Shown: piece after piece, positions 1-34,662 of the stretch
How the letters are laid out: each line of letters opens with the position of its first letter
How positions within the stretch are numbered: position 1 is the first letter of the stretch
Assembly (NCBI GenBank): GCA_005877185.1
Contig: VBPQ01000028.1
Coordinates: 1 to 34,662 of the forward strand
Direction: 5' to 3'
Length of the DNA: 34,662 bases
Source of the DNA: Nitrososphaerota archaeon
GTDB lineage: Archaea > Thermoproteota > Nitrososphaeria > Nitrososphaerales > Gagatemarchaeaceae
Notes under the pieces: model-generated
Database searches by the model: none
The model's input: the letters and a program-made list of their open reading frames with translations, nothing else
Told to the model about the DNA's origin: nothing
Made by a program: the position numbers and the translations under genes

Positions 1-1
1 C

Positions 2-919
2 GCCGCGCTGGTCCCCAGAACCCTCCCTAGGTGGCTGGCACTCCCCGCGGACGAGGTAATCTTGTGTGTGGACAAGCCCGCCAGTCAACACCTGACTGAG
101 GTCATAGGAGAGAATTCGAGGGGAGACCGCAGGCTCCGAGTCGTTGAGGTTCCAAGGGAGAGCGGCTGGCTTTTCCACCAGGCTTTCGTGAGGAGGACGG
201 GGTTCAAGTCAGCCAGGTTCGACAAGATTCTGACGGGGGACATCGACGTCATAGTAAACGAAAATGTGGTGAGGGCGGTCCAGATGGTCGGGAAGGACAA
301 CATCGGAATCGTAAACCTCCAGAAGGAAATGAGAAGCGGTTTCTTCGACATCGTCCAGAACTCGACTAGGAGGGTCATCAGGGTACTGAAGAAGGAGGCT
401 TACTTCACCGGGTTGTACGCGCTCTACAGACCGTACTGGTTGGAGACGGAAGACGAGGAGTCGGCGAAGAGGATTCCCCACCCGCTCAGACACGGAGCCC
501 TCGAGGCGGAGGACGACTTCTTCGTTGGACTCGCTTCTGGTCGGGAGGCAGCCCCTCCGCCCTATCTCGGGGATGACACCATGCTCAAGCGGGCGATGCT
601 GAAGAAATACAGGGTGGTGTCACTCCCACAGATTGGGGGTGTCGAAGTGAGGACAGAGACTGACAATAGGCCGGCCTTTCAGGCCAGGCAAGCGGTCAGG
701 TTGTTCAGGGACGGAAGGAATCTCGCATACATAACAGCGAAGTCGATGCTCTACGTGAGGGGGACGCTGCTGAAGGCTTATTCTGAACTCTTGATTACCA
801 AATTCGGGACGTGGTTCTTCCTAAAGGAGCTGCTGATGCTACCTCTGGACATCATCTTGTTCTCGGAGACTCTGGCCCTGAGAGCGATGGGGGTATCCGT
901 CAAGCGCAGAAGGTTGTGA
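2..919 (+). CDS. GT-A fold (family-2-like) glycosyltransferase, 5' end cut by the window edge
   Basis: The frame of track ORF 62..919 stays open back to nt 2. It reads AALVPRTLPRWLALPADEVILCVDKP, which aligns with DAYLVPKSLPSWLSLGAKDVVLCVDHP of the downstream paralog, so the gene starts before the window. A DxD-like TGDIDVIV motif is present. It is roughly half identical to ORF 956..1900. The family assignment is from motif pattern only. Confidence 0.55.
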   Translation, partial: AALVPRTLPRWLALPADEVILCVDKPASQHLTEVIGENSRGDRRLRVVEVPRESGWLFHQAFVRRTGFKSARFDKILTGDIDVIVNENVVRAVQMVGKDNIGIVNLQKEMRSGFFDIVQNSTRRVIRVLKKEAYFTGLYALYRPYWLETEDEESAKRIPHPLRHGALEAEDDFFVGLASGREAAPPPYLGDDTMLKRAMLKKYRVVSLPQIGGVEVRTETDNRPAFQARQAVRLFRDGRNLAYITAKSMLYVRGTLLKAYSELLITKFGTWFFLKELLMLPLDIILFSETLALRAMGVSVKRRRL

Positions 920-955
920 TGCCAATCGTCCGCCTCTCCGAGGATTTTTTCGATC

Positions 956-1900
956 GTGCTCGCCGTGGCTGAGAGAGACGCATATCTCGTTCCGAAGTCG
1001 CTCCCTTCCTGGTTGTCGTTGGGCGCGAAGGACGTAGTTCTCTGCGTCGATCATCCGGTCGGCTCGCAGCTGCTGGAAGCGATAAGGTCAGCTTCAGGCG
1101 GCGACGACAGGGTTCGAATCCTCGAAGTCCCAGAGAACAAGGAATGGCTCTTTCGGCAGGCGCTCGTGAGAAGGACGGGGTTCAGGGCGGCCAAGTATGA
1201 CAAGGTGTTGACGGGCGACGTGGACCTCGTCGTCAACCAGAACTGTCTGAAGGCCGTCGAGATGGTGGGAGAGGAGAACGTCGGTCTCGTGTCTCTGGAG
1301 AAGCGAAGAGGGGGCGGGACTCTTGGCGAGCTCATCCGAAACCTCAGCAAGAAGGCGGTCAAGGTCACGAAAAGGCGCGCGCTCTTCACAGGCCTCTATG
1401 CCCTCTACAAGCCCTACTGGCTGGACACCGAGAAGGAGGAGGAAGTCAAGATGATCCCACATCCCCATTCAGCGGACCTGCTAAGGGGCGCCGCACGATA
1501 CCTGGGAGAGGACGTGATACTCAGAGACTACATGAGAAAGAGGCACAAGGTCGTCTACCTGCCCGAGGTCGGCGGGAAAGACCTCAGGATAGCCCTCGAG
1601 GACAGGCCGGTCGTTCAGAGGAAACTGGGCGAGGGCTATTTCCTCGACGGGAGGAGCCTTTCTTACGTCCTTCCCAGGTCGATCCTTTACGCCAGGGGGA
1701 CGATGCTGGGAGTCTTTTGCGACCTAGTCGTGAGAGAGCACGGGGGCTTCTTCCTCTTGAGAGAGTTTGTCCTTTCAATCGTGGGCACACTCCGGCGAAC
1801 CCTTCTCCTTCTGCTCAGAGAGGCGGGAGAAGACGGGAATCAACTACGAGGCGGTCGGTCAACGAGCCCCCAAAGCGGGATGGAAAGAGAATCCACTTAA
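956..1900 (+). CDS. GT-A fold (family-2-like) glycosyltransferase, tandem paralog
   Basis: Collinear similarity to the upstream ORF (RILEVPENKEWLFRQALVRRTGFRAAKYDKVLTGDVDLVVNQN versus RVVEVPRESGWLFHQAFVRRTGFKSARFDKILTGDIDVIVNEN). The GTG 956 start is uncertain (see findings). Confidence 0.55.
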   Translation: MLAVAERDAYLVPKSLPSWLSLGAKDVVLCVDHPVGSQLLEAIRSASGGDDRVRILEVPENKEWLFRQALVRRTGFRAAKYDKVLTGDVDLVVNQNCLKAVEMVGEENVGLVSLEKRRGGGTLGELIRNLSKKAVKVTKRRALFTGLYALYKPYWLDTEKEEEVKMIPHPHSADLLRGAARYLGEDVILRDYMRKRHKVVYLPEVGGKDLRIALEDRPVVQRKLGEGYFLDGRSLSYVLPRSILYARGTMLGVFCDLVVREHGGFFLLREFVLSIVGTLRRTLLLLLREAGEDGNQLRGGRSTSPQSGMEREST

Positions 1901-1933
1901 AAGAATCTCACCCGAGACTGAGCCAAGAGAGAA

Positions 1934-2983
1934 TTGAAGTGGAGTAGGAAGAAGGTGGTCGTGACTGGGGGAGCCGGTTTCATCGGCTCCAATATGGTGA
2001 ACCGACTGCTCGAGCTGGGCGCGGACGTCCTAGTCGTGGACAAACTCCAGCTGGCGAGCGGCTCGCTCGCGTGGAAAAGGAAGGTTCTGCGACTGGAGGA
2101 GATATTCAAGAGGAACGGGATAAACAAGATCCCGCTAGAGATCTGCGACCTCGAAGTCGACAAGCAGAGATTCCAGATCATCGCACAGTCCGCGGACGTA
2201 GTCTTCCATCTAAGCGCTGTGTTCGGGGGAAGGGAGTTCGTAAACACCCGCCAGGCGGATTGTTCGAAGATGCTCGCAATCGACCATAACGTGATCGATG
2301 CGGCGCACGAGGCGGGAGTGGGGAGGTTCCACTACAGCTCCTCAGCCTGTGTTTACCCGGATTCGCTGCAGAAGAATCCGAAGTACCTGCTCAGGGAAGA
2401 CGACATACTCAGCACGGGTGACGGCTGGCAGAGCAGCGACAACCTCTACGGGTTCGCGAAACTGATGGGCGAGTTGCAGTGCATCGTCTACAACAGGGAG
2501 AAGGGGATGCAGACCTCCTCGTGCAGATACCTGACAGTCTACGGGATGGGAGAGTTCGATACCTCTCACGCGATCTCGGCCCTGATAGAGAAGGCCCTGG
2601 ACAGGATGGACCCCTACGTCATCTGGGGGAGTGGGAATCAGGAGAGGGGGTTCACGTACGTCGACGACATAGTAAACGGCTCAATCCTCGCCTGTGAGAA
2701 GGTCGTCGACGGCACCCCTGTCAATCTTGGCTGGGACAAGAGGTATAAGATAAGGGAGGTCGGAGAGATGATCCTCAAGATAGCGCACCACCATCCCAAG
2801 ATGGTCTTCGATAGGACGAAACCCGAAGGCCCCTTTAGCAGGGCCCTCGACATCTCCAGAGCAAAGAGGCTGCTCGAGTGGGAACCGAAAGTCGACCTCA
2901 GGGAGGGCCTCGAGAGGACGATTGAGTGGCACGGAGAAGCGCGGGCGGTCTCCGAATCTTCCGCTACCAGGTTCCGAGCATAG
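1934..2983 (+). CDS. NAD-dependent nucleotide-sugar epimerase/dehydratase (extended SDR)
   Basis: N-terminal Rossmann motif VVVTGGAGFIGS and catalytic YxxxK (YGFAKLMGE). TTG start gives MKWSRKKVVVTGGAGF. Sugar specificity cannot be read from the sequence. Confidence 0.85.
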   Translation: MKWSRKKVVVTGGAGFIGSNMVNRLLELGADVLVVDKLQLASGSLAWKRKVLRLEEIFKRNGINKIPLEICDLEVDKQRFQIIAQSADVVFHLSAVFGGREFVNTRQADCSKMLAIDHNVIDAAHEAGVGRFHYSSSACVYPDSLQKNPKYLLREDDILSTGDGWQSSDNLYGFAKLMGELQCIVYNREKGMQTSSCRYLTVYGMGEFDTSHAISALIEKALDRMDPYVIWGSGNQERGFTYVDDIVNGSILACEKVVDGTPVNLGWDKRYKIREVGEMILKIAHHHPKMVFDRTKPEGPFSRALDISRAKRLLEWEPKVDLREGLERTIEWHGEARAVSESSATRFRA

Positions 2984-3758
2984 GCGGGTAGGAACGCTTG
3001 TGGGCCGACTCGCGATGCCTGCGGAGAACCTCCTCCACGACCTCTAAGTCGACCGCCGTCTGCCGAGCCACCTCTCGCGGAGGGAGCCTCGCGTCAAGAA
3101 GGCCGTAGAGGACAAGGTCCAACGCGTCGTAATCGACCGGTATTTCGTCGGTGGCCTTGTGTCCTGCCCAGAGCTGGGGAGAGGAAGGTTTCTCGACCAC
3201 CCCACGAGGGAGGCCGAGATGGGCTCCGAGCCGCCTCACCTGCGTCTTGTACAGGTGCGCGATGGGGAGGAAGTCCACCCCTCCGTCCCCCCACTTTGTG
3301 AAATAACCTATTTGATCCTCCGACCTGTCTCCCGTTCCAGCCACGACCATCCCGAGCCGGTTCGCGAAGAAGTAGTTTATGATCATCCTGATCCGCGCCT
3401 TGGCGTTCGCTTTCGCGATCTTGTCGTCTCCCCGGAGCGGCAGAGCAGTCACTAGGGTAGAGAAGATTGGGTCTATTCTCACTTCGAAAGTCTTGACGCC
3501 CCAGCCTTCGGCCAAGATTCTTGCGTCCTCCATATCCTTCTTCGGCGTGTGAGAGGCGGGCATGAGTATTCCCACGACCTTCTCCTTCCCAAGCGCGCGG
3601 ACGCACAGCGCGCCGACGACGGAGCTGTCAATCCCCCCGCTCAGCCCCACGACAGTGCCGTTGGCCCGAGCGCCAGAAACGACCTGCTGGATAAACCGAA
3701 TTATCTCACCTTCCACCTTCGGGTAGTCAAGAGAGAGCGCATCGGAAGTGATTTGCAT
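2964..3758 (-). CDS. nadE: NH3-dependent NAD+ synthetase
   Basis: PP-loop ATP pyrophosphatase motif GLSGGIDSSV. Length of 264 aa and overall pattern (FTKWGDGGVD) are typical of NadE. Its 3' end overlaps the convergent epimerase gene by 20 nt. Confidence 0.88.
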   Translation of the reverse strand: MQITSDALSLDYPKVEGEIIRFIQQVVSGARANGTVVGLSGGIDSSVVGALCVRALGKEKVVGILMPASHTPKKDMEDARILAEGWGVKTFEVRIDPIFSTLVTALPLRGDDKIAKANAKARIRMIINYFFANRLGMVVAGTGDRSEDQIGYFTKWGDGGVDFLPIAHLYKTQVRRLGAHLGLPRGVVEKPSSPQLWAGHKATDEIPVDYDALDLVLYGLLDARLPPREVARQTAVDLEVVEEVLRRHRESAHKRSYPPMLGTW

Positions 3759-3802
3759 CAGACGGGTTGCCTCTCGTTCAACTTAAAAGAATTGAGGAGA
3801 AC

Positions 3803-5134
3803 TCACGCCCCGAAATCGGAGCCGATGCCCGCCCCAAAATACTCCGATACCCCCCTCACTTCCTCTCCGAGGAAGCGCCAGCAGTCGAGGACTTTTTTTC
3901 CCCGGAAGCTCCGGGGTGGAAGCTTCCTGAAGTCTCTCCAGGGTGTGGCGAGGATGACACAGTCGCTCCCTCTCACGCATTCTTCTGCGCTACCGGCGAA
4001 GCGGACCGAATTGTTCAGGACAGCCCTCGCGTTGTCCATCGCTGCGGGGTCGAAGACGCTGACCTCGTATCCGAGCCGGCTCAGACGCTCTGCCAGAAGG
4101 AGAGACTGCGACTCCTCCACGACGTTGGTGTCAGGCTTGTACGCCAGACCGAGCACGCCCACCTTCGCGTTCGGGTCGAGCTCAAGCCTCTTCACCAGGC
4201 CGAGAACCCGTTCCACCTGGAGAAGGTTGACTTTGTGCGTCGCCTCAGCGATCAATGCCTGCGCGCCCACACGTGAAGCGTAGCGGGCGAAGGCGACGTT
4301 GTCGCGGGGGAAACACGGTCCACCAAATCCGAGGGCGCCCCTAAGATAGCTGGGACCGATTCTCGTGTCTTTGCCGATGGCGCGAGTAATCTTGTCTACA
4401 TCCCCCCCTGGCATCCTCTCGCTCATCTCGGCGAGCGTATTCGCGAAGCTTATCTTCATGGTGACGAACGAGTTAACGGCTATCTTCGCGAGCTCGGCAT
4501 TCACAAACTCCATCCGCTCGATGGGCGGAGAGTTGCTGCAGATGCGCCTCTGCAACCCCTCCAACACCGTCCCTGCCTTCGCGTCCGACTCCCCGATCAG
4601 GATGAAGTCCGGCTCGAGCAATCCCCGAACGACGTCCCCGAGCGCGATGAACTCCGGGTTATAGCACAGCCCGAAGTCCTTCCCGCACACCCGGCCTGAA
4701 GCGCGCTCAAGCGCGGGCCTGACCACACCCTCCGTCGAGCCGGGCATCACCGTGCTTGTCAACACCACGAGGTGGTACCCCCGCTTGGTTGCCAGCTCGA
4801 AGCCTATTTTCTCCATCACAGGCTTTACGTACTCGAGGGAGAATGCGCCCGACCCGTCGCTGGGGGTCGGCACAACCACGAAAGTCGCGTCTGCATCCGC
4901 GATCGCTCCATCGTACCTCGTGGTGGCAGTGAGCCTCTTCGAGTTGCTCTTGATCAGCCCCTTGAGTCGGGGTTCGTAGACCTGGGGGTTTCCTTTGTTG
5001 ACGGCGTCGACCTTCGTCTGATCAACGTCTATTCCCCTTACATCGAAACCTCTGCTTGCTAGGACGGCAGCGAGGCAAAGGCCGAGTTTGCCGAGCCCCA
5101 CGACGGAGACGCGCCTGATTGAATTCACTGCCAA
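3803..5134 (-). CDS. Nucleotide-sugar 6-dehydrogenase (UDP-glucose/GDP-mannose dehydrogenase family)
   Basis: N-terminal VSVVGLGKLGLCLA Rossmann motif and the catalytic-Cys region GFGGPCFPRD. Length 443 aa. Confidence 0.85.
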   Translation of the reverse strand: MAVNSIRRVSVVGLGKLGLCLAAVLASRGFDVRGIDVDQTKVDAVNKGNPQVYEPRLKGLIKSNSKRLTATTRYDGAIADADATFVVVPTPSDGSGAFSLEYVKPVMEKIGFELATKRGYHLVVLTSTVMPGSTEGVVRPALERASGRVCGKDFGLCYNPEFIALGDVVRGLLEPDFILIGESDAKAGTVLEGLQRRICSNSPPIERMEFVNAELAKIAVNSFVTMKISFANTLAEMSERMPGGDVDKITRAIGKDTRIGPSYLRGALGFGGPCFPRDNVAFARYASRVGAQALIAEATHKVNLLQVERVLGLVKRLELDPNAKVGVLGLAYKPDTNVVEESQSLLLAERLSRLGYEVSVFDPAAMDNARAVLNNSVRFAGSAEECVRGSDCVILATPWRDFRKLPPRSFRGKKVLDCWRFLGEEVRGVSEYFGAGIGSDFGA

Positions 5135-5310
5135 AAATGCCCGACGCCCGCACCCGGCTCCGATGGGTGCAATAACTATTCCGAGGATTCCGGGCGCCAG
5201 CGGTGCGCGAGCGAGGGATGTCGGACCCTCGTGGTTCGAAGTCGCTTGCCTGCTAGCTATCCCAGGCTATCCCCGAGGGCCACGGCACCCCATCGGCGCG
5301 ACCAAACAGG

Positions 5311-6063
5311 CTAGCGACGAAGACGACGTGCTTTCACGATCAGGTGCCAGCCGAGTTCGTACTTGTCGGGTAGGTTGAGCTTGAACTTGCGCTGGTCGGA
5401 GAGGTCAACCACGTTGAAGTGGACGCTAACGTCAATCATCTCAAAGTGGGGCGAGAGCAGAGCCCGCGCTTCCTCCTTCGTGTAGGCTTTCGTATAGGGG
5501 CATCCGAGGATTCTTTCGCTGTAGCGAGAAAGAAGCTTCTCCTCGCTCAGCCCCTCTTTTCGGTGTGAAAAGACGATTGAGTAGGCGTAAAGGAGGCTCT
5601 CCCTGTTGTAGAGCATGCAGATCAGCTCGCCGCCGGGCTTGAGCACCCTGGCGATCGCGCCTATCGCCGGGACGACCTCCGGGATGTGGTGAAGGACTCC
5701 GAACGAATATACGCAATCGAAACTGGCATCACCGAACGGCAGCTCCGTCGCGGTTGCGCGTACCGTATCATGGGCTAGACGCGCCTCGTTGAGGAGGCTA
5801 TTCGTGCTCAGCGCCCCATTCTCCGTGAAATCGAGACTCACCACCGAGGCGCCGTTTCGTGCGAATTCGGCAGAGTCTATCCCCGATCCCGAGCCTATCT
5901 CTAGTACACGCTTTCCCTTGAAGAGGTCGAAGCGGATCACTCCGGCCATATAATCCTGGAGCGAATATCGTGATGCCCTCTTTTCTTCGTAAGGACGGTC
6001 CTCGTTCCTGAAGGTCCAGGGTACTGCTTTTTCCCAGTAGCTCACAAACTCATCCGACATCAA
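5311..6063 (-). CDS. Class I SAM-dependent methyltransferase
   Basis: Motif I VLEIGSGSGIDS, followed by VVSLDF and a post-I/II pattern (FDCVYSFGVLHHI). Confidence 0.8.
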   Translation of the reverse strand: MMSDEFVSYWEKAVPWTFRNEDRPYEEKRASRYSLQDYMAGVIRFDLFKGKRVLEIGSGSGIDSAEFARNGASVVSLDFTENGALSTNSLLNEARLAHDTVRATATELPFGDASFDCVYSFGVLHHIPEVVPAIGAIARVLKPGGELICMLYNRESLLYAYSIVFSHRKEGLSEEKLLSRYSERILGCPYTKAYTKEEARALLSPHFEMIDVSVHFNVVDLSDQRKFKLNLPDKYELGWHLIVKARRLRR

Positions 6064-6282
6064 GCGTCGAGCTCACAGGCGAACAGAGGAAGGTACGGTA
6101 GTCTTTCGGACGAGAAGCAAGGGCATGAGCCAAGGGTCACGGTCTCCGGGACTGCCCCGTGGTCTGACGGTTAGGCCCCGTTGCGCGCAGTAAGTCGCTG
6201 CGGCTGCCAACGTCTCGAACTCGTCGAGTGCGTCTATAAACCGATTGGGCGGGATGGTCTCGAGGCGGGATGGATTGAGCTT

Positions 6283-7845
6283 TCATCCACCCGCGGCGAG
6301 CGAGGAGACGATGTTGAAGAGGGTCCTCGCGTATCTCCTGAACTTATGGTCGACGACGAAAAGAACCCCGAAGTAGAGCACCGCGCCCACAATCACCGTC
6401 AGCGCCAGCCTCAGTCCGTAGGAGACGGTCTCGAGCCCAGCCGGCAGGATTGCAACCCCGAAATAGCGTACCGCGATCGCCATCACGATTCCGGAGACGA
6501 CGTACAGGGGGAGCGAGGGCGAGAGGTACAGTCTGGCCTTCCCGCTGAGCCTCCTCGCCTTCACGGCCACAAGGACGCATGATAGGGCGAGCTGTGCTAC
6601 CGCCCAGTAGGCCGCGAACTGGTACGCGGGCGCGTCGCCAGCTGCGACGTAGCTGCCGAGAAGGAAGACGATACCGATGTACACCGCGGAGTAGGTCAAG
6701 TTTGCGATGGGCACGAACATCAGGTCGCTCCTGAGGATGCTCCTGGTCCTCCCCCTCTCCTCGTCGAGGTCGGCCCTCTCTCGACCGGTCAGCGTCTGGT
6801 CGAAGACCGTGGACACGAGCGTTACGATCGCTGAGAGGGAGAGAAACTCGAGAGCCGTGCTGCTTACGACGTAAGCCGGGGAGAGGAGGTACAATATCTG
6901 GGGCGCCAGGGCGATGGCGCCAGCGGCCATCGGGATGGCGAAGAGAAGCGAGAATTCGAGCACCTCACCCATCAGCTTGTCCGAGCGCTCTCTGAGGAGG
7001 AGCGGGTAGAGAGCCACTGAAAGGAAGGTCGAATACGAGACAATCGCGGCGACCTGGAAGGCCGCTTGGTAGTAACCGGCCAAGCTAGTTCCTCCTTGGC
7101 CCACGGACGCGGCGAAGGTGTCTGCGATTCCAAGGACGTAGGTGAGCGTCATCAACCCAGGCACGTACGGGTCCCTGAGCCACTTCCGGCCGAGGGCGAA
7201 GTCCACCCTCTCCGAGCTGACAATCCTCAGCTGGAAGGTGGAGAACGCGGCCTGCACGAAGTAGGAAACGGCGATGGCGATGATCACTCCCTCGATTCTG
7301 AGCTTGAAGACGAAGAGCAACGGGTAGGCTGCGATTAGCTTCGCCGGCTCTGAGACCAAGAGTGAGTAGGCACCGATCGCCGGGTTGTACCCGCCGACCA
7401 AGGCGGAGGTGGCCTGGTTCCAGTACGAAAGAGGGACGAGGATTATCGCGAGAATGAAGGGCCCGATGCTCGAACCGACCTCCGAGTAGCTTGCGAGCGC
7501 GAAAGCCAGGAATATCGCGACTCCGAGCATGCTCGCCAAGAGGTTAAGAACAAGAGTGGTCTTCCCGACGACCTTCCCCCTGGCCACATCCCTCGCCGCC
7601 CAGTATGTGAGGAAGCCTGCGGGATAGCTGGCGAAGACAATGAGGTCGACGATGAACTCCCAGAGCCCGAGTTGCGCGGGCGGCAGCCACCTGGCCACCA
7701 TGACGAGGAAGACGAAACCCGTGGCGGCGCTGACGATTCTAGAGCCGAAGACGATCAGCCCTGTCATCCGAGGCCTCACAGCTGAGCTCAACTCATGCGC
7801 ACCCGCAACCTCAATGAAATCACTGATAAGTGGAGTGCGTTTCAT
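6283..7845 (-). CDS. Polysaccharide/oligosaccharide flippase (MOP/Wzx-like), polytopic membrane protein
   Basis: 520 aa, with about 12-14 hydrophobic segments throughout, located in a glycan cluster. An alternative start is the internal MTGLIVFG (codon 27). Confidence 0.65.
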   Translation of the reverse strand: MKRTPLISDFIEVAGAHELSSAVRPRMTGLIVFGSRIVSAATGFVFLVMVARWLPPAQLGLWEFIVDLIVFASYPAGFLTYWAARDVARGKVVGKTTLVLNLLASMLGVAIFLAFALASYSEVGSSIGPFILAIILVPLSYWNQATSALVGGYNPAIGAYSLLVSEPAKLIAAYPLLFVFKLRIEGVIIAIAVSYFVQAAFSTFQLRIVSSERVDFALGRKWLRDPYVPGLMTLTYVLGIADTFAASVGQGGTSLAGYYQAAFQVAAIVSYSTFLSVALYPLLLRERSDKLMGEVLEFSLLFAIPMAAGAIALAPQILYLLSPAYVVSSTALEFLSLSAIVTLVSTVFDQTLTGRERADLDEERGRTRSILRSDLMFVPIANLTYSAVYIGIVFLLGSYVAAGDAPAYQFAAYWAVAQLALSCVLVAVKARRLSGKARLYLSPSLPLYVVSGIVMAIAVRYFGVAILPAGLETVSYGLRLALTVIVGAVLYFGVLFVVDHKFRRYARTLFNIVSSLAAGG

Positions 7846-7862
7846 TCACGGCACGGCAAAGA

Positions 7863-7876
7863 TTAATATCGCTGGC
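7863..7876 (+). promoter_or_regulatory. TATA-box-containing promoter motif TTAATATCGCTGGC upstream of rpoE'
   Basis: An AT-rich octamer in a GC-rich 59-bp divergent intergenic region, 42 nt upstream of ATG 7905. An identical 14-mer recurs at 9224..9237. Confidence 0.5.
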
Positions 7877-7904
7877 ACAAAGTGAGGGCCGTTCCCGAAG
7901 CGTT

Positions 7905-8486
7905 ATGTTTGAACTTGTGAGTCTAGCGGATGTTGTAAGGGTCCCTCCGGACAAGTTCGGGTCGCCTCTCGAGGACGTATCGCTCGACCTCCTGAAGCTC
8001 AAGTACGAAAGCACGATCAACCCCGAACACGGATATCTCATCCTTGTGACGAAGGTGGAAGTCGACCGGGTCGGGAAGATAATAGCGGGAGATGGCGCGA
8101 CTTACCATAAGGTAAGGTTCGAAGTACTGACCTTCTATCCTCTGAAGCAGGAGCTCGTGGAGGGTGAGATAGTCGAGGTGACCGACTTCGGGGCCTTCGT
8201 CAGGATAGGGCCGGCGGACGCACTTCTCCACCTAAGCCAGATAATGGACGACTATCTCACGAGCGACGTGAAGTCCGGGATCATCACCGCTTCGCAGAGC
8301 AAGAGGACACTGAGGGTCGGCTCGAAGGTGAGAGTGAGGATAACCGCCGTCAGCCTGGGACACGGCATCTCGATGGGGAAGATAGGGGTGACGTGCAGGC
8401 AGCCTTACCTGGGCGCGCTCGAATGGATCGAAGACGATATAGCGAAGGCGCAGAAGACGGCGAAGGCTGAGGCCAGGGCCGTCTAG
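7905..8486 (+). CDS. rpoE: DNA-directed RNA polymerase subunit E' (Rpo7)
   Basis: MFELVSLADVVRVPPDKFG N-terminus plus a C-terminal S1-like domain (VEGEIVEVTDFGAFVRIGP). The start is moved from track position 7830 to ATG 7905, because the upstream 25 codons overlap the flippase start and the promoter. Confidence 0.9.
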   Translation: MFELVSLADVVRVPPDKFGSPLEDVSLDLLKLKYESTINPEHGYLILVTKVEVDRVGKIIAGDGATYHKVRFEVLTFYPLKQELVEGEIVEVTDFGAFVRIGPADALLHLSQIMDDYLTSDVKSGIITASQSKRTLRVGSKVRVRITAVSLGHGISMGKIGVTCRQPYLGALEWIEDDIAKAQKTAKAEARAV

Positions 8487-8502
8487 CCGGAGGGGGAGTG
8501 AG

Positions 8503-8688
8503 ATGAAGGAGATGGCCTGCAGGAGGTGCAGAACGCTGACCAACGAGAAGGTCTGCCCCAACTGCGGCAACACCGAGTTCAGCAACGAGTGGTCGGGGCT
8601 GATAATCGTGCTTAACCCTGCGAAGTCGCAGGTCGCGAAGACCCTGGGGATCACAAAGCCTGGCAGGTACGCCCTCAAGGTAAGCTAG
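8503..8688 (+). CDS. spt4: Transcription elongation factor Spt4 (RpoE'')
   Basis: 61 aa with a Zn ribbon CRRC...CPNC, followed by SNEWSGLIIVLNP...GRYALKV. A GGAGGGGGAG Shine-Dalgarno (SD) sequence lies upstream. Position after rpoE' is conserved. Confidence 0.9.
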   Translation: MKEMACRRCRTLTNEKVCPNCGNTEFSNEWSGLIIVLNPAKSQVAKTLGITKPGRYALKVS

Positions 8689-8699
8689 AGGGGCGGCCC

Positions 8700-9227
8700 A
8701 TGCCTCTCAAAGAATATCGGCTCCCGAGTTCTCTCAGAGAGAGGCTGGCCAAGCCGATCGGGGAGCTCTTCAAGGATGAGGAGATGAACGGGCGAGCCTT
8801 CAGGTCGGAGGTCGAGAAGGCCACCTTCGTGATCACGGTGGGGGACAGGGTCACCGAGAGGATTGCCGAGCTTGGGAGAATCCCGGAGGTGCACGTCATC
8901 GATGGAAGGGAGAGGAGGGTGGAGAGAAGAATGCCGGACGTGCAGTACAGACGGTTGATCAGGGTGAGGAACCCCCCGGGCACGATAACCAACGAGGCCC
9001 TCGGCGGGATCGCCGAAGCTGTCAAGGAGAGGGAGGGGCCGGTGAGGGTCCTCGTCGAGGGGGAGGAGGACCTCCTCGCAATCGCGGCCGTTGCCTCGGC
9101 ACCCATCAGCTCAAGCATTTACTACGGGCAGCCTCTCGTTGGGGTGGTCCTCGTCAGGGTAGACAGGGCCGCGAAGAGGCGCAACGGGGAGATCCTGAAA
9201 GAGATGGGTGTCCCGGAGTCAGGTTAA
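8700..9227 (+). CDS. DUF359 family protein (GTP-dependent dephospho-CoA kinase type)
   Basis: Family motifs ITVGDRVT, IPEVHVIDGRERR, NPPGTIT, GEEDLLAI and YYGQPLVGVV. Conserved archaeal neighbourhood rpoE-spt4-DUF359-S24e-S27ae. Confidence 0.8.
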   Translation: MPLKEYRLPSSLRERLAKPIGELFKDEEMNGRAFRSEVEKATFVITVGDRVTERIAELGRIPEVHVIDGRERRVERRMPDVQYRRLIRVRNPPGTITNEALGGIAEAVKEREGPVRVLVEGEEDLLAIAAVASAPISSSIYYGQPLVGVVLVRVDRAAKRRNGEILKEMGVPESG

Positions 9228-9237
9228 TATCGCTGGC
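9224..9237 (+). promoter_or_regulatory. Second copy of TTAATATCGCTGGC promoter motif, upstream of S24e
   Basis: Identical 14-mer to 7863..7876. It overlaps the TAA stop of the DUF359 gene and lies 32 nt upstream of TTG 9256, with GGAGGAGAAGG in between. Confidence 0.5.
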
Positions 9238-9255
9238 CGTCAAGGAGGAGAAGGT

Positions 9256-9591
9256 TTGCAGATAACAAAGAAGACAGAGTCGAAGCTGCTCGACAGGGTT
9301 GAGATTGAGGTGCTCATTCCAGAGAAGGCAGGGAAGCTCTCCCGGAATGAGGCGGTCGGGATGGTCGCGGAGGAGATGAAGGTTGGAAAGGAGAGGGTCG
9401 GGCTGATAGCACTGAAGCAGCAGGCTGGGACGAGAGACGTGGTGGGCATGTTCGGGGTCTACGGTTCTGAGGAAGCCATGAAGAGGACTCACCCCCACCA
9501 TCTCACGGTGAGGCTAATGACGAAGGAGGAGAGGGAGAAGTTGAAGCAAGCGAAGAAGAAGGCGAAGACTCCGACGACGGAGGCGAAGTAG
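9256..9591 (+). CDS. rps24e: 30S ribosomal protein S24e
   Basis: (M)QITKKTESKLLDRVEIEVLI...GMFGVYGSEEAMKRTHPHHL matches the S24e pattern. TTG 9256 is preferred over track GTG 9208, because the extra 16 aa are not S24e-like and cover the promoter motif. The C-terminus has a K/E-rich tail. Confidence 0.85.
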   Translation: MQITKKTESKLLDRVEIEVLIPEKAGKLSRNEAVGMVAEEMKVGKERVGLIALKQQAGTRDVVGMFGVYGSEEAMKRTHPHHLTVRLMTKEEREKLKQAKKKAKTPTTEAK

Positions 9592-9592
9592 G

Positions 9593-9880
9593 GTGTCGAA
9601 GCAGCAGCCAGCTCCCGCCCCCCCTCCGGCCAAGACGCCGGTCCCGGCCCCAGCTGCGCCGCCTCCCGCTGGGACGGAGGAGAAGAAACCAGAAAAGAAG
9701 GAGAAGCCGAAGGCACCCAAGAGGCGGATTCAGGTCTGGAAGCTTTACAAGCTCGAGGGTGAAAAGGCGACGCGCCTCAGGCGGGAGTGCCCTAGGTGCG
9801 GGAGAGGCTATTTCATGGCGGAACACAAGAACAGGCTCTCCTGCGGCAACTGCGGCTACACCATGTACACGAAGTCCTAG
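9593..9880 (+). CDS. rps27ae: 30S ribosomal protein S27ae with a P/A/K-rich N-terminal extension
   Basis: C-terminal Zn ribbon CPRCGRGYFMAEHKNRLSCGNCGYT. GTG 9593 is the only ATG/GTG/TTG in frame upstream of the conserved core. Confidence 0.88.
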   Translation: MSKQQPAPAPPPAKTPVPAPAAPPPAGTEEKKPEKKEKPKAPKRRIQVWKLYKLEGEKATRLRRECPRCGRGYFMAEHKNRLSCGNCGYTMYTKS

Positions 9881-11511
9881 GAGTACTCGCGCAGAAGGTT
9901 CCTGATCAAGAGTGTCATGCTCGGGGCCAGGAAGGGTTGAAAGGGAGCGACGTACCTCAGCTTTCTCGCGGTCGCGATCGCTTTGCTCCCGTTCTCATTC
10001 CTGTAGGCCTCGAGGAACGTTCTTGCGACGCGCTCCATCCCTTCAGCCCTGAGGGATAGCTTGGCGGTGTAGTAGAGAAACTCCGCGATGTCCCAGGCGG
10101 CCTCCCCACTCTCCACGGCCTGCTCGAGGTCGGTCAAGAAGACTTCGCCTCCGCGGATGATCACGTTGGATGCCTTCGTGTCGCCGAGGGTGAAGCCGCC
10201 CCTGTGGATCTTGGCGATGGCTTCCGCATAGCTCTTGATGAAGGTGGCGTCGTCCGACCATCCTCTAAGGAGTCTGTGGATTACCCTCGAGAGAGGCTCC
10301 CCCTCGACGTACTCCTTTACGAGTATCCTCTCGTCGGGAGCTACCCCGATGACCCGAGGTGTCTTCACCCCCAGCTCCCTCAGCCTTCGCGAGGCGTGGT
10401 ACTCCCGGTGCAGCCTCGAGAGTGGGGAGAGGCTGAACTTTCTCGCACTCAGGGCCCATATTCCGAGGAGGGCCCACTTCAGGGAGCGGACGTCGGAGAA
10501 GTGCTTGACCAGGATTTTGGTCTCCCTGCTCCCCTCCGATAGGGTCACGATTCGCGCGGTGGCGGAGAGGTCCCCCGCCTGGCGCTCCTTGACTTTGAAG
10601 CCGTCGTTCATCCCGCTCAGCTTCGCCACCCCATCGTAGACGCTCGAGCCGTCTTCGAAGAGGGCGCCGTCATCCAACTTAAGGAGGCTCCTCGGCCGCT
10701 CGAGTTCTCGCGGGAGTTCAGGCCTCTCCCTCATCCTCTTGAGCTTGGAGAGCGCCTCCTTCTTGAAGACACCGAGCCCGACCCTCCCCGCGTAGCCGTG
10801 GACCGCGTACTGAGTCACGCCCCTCGTCGTCATCGAGAAGAGCGAGAGTGCCTTCGAGAAGGCGTCTCCCTTCAGCTTCTCCGAGCTGATCCTGATCGAG
10901 CTGTCGTCTATCGAGAGGTAGCTTCGGGACCCGACCCAATGGGCGGCCTCCCTGAACCCCCTGACGGCGAACTCTCTGTTCTCCTCTCCGCTCTTCCCTG
11001 AGTACGTCTGCGCATAGCTGTAGAGGGCGGGGGGATAGACGAAGGCCCTCTTGCGGAGCTTGTCGAAGAGGAAGTAGTCGTACGGAACGGCGAGGTCCTG
11101 ACTGAACTCCCCGTAGTCGGAGGCGAGCTCGTAGAGCTCCTCCGAGATCACGCGCCTCTTGTACTGGATCTCGAGGTGTTCGAGGAACTCCGCCCCGGCG
11201 ATCGGCTCGTAGATGTTGAGAAGCCTCCCGATGACGAACTCCCCCAGCGCCGCCTCCCTCGCGTCGCCCATGAGCAGCTCTTCGTCGACGATCAGCGCGG
11301 AGGCCGGAACCGCCGCCTCCAGGTACCTGTACCTGACACCGCCGCGGAAATTCTTGACGACGATGATCACGTCGTAGTCGGAGTCCTCCCTCGCGTAGCC
11401 GGCGACAGTCGAGCCGTAGGCACAGACGGCCTCGACCTTCCTGGGCTCGACGAGGAGATTCGCGACGGTACGCAGAGCCTCCCTCTCCTCCGAGCTTAGC
11501 CTCGCCTTCAA
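9877..11511 (-). CDS. Fusion protein: N-terminal Pol-beta-type nucleotidyltransferase domain plus C-terminal RIO/Bud32-like atypical protein kinase domain
   Basis: N-terminus has AYGSTVAGYAREDSDYDVIIVV (GS...DxD minimal NTase signature) and GEFVIGRLLNIYEPI. C-terminus has ILVKHF (Lys), hinge LVKEYVEGEPL, catalytic loop LGDTKASNVII and metal-binding FLTDLEQAV. The TTG start overlaps the upstream stop (TTGA). Confidence 0.6.
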   Translation of the reverse strand: MKARLSSEEREALRTVANLLVEPRKVEAVCAYGSTVAGYAREDSDYDVIIVVKNFRGGVRYRYLEAAVPASALIVDEELLMGDAREAALGEFVIGRLLNIYEPIAGAEFLEHLEIQYKRRVISEELYELASDYGEFSQDLAVPYDYFLFDKLRKRAFVYPPALYSYAQTYSGKSGEENREFAVRGFREAAHWVGSRSYLSIDDSSIRISSEKLKGDAFSKALSLFSMTTRGVTQYAVHGYAGRVGLGVFKKEALSKLKRMRERPELPRELERPRSLLKLDDGALFEDGSSVYDGVAKLSGMNDGFKVKERQAGDLSATARIVTLSEGSRETKILVKHFSDVRSLKWALLGIWALSARKFSLSPLSRLHREYHASRRLRELGVKTPRVIGVAPDERILVKEYVEGEPLSRVIHRLLRGWSDDATFIKSYAEAIAKIHRGGFTLGDTKASNVIIRGGEVFLTDLEQAVESGEAAWDIAEFLYYTAKLSLRAEGMERVARTFLEAYRNENGSKAIATARKLRYVAPFQPFLAPSMTLLIRNLLREYS

Positions 11512-12203
11512 CTCCTCACCTTCTCTTCGAGGGAACTTATTCTGGCGATGACCCCGGGGTCGAAGCTGCTCGAGAGGACTGAGCCCATCCCGAGTCGGAC
11601 GACATTCTCTTCGGGCGCGACCATCCTGACCGGGAGGCCCTTACCAATCCACCTCTTCTCGACGAGCGCGTTCAGCTTGTCGTCGACGAGACCTAGGGGG
11701 AACTTCCGTTCGACCAGTTTGATGAGTGCCCTGTCCTTGAAGATCGACTTCATTTTCACCGTCCTCTCCGTGTCGGCGAAGCTGGACTCGAAGAGGGTTG
11801 CGGCCCTCTCGTCGCTCACCACGCTCATCCTGCTCAGCTTCCTTACGAGGTCGAGATAGTGAGTGAACTCGTGGCCGGCGACTGCCTCAAGAGTCCCCTT
11901 CGCGCCAAAGGCGACGAGTGCCGCCGTGAACTGAACGAGGATCGAGAGGCCACCCGCCCCCGCAGCCGCGACCGTGGGGATGACCCTGGCGTATAGGACA
12001 CCGAGCTGCCCCGCCTCGCCGCGACTCTGGGCAAGGGGGAGGACCGGCTCGACGTAGTACGGCGGGTACGAGAGCTCGCTCGCCTTCTCGACGCGCTTGA
12101 CTGCACCGACCAGATACTTCGCCCTCCCTCTGACCCGCTTCGCGATCGCCTTGGGAATCTTCCCCTCGGTTTCCGCTCTGTCGAGTGCGAAGAGAGGATT
12201 CAC
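11508..12203 (-). CDS. Hypothetical protein with HExxH motif (putative zinc metallopeptidase-like)
   Basis: HEFTH lies in AVAGHEFTHYLDL, directly after a hydrophobic stretch VIPTVAAAGAGGLSILVQFTAALVAFGA. No family was recognised. It is translationally coupled to the downstream NTase-kinase gene. Confidence 0.45.
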   Translation of the reverse strand: MNPLFALDRAETEGKIPKAIAKRVRGRAKYLVGAVKRVEKASELSYPPYYVEPVLPLAQSRGEAGQLGVLYARVIPTVAAAGAGGLSILVQFTAALVAFGAKGTLEAVAGHEFTHYLDLVRKLSRMSVVSDERAATLFESSFADTERTVKMKSIFKDRALIKLVERKFPLGLVDDKLNALVEKRWIGKGLPVRMVAPEENVVRLGMGSVLSSSFDPGVIARISSLEEKVRS

Positions 12204-12248
12204 GATTTCGAGACGAATCTGGAGCTATTATAATTCTTCGAGGGGAGA

Positions 12249-12707
12249 CTAATCCTGAAGTCTGTACTTGACGATGGGAGTCCTTCGCGCGACCTCCATG
12301 AAGACCTCCGCGTGTTGGACTCCAGGTATCTTCCCGATTATGTCATAGACCGCCTTGTGCAGCTCGTCGAGGGATGCGCCCCTGAGGTTAACGATGAGGT
12401 CGAACCTCCCCGTGACTTCGCGCAAGAGCCTCACAGAGTCCATCTTCATGATCTCGTCGAGAATCTGCTCCCTGTTCTTGGGGTCGAGGTTGATTCCTGC
12501 GATGGCTGATGCGGTCATGCCCAGCTTGTCTTCGTTGACGGTGATGGTGTAGTGCTCGATTATCCCCCTCCGGATCAGCCTCTTTATCCTGCTGTAGGCG
12601 ACAGAGAGGTTGATGCCGAGGTCATTGCTGAGTTTCGGTATCGAGATAGAAGCGTCCCTGTTGAGGGCAGAGAGTATTTTCATATCAATTTCGTCAAGTT
12701 TAGCCAT
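12249..12707 (-). CDS. Lrp/AsnC family transcriptional regulator
   Basis: LDEIDMKILSALNRDASISIPKLSNDLGINLSVAYSRIKRL HTH plus a C-terminal RAM/ACT-like domain. Length 152 aa. Confidence 0.88.
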   Translation of the reverse strand: MAKLDEIDMKILSALNRDASISIPKLSNDLGINLSVAYSRIKRLIRRGIIEHYTITVNEDKLGMTASAIAGINLDPKNREQILDEIMKMDSVRLLREVTGRFDLIVNLRGASLDELHKAVYDIIGKIPGVQHAEVFMEVARRTPIVKYRLQD

Positions 12708-13034
12708 TTATATAGCCGCACTTACGCGAATTTTGCAATTTCTCGTATATGAGGCTTTCCTTCCCTTTTTCCCCTTCTCTCGAAGCCCTCCGCGCCTCCC
12801 GCGAGGCTGGAAGTTGAGTCGTCTCACGGGTCTAGGAAATGATAACTCGATGGTTAGCGGTCCCAACTCGACTGGTGTACGCAAGAACTTCTTCCCGAGG
12901 GTTCGGAATGACGAATCCACTCTGGTTTTCGTGCGTTGAAGAGGGGTCGATTTGCCAATCTTCTTGTCAGTCGATAATTGGCCTCCGGCTGCCAGAGGCT
13001 TGCACGAGTGGATCCGAGTAGACCGCTACAGCAC

Positions 13035-13058
13035 AAAAGGGAGTGCAACCCGAAGGGT
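13035..13058 (-). terminator. Possible terminator of the secreted-protein gene (small hairpin followed by a T-run)
   Basis: On the minus strand, ACCC-UUC-GGGU (plus 13048..13058) is followed about 9 nt later by TTTT (plus 13035..13038), roughly 20-45 nt past the stop. This is a weak signal. Confidence 0.25.
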
Positions 13059-13078
13059 AACACACTTCTCGAGTGGAA

Positions 13079-13795
13079 TTACGGTAGGACGAGGTAGACT
13101 GCGGTGAGGCTGATCGTTGTGGTAGTAGTCGGGACAGTCAGATCGTGGAATCTGGCTATGTCCAGAGGGCCGTCGCTCCAGTGAGCGAAATACGCGTTTC
13201 CGTAATCAGCGACTGCGACTTGGTACTCCTGGCCATTGGTAACGAAGAACGTGCACGGAGAGAAACACTCGTCAACCATCACACAGTTTTGCCACTGTGT
13301 TTGGTCTTGGCAATTCTGCCATAGCGTCGTGTAGTAACCGCTTATTTCTCCGAATGAATCAACAGTACCCACCGAGATTTGCGAGTCGCCCGCCGGAATT
13401 GCAGTGATGTCGGCATACACTGCAGTTATTGCCTGGTCCGTTGTTATCATTCCCGTATCCCTGTATCTGTCTGTGCCACCGTCGGACCACCGGACGAACT
13501 GAAAAGTCCCGTAGTCGTCGACAAGAACTGTGTAAGTCTGTCCAACGGTGACGGTGAATGAGACTGGAGTAAAGCCCGTATCCACAATATTGCCGCCCGA
13601 ATCGAAGAGAACTGTGTAGTAGCCTGTGATGGTACTTCCACTCGTGTCTTCGCTAGTGACAGTCAACGTAGATGTTACCGCGGTCGCATGAGCACTCCTC
13701 AGGAGAGGCACGAACGCCAGCAGAGAGGATACCACGAGGAGCTTGATAAAAGAGGCGAGTCCTAGTCCACGCCTGCAAGCGTTGCCTATTTTCAC
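13079..13795 (-). CDS. Secreted/anchored protein with two tandem ~90-aa repeat domains, function unknown
   Basis: N-terminal signal/anchor (LGLASFIKLLVVSSLLAFVPLL). Internal repeat: GYYTVLFDSGG...FTVTVGQTYTVLVDDYGTFQFVRWSDGG...AITAVY versus GYYTTLWQN...FFVTNGQEYQVAVADYGNAYFAHWSDGP...SLTAVY. The second copy carries a 4-Cys insert. GC is lower than its surroundings. GTG start. Confidence 0.6.
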   Translation of the reverse strand: MKIGNACRRGLGLASFIKLLVVSSLLAFVPLLRSAHATAVTSTLTVTSEDTSGSTITGYYTVLFDSGGNIVDTGFTPVSFTVTVGQTYTVLVDDYGTFQFVRWSDGGTDRYRDTGMITTDQAITAVYADITAIPAGDSQISVGTVDSFGEISGYYTTLWQNCQDQTQWQNCVMVDECFSPCTFFVTNGQEYQVAVADYGNAYFAHWSDGPLDIARFHDLTVPTTTTTISLTAVYLVLP

Positions 13796-13813
13796 GAATC
13801 CTCCATACTTCTT

Positions 13814-13821
13814 AGATATAA
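13814..13821 (-). promoter_or_regulatory. TATA-like box (TTATATCT on the minus strand) for the secreted-protein gene
   Basis: Lies about 18-26 nt upstream of GTG 13795 in an AT-rich intergenic region, which would imply a leaderless or near-leaderless mRNA. Confidence 0.35.
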
Positions 13822-13872
13822 GTCGGTTACGTCACTATCGCATCTAACAATCTACAATAAAAGACAAATCTA

Positions 13873-13893
13873 GGATTTTGACGGGATTTTGAC
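13873..13893. repeat. Tandem 10-mer GGATTTTGAC x2 (11-bp period)
   Basis: GGATTTTGAC-G-GGATTTTGAC was read directly. It lies about 80-100 nt upstream of the secreted-protein start and is a possible regulator binding site. Confidence 0.6.
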
Positions 13894-13956
13894 TTCAGAC
13901 CTAGAAGAATAAGTTAGCGAAAGAATCTCGGATGAGAGGTGTGAAGTTCGACCCTA

Positions 13957-14298
13957 TCAGTCGACCTTCTCTGCGTTGATCTGGTAGATCTCATCGGTGA
14001 CCGTGTTTCCCCTTACGAGCTTCCTTCTCTTTTCGCCCTCGGCTGCCTTCTTGAAGCCGATCCCCTTTGTCAGGAGGATGTACCTCTTTCCCCCGCCTAG
14101 GACGTCCCCGCGCATTGGGAAGCCTGCCCTGTCGGAACCGCCGGTAATCCTCAGCTTTCCCTTGTAACCGCTGCTGGCCGCGTCGACCACCTCCCCAATC
14201 CTGCGCCCCATGAAGAGCTGGGCGTTCGAGTCCTTCACCTCGAGGACCTCCGACTTCGCCTTCTTCGGGTCAGAGATGACGAGCTTGAAGTTAGCCAT
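13957..14298 (-). CDS. rps6e: 30S ribosomal protein S6e
   Basis: MANFKLVISDP...ITGGSDRAGFPMRGDV...KRRKLVRGN is the typical S6e pattern. Confidence 0.93.
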   Translation of the reverse strand: MANFKLVISDPKKAKSEVLEVKDSNAQLFMGRRIGEVVDAASSGYKGKLRITGGSDRAGFPMRGDVLGGGKRYILLTKGIGFKKAAEGEKRRKLVRGNTVTDEIYQINAEKVD

Positions 14299-14348
14299 CC
14301 TCGGGCTCCGCCGCCACTCTCGTTATAAGAGTTGAACCGCTCGCTCGC

Positions 14349-16139
14349 TCAGAATCCGTACATCGGGTCCGTCGCGGAGCGGACCCTGACTATCTCCTCG
14401 AGCGCCTCCAGGTCGTCCCCGCTGAGGGCGTTCAGATACTTTCCGCGGAGGAGCTTGACGTCGTGGCTTCGGGGGAGGGAGTAGAGGATGACGTTCTCCC
14501 TGATCTGCCTCCCGAGGGTCGGCCCGCTGACCGAGATCGCGACCTTATCCCCCATCCTCGCGCTCTCGAGATTCTTTCCCTTGTCCTGGATCTGCTCTAC
14601 CTTCCCTAACTCTTTCCCTTCCGCGTTCATCAGTCTCGCGTGGGGGTGTAACTTCCCGGCCAGCACCTCGACCCCGAAGACGGCCGGGTCATTTCGTCTG
14701 AAGAAGGCGCCCGGGAGGGCCTTTAGCTTGGCGGGGGTCGTGAGCGATGCCAGCCCGACCCTTTCGTTCTCCTCCCTCGCCTTCGCTGCCCACTCCGCAT
14801 ACTTGTCGATCACCTCGTAGATGACCGACGAGAGGAAGACCTGCCCGTTCTTCATCTCCTTCGCATCTGGGAGGAGCTTCACGTCGAAGCCGAGAATCGC
14901 GGCCAGGTAGGGGTCGTGGTCCTTCACCACCTCTGCCTCCACCGTGTCGTTCTTCGAGATATCGCCTATGTCTGCGAGCCTAACGGGGATCCCCCTCTCC
15001 TTGAGCATCTGTAGGAGGGCCTCCAGCCCACCGATGGAGCCCGCCTTCACGATGACGCCCATCGTGTCTCTCTTCACGACGACGTTCTGGAGGTCCTTCT
15101 CCACCTCCTTCTTGAGAGCGGCGAACTCCGACTCGTGCCTGAAGGTGATTACCGGGGTACCGGGTATGGCACCCTCCAAATCCGTCGAGACAAGCTTGAC
15201 GCCGGCGGCGGCGTAGACTCTCTGTACCGGGGTGAACTTGTCCCTCGGGTCTCTCATCTCGTCGAGAGGCTTCGGCATGAAGAGAGCCTTGACCTTCGAC
15301 TTGACCGCACCCTCCCTCTTGACGAGGACGATGGAGTCGCCCACGACGAACTTCCCCTCCGTGAGGATCACGTTGGCTGTCTGCCCGACCCCCGCTTCCT
15401 CCTGGAGCTCGAGGATTATCCCTCGCCCCCTCTCCGCCTCCTCGATCACCGAGAGCTTTCCTTTCAGGAACTGCTGGGCGAGCCCTATCAGGACAGCAAG
15501 AAGCTCTGGGATGCCTGTTCCGTACCTCGCGGAGACGGGCACGATGGAGACCTGCTTGCGAAAGTCTTTCACCCTGTAGTAAGCGTCAGACTCGAAGCCG
15601 AGCCTCGAGAGGGAGGCCACGACGTTGTAGAGCCTCTCCTCGAATTCGTCGTTCCACTCTGGCGTCTGCTGCTTCAGGACTTCCGCGAGGAGGCCCTCGC
15701 TTCCCTTCCTCCAGCCCTTGATCATGTCCACCTTGTTCAGCGCCACCAGGAAGGGGACGTGCCTCTGTTTGAGAATCTCGAGAGACTCTATCGTCTGGTT
15801 CTCCAGCCCCTTCAGGACGTCTACCACGAGGATGGCGATATCGGCCGCGGAGCCGCCCCTCACCCTGAGGTTGGAGAAGATTTCGTGGCCTGGCGTGTCG
15901 ATGACGAGCAGGCCGGGTATCTTCAGCTCTCCCCCCGCTCTGTCGAGGAGATTTCCGGTGATCGTCTGGAGGGTCTCTATGGGGAAGAAGCTCGCTCCGA
16001 TCTCTTGAGTGATCCCGCCCGCTTCCCTCGCCTGGACCGCGGTGCCGCGTATGCGATCAAGCAAAGAAGTTTTTCCCGCGTCCACATGACCGAGAACGAC
16101 GACGACAGGCTGGCGAAGCGTCTGTGTGGTGCTGGACAC
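14349..16139 (-). CDS. infB: Translation initiation factor aIF5B (IF-2)
   Basis: G1 GHVDAGKT, DTPGH and NKVD GTPase motifs. Length 596 aa. GTG start. Conserved position between ndk and S6e. Confidence 0.95.
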   Translation of the reverse strand: MSSTTQTLRQPVVVVLGHVDAGKTSLLDRIRGTAVQAREAGGITQEIGASFFPIETLQTITGNLLDRAGGELKIPGLLVIDTPGHEIFSNLRVRGGSAADIAILVVDVLKGLENQTIESLEILKQRHVPFLVALNKVDMIKGWRKGSEGLLAEVLKQQTPEWNDEFEERLYNVVASLSRLGFESDAYYRVKDFRKQVSIVPVSARYGTGIPELLAVLIGLAQQFLKGKLSVIEEAERGRGIILELQEEAGVGQTANVILTEGKFVVGDSIVLVKREGAVKSKVKALFMPKPLDEMRDPRDKFTPVQRVYAAAGVKLVSTDLEGAIPGTPVITFRHESEFAALKKEVEKDLQNVVVKRDTMGVIVKAGSIGGLEALLQMLKERGIPVRLADIGDISKNDTVEAEVVKDHDPYLAAILGFDVKLLPDAKEMKNGQVFLSSVIYEVIDKYAEWAAKAREENERVGLASLTTPAKLKALPGAFFRRNDPAVFGVEVLAGKLHPHARLMNAEGKELGKVEQIQDKGKNLESARMGDKVAISVSGPTLGRQIRENVILYSLPRSHDVKLLRGKYLNALSGDDLEALEEIVRVRSATDPMYGF

Positions 16140-16186
16140 GGAAAATCAAACTCGTTCGTCTTGTGCGAGACCCCGTATTTATCCTG

Positions 16187-16597
16187 TTAGAAGCCGAGAA
16201 CTTTGGTTTCGTGCTGGAAGCTGGCCGTCGAGTCTGAGGCGTGCACCGCGTTGTCTGTCAACCCGAGGGAGAGGTCTCCCCTTATCGTCCCCGCCTCGCT
16301 CTCCCAGGCCTTTGTTGCTCCTACCATCCGCCTCGCTGTGGCGACGGCGTCCCTCCCCACGAGAACTACCCCTACGACTGGTCCGCTGGAGATGAACGAG
16401 ACGAGCTCGTTGAAGAAGGGCTTGCCCCTGTGCACCTCGTAGAATTTCTCCGCCTGAGCTTTCGTCATCGTGATCATCCTGAGTTGCTTTATCGCGAATC
16501 CCTTCCTCTCGAATCGCGAGAGAATCTCCCCGACGTAACCCCGCTTGACCCCGTCGGGTTTAACGACGACGAGGGTCTCCTCGGTGGCTGTGCTCAA
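16187..16597 (-). CDS. ndk: Nucleoside diphosphate kinase
   Basis: ETLVVVKPDGVKRG...FERKGF...NAVHASDS (active-site His). TTG start. Confidence 0.93.
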   Translation of the reverse strand: MSTATEETLVVVKPDGVKRGYVGEILSRFERKGFAIKQLRMITMTKAQAEKFYEVHRGKPFFNELVSFISSGPVVGVVLVGRDAVATARRMVGATKAWESEAGTIRGDLSLGLTDNAVHASDSTASFQHETKVLGF

Positions 16598-16598
16598 C

Positions 16599-16775
16599 CT
16601 ACTTCCTACCTCTCGCCCACTTCAGCTTCCTCGGGTCGCGCTTCAGCTTCAGGTCGTTCACCTTGCACTTTGAGGAGCAGTAGCTACGAGTGGAGCCGTC
16701 GTTTTTGACGTACATTATCCCGAGGCCGAGATACACTTCTCTGCCGCAGAAAGAACATTTCTTGGGAGTATACAA
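16599..16775 (-). CDS. rpl24e: 50S ribosomal protein L24e (not in the supplied ORF track, under 60 aa)
   Basis: Hand translation of the minus strand gives (M)YTPKKCSFCGREVYLGLGIMYVKNDGSTRSYCSSKCKVNDLKLKRDPRKLKWARGRK*. This has the C-x2-C...C-x3-C L24e zinc motif and a PRKLKW tail. TTG start is at 16775, with GGTGGT 8 nt upstream and an in-frame TAG 2 codons further upstream. The stop TAG lies 1 nt before the ndk start. Confidence 0.88.
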   Translation of the reverse strand: MYTPKKCSFCGREVYLGLGIMYVKNDGSTRSYCSSKCKVNDLKLKRDPRKLKWARGRK

Positions 16776-16829
16776 TTCAAGCTACCACCATCGACCTACG
16801 GATGAACAGGACGTCCCCGTCGCGGTGTC

Positions 16830-16837
16830 AATATAAA
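16830..16837 (-). promoter_or_regulatory. TATA-like box TTTATATT (minus strand) about 55 nt upstream of L24e
   Basis: This is the only strong AT-rich octamer between L24e and the inserted cassette. It would give L24e-ndk-infB-S6e a promoter independent of L7Ae-S28e. Confidence 0.35.
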
Positions 16838-16913
16838 CAGAGCGATGAAATGTGGCAATCAGAGCGGGTAGCAGAATGAGTGGTGGTTAAAGCGTCCACG
16901 ACTGTCATTAGTC

Positions 16914-18185
16914 ATGGAAGAAATACTCGACGAATGGAATGACAAGCTTGTTGAGCACATTCTCAAGCACGGAGACGACCTCAGCTTCACGAAGTTCTTC
17001 TGGAAAGAATGCGAGGCGAACGAAAAGGAGCATGCGCAGTTCGCGCGATTCAGCAGAGCAATCTACTTGTCCCACGGTGGTATGTCGAACGCCAAAGTCG
17101 CGAGAGCGTTGGATACGGGCTATTCAACAGTCTGGACGTGGCTGAAGCTTAGTCGGTTGCCGAAGCTAGGGCATTACCTGAAAGTCTTTCTCGCGCTCGG
17201 GAAGCCGCATGAAAGGCGGGTTTGGCTCAGCGTGAATAATTCCCCAGGCCACGCGGTGCCATTGGGGCCGTACGTGGAAGTTCCCACCGAGATACGTGCG
17301 TGGGAAGATATCGAGCCTCTCTTAACTCAACTCCAGCCTATCGCAGTAATTACTGATGGACTGTCAAGGGCGTACCTCTTTGGTTTCCTCCTGGGGATGG
17401 TAATCGGAGATGCTGCCAAGCCGAGGCAAGAAGAGTGGCACAGACACCTGAACCTGACTCTCAGTGAGAAATATTCCACTAACTGGAACTTGGGCGAGTT
17501 CACCTGCCTATGTGCCGCGAGCGCAGGACTAAGGATGGAACGCGCCACAGACTTGCCACGAAGTCATGATAAGCCTCATGGGTTCTATTGTTGGACGTCC
17601 CAATCGTCGGCTTTGATCGATTGGATTTACAACGTCTGTCTGGGTCTTACGGATGAAGAACTTACGACGTATGATGCGGTGAGAATGAATTGGGGGCTGA
17701 CGGGACCGGATGATTTCAGAAGAGGACTAATTCAGGGCCTGGCCGAATCAGACGGGTCGGTCAACATAGCGAGTCAAGCAGTAGAATTCTGGATCGGTCC
17801 CAACTGGGAGTTCGGCGCGAGGCTATTGGAAAGCTTCGGCTTGCATTCCTTTAGAAGCCGAGAAGCGCTCTGCGTCTCGAAGACCCAGGTAGTGAAGTCA
17901 CTGGAAGTCCCTTTGTTCTCCCCACTCTTGAAGACAGTGCGGTACACCCGGTATGAGAAACTGGCCAGTGCGAAACGAATGGCCAGGGGCGGCAGTCGTC
18001 TCCCTGATGGAGTGCGAAACACAATAACGAGACTGAAGGCCCAGGGACTTTCAGTCAGCGAGGTTTCAGAGAAGATCATTGACGCTTACGGAATAAGCGT
18101 GTCCTTCGAAGCGCTCAAGAGGTGGGCGGGGAGACACGGAGGGAGAAAAGCCGCTTTAGATGGTGGCGCTGAGAACGTTGGCTAG
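16914..18185 (+). CDS. Free-standing double-motif LAGLIDADG homing-endonuclease-like protein with N- and C-terminal HTH segments
   Basis: Motif 1 is [17 protein letters not shown] and motif 2 is [15 protein letters not shown], about 115 aa apart, and both keep the acidic residue. HTH-like segments are [23 protein letters not shown] and [29 protein letters not shown] was about 47% on the two lines counted versus about 65% in infB. It is on the opposite strand to the flanking ribosomal operon. Confidence 0.65.
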
Positions 18186-18434
18186 AACGCCGCCGAGTAC
18201 AAGGGCGATTATTACGAGGAGTTTCACCTTGCGCGCCTCTCTTTCGGTGTCTCTCAAGATCAGTATGTCCGCGAGCTTGATCGGACCCTTCACGTTCCTC
18301 GTGAGGATCCTTCCCTTCTCCTTCCCCTCGAGCAGCTTTACCCTAACCTGAGTTATCTCCCCCGCCACGCCAGTCCTGCTCACTATCTGGACGACCTCAG
18401 CGGATGTGAGCGCCTCAACCTCTCGCTTGCTCAC
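18156..18434 (-). CDS. rps28e: 30S ribosomal protein S28e with an aberrant 21-aa hydrophobic C-terminal extension
   Basis: The core [60 protein letters not shown] is canonical S28e. The ORF then continues [21 protein letters not shown], overlapping the 3' end of the LAGLIDADG ORF. Confidence 0.85.
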
Positions 18435-18811
18435 GCGGCCTTCTTCAACCTCGTCAGCTCTTGGGTGACCTGCTCGAGTATCTGCGACCCCTCCCCGGCC
18501 TCGATGACGGCCGCTGCGGCCGTGGGGACGTCGATCCCGATCGCTGGGCCAATCTGCGCCCTCGAGGGCACGAAGACGTAAGGAATCTTCTTCTCTTCAC
18601 AGATGATCGGGAGGTGGGCGACAACCTCGGGGGGCTGGACGTCCTCGGCGATGACGACGAGTTTCGCCATCCCTCTCTCTATCGCCTTCGTCGACTCGTT
18701 CGTGCCCTTCCTCACTTTACCCGTTCTCGAGGCTTGCCTCAGTACCTCGTAGGATGCCTCGGCAACTTCCTTAGGCGTCTCGAACTTTACGTAGTACGGC
18801 TTGGGGGTCAT
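18431..18811 (-). CDS. rpl7ae: 50S ribosomal protein L7Ae
   Basis: [47 protein letters not shown]...[16 protein letters not shown]. The start is moved to ATG 18811, because the track's extra MSGCHWAIFK is not conserved-looking. Overlaps the S28e start by 4 nt. Confidence 0.92.
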
Positions 18812-18846
18812 CTTGAAAATCGCCCAATGACAGCCTGACACCTCAG

Positions 18847-18854
18847 ATACTTAA
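18847..18854 (-). promoter_or_regulatory. TATA-like box TTAAGTAT (minus strand) for rpl7ae-rps28e
   Basis: Lies 36 nt upstream of ATG 18811. The IS target duplication begins only 8 nt further upstream. Confidence 0.4.
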
Positions 18855-18869
18855 GGGTTGGCGGTCAGC

Positions 18870-19996
18870 GGCTCTGTAGAAACCCTCTTCTCAGAAATTC
18901 GGTCTGACTGAGGTCCTATTCGTAGAACGCTCAAGATTCTTTCAGATGGCACGTTTTGCCATCGTCCGCTGGCTCAACACCCCTGGTTGGAATGACAGGG
19001 AAGAAGAACCGGAAGGACGATGACGAACAGAAGAGACGGGAGAGCAGGTACATAAGGATGGTCAGGGCAGTCTTCAAGGTCTGTCAGAGGCAGTGCATCC
19101 CGCTCTACTCCAGCAAGTTCTCTAGGAAGGATTACACACTCTGGCAGCACATCGCCCTCCTCGTCCTATGGCAGAGGATTAGGAAGTCGTACAGGGAGTA
19201 CGTGGACGACTTCCTCACGGTGGCAGACAGGCTCGTCGCAGCCCTCGGCTTGGCCAAGCTTCCACACTTCACCACGATAGAGAAGTTCGTCCTGAGGGTC
19301 CCGTCGACACTCCTCGAGAGGGTGATGGGAGGGTTCGTCCTCCTGACCAGGATCAGGGGGCAGGTCTTCTCCCCAGACTCCTCCGGGTTCTCACCCAATC
19401 ACGTCTCCAGATACTATGCCCTCAGAATCAAGAGGGACGTCCTCTCGTCGATGAAGAGGCAGGTGAGGCAGAAGGAGAGGTGCGAGAGGAGATGACGAAG
19501 AGAAGGACGAGGCGCTTCCTGAAGCTGACCATCGGTGTGGAGCTGAGGACCCAGCTTGTCACCTCGATCAAGCTCAGGAGAGGCCCTGCCAATGACAACA
19601 GGGATTTCGAGCCCGTGGTGAGGAAGGGTCACTCGGTCAAGCCAATCAAGGTCGGCATCGGGGACAAGGGCTACGACGACGAGGACAACCACGAGCTCCT
19701 GAGGGACGAGCTCGGTGCGATGTCCATAATCCCTGCGAGGTATGAGAACGTCCCCATCTGGAGGACGAGGGGGCGCTACAGGAAGGAGATGAAGAGAGGA
19801 TACTCGAAGAAGACGTACCACCAGAGGTCCAAGGACGAGACGGTCTTCTCCGTTGCGAAGAGGACCATGGGGGAAGAGGTGAGGTCTGTCAGGGTGAAGG
19901 CGCAGAACAATGAGATGAGGTTCAGGGTGATAGCCTACAATGCGTCAAGGACAGTGAGCCTGGCCTATTCTTTAGTCAGAGGGTTTCTACAGAGCC
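18870..19996 (+). mobile_element. Insertion sequence, IS4/IS5-superfamily DDE type (IS5-family, ISH1-like by size and 8-bp duplication)
   Basis: Perfect 19-bp terminal inverted repeats: GGCTCTGTAGAAACCCTCT (18870..18888) and AGAGGGTTTCTACAGAGCC (19978..19996). Flanking 8-bp direct repeat CGGTCAGC (18862..18869 and 19997..20004). Length 1127 bp. It encodes a DDE transposase split into two frames. Confidence 0.88.
18956..19495 (+). CDS. IS transposase, N-terminal part (frame 2)
   Basis: Contains the first catalytic-Asp region SPDSSGFSPNHVSRYY (the D(S/A)(S/T)GF pattern of IS4/IS5 DDE transposases). The true start may be ATG 18992 (MTGKKNRK). Confidence 0.7.
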   Translation: MPSSAGSTPLVGMTGKKNRKDDDEQKRRESRYIRMVRAVFKVCQRQCIPLYSSKFSRKDYTLWQHIALLVLWQRIRKSYREYVDDFLTVADRLVAALGLAKLPHFTTIEKFVLRVPSTLLERVMGGFVLLTRIRGQVFSPDSSGFSPNHVSRYYALRIKRDVLSSMKRQVRQKERCERR

Positions 19997-20025
19997 CGGT
20001 CAGCAACCGGCCTCTATTATCCTGA
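19480..20025 (+). CDS. IS transposase, C-terminal part (frame 1, -1 relative to the N-terminal part)
   Basis: RRFLKLTIGVE..., second Asp GIGDKGYDDEDN, and Glu region YHQRSKDETVFSVAKRTMG. The ORF runs through the right IR and stops 29 nt outside the element. No slippery heptamer is visible in the 16-nt overlap. Confidence 0.7.
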   Translation: MREEMTKRRTRRFLKLTIGVELRTQLVTSIKLRRGPANDNRDFEPVVRKGHSVKPIKVGIGDKGYDDEDNHELLRDELGAMSIIPARYENVPIWRTRGRYRKEMKRGYSKKTYHQRSKDETVFSVAKRTMGEEVRSVRVKAQNNEMRFRVIAYNASRTVSLAYSLVRGFLQSPVSNRPLLS

Positions 20026-20180
20026 AATTGGTTCACCCCCTAGCAACAGGTCAGCAACCGGCCCGGGAGCCCTACGCCTGAGTCCCTACCCGCGACATCG
20101 TTCCTGACCGACGTAAAGGGACTTGCTTTGCGGGGCGGAAGCAGCTTCGAGCCACCGAACAGAAAGACCTGGTCTCTCCG

Positions 20181-21911
20181 TCATCTGTGCGCCAGTACGC
20201 AGGTGTCCCGCGCATCGACCCTGCAGAACCCGTACCTCATGAACTGGATGATCTGCCCCATTTTGAGGTCGCTGAACGACTCCTCCACGAGCCCCTTCGT
20301 GGTGACGAGGCTCTTCCTGTTCACCGAGCCGTCCTCGTTGTAGAGGGGGCCGGGCTCGAGAACCTTGAGCTTCGTCTTCAGGTCCGTGACCCACTGGATC
20401 TTGGGTGTATCATGAATCACCTCCTCGCTGTGGAATTGAGCTGTTATCAGGTTGGTCTTCTTCCCGAGTACCTGAACGTTGTACAGCTCGATTAGCCGAA
20501 GGACCGTCCCCGCTTTTGCGGCAAGCGCGTCTCGCTTCGGGACGAAGAAGAACCCCGAGGTCTGGATCGTCCTGCTCCCCAGATCCTTCTCGGGGTGATA
20601 CGGGATTCTCGCCCTCTTTGAGGGGGCGTCTTTCACGTGGAGGGCGATGGGGTCTGGGACGAACATCAACCTCTTCGAAAGCGGGTCGAGAAGCTTTCTG
20701 TTCACGGCGAAGAGGAGGGACCAGTCGTACTCGTGCTCGGTCTTCGTGTAACCGACCTGAAGGGTGAACTGCTTGATCGATTCTGGCAGGATTCCCCTCC
20801 TCTTGACACCCTCGACCGTGGGCATCCTCGGATCGTCCCATCCGCTGACGAGCTTCTTCTCGACGAGGGGGCGGAGGAGCCTCTTCGAGACAGGCGTCCC
20901 CTTGAAGTTGAACCTGGAGAACTGGAGGACGGTGACGGGTCGGAAGGAGAGGAACCCCCTCATCAGCTCTTGAAGCGCGAGATGAAACTCCGAGCTGCGG
21001 AGGACGTGAGTTATCTTGCAGAGCTCGTCCTCGACCACGACCTCGAAGTCGTACGTGGGCCAGACCGAATACCTCGAACCAGTCAGGGGGTGGGGGTGCT
21101 CTATCACCCTGAAGATGTTTGGGTCTCTCAGGGAGTAGTCGAGGCTCGTCATATCTCCCCTCAGTCTTATTACGTACTCCCCCTCCCCGTACTTCTTCGA
21201 GATCATCCCGTTCCAGATCTCCAGGTTCTTCTCGAAAGACTGTTCCCTGTGCTCGCAGGCCGTCCCCGAGAACCTGAGCTTCTTCACCTTCGCCTCGTCG
21301 CATCCGCAGGCGTACGCGTTCCCCTCCGAGAGAAGCGTCTGCCCGTACTCGTAGAGTATCTCCAGGTCGCTCGAGACGCTCTTCTCGTAGTCCCACTTTA
21401 TCCCGAGCCACCGGCTCCCCTCCCTGAAACTCTCGTAGTAGCGGGTTTCGACCTTCCTCGGGTTGGTGTCCTCGAAGCGGAGCCAGAGCTTCCCGTCGTA
21501 TTTCTCGGCATAGACCGAGTTGATCATGAAGGCCATCCCGTGCCCTATATGCATGAACCCCGACGGCTCCGGCGGCAGCCTGAAGGCGAGCGCCCCCTTC
21601 ACGTTGGGAAGTGGGGGAAGCCCGACTCGCCCCTCCTCCCTCTCCCTGGGCGCAACATCGGCTTCTGGGTATCTCTCGCGGAGAAGCGCCCGCAGGTTCT
21701 CGACTGTCATCGCGTTCACCTCTTTCACCCTCTCCTCGACCGCCCGCGCGACCTCCTTCGCGCTGGCGCGCAGCTCGGGATACTCCCCGATCACCTTGCT
21801 CATGACCGCGCCGACCTCGGCTTTGCCGTCGTGGCGAAGAGCGTTGAGCAGGGCGTTTCTCTCGACGGATGCGACGACGTTTTCCGAGAGGCCGTCTTCT
21901 CTGGTTACCAC
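20181..21911 (-). CDS. gltX: Glutamyl-tRNA synthetase (archaeal type)
   Basis: RLPPEPSGFMHIGHGMAF (HIGH) and a class I GlxRS core. The N-terminus VERNALLNALRHDGKAEVGAVMSKV matches the archaeal GluRS N-domain. The start is set to GTG 21911, which overlaps the GGPPS stop (GTGGTAA). The track's 750-aa ORF is an upstream over-extension into the GGPPS gene in another frame. Confidence 0.88.
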   Translation of the reverse strand: MVTREDGLSENVVASVERNALLNALRHDGKAEVGAVMSKVIGEYPELRASAKEVARAVEERVKEVNAMTVENLRALLRERYPEADVAPREREEGRVGLPPLPNVKGALAFRLPPEPSGFMHIGHGMAFMINSVYAEKYDGKLWLRFEDTNPRKVETRYYESFREGSRWLGIKWDYEKSVSSDLEILYEYGQTLLSEGNAYACGCDEAKVKKLRFSGTACEHREQSFEKNLEIWNGMISKKYGEGEYVIRLRGDMTSLDYSLRDPNIFRVIEHPHPLTGSRYSVWPTYDFEVVVEDELCKITHVLRSSEFHLALQELMRGFLSFRPVTVLQFSRFNFKGTPVSKRLLRPLVEKKLVSGWDDPRMPTVEGVKRRGILPESIKQFTLQVGYTKTEHEYDWSLLFAVNRKLLDPLSKRLMFVPDPIALHVKDAPSKRARIPYHPEKDLGSRTIQTSGFFFVPKRDALAAKAGTVLRLIELYNVQVLGKKTNLITAQFHSEEVIHDTPKIQWVTDLKTKLKVLEPGPLYNEDGSVNRKSLVTTKGLVEESFSDLKMGQIIQFMRYGFCRVDARDTCVLAHR

Positions 21912-22978
21912 TGCCGCTCGACCGAATACCTTGCGACTCGCGCCAGGAGTTCGACCGACTCTTTCTCCCCCTTCCACTCTACCGTGCCGAGGACCTCGAG
22001 CGCCTCCCCGAGAAGGTGGGATGCCTTCTCCTGCGAGTACCTGATCGCCCCGTGTTTCTTCATCAGCGAGATGACATAACGGACGTCTTCGGCTGTCTTT
22101 CGATTCCTGCTCTTGCCCATTATCTTCAGAACCTTCTCCCTCTCTCCGCTCTCCGCAACCTCGAGCAACCTGAGAAGTATCAGCGTCCTCTTTCCTTCGA
22201 GTATGTCGTCGGAAGTCTCCTTCCCGTACTTCTCGGCGTCGCCCACCAGGTTGAGGGCATCGTCTTGTATCTGGAAGGCCATCCCGAGTTTGGTCCCGAA
22301 CTCGAGGAGCTTCTTCAGCTCCCCCTCCCCCGCCCCGGCTACGATCGCTCCGAGCCTGCAGGGGCTCGTCACTGTGTACCAGGCGGTCTTCCTGGTAACC
22401 ATCTTGAGGTAGTCGGACTCGTTGAGCCCCCACTTGTTCTCGACCACCCAGACAAGCTCCATGTGCTGCCCCTCCGTGGTCTCGTTGACCATCCTCGAGA
22501 ATTCGTCGAGTATCCTGAGCGTCCTCTCCTCTCCGAGGAGCTTCCTGTTCCTAAGAAGGAAGCCCCACATCCTGGCGTGAAGGGCGTCGCCCGCGTTGAT
22601 CGCGAGCCCCTCGTCGTACTTCCTGTGAAGGGTAGGCTCTCCTCTTCGCAGCTCGGAGCTGTCCTCGATGTCGTCGTGGATAAGGATCCAGTTTTGAAAG
22701 AGCTCAATGCATGCGGCGGTGAGGAGGCAGTCGCTCTCCTCCCCCCCGAATGCCTTGCAGGTGCTTACGCAAAAGAAGGGGCGGAGTCCCTTCCCCTTCC
22801 GCTGGGGGTAGTCCCTCATCATCCTGTAGAGGAGGTCGACCTCCTTCAGCGGGCTCGAAGAGGGGAGGAGCTGGTTGAGGATGACGTAGTCGACCCTTGA
22901 CTTGACCCTCCCGACCTCATCGAGGAGGGAGGGCGTCCCTGATTTCGAGTCGCTCGTGAAACCTGTGTGCTGGGTCAT
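21905..22978 (-). CDS. idsA: Polyprenyl (geranylgeranyl) diphosphate synthase
   Basis: First and second aspartate-rich motifs, ILIHDDIEDSSELRRG and FQIQDDALN. ATG overlaps the IPK stop (ATGA). Confidence 0.9.
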   Translation of the reverse strand: MTQHTGFTSDSKSGTPSLLDEVGRVKSRVDYVILNQLLPSSSPLKEVDLLYRMMRDYPQRKGKGLRPFFCVSTCKAFGGEESDCLLTAACIELFQNWILIHDDIEDSSELRRGEPTLHRKYDEGLAINAGDALHARMWGFLLRNRKLLGEERTLRILDEFSRMVNETTEGQHMELVWVVENKWGLNESDYLKMVTRKTAWYTVTSPCRLGAIVAGAGEGELKKLLEFGTKLGMAFQIQDDALNLVGDAEKYGKETSDDILEGKRTLILLRLLEVAESGEREKVLKIMGKSRNRKTAEDVRYVISLMKKHGAIRYSQEKASHLLGEALEVLGTVEWKGEKESVELLARVARYSVERQW

Positions 22979-23733
22979 ACTGCCACCATCGTGCCGTAGA
23001 AGTCAAGCCCCCTCAAGGCTTTCGCGAATTCAGCTCTCCTAAAACCGGAGACAAAACTTACGCTCGTCCCCAGAGAAGCGATCTTCCCCGCGACCTGAAG
23101 CTTGAGCTTCATACCTCCAGTCGCATCGTCTCCAAGGTCCACCTTAAGTTTGCTCATCTGGGAGGCTGATATCGTCCGGAGGAGGTTCCCCGCCTTCTCC
23201 TTCTCCCTGCCTCGATAGACTCCGTCGACATCCAACGCGAAGACACAGCGGACCGGCCTCAGGACCTTGGCCAACTCGTGCATGATCGTGTCACCTGAAA
23301 GGATCCTAAAGCCTCTCGGATATGAGGAGACGTCGCCGAAGGTGACGGGGGAGAGCCCCGAGGAGAGGAGGTTCCTGAGCCAGGACCTCGCGTGCTCCCC
23401 GTCGGAACTCACGAGTAGGTCGAAGGGAGCGAAGGGGTAGGTCTCGACGCCCGCCCCCATCAAGGCTCTGCACACCAGTTGATTGAGCGCGTACATGGCG
23501 TCTCGGGTCTTGCTCACCCCTTCCCCTCCTCTCGAGTAGGCTCCCGAGGTGAGGCCGTACTCCTTCGCGACCGGGTGACCGAATGAGCCGCCGCCGTGGA
23601 CGAGGACGACTCGTTCGTGAGACGCGGCTATCTCCTCTCCCAGAGCCGATACCACTTCCGCTCTGAATGAGAAAGGCTTAGTCTTGTCGGTAATCACAGA
23701 CCCGCCGAGCTTCGCGAGAGTTACCGGAGCCAA
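22975..23733 (-). CDS. Isopentenyl phosphate kinase
   Basis: Amino-acid-kinase fold motifs LAKLGGSVITDK and VLVHGGGSFGH. TTG start. Mevalonate-pathway context. Confidence 0.85.
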   Translation of the reverse strand: MAPVTLAKLGGSVITDKTKPFSFRAEVVSALGEEIAASHERVVLVHGGGSFGHPVAKEYGLTSGAYSRGGEGVSKTRDAMYALNQLVCRALMGAGVETYPFAPFDLLVSSDGEHARSWLRNLLSSGLSPVTFGDVSSYPRGFRILSGDTIMHELAKVLRPVRCVFALDVDGVYRGREKEKAGNLLRTISASQMSKLKVDLGDDATGGMKLKLQVAGKIASLGTSVSFVSGFRRAEFAKALRGLDFYGTMVAV

Positions 23734-24653
23734 CTCTTTACACCCTCGGTGGGCACGTTTGTCTGGAAGGATTCGTATCCCCTCGACTTCAGCTCCGCGA
23801 TGAGGGCGTCGGTGCTCCCCTCCCTCGGGATGGCGAAGACGCTACCCCCTCCTCCGGCCCCGGTCAGCTTAGCGCCGTAGCAGCCGAGCGCGAGGAGGAG
23901 GTCGACCAACCTATCGAGGTTCGGGGTCGAAGCACCCACCGTCGAGAGTACCGCGTGGCTGTAGGTCAGGAGCCTCCCCAACTCCTGCATATCCCCGTTG
24001 ACGAGCCTCGTCTCGGCGAGCTCAGAGATGAAGGAGGCGGAGTTGGCCAGCCCCGCGAAGAGCCCGGGATACTTCACTTTCATCCGCGAGACCCTGTCGA
24101 TGAGAGTCTTCGTGCTCCTCTTCGTCCCCGACTGGACGATGAGGAATCTGCGCGAGCCGGCGAACCTGACCTTCCTAGCTTCCTCCCCCATCTTGTACAT
24201 GATGACGCCACCCGTCGCACAGATGTTGACGTCAATCCCAGAGGCTCTGCCATGAATCGCAGTCTCCCCCGTCATCGCGTAGCGCGATATCTCGCTCGTG
24301 GCGAGCTCGATTCCTTTCAGCTTCGTGAGGGCCGATGCGACGGCCACCATCGTCGCGGCGGACGACCCCAGCCCGGAACTCTCTGGAACCTGGGAGGTTA
24401 TCCGGATGAGAACCCTCGGACTGAAGCGTAACTCCTCAGATAGCTTCGTCACGACCCTCGCGACGGGGGCGAGTCTCTTCCCCGATGATCCACTCGATCG
24501 TTGTCCGTCGGACTCGATGACCAGTTCCTCCGCCTCGCTCGCCTCGACCTTGACCCTTCTCTCGACGGCCGCGGCGAGCGCCCAGGCCCCGTGAACGACG
24601 AAGTGTTCGCCCGTGATGATGGCCTTGCACGGTGCGTCCGCAACAGCCTTCAA
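23721..24653 (-). CDS. mvk: Mevalonate kinase
   Basis: GHMP kinase motifs KAIITGEHFVVHG, SSGLGSSAA and KLTGAGGGGSVFA. TTG start. Confidence 0.9.
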   Translation of the reverse strand: MKAVADAPCKAIITGEHFVVHGAWALAAAVERRVKVEASEAEELVIESDGQRSSGSSGKRLAPVARVVTKLSEELRFSPRVLIRITSQVPESSGLGSSAATMVAVASALTKLKGIELATSEISRYAMTGETAIHGRASGIDVNICATGGVIMYKMGEEARKVRFAGSRRFLIVQSGTKRSTKTLIDRVSRMKVKYPGLFAGLANSASFISELAETRLVNGDMQELGRLLTYSHAVLSTVGASTPNLDRLVDLLLALGCYGAKLTGAGGGGSVFAIPREGSTDALIAELKSRGYESFQTNVPTEGVKSWLR

Positions 24654-24656
24654 TGT

Positions 24657-25499
24657 CTAGACGAATCTCAAGGATGCGTACCCGACAACTTCGTTCATAT
24701 CCCTTGTGGTCTCTCCGCTATTCGAGTACTTCAGAAGCTCACCTTTCTTGAACCCGAGCTTCTTGCACGCCTGGATGACCGAGGCGATCGCGCCGTAGCC
24801 GCAGGCCGTCACGTTCAACCTCTCGAGAGTTCCGTAGAAACCCTCCAGGTCTAGCCCCTCCACCTTCTCGAGGAGCTGCGAATCCTTCGACCTGGCCTGC
24901 TCCGCCGCCTCGTAATGGGTGAGGTCTGAGGAGGCGATCAGGACGGCGTCCCTCCCATCAAGAAGGGTTGCTATCCCGTCCCCGAGCGTTCGGGCTGTCT
25001 CTATGTCCTGAAACGCCAGGGAGATGGGAAGCAGTGAGAGACTCTCCCCGTATATGAGCTGAAGGAATGGGAGCTGCACTTCGATGGAGTGCTCCATCTT
25101 GTGGGCGGAGGAGTCGTAGTCGACTATCCCCGTCGACTCCACGATCTTCCTCGCCGCCTCCTCGTCGACTGGAACTCGGCCGAGGGGTGTCTCCCACGAT
25201 CCCTCCCTGAAGGTCGCGACGCCGCTCCCCACCCCGTAGTGATTCGGCCCGACAATGACGACAAGTTCCGGCTTGCGAAGCGAGGAGACGTGCAGGTACG
25301 TGTGAGCCGCGACAGGTCCCGAGTAGGCGTAGCCAGCGTGGGGAGAGAGGCAGGGGACGACACCACTCGAGAGGTACTCAGGGGGCGTTTCGCTCCCCGG
25401 GCCGAGCCTGTGGAGGTAGGAGGCCGTGATGAGCTCCTTCAGCTCTCGAGCGTCCGCTGGGTAGAAGGCCCCCGCGACGGCGGGTCTCCTCGCCTGCAT
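24657..25499 (-). CDS. MEMO1-family protein (AmmeMemoRadiSam system protein B type)
   Basis: MQARRPAVAGAFYP N-terminus, with PHAGYAYSG and SSDLTHY motifs. The start is moved to ATG 25499 from the track's 25547. Confidence 0.82.
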   Translation of the reverse strand: MQARRPAVAGAFYPADARELKELITASYLHRLGPGSETPPEYLSSGVVPCLSPHAGYAYSGPVAAHTYLHVSSLRKPELVVIVGPNHYGVGSGVATFREGSWETPLGRVPVDEEAARKIVESTGIVDYDSSAHKMEHSIEVQLPFLQLIYGESLSLLPISLAFQDIETARTLGDGIATLLDGRDAVLIASSDLTHYEAAEQARSKDSQLLEKVEGLDLEGFYGTLERLNVTACGYGAIASVIQACKKLGFKKGELLKYSNSGETTRDMNEVVGYASLRFV

Positions 25500-25567
25500 G
25501 TGCAGCGAGTCTCCTCGTCTCTTAATTAAGAATCGTCCGTCCGTCACTCACTCGCTCACTCACTCAG

Positions 25568-26239
25568 TCACTCGGCTTCGGTCTCGACCTGCTCTTCCTC
25601 GATGAGCTTCGTTTCGAAGTCCTCAATCGCGTACTTCATCGGCTGGTCAGGGGAGAGCAACCCCGCGTGGGTGAGGACGGCGTGGGCGAGCAGCCAGAAA
25701 ATCGCGGCGATCGCCTTTCGACCCCTGTTGTTTCCGGGGATTACCAGGTCGATATCGTCCGTCACGTTGTCGGTGTCGCAGACGGCGATCACGGGTATGC
25801 CGAGTTTCCCCGCCTCGACGACTGCCTGGGCATCGGAGAGCGGGTCGGCGACTAAGACGAGCTCAGCGTCGATGTGGCCCGGGTAGAGGGGGTTGGTGAA
25901 GGTACCAGGCATGAACCGCCCTACCTGCGGAATCGCGCCTGTCAGCTCGCAGAACTTCTCGACGGCGTTCGCCCCGTAGTCCTTGCTCGTGTAGACTACG
26001 GTGTTCTGGGGGCCGGTGAAGGCGATGAACTTTCCAGCGATGTCTATCCTCTGCAGGGTCTTGGAGTAGTCAATCATGTGAAGGCCGTCGGGGCGCGGGC
26101 GTGTCGTGAAGGATTCCATCGTCTTCGTCCTGACGGGAGTTCCTATCCTGATGCCCGTGGCTAGAAGAGCCTTCTCCGAAAGCTGAGCTATGACCATCTT
26201 CTCGGCGGACCCGGACTCGTCCTCCTCGTACTGAGACAA
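25568..26239 (-). CDS. rps2: 30S ribosomal protein S2 (uS2)
   Basis: LLATGIRIGT...HMIDYSKT...VADPLSDAQAVVEAGKLGIPVIAVCDTDN is the typical archaeal uS2 pattern. TTG start (the internal ATG at codon 15 is also possible). Confidence 0.92.
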   Translation of the reverse strand: MSQYEEDESGSAEKMVIAQLSEKALLATGIRIGTPVRTKTMESFTTRPRPDGLHMIDYSKTLQRIDIAGKFIAFTGPQNTVVYTSKDYGANAVEKFCELTGAIPQVGRFMPGTFTNPLYPGHIDAELVLVADPLSDAQAVVEAGKLGIPVIAVCDTDNVTDDIDLVIPGNNRGRKAIAAIFWLLAHAVLTHAGLLSPDQPMKYAIEDFETKLIEEEQVETEAE

Positions 26240-26242
26240 CCC

Positions 26243-27475
26243 CTAATCCACCTTCGCCATTCTTGCCCTGTCCAACTTTTCGGCCCTCATCAGAAGGGCA
26301 TTTAACTTTGCAGTGCGCTCCGCGCCCACTATCCCGCACTTCATCAGAGCGCACCCAAATCCGATCGCTATATCGGCGAGGTGGGGGTCCTCGTTGTCTC
26401 CCGACCGATGAGAGGCGATGAGTGTCTGTCCCCCTTTCTTGGAGGAGGAGCTGAACTCCTGCGCCTCGCCGAGAGTTCCGACCTGATTCACCTTTACGAT
26501 AACCCCGCTCGTGCTCTTTCGGCGCGCTCCCTCCTCCAGCCTCTCCAAGTTGGTCGTGTAGAGGTCATCACCGACTACGAGTCTCTTCCCCCTGAGCGAG
26601 GAGGTGAGGTCGGCGAAGCCGTCGAAGTCTTCCTCCTGAAGAGGGTCCTCGACGTAGAAGAGGTCAAACCTGTCGCAGAGCTCCGCCACATAGGAGAGCT
26701 GCCCCTCCCTGTCGACAGACTTTCCGGAAGCGCGGTACCAGTACCTCCCGTCCTTCGGGTTGTACAGCGAGCCGGCTGCGAAGTCGACCCCAACCCGAAT
26801 CTTCCTCCCAGACTTGTCGGCGACCTCCCGCGCAGCCTCCGAAGCCAGTTGAATGGCCTCTTCGTCAGTCAGGCCCGGGCACCACCCTCCCTCGTCCCCC
26901 CTCCCGACGGGGTAGGGGAGTCTGCTCGAGAGCTCCCTTCCGACCCTGGAATGAACATCGAAGTTGAGCTGGATTGCCTCCCTCACGGACCTGGCACCGA
27001 GGGGGGCGACGAGTACCTCTTGGATGCTCGGCGACTTCTCGCCCGCGTGCTTCCCTCCGCCGATCACATTCCCCAGCGGGTAGGGGAGCGAGTTGCAGCG
27101 GGGGTCGATTAGACGACAGGGGAGAACTCCTCTCGCGCTCGAGGCGGCGACGGCGGCCGCGAGGCTGATGGAGTATGCCGCCGAGCCACCTATCCTAGAG
27201 TAGTTCGGCGTCCCGTCAATCTTCTTTATGGTGGAGGCGAGTCCCCGGAGGTCGGCCGCGTCCTCGCCGATGACCCTGCGCTTGTAGGTGGAAACAAGCC
27301 TAGCGGTCTCGTCTGGGCCGCCGGGGGAGAAGGGTGCCGCCTCATGAATGCCGCGGCTCGCACCGGAGGGGGAAAGCGCTCTTCCGACCTCGCCGCCGGC
27401 CGAGAGCTCTGCCTCGATTCCCGGGTCGCCCCTCCCGTTGAACGCGACCCGCGCCGAGAGCGCTTGTATGCGCAA
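26243..27475 (-). CDS. eno: Enolase (divergent)
   Basis: SPSGASRGIHEA, IQEVLVAP, DFAAGS, YVEDP, VGDDL, KVNQVGT, SHRSGDNED, MKCG...ERTAKLNALLR. The start is set to TTG 27475, giving (M)RIQALSARVAFNGRGDP. The track's extra 69 aa overlap rpoN. Confidence 0.85.
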   Translation of the reverse strand: MRIQALSARVAFNGRGDPGIEAELSAGGEVGRALSPSGASRGIHEAAPFSPGGPDETARLVSTYKRRVIGEDAADLRGLASTIKKIDGTPNYSRIGGSAAYSISLAAAVAASSARGVLPCRLIDPRCNSLPYPLGNVIGGGKHAGEKSPSIQEVLVAPLGARSVREAIQLNFDVHSRVGRELSSRLPYPVGRGDEGGWCPGLTDEEAIQLASEAAREVADKSGRKIRVGVDFAAGSLYNPKDGRYWYRASGKSVDREGQLSYVAELCDRFDLFYVEDPLQEEDFDGFADLTSSLRGKRLVVGDDLYTTNLERLEEGARRKSTSGVIVKVNQVGTLGEAQEFSSSSKKGGQTLIASHRSGDNEDPHLADIAIGFGCALMKCGIVGAERTAKLNALLMRAEKLDRARMAKVD

Positions 27476-27486
27476 CGCTGAACCAG

Positions 27487-27699
27487 TCAGTAGTTTGTGC
27501 CCTTCTTGCCGAAGAACGGAAGGACCTGGTCGATGACGTCGACGGAGGAGATCAGCATCCGCCTGCAGCAGTACCTCTTCAGCCCGAGTTCGTCTAGAAC
27601 CTTTGCCGGGTCCTCTCCCGCCTTTACCTTCGTCTCGAAGGTAGAAAACTTGTCTCCGACAAGGGAGCCGCAGGTGAAGCACCTAATTGGGATCATCAT
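27487..27699 (-). CDS. rpoN: DNA-directed RNA polymerase subunit N (Rpo10)
   Basis: [11 protein letters not shown]...[11 protein letters not shown]. The start is set to the ATGATG at 27699/27696. Confidence 0.92.
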
Positions 27700-27883
27700 A
27701 GATGGCCCATCCTCGCTCCGTGGTCCCAAATAAGACCTTCTGTCGCTGCATCGCAAGTCTTCCATGCCTCGCGCTGACAAGCCTTCGCATGATCCACTGC
27801 TTGAGTTGCCTCATCTACCGGGGCTGAGAGCTTTCCAGGGAAAACTGCCTTCACCACCCGAAGCATGCGGTTCGGTCATCACC

Positions 27884-28432
27884 TTACCGATAGCTCTTCT
27901 GCCTCTTTCTCCGCGCACCCGGCCCACCAAACTTCTTCGGCTCTGCTTGTCTCGGGTCGCCCGAGAGGAGATATTTATTGTATGCATTCATCCTCTCCCT
28001 CGCCTCGTTTCCTCTTGACTGGTCCACGTACGCCCTCGCGATTGCCATCGCCGCCGCGTCCGCCTGGCCCATGAAGCCCCCGCCCGCAACCTTCACGTCG
28101 ATGTCGAACCTCTCCCTCAACTCTCCCGAGACTAGAGCGGGACCGAGCATGTGCAGCCTCGCCACCTCTGGCTCCCAAAGCTCAAGGATGCGTCCGTTGA
28201 CCCTGACCTTCCCCGTACCCGGATAAATCGAAGCGGTCGCCCTGGCAGTCTTTCTCGCCCCAGAATAAAGCTTGACCCTCTTCGCCTGCAACTTTGGTGG
28301 GACTTTCTTCTTCTCCTCCTTCTTCTCTGGCCGCTTCGGCGCCGGGACCGCCTCCTCCTGAGTCACCTTCCCCTCCTCCTTCTCCTCCTCCTCGCCCCTC
28401 TGACTTTTCGCATATCCCGTTCCTGTCATCAT
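27884..28432 (-). CDS. rps9: 30S ribosomal protein S9 (uS9) with a 47-aa E/K-rich N-terminal extension
   Basis: Core KLYSGARKTARATASIYPGTGKVRVNG...GGPGARRKRQKSYR. The extension MMTGTGYAKSQRGEEEEKEEGKVTQEEAVPAPKRPEKKEEKKKVPPK is in frame. GGAG lies 8 nt upstream of the ATG. The canonical-length alternative start is TTG 28291. Confidence 0.85.
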   Translation of the reverse strand: MMTGTGYAKSQRGEEEEKEEGKVTQEEAVPAPKRPEKKEEKKKVPPKLQAKRVKLYSGARKTARATASIYPGTGKVRVNGRILELWEPEVARLHMLGPALVSGELRERFDIDVKVAGGGFMGQADAAAMAIARAYVDQSRGNEARERMNAYNKYLLSGDPRQAEPKKFGGPGARRKRQKSYR

Positions 28433-28438
28433 GGCAGT
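28292..28438 (-). repeat. 147-bp direct repeat, copy A (5' end of the S9 gene plus 6 nt of leader)
   Basis: Identical to 28916..29062 except for one position (28407 T versus 29031 C, which gives K versus R). Confidence 0.95.
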
Positions 28439-28444
28439 GTCTCC

Positions 28445-29056
28445 TCACTCGCTCCATCCAAGGTTCTTCGAAAGCTCCTTCACGGTGATATAGACCGGGA
28501 TGGGCCTCGTCGCCTGAGCATCTTCAAACCTGGCGAAATTCATCGCCTTCATCTCCTCCGGGACTCCGATGTAGATCCTGAGTCGCTTCATCGCGGCAGC
28601 TCCCTTCGGCTTCCGCCTAGGGACCATCCCCCTCACCATCCTCCTCAGAATCGTGTCTGGTCTCCTGGGGTGGATCGGGCCGTAAATCGGGTTCACCCTG
28701 CTCGCGATTTCTAGCCTCTCCATCCACTGACGGATGACGCTGTTCCTCGCCCCGGAGATAAGCGCCCTCTCAGCGTTCACCACGGTTACACGCTTCCCGA
28801 CGAGGATCAGCTTCGCGACTTTCGAGCAGAGCCTCCCGGCAATCTGGTCTGTAGCGTCGATATTGACCATCCCGCCGAGATGGCTTGCATCGACCATCGC
28901 GACGGGCGGGGGACCCTTTGGTGGGACTTTCTTCTTCTCCTCCTTCTTCTCTGGCCGCTTCGGCGCCGGGACCGCCTCCTCCTGAGTCACCTTCCCCTCC
29001 TCCTTCTCCTCCTCCTCGCCCCTCTGACTTCTCGCATATCCCGTTCCTGTCATCAT
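28445..29056 (-). CDS. rpl13: 50S ribosomal protein L13 (uL13) with the same 47-aa E/K-rich N-terminal extension
   Basis: Core IDATDQIAGRLCSKVAKLILVGKRVTVVNAERALISG. The extension MMTGTGYARSQRGEEEEKEEGKVTQEEAVPAPKRPEKKEEKKKVPPK is in frame. GGGAGGGGGA lies upstream of the ATG. Canonical-length alternative starts are ATG 28897 or 28870. Confidence 0.85.
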   Translation of the reverse strand: MMTGTGYARSQRGEEEEKEEGKVTQEEAVPAPKRPEKKEEKKKVPPKGPPPVAMVDASHLGGMVNIDATDQIAGRLCSKVAKLILVGKRVTVVNAERALISGARNSVIRQWMERLEIASRVNPIYGPIHPRRPDTILRRMVRGMVPRRKPKGAAAMKRLRIYIGVPEEMKAMNFARFEDAQATRPIPVYITVKELSKNLGWSE

Positions 29057-29062
29057 GGCAGT
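28916..29062 (-). repeat. 147-bp direct repeat, copy B (5' end of the L13 gene plus 6 nt of leader)
   Basis: See copy A. The offset between copies is exactly 624 nt. Confidence 0.95.
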
Positions 29063-29158
29063 ATCCCCCTCCCTACACGGTGACGAGCCTTATCCTCAGC
29101 ATCTTGTCTCCCTTTTGAAGGAACGGCTCGACGCTGTTGTTGTACGAAGACGCAGGGT

Positions 29159-29515
29159 TCACTCGACAAGCAGAACACCGCTCCCCTTCGGATACTTCTT
29201 CACGAAATCCTGGACTCCGAGCGCCTGACCTCCAGCATCCTCGATCTTCTTCCTCGCCGCGCCTGAGTAGGAGTAAGCCCCCACGACAAGCTTCTTCGTC
29301 AGGAGACCCGAACCCAAGACCTTCCCCGGGACGAAGACCGCCGTGGCCTTCGAAACGATCCCTGAAATATGGTCGAGGTTCACCTCCACTCTCCTGGAGG
29401 AGGTCGTCAGGAGCATTTCGGAAGCCTCCTTCCAGATCGCCGCCTTCTCCTTCCTCCCTTTCCGCTCGAGCATCACCGCCGCCGATTTGCGGATGGGGTT
29501 TCTAGTGGTCATCAC
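29159..29515 (-). CDS. rpl18e: 50S ribosomal protein L18e
   Basis: TTRNPIRKSAAVMLERKGRKEKAAIWKEASEML...VFVPGKVLGSG...AGGQAL is the L18e pattern. The start is GTG 29515 or ATG 29512, which overlaps the rpoD TGA. Confidence 0.9.
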   Translation of the reverse strand: MMTTRNPIRKSAAVMLERKGRKEKAAIWKEASEMLLTTSSRRVEVNLDHISGIVSKATAVFVPGKVLGSGLLTKKLVVGAYSYSGAARKKIEDAGGQALGVQDFVKKYPKGSGVLLVE

Positions 29516-30144
29516 TTCTCGGCCACGCTAACCTGTATCTCCTTGAGCTTTTCCTCAAGGATCTGGACTGCCTTCACGACGATCTCCCTGGCGGGGAGGC
29601 TTCCCGCTGTTTCGACCTTTAGCAAGAAGCTGTCGCCTGACTTCCCGTCGGTGAGGGAGGCGATGCTGCAGGGCTGCCATTTCGCGTGCTCCTTCCCCCT
29701 GCCCAGCCTCGCATAAGCCTCGAGCTTGACGGCCTGACCAGGCGCCAGCTTGATGAGGGGGATGGTCTCGCTTATCGGACGGATGTCCCTGTCCTCTGAC
29801 ACGAGGTCCCCGGAATAGACGGTCTTTATCTTGTCTTGCGCTGACGCATCCAAGACGAGGAGCACGCGGCACTTGTGGCAGCCCAGAGGAGAGCCGCAGT
29901 CACACTTCTCGGGGAGGATGTACCTCTCGAGGTCAGTCTTGATAGGGACCATCCCGAGCCTGTGGGCGAGAATCTCGTCGTAGAGGACCGACGAGTTCTC
30001 GAGAATCACGACGTCATCGATGGCCATCGAAGGGACCTCGGAGATGCAAAATCTCCTGACGGCGTTCGCGTACGACCTGTCGATCCCGTCGAGCTGAAGG
30101 GTGACCTCGTTGCCGGATTCCTCGATAAGCTTGACCTTAGGCAT
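29512..30144 (-). CDS. rpoD: DNA-directed RNA polymerase subunit D (Rpo3)
   Basis: MPKVKLIEESGNEVTLQLDGIDRSYANAVRRFCISEVPSMAIDDV..., plus the Cys cluster CDCGSPLGCHKC. ATG 30144 is preferred over the track's GTG 30153. Confidence 0.92.
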   Translation of the reverse strand: MPKVKLIEESGNEVTLQLDGIDRSYANAVRRFCISEVPSMAIDDVVILENSSVLYDEILAHRLGMVPIKTDLERYILPEKCDCGSPLGCHKCRVLLVLDASAQDKIKTVYSGDLVSEDRDIRPISETIPLIKLAPGQAVKLEAYARLGRGKEHAKWQPCSIASLTDGKSGDSFLLKVETAGSLPAREIVVKAVQILEEKLKEIQVSVAEK

Positions 30145-30211
30145 CCGCAACACCAGCTGGTTGACTTTTCACCATGCGAAGGGGCACGTTTCGCCGCGAG
30201 CGGGAATCTGG

Positions 30212-30218
30212 TTTAAAA
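30212..30218 (-). promoter_or_regulatory. Possible TATA box (TTTTAAA on the minus strand) for the rpoD-led operon
   Basis: An AT-rich heptamer in the divergent rpoD/S13 intergenic region, about 68 nt upstream of ATG 30144. Confidence 0.3.
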
Positions 30219-30262
30219 GGATTGTTCGGCCATCTTGCCTTTTCGCGCTTCGCTCATAACAG

Positions 30263-30270
30263 TTTATAAT
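30263..30270 (+). promoter_or_regulatory. TATA box TTTATAAT for S13-S4-S11
   Basis: Lies 25 nt upstream of ATG 30295, which would give a near-leaderless transcript. Confidence 0.45.
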
Positions 30271-30294
30271 GCAAAGAGGACGGGCTCGACTGAG

Positions 30295-30801
30295 ATGTCG
30301 GAAAGCGTAGAGTTCAAGCACCTGGTGAGGATTCACGGCAAGGACCTCGACGGGGGGAAGAAACTCGTCGTGGCGCTCTCCGATATCAAGGGCGTCGGCG
30401 ACAACTTTGCCGCCAGCACCGTCTCCAAGCTCGGTCTAGACCCTCGTGCGAGGGTTGGCTTCCTCTCCGAGGCTCAGATACAGCTTGTCGAGAAGGCCCT
30501 GCAAGACCCCGCGTCGTTGGGGCTACCTCAGTGGTTCTACAACAGAAGGAGAGACCCAGAGACGGGTGAGAGCAAGCAACTCCTCGGGTCCGACTTGGAC
30601 CTGGCCCTGAAGAACGACATCGACAGGGAGAGTAACCAAAGGTCGTGGAAGGGGATACGTCACGCCCTCGGCTTGAAGGTGAGGGGGCAGAGGACGAGGA
30701 CGACAGGGAGGAAGGGAAGGACAGTCGGGGTGAGGAAGGCCGCGTTGGTCGCAGCCGCGAAGCAGGCGGCGGGCGAAGCCAAGAAGGAGGAGAAGAAGTG
30801 A
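30295..30801 (+). CDS. rps13: 30S ribosomal protein S13 (uS13)
   Basis: MSESVEFKHLVRIHGKDLDGGKKLVVALSDIKGVG...GLKVRGQRTRTTGR. The start is moved to ATG 30295. K/E-rich C-terminal tail. Confidence 0.92.
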   Translation: MSESVEFKHLVRIHGKDLDGGKKLVVALSDIKGVGDNFAASTVSKLGLDPRARVGFLSEAQIQLVEKALQDPASLGLPQWFYNRRRDPETGESKQLLGSDLDLALKNDIDRESNQRSWKGIRHALGLKVRGQRTRTTGRKGRTVGVRKAALVAAAKQAAGEAKKEEKK

Positions 30802-30804
30802 CTC

Positions 30805-31326
30805 GTGGGAGACCCCAAGAAGCCACGCAAGCGGTATTCTCGACCGAAGAGTCCGTGGAGGTCTGAACAGCTCGCTCAGGAACTCTACCTCCTCGGAATA
30901 TACGGTCTGAGAAACAAGAGGGAGCTATGGAGGGCCCAGTCTCAGCTGAGTTCGACGAGGAAGCAGGCGAGAACCCTCCTCGCAGCCACTCAGGAGGTCA
31001 GGCAGAGAGACGAGAAGAAGTTCATGGACAGCCTTGTCAGGAAGGGCCTGGTAAAGTTAGGGTCACCACTAGACGACGTGCTGAGCCTCACAGTCGAGGA
31101 CGTGCTGGCGAGGCGCCTCCAGTCCATGATCTTCAAGAGGGGAATGGCAGTCTCTCCCCTGCAGGCGCGGCAGGCAATCGTCCACGGCCATGTAATCATC
31201 GGAGAGAGGCGTATCACGATACCCAGTTATCCTGTCGCGCGCGAGGAGGAGGAGAAGATCAAGCTCCTCGGCGGGTCGCGTTCCCCGCCCGCAAAGGAGG
31301 CTGCCATCCCGCCGGAGGCGAGGTAA
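30805..31326 (+). CDS. rps4: 30S ribosomal protein S4 (uS4)
   Basis: (M)GDPKKPRKRYSRPKSPW... plus an S4 RNA-binding domain (LESVLARRLQ-like: VEDVLARRLQSMIFKRG). GTG start. Confidence 0.92.
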   Translation: MGDPKKPRKRYSRPKSPWRSEQLAQELYLLGIYGLRNKRELWRAQSQLSSTRKQARTLLAATQEVRQRDEKKFMDSLVRKGLVKLGSPLDDVLSLTVEDVLARRLQSMIFKRGMAVSPLQARQAIVHGHVIIGERRITIPSYPVAREEEEKIKLLGGSRSPPAKEAAIPPEAR

Positions 31327-31731
31327 TTGGCGGAGGAGGAGGCGCTGAAGGATCGCTGGGCCGTCGTCCACATCTACAGCAGCTACAACAACACCATCGT
31401 GCACATCACGGACATCACGGGGGCGGAGACGATCTCCTTCTCCTCAGGCGGCAGGCACGTGAAGGCGGACAGGTTCGAGTCGTCACCTTATGCGGCGATG
31501 CGTTCAGCGAGCGCCGCCTCGGAGGTCGCCAAGACGAAGGGGATTACGGCGGTCCACATCAAGGTGAGCGCGGTCGGCGGAACGGGGCCAAGGACGCCGG
31601 GGCCGGGTGCGCAGGCGGCGATCAGGGCAATCGCGAGGGCTGGGTTCAGGATTGGAAGGATAGAGGATGTGACCCCAATCCCCCACGACACGACACGTAA
31701 GAAGGGCGGAAGGCGGGGAAGAAGAGCCTAG
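31327..31731 (+). CDS. rps11: 30S ribosomal protein S11 (uS11)
   Basis: [26 protein letters not shown]...[34 protein letters not shown] start directly after the S4 stop. Confidence 0.92.
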
Positions 31732-32712
31732 TCAGAGCCTACGTAAGGTTTCAACGCTATCGACTTTCCCATCGCCGTCGAGGTCGGTCCCTCTCAGGAC
31801 GCCTCCCCATCTTCCACTCCTGTACCCCTTCAGAGTGTCATCGGCGAAGGTCGTGAGGGCCAGAATCCCTGCCTTCGTCCCCGCGCCGGTGACGCCCGCG
31901 CAGATTACGCAGGTCCTCGATTCGTCCCAAGGGTTGGGCCCCTTCACGACCATGCAATCAAAGTCTGATTCGTATACCCTCCCTCTGTCGTCGCTGAACG
32001 AGGTCCAGGACCCATCGTCCGCGAACTTGATGGGGAGGTACTTGTTTATCTCGGCTGATATGACGTTCGTTCGCGGACCTCCCACGATTATCATGTTGGA
32101 GCGTTCAAGCTTCTCGGCTCTGATGTCGACGTCAAGCTTTACAGGGAAGGCGGTTGGAAGCCTGACAAACTGGCCCAAGGCGAACCCTAGCTGGACGGCG
32201 TAGTGGCCATCCCTACCCAGAGTCATCCTGGGACCGTGAGGGGATGGTGAGCCCACGACGATCCAACCGTTGAAGGTCCCGCCACCGACAAACTCGTTGA
32301 AGAAGTTCCCGAAGGCCCTCGATCGGGTGGCGGCGGAGATCGAAGGAAGCACCTCACCCTTAACATCAAACTCGACGGCGTAGCCGTCTGAGGAGAGTGT
32401 GTAGACGTTCGCCCTCCCTCCCCGGACATCGTGGCTCTCCAATTTCGTGATGAGACCCGACCTCTGGAGCCGCCCGACATGATAATAGACCGTCTGGTGG
32501 TGGGTCTTGAGCTCACGAGCGATCTGGGCTGGATACTTGGGACCCTTTGCGAGAATCGCAAGAATCTTCCGCCCCACCTCGGTGAAGGCTGGCGCGAAGG
32601 GCCTCGGAGAGTCTGAGACAAGGACCCTCCGTGCGGTCGCCCCTTGGGACTTGGGGTCGAAGAGCAGTTTCTCTTCAGCCATGACTCGTTGGGGCGACAT
32701 GAGGGGGGACAT
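31732..32712 (-). CDS. Winged-helix (ArsR-like) HTH protein with a ~200-aa C-terminal domain of unknown function
   Basis: KILAILAKGPKYPAQIARELKTHHQTVYYHVGRLQRSGLI is a wHTH. The C-terminal part has IIVGGPRTN, VICAGVTGAGTKAG and a terminal DLDGDGKVD motif. Start is ATG 32712, 32700 or 32682. Confidence 0.6.
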   Translation of the reverse strand: MSPLMSPQRVMAEEKLLFDPKSQGATARRVLVSDSPRPFAPAFTEVGRKILAILAKGPKYPAQIARELKTHHQTVYYHVGRLQRSGLITKLESHDVRGGRANVYTLSSDGYAVEFDVKGEVLPSISAATRSRAFGNFFNEFVGGGTFNGWIVVGSPSPHGPRMTLGRDGHYAVQLGFALGQFVRLPTAFPVKLDVDIRAEKLERSNMIIVGGPRTNVISAEINKYLPIKFADDGSWTSFSDDRGRVYESDFDCMVVKGPNPWDESRTCVICAGVTGAGTKAGILALTTFADDTLKGYRSGRWGGVLRGTDLDGDGKVDSVETLRRL

Positions 32713-32818
32713 AAAGAGCTTTGCATGGTATGAGGGTCCCCGAAAGGCCCTGAAGCGAACTCGCGGTCACACCATGCACATCCAGCTCCGCATTGAAAGG
32801 ACCATGCCTTTCTAGACC

Positions 32819-32825
32819 TTATAAG
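32819..32825 (+). promoter_or_regulatory. TATA box (CCTTATAAGC) for glmS
   Basis: Lies 22 nt upstream of ATG 32848, which would give a leaderless-type arrangement. Confidence 0.45.
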
Positions 32826-32847
32826 CCCGCGCGCAGAGCCCGCAAAT

Positions 32848-34611
32848 ATGTGCGGAATAATCGGCTGCGTGAACGACGAGGCTGTCGCGCCAATCCTGCT
32901 GCAGGGCCTGAAGAGGGTCGAATACAGGGGGTATGACTCGGCCGGCGTCGCGACTGTCTCCGAGAGCGCAATCAGAGTGAGGAAGGCAGCCGGGAGGATA
33001 GACGACATCGAAAGAAAATATGGCCTCTCCTCCTTGACCGGGACGACAGGCATCGCCCACACCCGTTGGGCGACCCACGGAGGCGTCACGGACCAGAACG
33101 CACACCCTCACACTTCGTGCAAAGAGAGGGTAGCGATAGTTCACAACGGGATAATCGAGAACTACCTGGAATTGAAGAAGCAATTGCGCGCCAAGGGACA
33201 CATCTTCAAGAGCGAGACGGACAGCGAAGTGATCGCACACCTGATAGAAGGCGAGTACCGCAAGGTCAGGGACCCTGTGAAGGCGACGATTCTGGCGGCG
33301 AAGAGACTGAAGGGGCAGTACGCTTTCGCGGCTCTCTTCCAGGACGCTCCGGAGCTGATTACCGGGGCCAGAAAAGATGCGCCCCTGCTCATCGGAGTAG
33401 GCGACACGAAGAACTTCATCGCGAGCGACGTCCTCGCCTTCATCGAGTATACAGACAGGACGATCTTTCTGGACAACCAGGAGGTGGTGAAGGTCACCAA
33501 CCGAAGCGTGGAGATCTTCGACATGAACGCAAAGCCGGTAAAGAGAAAGCCCACGCAGGTCGCATGGGAGCTTGCCGACCTCTCGAAGCAGGACTACGCG
33601 CACTATACGCTCAAGGAGATCCACGAGCAACCCAAGACGGTCGTACGCGCGATGATGCAGAACGAAGAGAAGTTGGGGGAGTTTGTTGAAAGGATTCGTG
33701 GGGCTAGGAGTGTCTTCGTCACCGCCGCCGGGACGAGCTATCACGCGGGGCTGCTCCTGAAGTATCGCCTCGAGCGGGACGCGGCGATTAGATGCGAAGT
33801 CACCCTAGCCGGTGAATTCAGGGAGCACGCAGAGTTCGTCGACGACGGCTCGGTCGTGATCGCGATCTCTCAGAGCGGGGAGACGGCGGACCTGCTCGAA
33901 GCGATAAGAGAGGCAAGAAAGAGAGGAGCGAAGATCCTCTCCCTCGTTAACGCCACGGGATCGACGCTGGCCAGGGAGAGCGACCTCACCCTACTTCTGA
34001 ACTGCGGACCGGAGGTGGGGGTGGCTGCCACGAAGAGCTTCACCGCACAAGTCGTCGTCGCGAACCTGATCGTCGATAAACTCGTCGGCAGCGGGAATGG
34101 AAGGGGTGAAGAGGTTGCTGAAATGGTCGAGGAGGCTCTCTCCACTGAGCCGACGGTCAAAGAAATCGCGAAGATGTACAGGGAGAGATCCGACTTCTAC
34201 TTCATCGGGAGGGGGTACCACTATCCCATGGCCCTTGAGGGCGCCCTGAAGATGAAGGAGCTCTCCTACATCCATGCCGAGGGGATGGCCGCGAGCGAGC
34301 TGAAGCACGGAACGCTGGCTCTGATAGAGGACGGGACCCCCGTGGTCGTCATCAACCCGAGAGGGGAGACGCACGCCGACACCCTCTCGAACGCGGAGGA
34401 GTTGAAGGCGAGGGGAGCGAGGGTGATCGGGATCTCCGATGAACCGAGCGAGGTCTACACGCACTTCGTCAAGATACCCAGGGCGAAGGAGAATCTCTCG
34501 CCAGTACTGGAGGCGATACCGCTTCAGCTGATGGCGTACTGGACGGCCGTGGAGAAGAGAAACGACCCGGACTACCCCAGGAATCTCGCGAAGTCCGTGA
34601 CGGTCAAGTGA
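32848..34611 (+). CDS. glmS: Glutamine--fructose-6-phosphate aminotransferase (isomerizing)
   Basis: N-terminal nucleophile MCGIIG, two SIS domains (SQSGETADL) and C-terminal PRNLAKSVTVK. Length 587 aa. Confidence 0.95.
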   Translation: MCGIIGCVNDEAVAPILLQGLKRVEYRGYDSAGVATVSESAIRVRKAAGRIDDIERKYGLSSLTGTTGIAHTRWATHGGVTDQNAHPHTSCKERVAIVHNGIIENYLELKKQLRAKGHIFKSETDSEVIAHLIEGEYRKVRDPVKATILAAKRLKGQYAFAALFQDAPELITGARKDAPLLIGVGDTKNFIASDVLAFIEYTDRTIFLDNQEVVKVTNRSVEIFDMNAKPVKRKPTQVAWELADLSKQDYAHYTLKEIHEQPKTVVRAMMQNEEKLGEFVERIRGARSVFVTAAGTSYHAGLLLKYRLERDAAIRCEVTLAGEFREHAEFVDDGSVVIAISQSGETADLLEAIREARKRGAKILSLVNATGSTLARESDLTLLLNCGPEVGVAATKSFTAQVVVANLIVDKLVGSGNGRGEEVAEMVEEALSTEPTVKEIAKMYRERSDFYFIGRGYHYPMALEGALKMKELSYIHAEGMAASELKHGTLALIEDGTPVVVINPRGETHADTLSNAEELKARGARVIGISDEPSEVYTHFVKIPRAKENLSPVLEAIPLQLMAYWTAVEKRNDPDYPRNLAKSVTVK

Positions 34612-34662
34612 GGCGAGACGACGAACTCCTACTTCGACGAGATTGCATCGGGATGGGAGAAG

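Follow-up and report, generated by a model that had tools for sequence, protein, structure and literature searches.

Layout of the locus

The window analysed here (the whole stretch of 34,662 nucleotides, positions 1 to 34,662 of contig VBPQ01000028.1 of the Nitrososphaerota archaeon assembly GCA_005877185.1) contains a pair of reverse-strand genes. The upstream one encodes an orphan protein with an HExxH motif, and the downstream one a fusion of a nucleotidyltransferase (NTase) domain, a helical domain and a Bud32-like kinase domain (Table 1). The original prediction described these as a two-gene, translationally coupled operon in which the TTG start of the 544-aa frame overlaps the TGA of the 231-aa frame, and placed the operon convergent to the gene for ribosomal protein S27ae. 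The sequence agrees on each of these points. The two genes overlap by the same 4 nt in 57 of 77 measured loci and by 1–29 nt in 74 of the 77, and this overlap indicates translational coupling. On the other side, the stops of S27ae and of the fusion gene share 4 nt, S27ae being the last gene of an Rpo7-Spt4-DUF359-S24e-S27ae cluster.

The TATA-like box TTATAATA, 22 nt before the GTG start, suggests, as far as the sequence tells, that an archaeal promoter of its own drives the operon and yields a leaderless mRNA. In most of 69 distinct upstream regions, inspected by eye, an A/T-rich box (AAGAyTCwTAwG or TTATAATA) is found at an equal distance from the start codon.

Table 1. Coordinates of the genes, domains and motifs in the window
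Feature	Position	Strand	Remarks
S27ae ribosomal protein gene	9593..9880	+	convergent; Pfam Ribosomal_S27; context, outside operon
NTase/helical/Bud32-like kinase fusion gene, 544 aa	9877..11511	-	TTG start; ORF list
Minimal protein-kinase domain, Bud32/RIO class, residues 301-544	9880..10611	-	NCBIfam, Pfam, Foldseek, PDB profile
Mostly helical middle domain, residues 106-300	10612..11196	-	predicted secondary structure and conservation
Pol-beta-type NTase core, MNT/ANT class, residues 1-105	11197..11511	-	Pfam and PDB profile matches
Gene overlap, HExxH stop (TGA) with fusion start (TTG)	11508..11511	-	4 nt, GTTGA; sequence
HExxH orphan gene, 231 aa	11508..12203	-	GTG start, TGA stop; ORF list
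HEFTH motif, H111, E112, H115 (residues 111-115)	11859..11873	-	in predicted helix 102-124
TATA-like box TTATAATA	12226..12233	-	ends 22 nt upstream of GTG start; sequence
Lrp/AsnC-family regulator gene	12249..12707	-	45 nt upstream of operon; Pfam HTH_24 and AsnC_trans_reg

Conservation of the gene pair

Homologues of both proteins are numerous and nearly all full length: 640 clusters at 90% identity for the fusion (∼541 aa) and 563 for the HExxH protein (∼228 aa). Since the catalytic residues are also invariant, these are real genes and not chance reading frames. More than 600 of the fusion protein clusters belong to Nitrososphaeria (Thaumarchaeota). A distant sister clade adds another 786 fusion clusters of ∼560 aa, and all taxon names on its members are Bathyarchaeia or Bathyarchaeota. 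Because the fusion exists in so distant a clade, it is largely established that it arose before Nitrososphaeria and this sister group, to which Bathyarchaeia belong, diverged. The HExxH partner is found only with the main clade of Nitrososphaeria. Co-occurrence of the two genes, a check proposed along with the original prediction, is well supported, as the HExxH gene lies directly upstream of the fusion in 80 of 91 loci.

The operon is kept in archaea from both soil and sediment, and its surroundings are conserved as well. In 54 of 69 loci an Lrp/AsnC gene precedes the HExxH gene by 20–60 nt; it stays in place where the context further upstream differs, and its product may regulate the operon. 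A convergent S27ae gene follows downstream in 66 loci, at most 300 nt away in 57 of these. The neighbourhood is unchanged among relatives down to 35% identity. As this constancy goes together with the lack of any match to a specific defence system, we regard it as largely shown that the pair forms a housekeeping operon of Nitrososphaeria which lies on the chromosome and is inherited vertically.

The same evidence bears on the idea that the pair is a toxin-antitoxin or anti-virus defence module similar to type VII systems, where a toxin is modified, and so neutralised, by a kinase or an MNT-type NTase. The NTase core does resemble minimal NTases of the MntA type (NCBIfam MntA, 20.7 bits; PDB 1wot), and PADLOC returns matches for the fusion, though these are to generic kinase and NTase models only. 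No specific PADLOC defence model was matched, and the HExxH protein had no PADLOC match at all. Across the whole class the locus keeps its place among core genes, and the pair lacks both a HEPN partner and a mobile-element context. Membership of a known anti-phage or type VII system was thus rejected, and a defence role in general is extremely improbable.

A literature search found no description of the NTase-kinase fusion or of its architecture with an HExxH protein, in line with the earlier statement that this is not a described system. It had been allowed at that point that the pair might belong to a widespread and already characterised family. The first half of this proved true, given the spread over Nitrososphaeria and Bathyarchaeia, and the second did not: the fusion represents a large, widespread and uncharacterised family.

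The nucleotidyltransferase and middle domains

Assignment to the Pol-beta superfamily (PF18765 / PF01909) was based on the motif hG[GS]-x9-13-Dh[DE]h together with a Pfam score that reaches the cut-off, and the 544-aa protein has both. The motif is present as G33-S34, ten residues and D45-x-D47, inside AYGSTVAGYAREDSDYDVIIVV, with D76 or D83 as the candidate third carboxylate. Pfam Polbeta scores 26.9 bits against a cut-off of 26.9 (residues 17–56) and NTP_transf_2 scores 25.2 bits against 21 (residues 15–60). A profile of residues 1–300 finds the minimal NTases 9xbd and 1wot and the adenylyltransferase ANT(3'')(9) in the PDB. The N-terminal Pol-beta NTase that had been predicted is therefore well founded. 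Between this core and the kinase, no Pfam or PDB match covers the middle domain (residues 106–300). Its motifs are YPPALYSY and RGxxQYAxHGYAGRVG, with LGEFVxGRLL just upstream, and R120, E124 and P160 almost never vary, not even among relatives with 22% identity.

It had also been suggested that one segment, GEFVIGRLLNIYEPI (residues 90–104), recalls the Tam41/Mmp37 family. This did not hold up. Pfam Mmp37 (PF09139) matches none of 52 family members, the N-terminal profile finds no Tam41 chain in the PDB at E ≤ 10, a comparison with validated Tam41 sequences gives −1.8 bits in hmmsearch and a probability of 0.5% in hhalign, and the Tam41 structures 6ig2, 6ig4 and 7ecd are not among the 50 best Foldseek matches. 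A Tam41/Mmp37 identity is not supported by any of these tests.

The NTase residues are kept more strictly in close than in distant members. G33, S34, D45, D47 and D83 are invariant in 32 of 32 close homologs, while G-S and D-x-D are kept in 39–47 of 52 diverse members. The carboxylates are missing in about a quarter of the distant members sampled, so that the family at large does not depend on NMP transfer. One explanation would be that the NTase domain is mainly regulatory or a scaffold, for example a nucleotide sensor, with the kinase/ATPase performing the only chemistry and the HExxH protein as its substrate or regulator. This would fit with the kinase residues being kept in essentially 52 of 52 members, and with D83, G90, R120, E124 and P160 being (near-)invariant even where the carboxylates are gone. 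It is nevertheless unlikely, as none of the 32 sequences sampled from the HExxH-carrying clade, the window included, departs from the NTase motif, which argues for an active transferase in that clade.

The HExxH protein

As already stated in the original prediction, the HExxH partner has no recognisable family: Pfam, NCBIfam and PDB sequence searches were all empty. The motif itself stands, H111, E112 and H115 being invariant in 33 of 33 homologs. The hydrophobic helix that was thought to precede it is predicted to be a beta-strand and a short helix of a soluble fold, and not a membrane helix. In the structure model (pLDDT 80.5), strands within residues 49–93 form a four-stranded sheet that is followed by the motif helix (102–124), which is the arrangement of zincins, with HExxH in an active-site helix after a beta-sheet. 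The conserved acidic residues E139 and D144 are candidates for the third metal ligand and sit in a low-confidence loop of the model. Foldseek gives a best E-value of 0.33, which is non-significant, and weak zincin matches from E = 0.63 (probability ≤0.30), among them jannalysin, selecase, SPRTN, BepA and MMP-11. Taken together, the invariant motif and the model make the 231-aa protein a putative minimal zincin-like metallohydrolase.

The kinase domain

The kinase domain has a complete set of catalytic residues. Its motifs are K336 in VKHF, the hinge LVKEYVEGEPL (398–408), GDTKASNVII (443–452) and TDLEQAV (460–466), and the key residues are K336, E370, H436, D444-x-K446-x-x-N449, D461-L-E-Q464 and W473-D474. 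With no more than 12 residues between the metal-binding D461 and the alpha-F Asp D474, the domain has no activation segment. Across 52 sequences, down to 22% identity, K336 and E370 are present in all, D444 and D461 in 51, K446 in 50 and N449 in 48. This supports the earlier call of a C-terminal atypical kinase, as does the Pfam RIO1 score of the window protein (25.3 bits against a cut-off of 22, residues 368–470).

Its closest relatives are found with Bud32. The family profile matches Methanocaldococcus jannaschii Bud32 in the PDB at E = 1.8e-15 and Rio2 at E = 1e-7. In the AlphaFold2 model of the fusion (pLDDT 86, pTM 0.84), the domain is a minimal kinase fold without activation segment that is structurally closest to Bud32. 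Foldseek ranks Bud32/PRPK first (best matches 8k20_B, 6wqx, 7szc, 3en9 and 8up5_B, with TM-scores of 0.62–0.76 relative to the target for stand-alone Bud32/PRPK chains), and then Rio2/Rio1. Both the sequence and the model thus put the kinase nearer to Bud32/PRPK than to RIO. A diverged Bud32 relative had been among the original suggestions, and the HMM, PDB profile and Foldseek searches all place Bud32/PRPK first. The label "RIO-like" survives for the D-L-E-Q metal loop only, given the overall affinity to Bud32 and the D-x-K-x-x-N catalytic loop, a Ser/Thr-kinase motif. Membership of RIO (PF01163) is marginal, because RIO1 matches only 26 of 52 family members at E ≤ 0.1 and the NCBIfam Rio1 model gives the window protein 22.9 bits against a cut-off of 480.

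Being close to Bud32 is not the same as being Bud32. The window protein scores 58.9 bits with NCBIfam TIGR03724 (Bud32; E = 4.5e-16) against a cut-off of 125, 55.6 bits with NF011463 against 188, and 43.7 bits with NF007174 against 447. It is thus below every Bud32 cut-off, at less than half, and curated KEOPS Bud32 membership was rejected. The gene neighbourhood gives the same answer. In archaea the Kae1 and Bud32 genes usually adjoin each other (PMC5007285). A tblastn search with a Kae1 probe, validated on the Kae1 of MJ1130 (736 bits), found no kae1 in the window or in 83 loci, each taken with as much as 10 kb of sequence to the left and right, and no second kinase was found in the window or within 10 kb in these loci. 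A Bud32 gene of KEOPS is expected to adjoin or be fused to kae1, and this was seen in none of the 83 loci nor in the window. A literature search for Kae1-Bud32 together with S27ae, the setting that had been named for many archaea, gave no match.

It could still be argued that the fusion is the lineage's KEOPS Bud32, and that this NTase-fused form has replaced the canonical protein and serves Kae1 in tRNA t6A synthesis. Bud32 is the nearest family by sequence and fold, JGI labels family members "Bud32", and the domain order mimics that of MJ1130. Besides the low scores and the missing kae1, evidence against this comes from the catalytic-loop Lys of the fusion, where aligned Bud32 sequences carry Thr, and from two paralogues of the family occurring together in one metagenome-assembled genome (loci L023 and L058). 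Furthermore, Bud32 has a short C-terminal tail in which an invariant Arg contacts tRNA G26 (PMC11621456), whereas in the fusion residues 505–544 are predicted to form four helices. Bud32 alignments stop near residue 510–520, and the equivalent Arg cannot be assigned. Kae1 and Bud32 orthologs have also been reported in all archaea, including Thaumarchaea (PMC2948915). We consider a KEOPS role very unlikely; the best reading of the sequence and model is that the kinase domain is a diverged Bud32 paralogue and not a KEOPS subunit.

Weak but recurrent matches to small-molecule kinase families (Pfam Kdo in 32, APH in 29 and ABC1 in 24 of 52 members) and a Foldseek match to methylthioribose kinase over ∼380 aligned columns make a non-protein substrate conceivable. 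The operon might then encode a pathway in which the kinase phosphorylates a hydroxyl compound (a sugar, an inositol or lipid head group, a cofactor precursor or an antibiotic-like compound), the NTase nucleotidylates the same or a related compound, and the HExxH protein is a metal-dependent hydrolase. Analogues would be the APH and ANT aminoglycoside-modifying enzymes and kinase/nucleotidyltransferase activation pairs. The solved relatives of the N-terminal domain do include the aminoglycoside adenylyltransferases ANT(3'')(9) and ANT(4'), and one distant homolog is encoded 7 nt downstream of an NTP_transferase and CDP-alcohol phosphatidyltransferase fusion. Such a pathway is nonetheless rather improbable, as Bud32/PRPK, and not APH or Kdo, is best by every method, and no metabolic genes are consistently linked to the fusion loci. 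The catalytic loop, G-D-x-K-P-x-N in 46–50 of 52 members, is also of the Ser/Thr protein-kinase form, whereas APH and choline kinases have H-x-D-x-x-x-x-N.

Possible function

The reading that we tentatively prefer, based on sequence, models and analogy, is a housekeeping complex that carries out an ATP/NTP-dependent modification and has a Bud32 paralogue at its base, distinct from the KEOPS Bud32 itself. It is largely shown that the fusion and the HExxH protein are both cytoplasmic and that their synthesis is coupled, and from the gene overlap and co-occurrence we infer that they form a complex. The kinase domain, in which the D-x-K-x-x-N loop, the Lys-Glu pair and the metal-binding Asp are all intact, would bind ATP and either phosphorylate Ser/Thr or work as an ATPase gated by its substrate, in the manner of Bud32 and RIO. 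The NTase domain would move an NMP onto a hydroxyl, on a side chain of a protein or at the 3' end of an RNA, in the macromolecule that is also the substrate of the kinase, and the HExxH protein may be a hydrolase that processes this substrate or a target controlled by both modifications. Our favoured guess is a substrate from the translation apparatus, because of the analogy with Bud32 (tRNA) and RIO (pre-40S) and because of the fixed place among translation and transcription genes. What speaks against this guess is that the translation-linked neighbours are convergent to the operon and not co-transcribed with it.

A more specific version of the modifying complex is a second KEOPS-like machine, in which a Bud32-type ATPase gates a tethered Pol-beta NTase acting on tRNA, rRNA or a ribosomal protein, much as Kae1 is gated by Bud32, with the HExxH protein as an accessory subunit. 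This is drawn from analogy and is quite unlikely as stated, and if true it would mean that Nitrososphaeria and Bathyarchaeia have a previously unknown system of their own for modifying RNA or protein.

Comparison with known systems

The NTase core shares the G-S-x10-D-x-D Pol-beta motif, and the Polbeta and NTP_transf_2 matches, with MNT/MntA, ANT(3'')(9) and ANT(4'), and like the ANT enzymes it is followed by a helical domain. However, only the first ∼60–80 residues of the fusion align with these proteins, and its helical domain (LGEFVxGRLL, YPPALYSY, QYAxHGYAGRVG) has no counterpart in them. The fusion has no HEPN partner, and its NTase is joined to a kinase. Tam41/Mmp37 also has an NTase fold, and a short G-R-L..P motif after the core aligns in a single weak hhalign match; Tam41 structures are nevertheless outside the 50 best Foldseek matches, whereas ANT(4') is inside.

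With zincins, and in particular with the minigluzincins projannalysin and selecase, the 231-aa protein shares an HExxH in a helix after a beta-sheet and conserved acidic residues (E139, D144) 24–29 residues downstream that could provide the third ligand. Small size and archaeal origin are further likenesses to the minigluzincins. It differs in having no significant sequence or fold match to zincins (E ≥ 0.33, probability ≤0.30), and it adds a long N-terminal helix and a C-terminal domain of ∼90 aa to the minigluzincin plan.

RIO1 and RIO2 are likewise small kinases without an activation loop, and their structures come next after Bud32 in Foldseek; Pfam RIO1 is just above its cut-off, and a Gln follows the metal-binding Asp in both (D-x-x-Q). 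The match is weaker than for Bud32 (Rio2 E = 1e-7 vs 1.8e-15), and the fusion lacks the winged-helix N-terminal domain. Bud32/PRPK remains the closest family, with the same minimal kinase fold without activation segment. The differences are a catalytic loop of G-D-x-K-x-S-N in place of H-G-D-L-T-T-S-N, a metal loop of D-L-E-Q in place of D-F-G, some 40 extra C-terminal residues, predicted helical, in place of the short Arg-bearing tail, and a gene that never adjoins kae1 in 83 loci. The nearest parallel in architecture is the Kae1-Bud32 fusion MJ1130, where a catalytic partner is N-terminal and the kinase C-terminal, as in the 544-aa fusion, but where the partner is an ASKHA-fold Kae1 and not a Pol-beta NTase.

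Genomic setting of the gene pair

The 544-aa fusion of a nucleotidyltransferase (NTase) with a Bud32-like kinase is encoded directly downstream of a 231-aa protein with an HExxH motif, and together the two are a new architecture, made from known kinds of domain plus an orphan partner. All the motifs quoted in the original prediction are found in the window sequence where it had placed them. The TGA stop of the 231-aa gene and the TTG start of the 544-aa gene overlap by 4 nt (GTTGA). At the other end of the fusion gene, the stop overlap with S27ae leaves no space for separate terminators. In related loci this second overlap is 4 nt (L003) and 17 nt (L085). The S27ae ORF itself encodes 95 aa, with a Pro/Ala/Lys-rich low-complexity N-terminal extension of ~45 aa outside the Pfam domain (residues 48-90). 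In most of 69 distinct upstream regions, compared by eye, an A/T-rich box lies at a constant distance from the start codon, and this suggests that the operon has its own promoter and a leaderless transcript.

Coordinates of the gene pair, its immediate neighbours and the domains of the fusion protein
Feature	Position	Strand	Remark
HExxH-protein gene, 231 aa	11508-12203	-	ORF, GTG start
Fusion gene, 544 aa	9877-11511	-	ORF, TTG start
S27ae gene	9593-9880	+	Convergent to fusion gene; stops overlap by 4 nt
TATA-like box TTATAATA	12226-12233	-	Ends 22 nt 5' of GTG start
Lrp/AsnC gene	12249-12707	-	Its stop lies just before TATA-like box
Alpha/beta NTase core	Fusion residues 1-105		Predicted, AlphaFold2 model
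Helical domain	Fusion residues 106-300		Predicted, AlphaFold2 model
Kinase	Fusion residues 301-544		Predicted, AlphaFold2 model

This arrangement recurs in related genomes. Among 91 loci, 80 have the HExxH gene immediately 5' of the fusion gene. The remaining 11 comprise four loci of a distant clade, six from a clade of paralogues (43-48% identity; context variable) and one where the contig ends. The overlap of the two genes was measured in 77 loci, where it is the same 4 nt in 57 and between 1 and 29 nt in 74. S27ae is convergent downstream in 66 of the 91 loci, at a distance of no more than 300 nt in 57 of these. Of 69 loci, 54 have an Lrp/AsnC gene 20-60 nt 5' of the HExxH gene, a position kept at 35-42% identity despite different genes further upstream. 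The operon is conserved vertically and class-wide. In one metagenome-assembled genome, a copy of the main clade coexists with a paralogue (L023 and L058), and no recurrent neighbour was found in the six paralogue and four distant loci. It would be hard to believe that the pair is a toxin-antitoxin or defence module: the PADLOC matches that could speak for one are only generic, and together with the fixed core context this led to the rejection of any known system of either kind.

Some loci have peculiarities of their own. In the complete-chromosome assembly OY970211.1 (locus L075, 10001-11621) the best fusion match begins only at locus position 10377, which suggests a frameshift or assembly error within the first 125 codons or so. 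In L001 (14413-17589) the gene for eIF2-gamma contains an intein (Intein_splicing and LAGLIDADG) and has a 1058-aa product, while L003 has the intein-free form of 391 aa.

It is worth noting several other features of the window, in which Rfam and tRNA scans found nothing. An insertion sequence (18870-19996) lies between the genes for L7Ae and Glu/Gln-tRNA synthetase, with perfect terminal inverted repeats of 19 nt (18870-18888 and 19978-19996) enclosing two overlapping ORFs (18956-19495 and 19480-20025). As the second of these has a DDE_Tnp_1 domain, a frameshift has probably split the transposase. A 423-aa ORF between the NDK and L7Ae genes (16914-18185, +), with HTH_23 as its sole match, could be another mobile or inserted gene; in L003 nothing but the small genes for S28e and L24e lies in this interval. 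The stretch 12708-13950 has a GC content of 0.50 against about 0.60 elsewhere and includes a 238-aa ORF (13079-13795, -) that has a hydrophobic N-terminus but matches nothing in Pfam; between S6e and Lrp, relatives have different genes or none. A 520-aa ORF (6283-7845, -), also lacking a Pfam match, adjoins the Rpo7 gene. As mechanically called (7830-8486), the Rpo7 ORF is 218 aa long compared with 189-194 aa in relatives, so that the real start codon probably lies further downstream.

Domains and fold of the fusion

The domain calls of the original prediction proved correct by Pfam, NCBIfam, PDB profile searches, and AlphaFold2 with Foldseek. Pfam gives Polbeta (26.9 bits) and NTP_transf_2 (25.2 bits) at residues 15-60 and RIO1 (25.3 bits) at residues 368-470, all at or above cut-off. 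Bud32 models are at the top in NCBIfam (TIGR03724, 58.9 bits, E = 4.5e-16), far under their cut-offs of 125 and above, and the Rio1 model reaches 22.9 bits against a cut-off of 480. In a single-sequence PDB search the best matches are two Bud32-type kinases (E about 1e-7), and Rio2 has 0.025; with a profile of 52 family sequences the values are 1.8e-15 for Methanocaldococcus jannaschii Bud32, 9e-11 for human PRPK, 8e-9 for LanKC and 1e-7 for Rio2. The AlphaFold2 model, built with 32 homologs (pLDDT 86, pTM 0.84), predicts a three-domain fold with confidence. Foldseek against the PDB puts Bud32/PRPK structures at the top (8k20_B, 6wqx, 7szc, 3en9, 8up5_B), the stand-alone chains having TM-scores of 0.62-0.76 relative to target, and after these come Rio2/Rio1 and methylthioribose kinase, with ANT(4') at rank 49 through the N-terminal part, in a list dominated by kinase structures.

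For the N-terminal domain, a resemblance to the Tam41/Mmp37 family had been proposed from a short motif. This was supported by none of Pfam, PDB profile, hmmsearch, hhalign and Foldseek, and a Tam41/Mmp37 identity was rejected, with a Pfam Mmp37 match in 0 of 52 members. The profile of residues 1-300 found no Tam41 chain in the PDB at E <= 10, matching only minimal NTases (9xbd, 1wot), HalB and ANT(3'')(9). A yeast Tam41 probe, validated by its match to 6ig2 (E = 2.7e-54), gave -1.8 bits against the family in hmmsearch and 0.5% probability in hhalign, where the single short alignment was exactly the G-R-L..P stretch originally singled out. At the sequence level the likeness is real as a motif but statistically weightless.

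Conservation of the active sites

Conservation was assessed in 52 family members with 22-59% identity to the window protein. In the kinase, all 52 have K336, E370, H436 and D474 (the alpha-F Asp); D444, D461, P/A447 and E463 are found in 51 each, K446 and Q464 in 50 each, and N449 in 48. In the NTase, G33, S34, D45 and D47 do not vary among 32 closer homologs but are present in only 39-47 of the wider sample; D83 is found in all 52, and G90, R120, E124 and P160 are also conserved throughout. As the kinase residues are kept everywhere and the NTase ones are lost in some distant members, the protein could be a kinase with a non-catalytic NTase domain, which we consider unlikely; going by residue conservation, the catalytic residues are intact in the kinase, and in the window's clade those of the NTase are as well.

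The HExxH partner

Neither as a single sequence nor as a 33-sequence profile did the 231-aa protein match anything in Pfam, NCBIfam or the PDB. In the 33 sequences H111, E112, H115 and D144 are invariant, and E132 and E139 nearly so. Its model (pLDDT 80.5) begins with a long helix, followed by a four-stranded sheet (49-93), the HExxH helix (102-124), a low-confidence loop (128-146) and a C-terminal alpha/beta part. Foldseek gave nothing significant with this model (best E-value 0.33), and the weak matches include the zincins jannalysin, selecase, SPRTN, BepA, BlaR1, aminopeptidase N and MMP-11. We infer a putative minimal zincin-like metallohydrolase, and this orphan partner may be a new minimal metallohydrolase family.

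Distribution and naming

The fusion is found in 640 clusters at 90% identity and its partner in 563, and where taxon names are given these are Nitrososphaerales or Thaumarchaeota throughout; the nearest genomes are the soil Thaumarchaeota assemblies TA_8 (97% identity) and TA_13 (96% identity). The ammonia oxidisers belong to the class Nitrososphaeria. When representatives at 50% identity were searched exhaustively, 152 clusters were found at E <= 1e-30, most of them full length (530-570 aa). A profile of distant members added 786 clusters of ~560 aa in which all taxon names borne are Bathyarchaeia or Bathyarchaeota, from which it follows that the fusion predates the split of Nitrososphaeria from the sister group that includes Bathyarchaeia. 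In the literature searched, no description of the NTase-kinase architecture was found, and none pairing Bud32 with an archaeal nucleotidyltransferase domain. The family is real, very widespread and uncharacterised. Many members are annotated by JGI as 'Bud32/predicted nucleotidyltransferase', and some distant clusters as 'lipopolysaccharide kinase InaA family'; automatic names such as these and plain 'Bud32' or 'nucleotidyltransferase domain-containing protein' amount to routine misnaming, and annotation would gain from telling the family apart from the genuine subunit of KEOPS.

Possible function and relation to known kinases

The two products may form a complex in which the kinase domain would be either a Ser/Thr kinase or an ATPase gated by its substrate, the NTase domain would put a nucleotide monophosphate on a hydroxyl of a macromolecular substrate, and the HExxH protein would process that substrate or be controlled by it. 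Because of the analogy with Bud32 and RIO and the fixed neighbourhood, one might guess that the substrate belongs to the translation apparatus. An enzyme of a small-molecule kinase/NTase pathway has a small chance of being the better description. It would fit the weak APH, Kdo and methylthioribose-kinase matches and the context of one distant homolog (L089, 1413-4940, 24% identity), the only sign of a connection with small molecules or lipid head groups. This gene starts 7 nt after that for a 635-aa NTP_transferase and CDP-alcohol phosphatidyltransferase fusion with the domain architecture of inositol-phosphate cytidylyltransferase/DIPP synthase, and a methyltransferase gene follows. In another member of the distant clade (L087/L088, 8001-11069), a 447-aa metallo-beta-lactamase-fold protein is encoded 7 nt downstream, a candidate hydrolase partner distinct from the HExxH protein of Nitrososphaeria.

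That the fusion replaces the Bud32 of KEOPS, the tRNA t6A complex, is very unlikely, even with Bud32 as its closest family and a domain order like that of the Kae1-Bud32 fusion MJ1130. An M. jannaschii Kae1 probe (validated by MJ1130 chains at 736 bits) detected no kae1 in the window or in 83 loci taken with up to 10 kb of flank on either side, and a kinase-domain query detected no second kinase there. According to published surveys, Kae1 and Bud32 orthologs are present in all archaea, Thaumarchaea included (PMC2948915), with the two genes side by side in almost every archaeal genome (PMC5007285). The Bud32 tail has an invariant Arg required for t6A synthesis (PMC11621456); the fusion is predicted to end in a helical extension of ~40 residues. 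Taken together, these points strongly favour a paralogue of Bud32 over the KEOPS subunit itself. The position next to S27ae had been read as a usual place for Kae1-Bud32; no paper linking Kae1 with S27ae was found in our search.

Compared with its relatives, the kinase has a mixed character. Its catalytic loop, G-D-x-K-P-x-N, is of the Ser/Thr protein-kinase form, and has Lys where the Bud32 sequences aligned in the PDB search have Thr, whereas the metal loop D-L-E-Q is RIO-like. With just 12 residues between D461 and D474, the fusion kinase lacks an activation segment, as do Bud32 and RIO. Bud32 and RIO are the two ancient minimal kinases, and they work as substrate-gated ATPases on tRNA and pre-ribosomes, not as signalling kinases. 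If the present reading is true, the fusion would be a third conserved branch of the Bud32/RIO group, permanently joined to an NTase, across two abundant archaeal classes, Nitrososphaeria and Bathyarchaeia.

Follow-up and report, generated by a model that had tools for sequence, protein, structure and literature searches.

A putative free-standing LAGLIDADG homing-endonuclease gene downstream of rps28e in soil Nitrososphaerota

Introduction

Why is a block of co-oriented ribosomal-protein genes in a soil archaeon split by a gene read in the opposite direction? The question is raised by contig VBPQ01000028.1 of a Nitrososphaerota archaeon (GCA_005877185.1; the whole stretch of 34,662 nucleotides that was analyzed is referred to here as the window), in which a single ORF lies between rps28e and rpl24e. 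Archaeal LAGLIDADG homing endonucleases are known from rRNA introns and from inteins. The original prediction for this locus saw in the ORF product a free-standing LAGLIDADG protein, and proposed either a homing element that targets a ribosomal-protein spacer or a domesticated DNA-binding protein. Our literature searches yielded no description of this ORF family, or of this arrangement, in archaea.

Results

A 423-residue protein with a predicted double-motif LAGLIDADG core

The ORF (16914–18185, plus strand) is, as predicted, the only reading frame of its orientation within the ribosomal-protein block; the genes for L7Ae (18431–18841), S28e, L24e, ndk, and infB all lie on the opposite strand. 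It has more than 150 full-length homologs and codes for a 423-amino acid protein, whose order of helix-turn-helix (HTH), double LAGLIDADG core, and second HTH was derived from the ORF list, an AlphaFold2 model, Foldseek comparisons, and the homologs. The N-terminal HTH (residues 48–79; 17055–17150, plus strand) matches Pfam HTH_23 above the gathering score (E = 1e-5), and the model places helices at residues 59–66 and 70–77. LAGLIDADG motif 1 (LLGMVIGDA, residues 159–167, with D166; 17388–17414, plus strand) is found at the end of model helix 152–164, and motif 2 (IQGLAESDG, residues 273–281, with D280; 17730–17756, plus strand) at the end of model helix 266–280. The motif starts are 114 residues apart, close to the predicted distance of about 115. 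The C-terminal HTH domain (residues ~342–408; 17937–18137, plus strand) consists of model helices 342–352, 365–376, 381–392, and 398–408, and gave weak Pfam/NCBIfam matches to HTH_38 and sigma-70 region 4 at residues 353–388. HTH-like segments are hence present at both termini, as had been proposed.

In the AlphaFold2 model (pLDDT 91.3, pTM 0.88), the order of secondary-structure elements agrees with that of a monomeric two-motif LAGLIDADG enzyme. Foldseek searches against the PDB matched I-DmoI (TM 0.65–0.70 over ~200 columns), with the endonuclease domains of the inteins PI-SceI and TliVMA, WhiA, the bI3 maturase, and I-SceI as further top matches. The longest alignment among the top-ranked matches (316 columns) was that with WhiA, a likeness that speaks for a domesticated protein; however, none of the Pfam WhiA models matches the 423-amino acid protein. 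D166 is invariant in 40 orthologs and in a 33-sequence alignment that includes relatives with ~23–33% (down to 22%) identity. D280 is likewise invariant in these orthologs and in distant relatives of ~23–33% identity, a third alignment again shows both aspartates as invariant, and the residues E278, S279, D280, G281, and S282 do not vary among the 40 orthologs. Homologs with 23–33% identity match PF14528 (LAGLIDADG_3) above the cut-off, and the aligned position is that of motif 2. The protein itself has no match among the Pfam and NCBIfam LAGLIDADG models; in Pfam it matches HTH models only, and neither an intein-splicing nor a zinc-finger domain. Neither the single protein nor its profile, used as sequence queries against the PDB, returned anything useful, the similarity to PDB members being undetectable at this level. 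PHROGs gave one marginal, generic HTH match (E = 0.0086). Collectively, the 423-codon ORF is a real gene, and its product is modeled with the fold of a monomeric double-motif LAGLIDADG nuclease; the possibility that the motifs are spurious and the fold a different one was not borne out by AlphaFold2 and Foldseek.

The junctions with rps28e and rpl24e

The canonical S28e coding sequence (71 codons; 18222–18434, minus strand; Pfam/NCBIfam S28e) is the presumptive right homology arm and a candidate for the target region, with the cassette edge directly after K71. S28e had been thought to end near 18225. No stop codon is present there, and the reading frame continues past the stop position of its relatives to 18156, adding 21 hydrophobic residues; this tail and its stop codon (18156–18221, minus strand) are encoded by the cassette, and the 3′ ends of S28e and of the ORF overlap by 30 nt. 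Long S28e tails occur only where the ORF or its remnants are present (at none of 19 empty sites) and have a mean hydrophobic share of 83% among 36 distinct tails, while short-form loci contain no hidden in-frame hydrophobic extension downstream of the S28e stop codon.

On the other side of the cassette, rpl24e (16599–16775, minus strand; Pfam/NCBIfam L24e) forms, together with ORF codons 1–33, the presumptive left homology arm, as judged by flank identity with the loci L121 to L123 (see below), which extends through rpl24e as far as 17014–17021. The L24e TATA box TTTATATT is located where it had been predicted (16830–16837, minus strand) and is conserved at occupied and empty sites alike; nine occupied loci have an invariant ATATAAA at a constant distance from the L24e start, and clean empty sites have the same box ~50 nt upstream of L24e. 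Because empty sites carry this box, the cassette did not create the L24e promoter, and the notion that it forces L24e onto a promoter of its own has to be abandoned. That this promoter does not differ between loci that have the ORF and loci that lack it also argues against a domesticated protein that would regulate it.

The ribosome-binding region of L24e (GATGGTGG on the minus strand, 16785–16792) is a conserved Shine-Dalgarno sequence: every aligned locus keeps GGTGAT or GGTGG 7–12 nt ahead of the L24e start. It coincides with the left arm of an 8-bp inverted pair (CCACCATC, 16785–16792; GATGGTGG, 18159–18166) that had been noted near the edges of the cassette. The pair exists at these positions, but a role as element termini was ruled out: such a pair was produced between the two 100-bp edge zones by 8.4% of shuffles, the left arm is the Shine-Dalgarno sequence, and in the closest relative (L005) the right arm has already mutated.

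A promoter-like box, GGTTAAAG (16886–16893, plus strand), is positioned 21–28 nt upstream of the ORF start codon. It is conserved in position, and across all clades most intact loci have a GG(T/C)TAAAT-like box at an equal distance from the ORF start, a feature that would also suit a domesticated host gene. We infer that this box acts as the ORF promoter, and since it is situated so close to the ATG, a leaderless mRNA is suggested. A scan for bacterial-type promoters and terminators detected a TATA-containing match only, and no terminators. With its own start codon, stop codon, and promoter-like box, with no splicing domain in its product, and with no Rfam match anywhere in the window, the gene is free-standing and located outside of an intron or intein, as predicted.

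Composition and selection

A GC content of about 47% had been given for two counted lines of the cassette, against 60–65% for its flanks. The cassette is indeed lower in GC than the flanks, but the actual values are 53.2% for positions 16776–18225 (53.5% for the ORF) and 59–60% for the flanks; two of the 25 sixty-base lines of this region have a GC content of 47% or less. The true compositional signal of the ORF resides in its third codon positions, with a GC3 of 0.61 versus 0.70–0.86 for nearly all other genes of the window. This deficit relative to host genes is common to every homolog in every lineage, a persistence that counts in favor of a homing element, and the synonymous divergence between the window ORF and that of L005 (dS 0.26) equals that of the flanks. 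Hence, the low GC content is no sign of a recent arrival, and a recent foreign origin was ruled out on these grounds. In the same comparison, dN/dS amounts to 0.26 for the ORF as a whole and to 0.15 for its nuclease core, values from which the ORF can be said to be under purifying selection. Both this constraint and the flank-like dS fit a homing-endonuclease gene and are also what one would expect of a domesticated protein with a host function, and the conservation of the two HTH domains from Nitrososphaerota to DPANN points in the same direction.

Occupied, decayed, and empty sites

Searches with the ORF placed it at the same position in 26 species-level genomes, a finding that favors a domesticated protein. 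This apparent fixation results from the ascertainment bias of an ORF-based search. When the site was instead sampled through its neighbor S28e (~110 loci), 36 intact ORF copies were found along with 13 that are present but ended by a contig edge, 12 with stop codons or frameshifts, and remnants at two further loci. Fourteen loci have enlarged S28e–L24e gaps, several of them with decayed ORF ends; the ORF profile still matches five of these gaps, two of which retain both termini of the ORF but have had the core deleted. Nineteen S28e–L24e junctions are clean and empty, which answers the call for an empty-site comparison in related genomes. Identical lesions recur in independent assemblies (L006 and L046; L099 and L102). 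A fixed gene that is syntenic throughout the lineage, the situation expected to count against a mobile element and seemingly present in the ORF search, was therefore ruled out by the sampling through S28e.

Pseudogenes make up about a quarter of the full-length ORF copies, and occupied, decayed, and empty sites are intermingled in the flank tree, a distribution that is difficult to reconcile with a domesticated host protein. Of 15 empty sites, 10 have as their nearest neighbor by L7Ae–S28e DNA a locus with the ORF or its remains. The host tree was built by neighbor-joining from 277 residues and has no support values. Each locus has one S28e match and one ORF-family copy, sometimes as several collinear pieces (tblastn). 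The position next to S28e always holds this ORF family and never another system; where genes separate the ORF from L24e in other genomes, they are unrelated cargo. The best flank identity obtained in a search for a close pair of occupied and empty sites was ~88%, and no target site could be derived from the empty-site spacers, in which only the S28e end and the L24e promoter are conserved.

ORF and flank trees agree in their deepest two clades, ORF and flank distances are correlated (Mantel r = 0.44; 0 of 5000 permutations), and only L008 looks misplaced between the trees. Inheritance is therefore mostly vertical, and this broad congruence is again compatible with a host gene. A scan of viral contigs revealed no relatives of the ORF family.

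Exchange of divergent alleles between sharp boundaries

Four congeneric loci (L121, L122, L123, and L042) share ~91% identity with the window over more than 10 kb of the DNA that flanks the site on both sides, yet their ORF bodies are only 48–52% identical to the window ORF at the protein level. The exchanged segment (17013–18221) has its left breakpoint at 17013 or 17021 (ORF codons 33–36) and its right breakpoint exactly at 18221/18222, after S28e codon 71. In all allele classes, the cassette edge falls exactly after K71, and each allele brings its own S28e stop codon or tail; the S28e coding body is not chimeric, with ~91–92% identity throughout. L005 has the same flank divergence as the swapped genomes, yet its ORF is 87% identical to that of the window. 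These alignments demonstrate whole-cassette allelic replacement with sharp boundaries between ~91%-identical genomes, and the replacement of a body by one of ~50% identity would be unusual for a regulator.

Relative to empty S28e–L24e junctions, the insertion spans approximately 16845–18221. In a sister sub-clade, empty and occupied sites are homologous as far as S28e codon 71 and then again from a few bases upstream of the L24e TATA box. No close empty allele was found for the window, and its left edge is therefore placed by analogy. All three allele classes represent deep lineages with at most 58% identity to anything else sampled, and none could be traced to a donor lineage among the sampled sequences; for the P0026-type (L121) and P0066-type (L122) alleles, identity to the nearest relatives outside the class does not exceed 57%. 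An ancient balanced polymorphism fits the three classes as well as recent transfer does.

Relatives next to other housekeeping genes

In another Nitrososphaerota genome, a paralog is arranged tail-to-tail with the EF-1alpha gene at a distance of 43 nt, and relatives in DPANN archaea lie immediately upstream of kae1/tsaD at three loci. Each subfamily therefore appears to be tied to one conserved housekeeping gene, although the stable synteny with kae1 could likewise reflect domestication. Distant paralogs adjoin genes for HerA/mad8-like ATPases and a BrxP/SspD-like PAPS-reductase gene.

Discussion

The site next to rps28e is intact, decayed, swapped, or empty across relatives, and for this reason a selfish mobile gene is likelier than a fixed host gene. 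We put at roughly 55% the probability that the ORF is a free-standing LAGLIDADG homing-endonuclease gene of an unnamed HTH-core-HTH family, residing downstream of rps28e in a clade of soil Nitrososphaerota related to Ca. Gagatemarchaeaceae. The co-occurrence of empty sites, pseudogenes, remnants, and swapped allele classes bears out a cassette in the S28e–L24e spacer, and the homing element of the original prediction thus appears largely right, while its alternative has been weakened.

That alternative, which we regard as unlikely, holds that the LAGLIDADG-HTH protein was domesticated by the host, for instance as a WhiA-like regulator of the divergent rpl24e-ndk-infB promoter or of the convergent rpl7ae-rps28e genes, with alleles kept under balancing or diversifying selection and the gene lost in lineages that can dispense with its function. 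WhiA/DUF199 proteins do share with the 423-amino acid protein a double LAGLIDADG core, a C-terminal HTH, and a free-standing chromosomal gene. Gram-positive bacteria have WhiA universally and in conserved synteny, whereas close lineages differ in whether the gene described here is present, decayed, swapped, or absent; its product also has an extra N-terminal HTH. Furthermore, WhiA has lost the acidic and basic residues of the active site and cannot cut DNA (PMC3384342), whereas both motif aspartates are invariant in the 423-amino acid family, where these acidic residues are the most conserved of all positions; this argues against domestication.

A conflict or defense nuclease at a recombination hotspot, acting on foreign DNA or in self/non-self discrimination, with allelic diversity, loss, and low GC3 as traces of an arms race, would account for the exchange of deeply divergent allele classes as whole units, for frequent pseudogenes and losses, for the HerA/mad8-like and BrxP/SspD-like neighbors of distant paralogs, and for the unrelated cargo that entered the same ORF–L24e break in other genomes; it is nevertheless improbable, given that PADLOC does not match the window protein, that the cassette has no partner, immunity, or modification gene, that the site holds this one family only, that no viral relatives were found, and that LAGLIDADG enzymes recognize very long specific sites, which suit homing and not broad defense.

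Among known systems, I-DmoI has the same fold, with two acidic-ended LAGLIDADG helices per chain, and an archaeal host. I-DmoI is encoded by an rRNA intron and comprises ~190 residues; the 423-amino acid protein, in contrast, is encoded free-standing in an intergenic spacer and adds a beta-hairpin/helix module (residues 100–140) and an HTH at each end. The WHO/HO genes of yeasts resemble the gene studied here in that a free-standing LAGLIDADG-type endonuclease gene with an added DNA-binding domain is lodged directly downstream of a highly expressed essential gene; the end of this gene is rewritten by the WHO element (PMC7282813), and the S28e stop codon or tail supplied by each allele may be a comparable change. 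WHO proteins are derived from inteins and contain zinc fingers (PMC7282813), whereas the 423-amino acid family has HTH domains instead and no Hint domain. In WHO homing, ~400 bp of coding sequence are replaced in FBA1, and fragments of FBA1 as well as tandem clusters of WHO genes are left behind (PMC7282813); here, only the S28e stop codon or tail changes, tblastn detected neither tandem copies nor S28e fragments, and the host is a prokaryote without meiosis. The seg and mob genes of T-even phages code for free-standing endonucleases with intronless homing, e.g., mobE (PMC2790892). They are similar in their location in spacers between conserved genes, in their presence/absence polymorphism among relatives, and in their spread by double-strand-break repair with co-conversion of flanks, the route that we propose here. 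However, the phage enzymes are of the GIY-YIG or HNH type and reside in viral genomes, whereas we are dealing with a LAGLIDADG protein that is encoded on a cellular archaeal chromosome and of which the viral contig scan found no copies.

Under the homing interpretation, the ORF would be transcribed from its own TTAAAT-type box into a leaderless mRNA, and the monomeric enzyme, with D166 and D280, would cut a long asymmetric site. The cut would fall within or close to the rps28e 3′ end or the rps28e–rpl24e junction, in chromosomes that carry no cassette or a different allele. Repair would then copy the cassette-bearing chromosome, with the highly conserved rps28e as one homology arm and either the side of rpl24e or ORF codons 1–33, which are conserved, as the other. 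The incoming cassette would supply a stop codon or the 21-residue hydrophobic tail right after S28e codon 71, and since this alters the junction, the new allele would presumably be protected. Fixed copies may later decay and be deleted, and empty sites would in this way be re-created, or persist.

A farther-reaching proposal, which we offer tentatively and rate as possible rather than probable, is that homing to the stop-codon region of the eS28 gene is a prokaryotic counterpart of yeast WHO/HO. Several deeply divergent, self-immune allele classes, possibly vulnerable to one another, would swap as a whole and rewrite the eS28 C-terminus (in about half of the lineages into a selected, transmembrane-like 21-residue tail), and the wider family would do the same at EF-1alpha and kae1.

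The hydrophobic, cassette-borne eS28 tail modifies a core ribosomal protein in an unexplained way and merits a study of its own. All stages of the life cycle, together with three swapped allele classes that have base-precise edges, make the questions raised by this locus directly testable; these concern target recognition, self-immunity, allele competition, and gene flow in uncultured soil Nitrososphaerota. The ORF family has no dedicated Pfam or NCBIfam model and could yield new meganuclease scaffolds. If the homing interpretation is true, the archaeal LAGLIDADG enzymes would gain a free-standing chromosomal family that is located beside a ribosomal-protein gene and equipped with two accessory HTH domains.

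Layout and Composition of the S28e-L24e Locus

The genes rpl7ae (18431-18841), rps28e (18156-18434), rpl24e (16599-16775), ndk (16187-16597) and infB (14349-16139) all lie on the minus strand of the window, and the sole ORF between S28e and L24e, a gene of 423 codons, is read from the plus strand (16914-18185). This region had been described as a cassette of low GC content (47%); its GC content is indeed lower than that of its flanks, yet it amounts to 53% as compared with about 60%, and a value of 47% is reached in just 2 of 25 sixty-base lines. Composition departs most clearly at third codon positions: the GC content there (GC3) is 0.61 in the ORF vs. 0.70-0.86 in nearly all other genes of the window, a deficit seen in every ORF ortholog. 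A second low-GC gene, unusual in comparison with its neighbors, is present at 13079-13795 on the minus strand (GC, 0.526; GC3, 0.59). The S28e stop codon is not at the position previously assumed; the reading frame continues to position 18156, which adds 21 hydrophobic residues and creates a 30-nt overlap with the 3′ end of the ORF.

The TATA-like octamer reported for this region and the 8-bp inverted pair are both present at the coordinates given. The cassette does not provide L24e with its promoter, however, since the same TATA box is found at clean empty sites; in occupied loci it is invariant, and its spacing to the L24e start is constant. We rejected the inverted pair as a signal of an element: a similar pair occurs in 8.4% of shuffled sequences, its left arm corresponds, in reverse complement, to the conserved L24e Shine-Dalgarno sequence, and its right arm is already mutated in the closest relative (L005). 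A conserved GG(T/C)TAAAT box located 21-30 nt upstream of the ORF start codon in most intact loci suggests that a leaderless transcript is initiated from the ORF's own promoter.

The ORF Encodes a LAGLIDADG Protein with Two HTH Modules

Pfam recognized only an HTH_23 domain (residues 48-79) in the window protein, and PDB sequence searches found no matches. An AlphaFold2 model built from 40 homologs is confident (pLDDT 91.3; pTM 0.88), and its best structural matches in the PDB are LAGLIDADG proteins without exception. It superimposes on I-DmoI with a TM score of 0.65-0.70 over about 200 columns and also matches the endonuclease domains of the PI-SceI and TliVMA inteins, the bI3 maturase and I-SceI, while the alignment with WhiA extends over 316 columns. 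The two predicted motifs are present at residues 159 and 273 (spacing, 114 residues), and D166 and D280 end the motif helices 152-164 and 266-280, respectively. Both residues are invariant in 40/40 orthologs (44-87% identical) and, once relatives of 23-33% identity are included, belong to the only four columns without variation; several of these relatives match Pfam LAGLIDADG_3 at the aligned position. Helical HTH modules lie on either side of the LAGLIDADG core. The model, its PDB matches, the invariance of D166 and D280 and the flanking HTH modules therefore identify a free-standing double-motif LAGLIDADG/HTH protein, as had been proposed.

Distribution and Inheritance of the ORF

Protein searches recovered more than 150 full-length homologs, all of them in metagenome-assembled genomes of Nitrososphaerota (Thaumarchaeota), including Ca. 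Gagatemarchaeum. In every orthologous locus with enough flanking DNA (among 28 species-representative genomes), the ORF is positioned tail-to-tail with S28e-L7Ae, and L24e-ndk is found either directly upstream of the ORF or 0.8-3.7 kb away behind unrelated cargo genes. Such cargo is present in L001, L009-L011, L013, L014, L016-L018, L021, and L025 (contigs of relatives) and includes genes for a phosphoesterase, an FtsZ/tubulin-like protein, an NMT1/THI5-like protein, a TMEM175 channel and a beta-propeller protein; here the ORF remains attached to S28e rather than to L24e.

Measured against the closest genome (L005), the ORF has an overall dN/dS of 0.26, which falls to 0.15 for the nuclease core, and its dS (0.26) equals that of L7Ae, S28e, L24e, and ndk. 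ORF and flank distances are correlated (Mantel r = 0.44; 0/5000 permutations). Together with the GC3 deficit in all orthologs, these values fit vertical inheritance. The sole candidate for a transfer between the two deep clades is locus L008, whose ORF groups with those of clade 2 (64% identical to L009) and whose L7Ae+S28e flank groups with clade 1, a placement resting on short sequences.

The Insertion Site Is Polymorphic

In searches based on the ORF, the gene appeared to be syntenic across the lineage, an outcome that the original prediction had named as one that would refute it. Because these loci had been found via the ORF itself, we re-sampled the site through S28e (about 110 loci in all), and it then proved to be polymorphic. 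The ORF was intact in 36 loci, present on a truncated contig in 13, interrupted by stops and/or frameshifts in 12 and reduced to a short remnant in two; 14 loci had no detectable ORF and a S28e-L24e gap enlarged to 166-1407 bp, and 19 had a clean empty junction of 79-113 bp (11 bp in L082). Several lesions are shared by independent assemblies (L006 and L046; L099 and L102) and are hence real mutations, not assembly errors. Profile searches detected decayed ORF ends in five of the enlarged gaps, and in locus L113 the N-terminal 37 residues are fused directly to the C-terminal HTH, the nuclease core having been deleted.

These states are interspersed on a L7Ae+S28e+L24e tree (neighbor-joining, 277 residues, without support values). 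Judged by flank DNA, 10 of 15 empty sites have as their nearest neighbor a locus with the ORF or its remains, and one coherent clade is wholly empty or gapped; flank identity is only 88% even in the closest pair of an occupied and an empty site.

Cassette Replacement Between Closely Related Genomes

Four contigs (L121; L122 and L123; L042) are about 91% identical to the window at the DNA level over more than 10 kb on both sides (14306-17014/17021, 18222-18868, and 20183-24365). From 17013/17021 to 18221, the DNA of these contigs either fails to align or reaches no more than 68% identity, and their ORF bodies are only 48-52% identical to that of the window; the same kind of difference separates L121 from L122. 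L005, L041, and L045 show equal flank divergence, yet their ORF is 87% identical to that of the window. Both cassette edges are base-precise. The right one directly follows the last canonical S28e codon (K71), after which the window-type allele continues into the hydrophobic tail and the other two alleles have TGA or TAA; the left one follows ORF codon 33 (P0026 type) or 36 (P0066 type). Each of the three allele classes is at most 58% identical to anything else sampled, and they are far older than the genomes carrying them; they have either moved between lineages or represent an ancient polymorphism maintained at the site.

The breakpoint at ORF codons 33-37 (17013-17021) is common to several independent events: both foreign allele classes have their left edge here, as do the internal deletions in the decayed copies L113 and L091, in which the N-terminal 37 residues are joined to the C-terminal HTH. 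It could simply mark the end of conserved homology or be a hotspot of breakage.

The S28e tail travels with the cassette. Of 43 loci with a long-form S28e, 40 carry the ORF or its remnants and three lie on contigs too short to tell; none of the 19 clean empty sites has one. The tail (18156-18221, minus strand, in the window; also in L004, L007, L010, L012-L014, L016, L017, L020, L072, L095, L100, L113, and others) keeps its reading frame even in loci where the ORF is deleted or does not overlap it. Its 36 distinct versions comprise 19-24 residues, are on average 83% hydrophobic with a mean of 0.3 charged residues, and follow a common pattern resembling LW-IAL-LGL-LA-QL. This looks like selection for a transmembrane-like tail on the core ribosomal protein eS28.

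Other Mobile Elements and Distant Family Members

Between rpl7ae and the Gln/Glu-tRNA synthetase gene, the window contains an insertion sequence (18870-19996) bounded by perfect 19-bp terminal inverted repeats (GGCTCTGTAGAAACCCTCT), whose DDE_Tnp_1 transposase is broken into two overlapping ORFs (18956-19495 and 19480-20025). The element probably inserted recently, because the segment 18869-20182, which includes it, aligns with nothing in the close relatives L042, L043, L045, L046, L122, and L123. At this point these relatives have about 175 bases that do not align; for L121, alignment is missing over 18864-20168. The window infB (596 aa) is free of inteins. L006 has about 1.6 kb extra in infB (its positions 1545-3150) at about window position 16065-16071 near the P-loop, and in more distant relatives (L001, L002, L004) infB encodes about 1100 aa with Intein_splicing and LAGLIDADG_3 domains. 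This looks like a further homing-endonuclease polymorphism, independent of the first and 1 kb away from it.

A paralog in another Nitrososphaerota genome (L030, 4001-5230, plus strand; 29% identical) is tail-to-tail with the EF-1alpha gene (5273-6601, minus strand), with 43 nt between the ORF ends, the same arrangement as that of the ORF and S28e in the window. On DPANN contigs (L033, L034, L036, L037; Nanoarchaeota/Woesearchaeota), members 42-50% identical to one another are located at three different loci immediately upstream (4-48 nt) of kae1/tsaD on the same strand; in L033 and L034, sua5 comes after kae1/tsaD. On L039/L040 (1132-7169), 722-aa members reside in an apparent operon behind genes for a BrxP/SspD-like PAPS reductase and an 864-aa HerA/mad8-like ATPase, and another paralog (L031, 2242-4855) is oriented divergently to a HerA/mad8-like gene. 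Within the family, some branches may belong to defense-type systems.

A Proposed Homing Endonuclease Gene and Its Alternatives

A predicted intact nuclease active site under purifying selection, a single fixed insertion point beside a very conserved gene, all stages from intact to empty and the replacement of the whole ORF body between conserved arms form the pattern expected for a homing endonuclease gene cycling through invasion, decay and loss. We therefore favor, with a probability of roughly 0.55, that the ORF encodes a free-standing homing endonuclease, and we infer its cleavage activity, its target and the way in which DNA passes from cell to cell. Cleavage by the enzyme would fall at, or close to, the 3′ end of rps28e or the junction in alleles that lack the ORF or carry another class, and break repair would then copy in the cassette, with rps28e and either the rpl24e side or the conserved first 33 codons of the ORF serving as homology arms. 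The feature is real and the observation underlying the original prediction largely correct; its interpretation is partly correct, with the state series and cassette replacement in favor of homing and the cassette-made L24e promoter and the inverted pair rejected.

The mostly vertical inheritance, the conservation of two HTH domains and, in DPANN relatives, the stable location upstream of kae1 would also suit a domesticated host protein. Such a protein, be it a regulator of the WhiA type or a nuclease maintained in the host by balancing selection, is in our view less likely. WhiA, the textbook domesticated LAGLIDADG-HTH protein, has lost the residues equivalent to D166 and D280 (PMC3384342); the architecture is alike, but the window protein falls outside WhiA with respect to both this defining loss and universal synteny. 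A role of the ORF in defense or conflict, to which the HerA/mad8-like and BrxP/SspD-like genes adjoining distant paralogs might point, is improbable; the window protein has no PADLOC match and no partner gene.

Returning to homing, the modeled protein shares its fold and active site with I-DmoI-type enzymes; in contrast to these, the window gene is free-standing, twice the size and endowed with two HTH domains. Phage free-standing endonucleases (PMC2790892) are a mechanistic analog and belong to other nuclease families. The closest population pattern is that of the yeast WHO elements, free-standing endonuclease genes with an extra DNA-binding domain that reside downstream of an essential gene, form pseudogenes and divergent alleles, and rewrite the 3′ end of their neighbor (PMC7282813). 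Unlike WHO, the window family is not intein-derived, lacks tandem clusters and target-gene fragments, and alters only the S28e stop codon or tail. No description of the ORF family or its arrangement was found in the searchable literature. Read as a homing endonuclease gene, the cassette belongs to a known kind of element and is new in its architecture, its host group and its genomic niche, and the natural series of ORF states at its site offers unusually complete material for testing.

Follow-up and report, generated by a model that had tools for sequence, protein, structure and literature searches.

A putative N-terminal tail shared by the adjacent ribosomal proteins uL13 and uS9 in a clade of uncultivated soil Nitrososphaerales

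Ribosomal proteins of the universal set are encoded by some of the most conservative genes known, and where a lineage has added an extension, it is usually found on one protein alone. In a Nitrososphaerota archaeon, the neighboring genes for uL13 (large subunit) and uS9 (small subunit) begin with nearly the same 47 codons, which raises the question of whether this repeat is real, whether it is translated and how two otherwise unrelated genes came to carry it. The best explanation, which we hold as a whole with a probability of about 0.75, is a translated tail that was copied from uL13 to uS9, was homogenized by gene conversion and acts in cis or as a tether.

The repeat and the genes that carry it

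Within the window, i.e., the whole stretch of 34,662 nt analyzed here, a repeat search and a base-by-base comparison aligned positions 28292-28444 with 28916-29068; the repeat is 153 nt long and 98% identical. A single mismatch, 28407 T vs. 29031 C, separates the two copies of its 147-nt core (28292-28438 and 28916-29062), as described in the first-pass annotation. On the coding strand, this corresponds to AAA (Lys) in uS9 and AGA (Arg) in uL13, while the mismatches at 28439 and 28442 both fall in the 6 nt outside the core. Since the only other repeat of at least 35 nt in the 34.6-kb window is one weak 37-nt pair, the module repeat stands far above chance. Tandem repeats and tRNAs were not found in the window. 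The Lys/Arg difference is a segregating variant: AAA is also found in the uS9 copy of the JGI contig L018, and the ENA contig L001 carries AGA in both copies, resulting in a perfect 150-nt repeat.

The arrangement of the reading frames, with ATGATG starts in both genes, is likewise as first annotated (Table 1). Both predicted proteins open with MMTGTGYA(R/K)SQRGEEEEKEEGKVTQEEAVPAPKRPEKKEEKKKVPPK, with 47 codons added in frame per gene; the nearest module-less relatives have a uL13 of 146-147 aa and a uS9 of 142-147 aa. Every module-bearing relative has a homologous uL13 copy. From the N-terminus, the module consists of the motif MMTGTGYARSQRG, an acidic run, an EAVPxxKR island and a Lys-rich end. 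Conserved are the N-terminal M-M-T-G-T-G-[YFH]-A-R-S-[QRE]-R-[GDS] and the mid-module EAVPxxKR, and the Glu/Lys runs joining them vary in length.

Table 1. Features of the uL13-uS9 locus in window coordinates.
Feature	Position	Strand	Remarks
L18e	29159..29515	minus	last ~28 nt duplicated along with the module in lineage D (L005)
L18e-uL13 spacer, 102 nt	29057..29158	minus	absent from module-less relatives
uORF, 9 codons	29073-29102	minus	inside the L18e-uL13 spacer
Ribosome-binding stretch GGGATACTGCC	29057..29068	minus	directly 5' of the uL13 ATG
uL13	28445-29056	minus	203 aa; ATGATG start at 29056-29051
Module copy 1 (uL13 codons 1-47)	28916..29056	minus	in frame with the L13 Pfam domain
uL13 linker GPPPVA	28898-28915	minus	precedes the ancestral Met, ATG 28897
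uL13 linker, ancestral Met, conserved core and stop	28445..28915	minus	Pfam PF00572; alignment to 146-147-aa relatives
uL13-uS9 spacer, 12 nt, GGAGACACTGCC	28433..28444	minus	contains SD-like GGAG and the shared ACTGCC
uS9	27884-28432	minus	182 aa; ATGATG start
Module copy 2 (uS9 codons 1-47)	28292..28432	minus	one base (28407) differs from copy 1
uS9 core, junction codon TTG (28291-28289) to stop	27884..28291	minus	PF00380, outgroup N-termini, solved structures

Downstream of the module, uL13 matches Ribosomal_L13 (PF00572, E = 1.2e-19, residues 65-166) and uS9 matches Ribosomal_S9 (PF00380, E = 3.4e-33, residues 58-182). The uS9 core lacks the ~7 first native codons present in outgroups. Homology to the archaeal uL13 chains of 6skf and 4v4n (E 1e-31 to 1e-34 from query residue 66) starts at residues 2-4 of the solved chains, which equal query residues 65-66, and the match to solved archaeal uS9 chains starts at query residues 51-55; a counterpart of the tail was found in none of the solved uL13 and uS9 chains. 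A Pfam search with the 47-aa module gave no match either. About 50% of its residues are charged, and all variants lie on the disordered side of the charge-hydropathy boundary. In an AF2 model of the extended uL13 based on a 28-sequence alignment, residues 1-55 had a pLDDT <35 and no secondary structure, which is weak evidence for disorder since the model was poor overall (mean pLDDT 48.5). According to these predictions, the tail is probably a disordered polyampholyte.

Upstream of uL13, ACTGCC is identical to the uS9 copy, with an SD-like GGAGG located a few bases farther 5', and a GATA(A)CTGCC block is kept 5' of both copies in relatives. In module-less relatives, L18e and uL13 share an 11-nt overlap. 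The uORF was considered as a conserved leader peptide and rejected: lineages C, E and F have no such ATG, and the uORF is therefore probably dispensable.

Could the duplication be an artefact of assembly? Several contigs end inside or beside the repeat (L002, L009, L012 and L018), and some MAG contigs have odd deletions near it, as seen in L007, L008 and L016; however, breaks are expected at a genuine 150-nt repeat. The same two-copy pair is present in independent ENA, JGI and NCBI assemblies as well as in two MAGs, and this agreement between several projects shows that the duplication is real. Neither copy was lost in any of the eight contigs spanning both. Moreover, the paired copies of L003, L007, L025 and L026 show 13-21 differing positions as well as indels, and since collapse or duplication errors are unable to yield copies so different, we regard an artefact as exceedingly improbable.

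Scans of GTDB species genomes and JGI metagenomes for the DNA motif gave matches on uL13 or uS9 exclusively, and an exhaustive phmmer search of 1.84e9 cluster representatives returned five matches, all of them uL13 or uS9 fragments. In these 1.84 billion representatives and the two DNA collections, no module was found on any third protein. The term “portable”, used in the first-pass annotation, was consequently an overstatement, as the searches found the module on these two adjacent genes only. A word-index protein search with an eight-variant alignment delivered 8000 low-complexity candidates, none of which scored; the query was unsuitable for this approach, and absence is not implied. The DNA pattern demanded Y/F at residue 7 and Q at residue 11 and missed His and Arg variants; these surfaced in a uS9 homologue search, so that the clade is wider than the DNA-pattern scans imply. 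Judged from the sequence collections covered, the tail is confined to a small, shallow clade of uncultivated soil Nitrososphaerales, whose contigs stem from soils of the Angelo or CRIT18 type.

Coding character of the module

The first-pass annotation had proposed an in-frame N-terminal addition common to both proteins and had named dN/dS values as well as stops or frameshifts in relatives as ways of judging it. The 23 aligned copies form several length classes between 38 and 48 codons, and every length variant is in frame. As coding evidence, such indels are weakened by the triplet periodicity of the region (GAG/AAG), since slippage on triplets favors multiples of three anyway, and openness alone is uninformative since a second reading frame through the module is likewise open. 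Codons 1-13 have 11 synonymous vs. 7 non-synonymous changes (ratio 0.17, p = 3e-4 vs. neutrality) and the remaining codons 24 vs. 49 (ratio 0.48, p = 0.003), where omega is a crude minimum-change count over few sites. Pairwise dN/dS of the module was <1 in every comparison, with a value of ~0.7 for the window vs. L013.

Start codons give further hints. ATGATG is the sole conserved start 5' of the uS9 core in all lineages. The internal candidates TTG 28291, ATG 28897 and ATG 28870 had been located correctly. TTG 28291 had also been taken as the canonical uS9 start, which does not hold: relatives have TCG, TTA, CCG or, in L027, GTG at this position, and outgroup uS9 begins ~7-12 codons earlier. 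A positionally conserved internal uS9 start was not found across the lineages. In uL13, every lineage offers an internal start, either ATG 28897 or an ATG/GTG close to it, and the ancestral Met is ACG in lineage D; a short uL13 isoform may arise from such an internal start. The tryptic peptide GPPPVAMVDASHLGGMVNIDATDQIAGR is uL13-specific and would arise solely with initiation upstream of Met54.

These data bear on the option that the module is an untranslated leader or regulatory element, open by chance, with translation of uS9 from TTG 28291 and of uL13 from ATG 28897 or 28870. Some of the internal starts in the window are preceded by SD-like sequences, and the open second frame would also fit. 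Yet the variable uS9 junction codon, the lack of positional conservation among other starts, a uS9 that would be ~7 residues shorter than in outgroups when begun at the TTG, and in-frame indels together with omega <1 speak against it, as does the RNA itself. Module RNA folding gave an MFE z-score of -0.03, and a search of Rfam, including its r-protein leader families, found nothing at E <= 1 within 27400-29700 and nothing at the gathering score in the whole window. We consider this option very improbable, and a structured cis-regulatory r-protein leader RNA was rejected for the same lack of structure and Rfam family. The bacterial rplM-rpsI leader, which is autoregulatory and bound by L13, resembles the module in its position at the 5' end of an L13-S9 pair; in contrast to it, the module has no predicted structure or Rfam match and evolves as coding DNA. 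An archaeal C/D box sRNA, considered for the likeness of AUGAUGA to the C-box RUGAUGA, was also rejected, as the D box CUGA is absent from the 153-nt RNA.

A different option would be a function at the nucleotide level, e.g., an unstructured, purine-rich cassette of ribosome-binding site and 5' coding sequence, rich in SD-like GGAGG, which equalizes initiation of uL13 and uS9 or serves as standby or coupling site, the peptide being a by-product. In line with this, the repeat includes the non-coding block GATACTGCC 5' of the ATG, which is kept in both copies and across lineages, the 5' region lacks stable structure (z = -0.03) as in efficient initiation regions, and the stop codon of the preceding ORF lies just 5' of the SD in both genes. 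However, the 11 synonymous changes in 13 codons left the amino acids intact, and varying synonymous sites with kept residues indicate that the peptide, not the nucleotide sequence, is under constraint. Copies within one genome differ by up to 21 nt, and 141 nt far exceeds the need of an initiation region, so that we rate such a function as quite improbable. Comparative data on frame, omega and starts thus favor the common in-frame addition and support translation of the module over an untranslated leader.

Origin and concerted evolution of the two copies

In the outgroups L022 and L023, the L18e and uL13 genes overlap and uS9 has its native N-terminus. Since uS9 of the nearest module-less relatives begins ~7-12 codons earlier, as MVSQSAKQQAKK..., the module replaced the native uS9 N-terminus including its start codon. 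Locus L005 has a duplicate of the L18e 3' end and the spacer, ~130 nt long and 86-93% identical, ahead of its uS9 module. In every lineage, the last module codon is the same one for Lys, followed by (L/S/P/V)Q(A/G)K in uS9 and by (G/A)PP in uL13, and such identical junctions point to one ancestral duplication instead of repeated independent ones. A microhomology (CCAAA) at the module/uS9 junction was tried as an in-frame join and rejected, as its occurrences are in different codon phases. The uS9 copy had been described as a precise insertion of the L13 leader ahead of a canonical TTG; its secondary nature relative to the uL13 copy is supported by the comparison, its precision and the canonical TTG are not.

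Quartet-informative sites grouped the within-genome paralogues 12-20:0 when the window was compared with seven other genomes. The two copies of a genome differ by 1 nt in lineage A, by 0 nt in B and by 3 nt each in B' and D, as opposed to 13-21 nt in C, E and F. Furthermore, synonymous markers are shared between paralogues, namely GGT TAC in L016 and GTG CCC in L005. Among duplication, conversion and selection, which had all been offered for the near identity, the comparison supports gene conversion; identity would not be required, since both copies are intact despite 13-21 nt differences in three lineages.

The following history is largely shown by these comparisons. The extension was born on uL13, accompanied by a new spacer of ~100 nt that broke the ancestral L18e/uL13 overlap. 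The L18e 3' end, spacer and module were then duplicated ahead of uS9, displacing its native start and ~7 codons, and the duplicated spacer was lost later in most lineages, leaving the 12-nt gap. The copies, 624 nt apart, have been re-homogenized many times by gene conversion within the operon, very recently in the lineage of the window (1 difference in 147 nt), and in other lineages they diverge freely with both remaining intact.

The tuf and rRNA genes are examples of paralogues under gene conversion. As in such paralogues, derived states of the module are shared within a genome and missing from orthologues elsewhere; unlike them, the unit is a fragment of ~150 nt in two otherwise unrelated genes rather than a whole gene, and conversion lapsed in some lineages. 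Concerted evolution by gene conversion has been surveyed among prokaryotic intragenomic paralogues (PMC6053082).

Possible roles of the tail and related systems

The N-termini of uL13 and uS9 are located at the ribosome surface. There, the tail could form a flexible appendage on both subunits that presents the conserved terminal motif. Most likely, it would act in cis on the solubility or assembly of the ribosomal proteins, or serve as a tether at the surface or for a binding partner; the identity of the copies would be a by-product of conversion.

Alternatively, the tail could be translated without a selected function, as an accident of start shift and duplication with recent conversion and short divergence. 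The clade is shallow (core dS 0.24-0.67), the Glu/Lys stretches are free in length and sequence, omega is ~0.5 over most of the module and ~0.7 for the window vs. L013, and neither Pfam nor phmmer revealed a homologue or domain. We nevertheless regard this as unlikely, because the first 13 codons have an omega of ~0.17 with 11 synonymous changes, the motif and EAVPxxKR are kept in both genes despite copy divergence of 13-21 nt, and both copies are retained in 8/8 spanning contigs.

For the favored reading of a functional tail, the nearest analogy is provided by the eukaryotic ubiquitin fusions Ub-eL40 (UBA52) and Ub-eS31 (RPS27A), in which the same N-terminal moiety is attached to one protein of each subunit. 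Gene conversion maintains the likeness of its copies; the moiety is in principle dispensable and is thought to aid ribosomal protein production in cis; in archaea, no N-terminal ubiquitin-like fusion to eS31 or eL40 is known (PMC8122580). The module shares the common moiety, the pairing of a large- and a small-subunit protein and the concerted evolution, an analogy of arrangement alone. Unlike ubiquitin, it comprises 38-48 charged, predicted disordered residues, has neither a ubiquitin fold nor a C-terminal Gly-Gly and ends with PPK. Its partners are uL13 and uS9, adjacent genes of one operon, and it occurs in a tiny clade, in contrast to the nearly universal ubiquitin fusions. A bolder idea would see the tail as a prokaryotic functional counterpart of these fusions, i.e., a common tag on one protein per subunit which either couples subunit production or assembly via a shared partner of MMTGTGYARSQRG or is cleaved to a free peptide proportional to ribosome synthesis; we consider this speculative and rather unlikely. 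Cleavage of a short N-terminal extension occurs in Firmicute bL27, where the dedicated protease Prp cuts at a conserved site; to our knowledge, no sequence resemblance between the bL27 propeptide and the module is to be expected.

Lineage-specific extensions of ribosomal proteins are the subject of reviews (PMC11764897; PMC9932298), and eukaryotic uL13/L13a is reported to carry a ~55-aa C-terminal helix of this kind (PMC6800476). Such extensions resemble the tail as added, often charged or basic and often disordered segments on a conserved core with restricted occurrence; the tail differs in being N-terminal, both acidic and basic, and homologous at the DNA level on two non-homologous proteins of different subunits. 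A literature search for a matching description found none, and the shared uL13/uS9 tail is apparently undescribed so far. In kind, it is a lineage-specific ribosomal protein extension plus gene conversion, both of which are known.

In practice, the operon is a standard phylogenetic marker, and its assemblies from these soil archaea are broken or distorted by the 150-nt repeat; automatic trimming of the uL13 and uS9 start codons would conceal the tail. For the biology of this clade, the locus would represent a new tail caught soon after its birth, made on uL13, copied to a protein of the other subunit and since then either converted or diverging. It could thereby offer a natural experiment on the birth and spread of ribosomal protein extensions, and an archaeal parallel to the long-puzzling eukaryotic fusion of one moiety to proteins of both the large and the small subunit.

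The shared uL13/uS9 extension and its operon

Both the uL13 and the uS9 gene of the window open with an ATGATG start and 47 residues sharing a frame with the Pfam-verified core, and the coordinates, peptide and internal start codons reported in the first-pass annotation were all correct when checked on the sequence. Repeat search and register comparison delimited 153 nt at 98% identity (28292-28444 vs. 28916-29068), the 147-nt core of which differs at a single position (28407 T vs. 29031 C); the whole 34.6-kb window holds no other substantial repeat. A Pfam search of the extended proteins gave no match to this module. The genes belong to an operon divergent from S13-S4-S11, listed below in transcriptional order.

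Genes of the module-bearing operon in the window
Gene	Coordinates	Strand	Basis of identity
rpoD	29512-30153	minus	Pfam tables of homologous contigs
L18e	29159-29515	minus	Pfam tables of homologous contigs
uL13	28445-29056	minus	Pfam L13 domain, residues 65-166
uS9	27884-28432	minus	Pfam S9 domain, residues 58-182
rpoN	27487-27699	minus	Pfam tables of homologous contigs
enolase		minus	Pfam tables of homologous contigs; archaeal operon member after rpoN

The divergent S13 gene (30235-30801, plus strand) has a Lys/Glu-rich C-terminal tail (...GEAKKEEKK), in which 30781-30798 (plus strand) is an exact 18-nt GAAGAAGGAGGAGAAGAA-type DNA match to the module. This match is low-complexity similarity, homology being unlikely; r-proteins of this organism may more generally tend to end in KE-rich tails.

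Two ENA contigs, from samples other than that of the window, encode an identical uL13 protein, and one of the two (L001) has both extended genes. Diverged relatives occur in NCBI metagenome assemblies (L003/L004, L005, L025), an ENA forest-soil assembly (L026) and JGI metagenomes (L009-L021). Two species-representative MAGs, 'Thaumarchaeota archaeon' TA_8 and TA_13, also carry the module. Eight contigs span both copies, and in four of them the copies are unlike at 13-21 positions plus indels, which is beyond what assembly errors make; given these and the independent ENA, JGI and NCBI assemblies, it is next to inconceivable that the duplication arose in assembly. JGI contig L018 shows the Lys/Arg difference of the window too, and L001 has Arg in both copies. 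Contigs L002, L009 and L012 stop 15-30 codons into the uS9 module and L018 begins 44 nt before it, as expected at a genuine 150-nt repeat; assemblies consequently break here repeatedly, in an operon that is widely used as a source of marker genes. Odd lesions adjoining the repeat were observed in L007 (MAG TA_8; minus strand ~895-1410, uL13 core with a ~97-nt deletion and frameshift), L016 (uL13 with a 26-nt deletion and frameshift) and L008:7114-7500 (MAG TA_13; an in-frame deletion fusing module residue 24 to uS9 ARATAS, with loss of the conserved KLYSGARKT). As the genes are intact in close relatives, the lesions probably reflect faulty assembly or mixed strains and not pseudogenes of essential genes.

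Translation, selection and anatomy of the tail

The 23 aligned copies comprise 38-48 codons, and all indels are multiples of three, a pattern that GAG/AAG periodicity favours by triplet slippage regardless of coding. By minimum-change counts, codons 1-13 showed 11 synonymous vs. 7 mostly conservative non-synonymous changes (ratio 0.17, p = 3e-4 against neutrality) and the remaining codons a ratio of 0.48 (p = 0.003). Pairwise dN/dS among relatives, a check proposed in the first-pass annotation, was 0.07-0.7 for the module and mostly 0.05-0.15 (maximum 0.24) for the cores. Purifying selection on the module peptide is strongly supported by these comparisons, and an extension that is neutral and simply tolerated appears rather improbable.

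A second reading frame through the module is likewise open, so that an open frame by itself is not evidence of translation; this would suit an untranslated leader that merely happens to be open in frame. Such a leader is very unlikely, however, since the uS9 junction codon, the first after the module, is TTG only in lineages A (that of the window) and B, being TCG in C, TTA in D, CCG in L026 and GTG in L027, and since the region shows no RNA fold (folding z = -0.03) and no Rfam match (E ≤ 1 for the repeat region; gathering score across the window). A D box to pair with AUGAUGA is absent, and a nucleotide-level initiation cassette is also considered unlikely, if slightly less so than the leader. 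ATGATG is the only uS9 start kept across all lineages, internal GTGs are not conserved in position, and uS9 from TTG would be ~7 residues too short, as the outgroup protein starts MVSQSAKQQAKK... In lineage D, ACG stands in place of the ancestral uL13 Met. Together with the frame-keeping indels and ω below 1, this favours the in-frame tail originally proposed over a leader, and the evidence for translation, indirect but consistent, is drawn from sequence. A short uL13 isoform may start at ATG 28897. The uL13 copy of lineage C (L003:4068, L007, L019) begins TTGATG, so that translation there may in fact start at the ATG of the second codon, which is invariant.

The tail starts with a conserved motif, M-M-T-G-T-G-[YFH]-A-R-S-[QRE]-R-[GDS], followed by an acidic run, a second conserved island (EAVPxxKR) mid-module and a Lys-rich end (...KKK[VA]PPK in most copies). 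Its Glu/Lys runs vary in length, about half of its residues are charged (net charge +1 to +3), and a charge-hydropathy plot places every variant in the disordered range. For uL13 residues 1-55, AF2 predicted no secondary structure, at a pLDDT below 35, in a model weak as a whole. The tail is probably a flexible extension of both subunits, in which a charged linker of variable length carries the conserved terminal motif. It would most likely act in cis, on how soluble the basic uL13 and uS9 are or how they assemble, or tether them to rRNA or a partner.

Origin and concerted evolution of the two copies

Outgroups without the module (L022, L023) have overlapping or abutting genes (L18e/uL13 11 nt; uL13/uS9 -13 to +2 nt; uS9/rpoN 4 nt). 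In the module clade, the ancestral uL13 Met is preceded by a ~100-nt L18e-uL13 spacer, the module and an 18-nt linker (GPPPVA), and the uL13 extension consequently looks like an upstream insertion with a start-codon shift. In L005, of the most divergent module-bearing lineage (D), the 154-nt uL13-uS9 gap (1512-1665) is 86-93% identical to the final ~28 nt of L18e (KGSGVLLVE*) plus the L18e-uL13 spacer, of which it is a copy lacking 37 nt right before the ATG. This gap is a relic of the segmental duplication that started the process, and it strongly supports a secondary uS9 copy, as first suggested. In the simplest history, the L18e end, spacer and module would have been duplicated (perhaps by tandem duplication of the whole uL13 unit and subsequent deletion) and fused to uS9 at a Lys codon equivalent to K of the native SAKQQAKK, taking away the native start; the redundant spacer would later have been deleted outside lineage D, leaving 12 nt. 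The precise insertion before uS9 that had been envisaged does not hold, as the native N-terminus was replaced. Junction positions are the same in every lineage, so the duplication took place a single time.

In quartet analysis of informative sites, the window copies paired together 12-20 to 0 against each of seven other genomes; copies of lineages B and D likewise paired within their genomes. Among the shared states are synonymous markers, a hallmark of gene conversion, and concerted evolution is strongly supported. Lineages C (L003/L007), E (L025) and F (L026) have copies with 13-21 nt of difference, in which the two conserved islands are what survives; between the closely related L003 and L007, the sites group orthologues without exception (0:14). 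Of the earlier explanations for near identity, gene conversion is therefore retained, as episodic, and selection for identity is not.

The operon is loosened at several junctions in the module clade. A 9-codon uORF (MLRIRLVTV*, 29073-29102, minus strand) lies in the L18e-uL13 spacer, its stop adjoining the uL13 SD; lineages A, B and D have one of the same length (MK[SG][VI][KE]xVI[VG]*), and it is probably not essential, as its ATG is missing in C, E and F. The non-coding uS9-rpoN spacer (27700-27883, minus strand) measures 184 nt, 170-184 nt in most module-bearing contigs spanning the junction, and 78 and 239 nt in the two lineage-D contigs; the lengths of its indels are not divisible by 3. 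uS9 and rpoN overlap by 4 nt in the closest relatives that lack the module. A conserved TTATTT (27728-27733), situated 28 nt ahead of the rpoN ATG, looks like a new archaeal TATA box, from which rpoN would be transcribed with almost no leader.

Distribution and significance

Homologue searches with uL13 and uS9 place the window in the Nitrososphaerota/Nitrososphaerales, where only 6 uL13 and 14 uS9 clusters (90% identity) carry the extension; the next-best homologues (83-87% identity over the aligned core) have 146-147 aa (uL13) and 142-150 aa (uS9). None of the solved uL13/uS9 chains aligns with the first ~50-65 residues. A degenerate DNA pattern for the N-terminal motif matched uL13 and uS9 genes only (185,579 species genomes and JGI metagenomes), and among 1.84 billion cluster representatives an exhaustive phmmer search with the 47-aa peptide found five matches, all uL13/uS9 fragments. 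Neither search found the module on any other protein, contradicting its supposed portability. Two module-containing database 'proteins' (P0121, P0122) are chimeric or error-laden translations, in one of which the module is preceded by ...RRPPRSTLFPYTTLFRS, presumably a recurrent junk translation in sequence databases; some cluster representatives in a large protein collection are accordingly not real proteins.

The closest analogy is offered by eukaryotic Ub-eL40 and Ub-eS31, in which one N-terminal moiety, a proposed cis chaperone, is attached to one LSU and one SSU protein and the copies are homogenised by gene conversion (PMC8122580). The module is alike in its LSU and SSU placement and in gene conversion, but has neither a ubiquitin fold nor Gly-Gly and thus lacks the defining feature of these fusions. 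It fits the broad class of lineage-specific r-protein extensions as well as prokaryotic concerted evolution; the novelty is one DNA-homologous extension common to two non-homologous r-proteins, of which no description for uL13 and uS9 was found in the literature searched. Apart from insertion, portability and selection for identity, the first-pass reading of a shared uL13/uS9 tail was largely right, and for ribosome evolution the finding holds moderate to good interest, limited by the tiny uncultivated clade.
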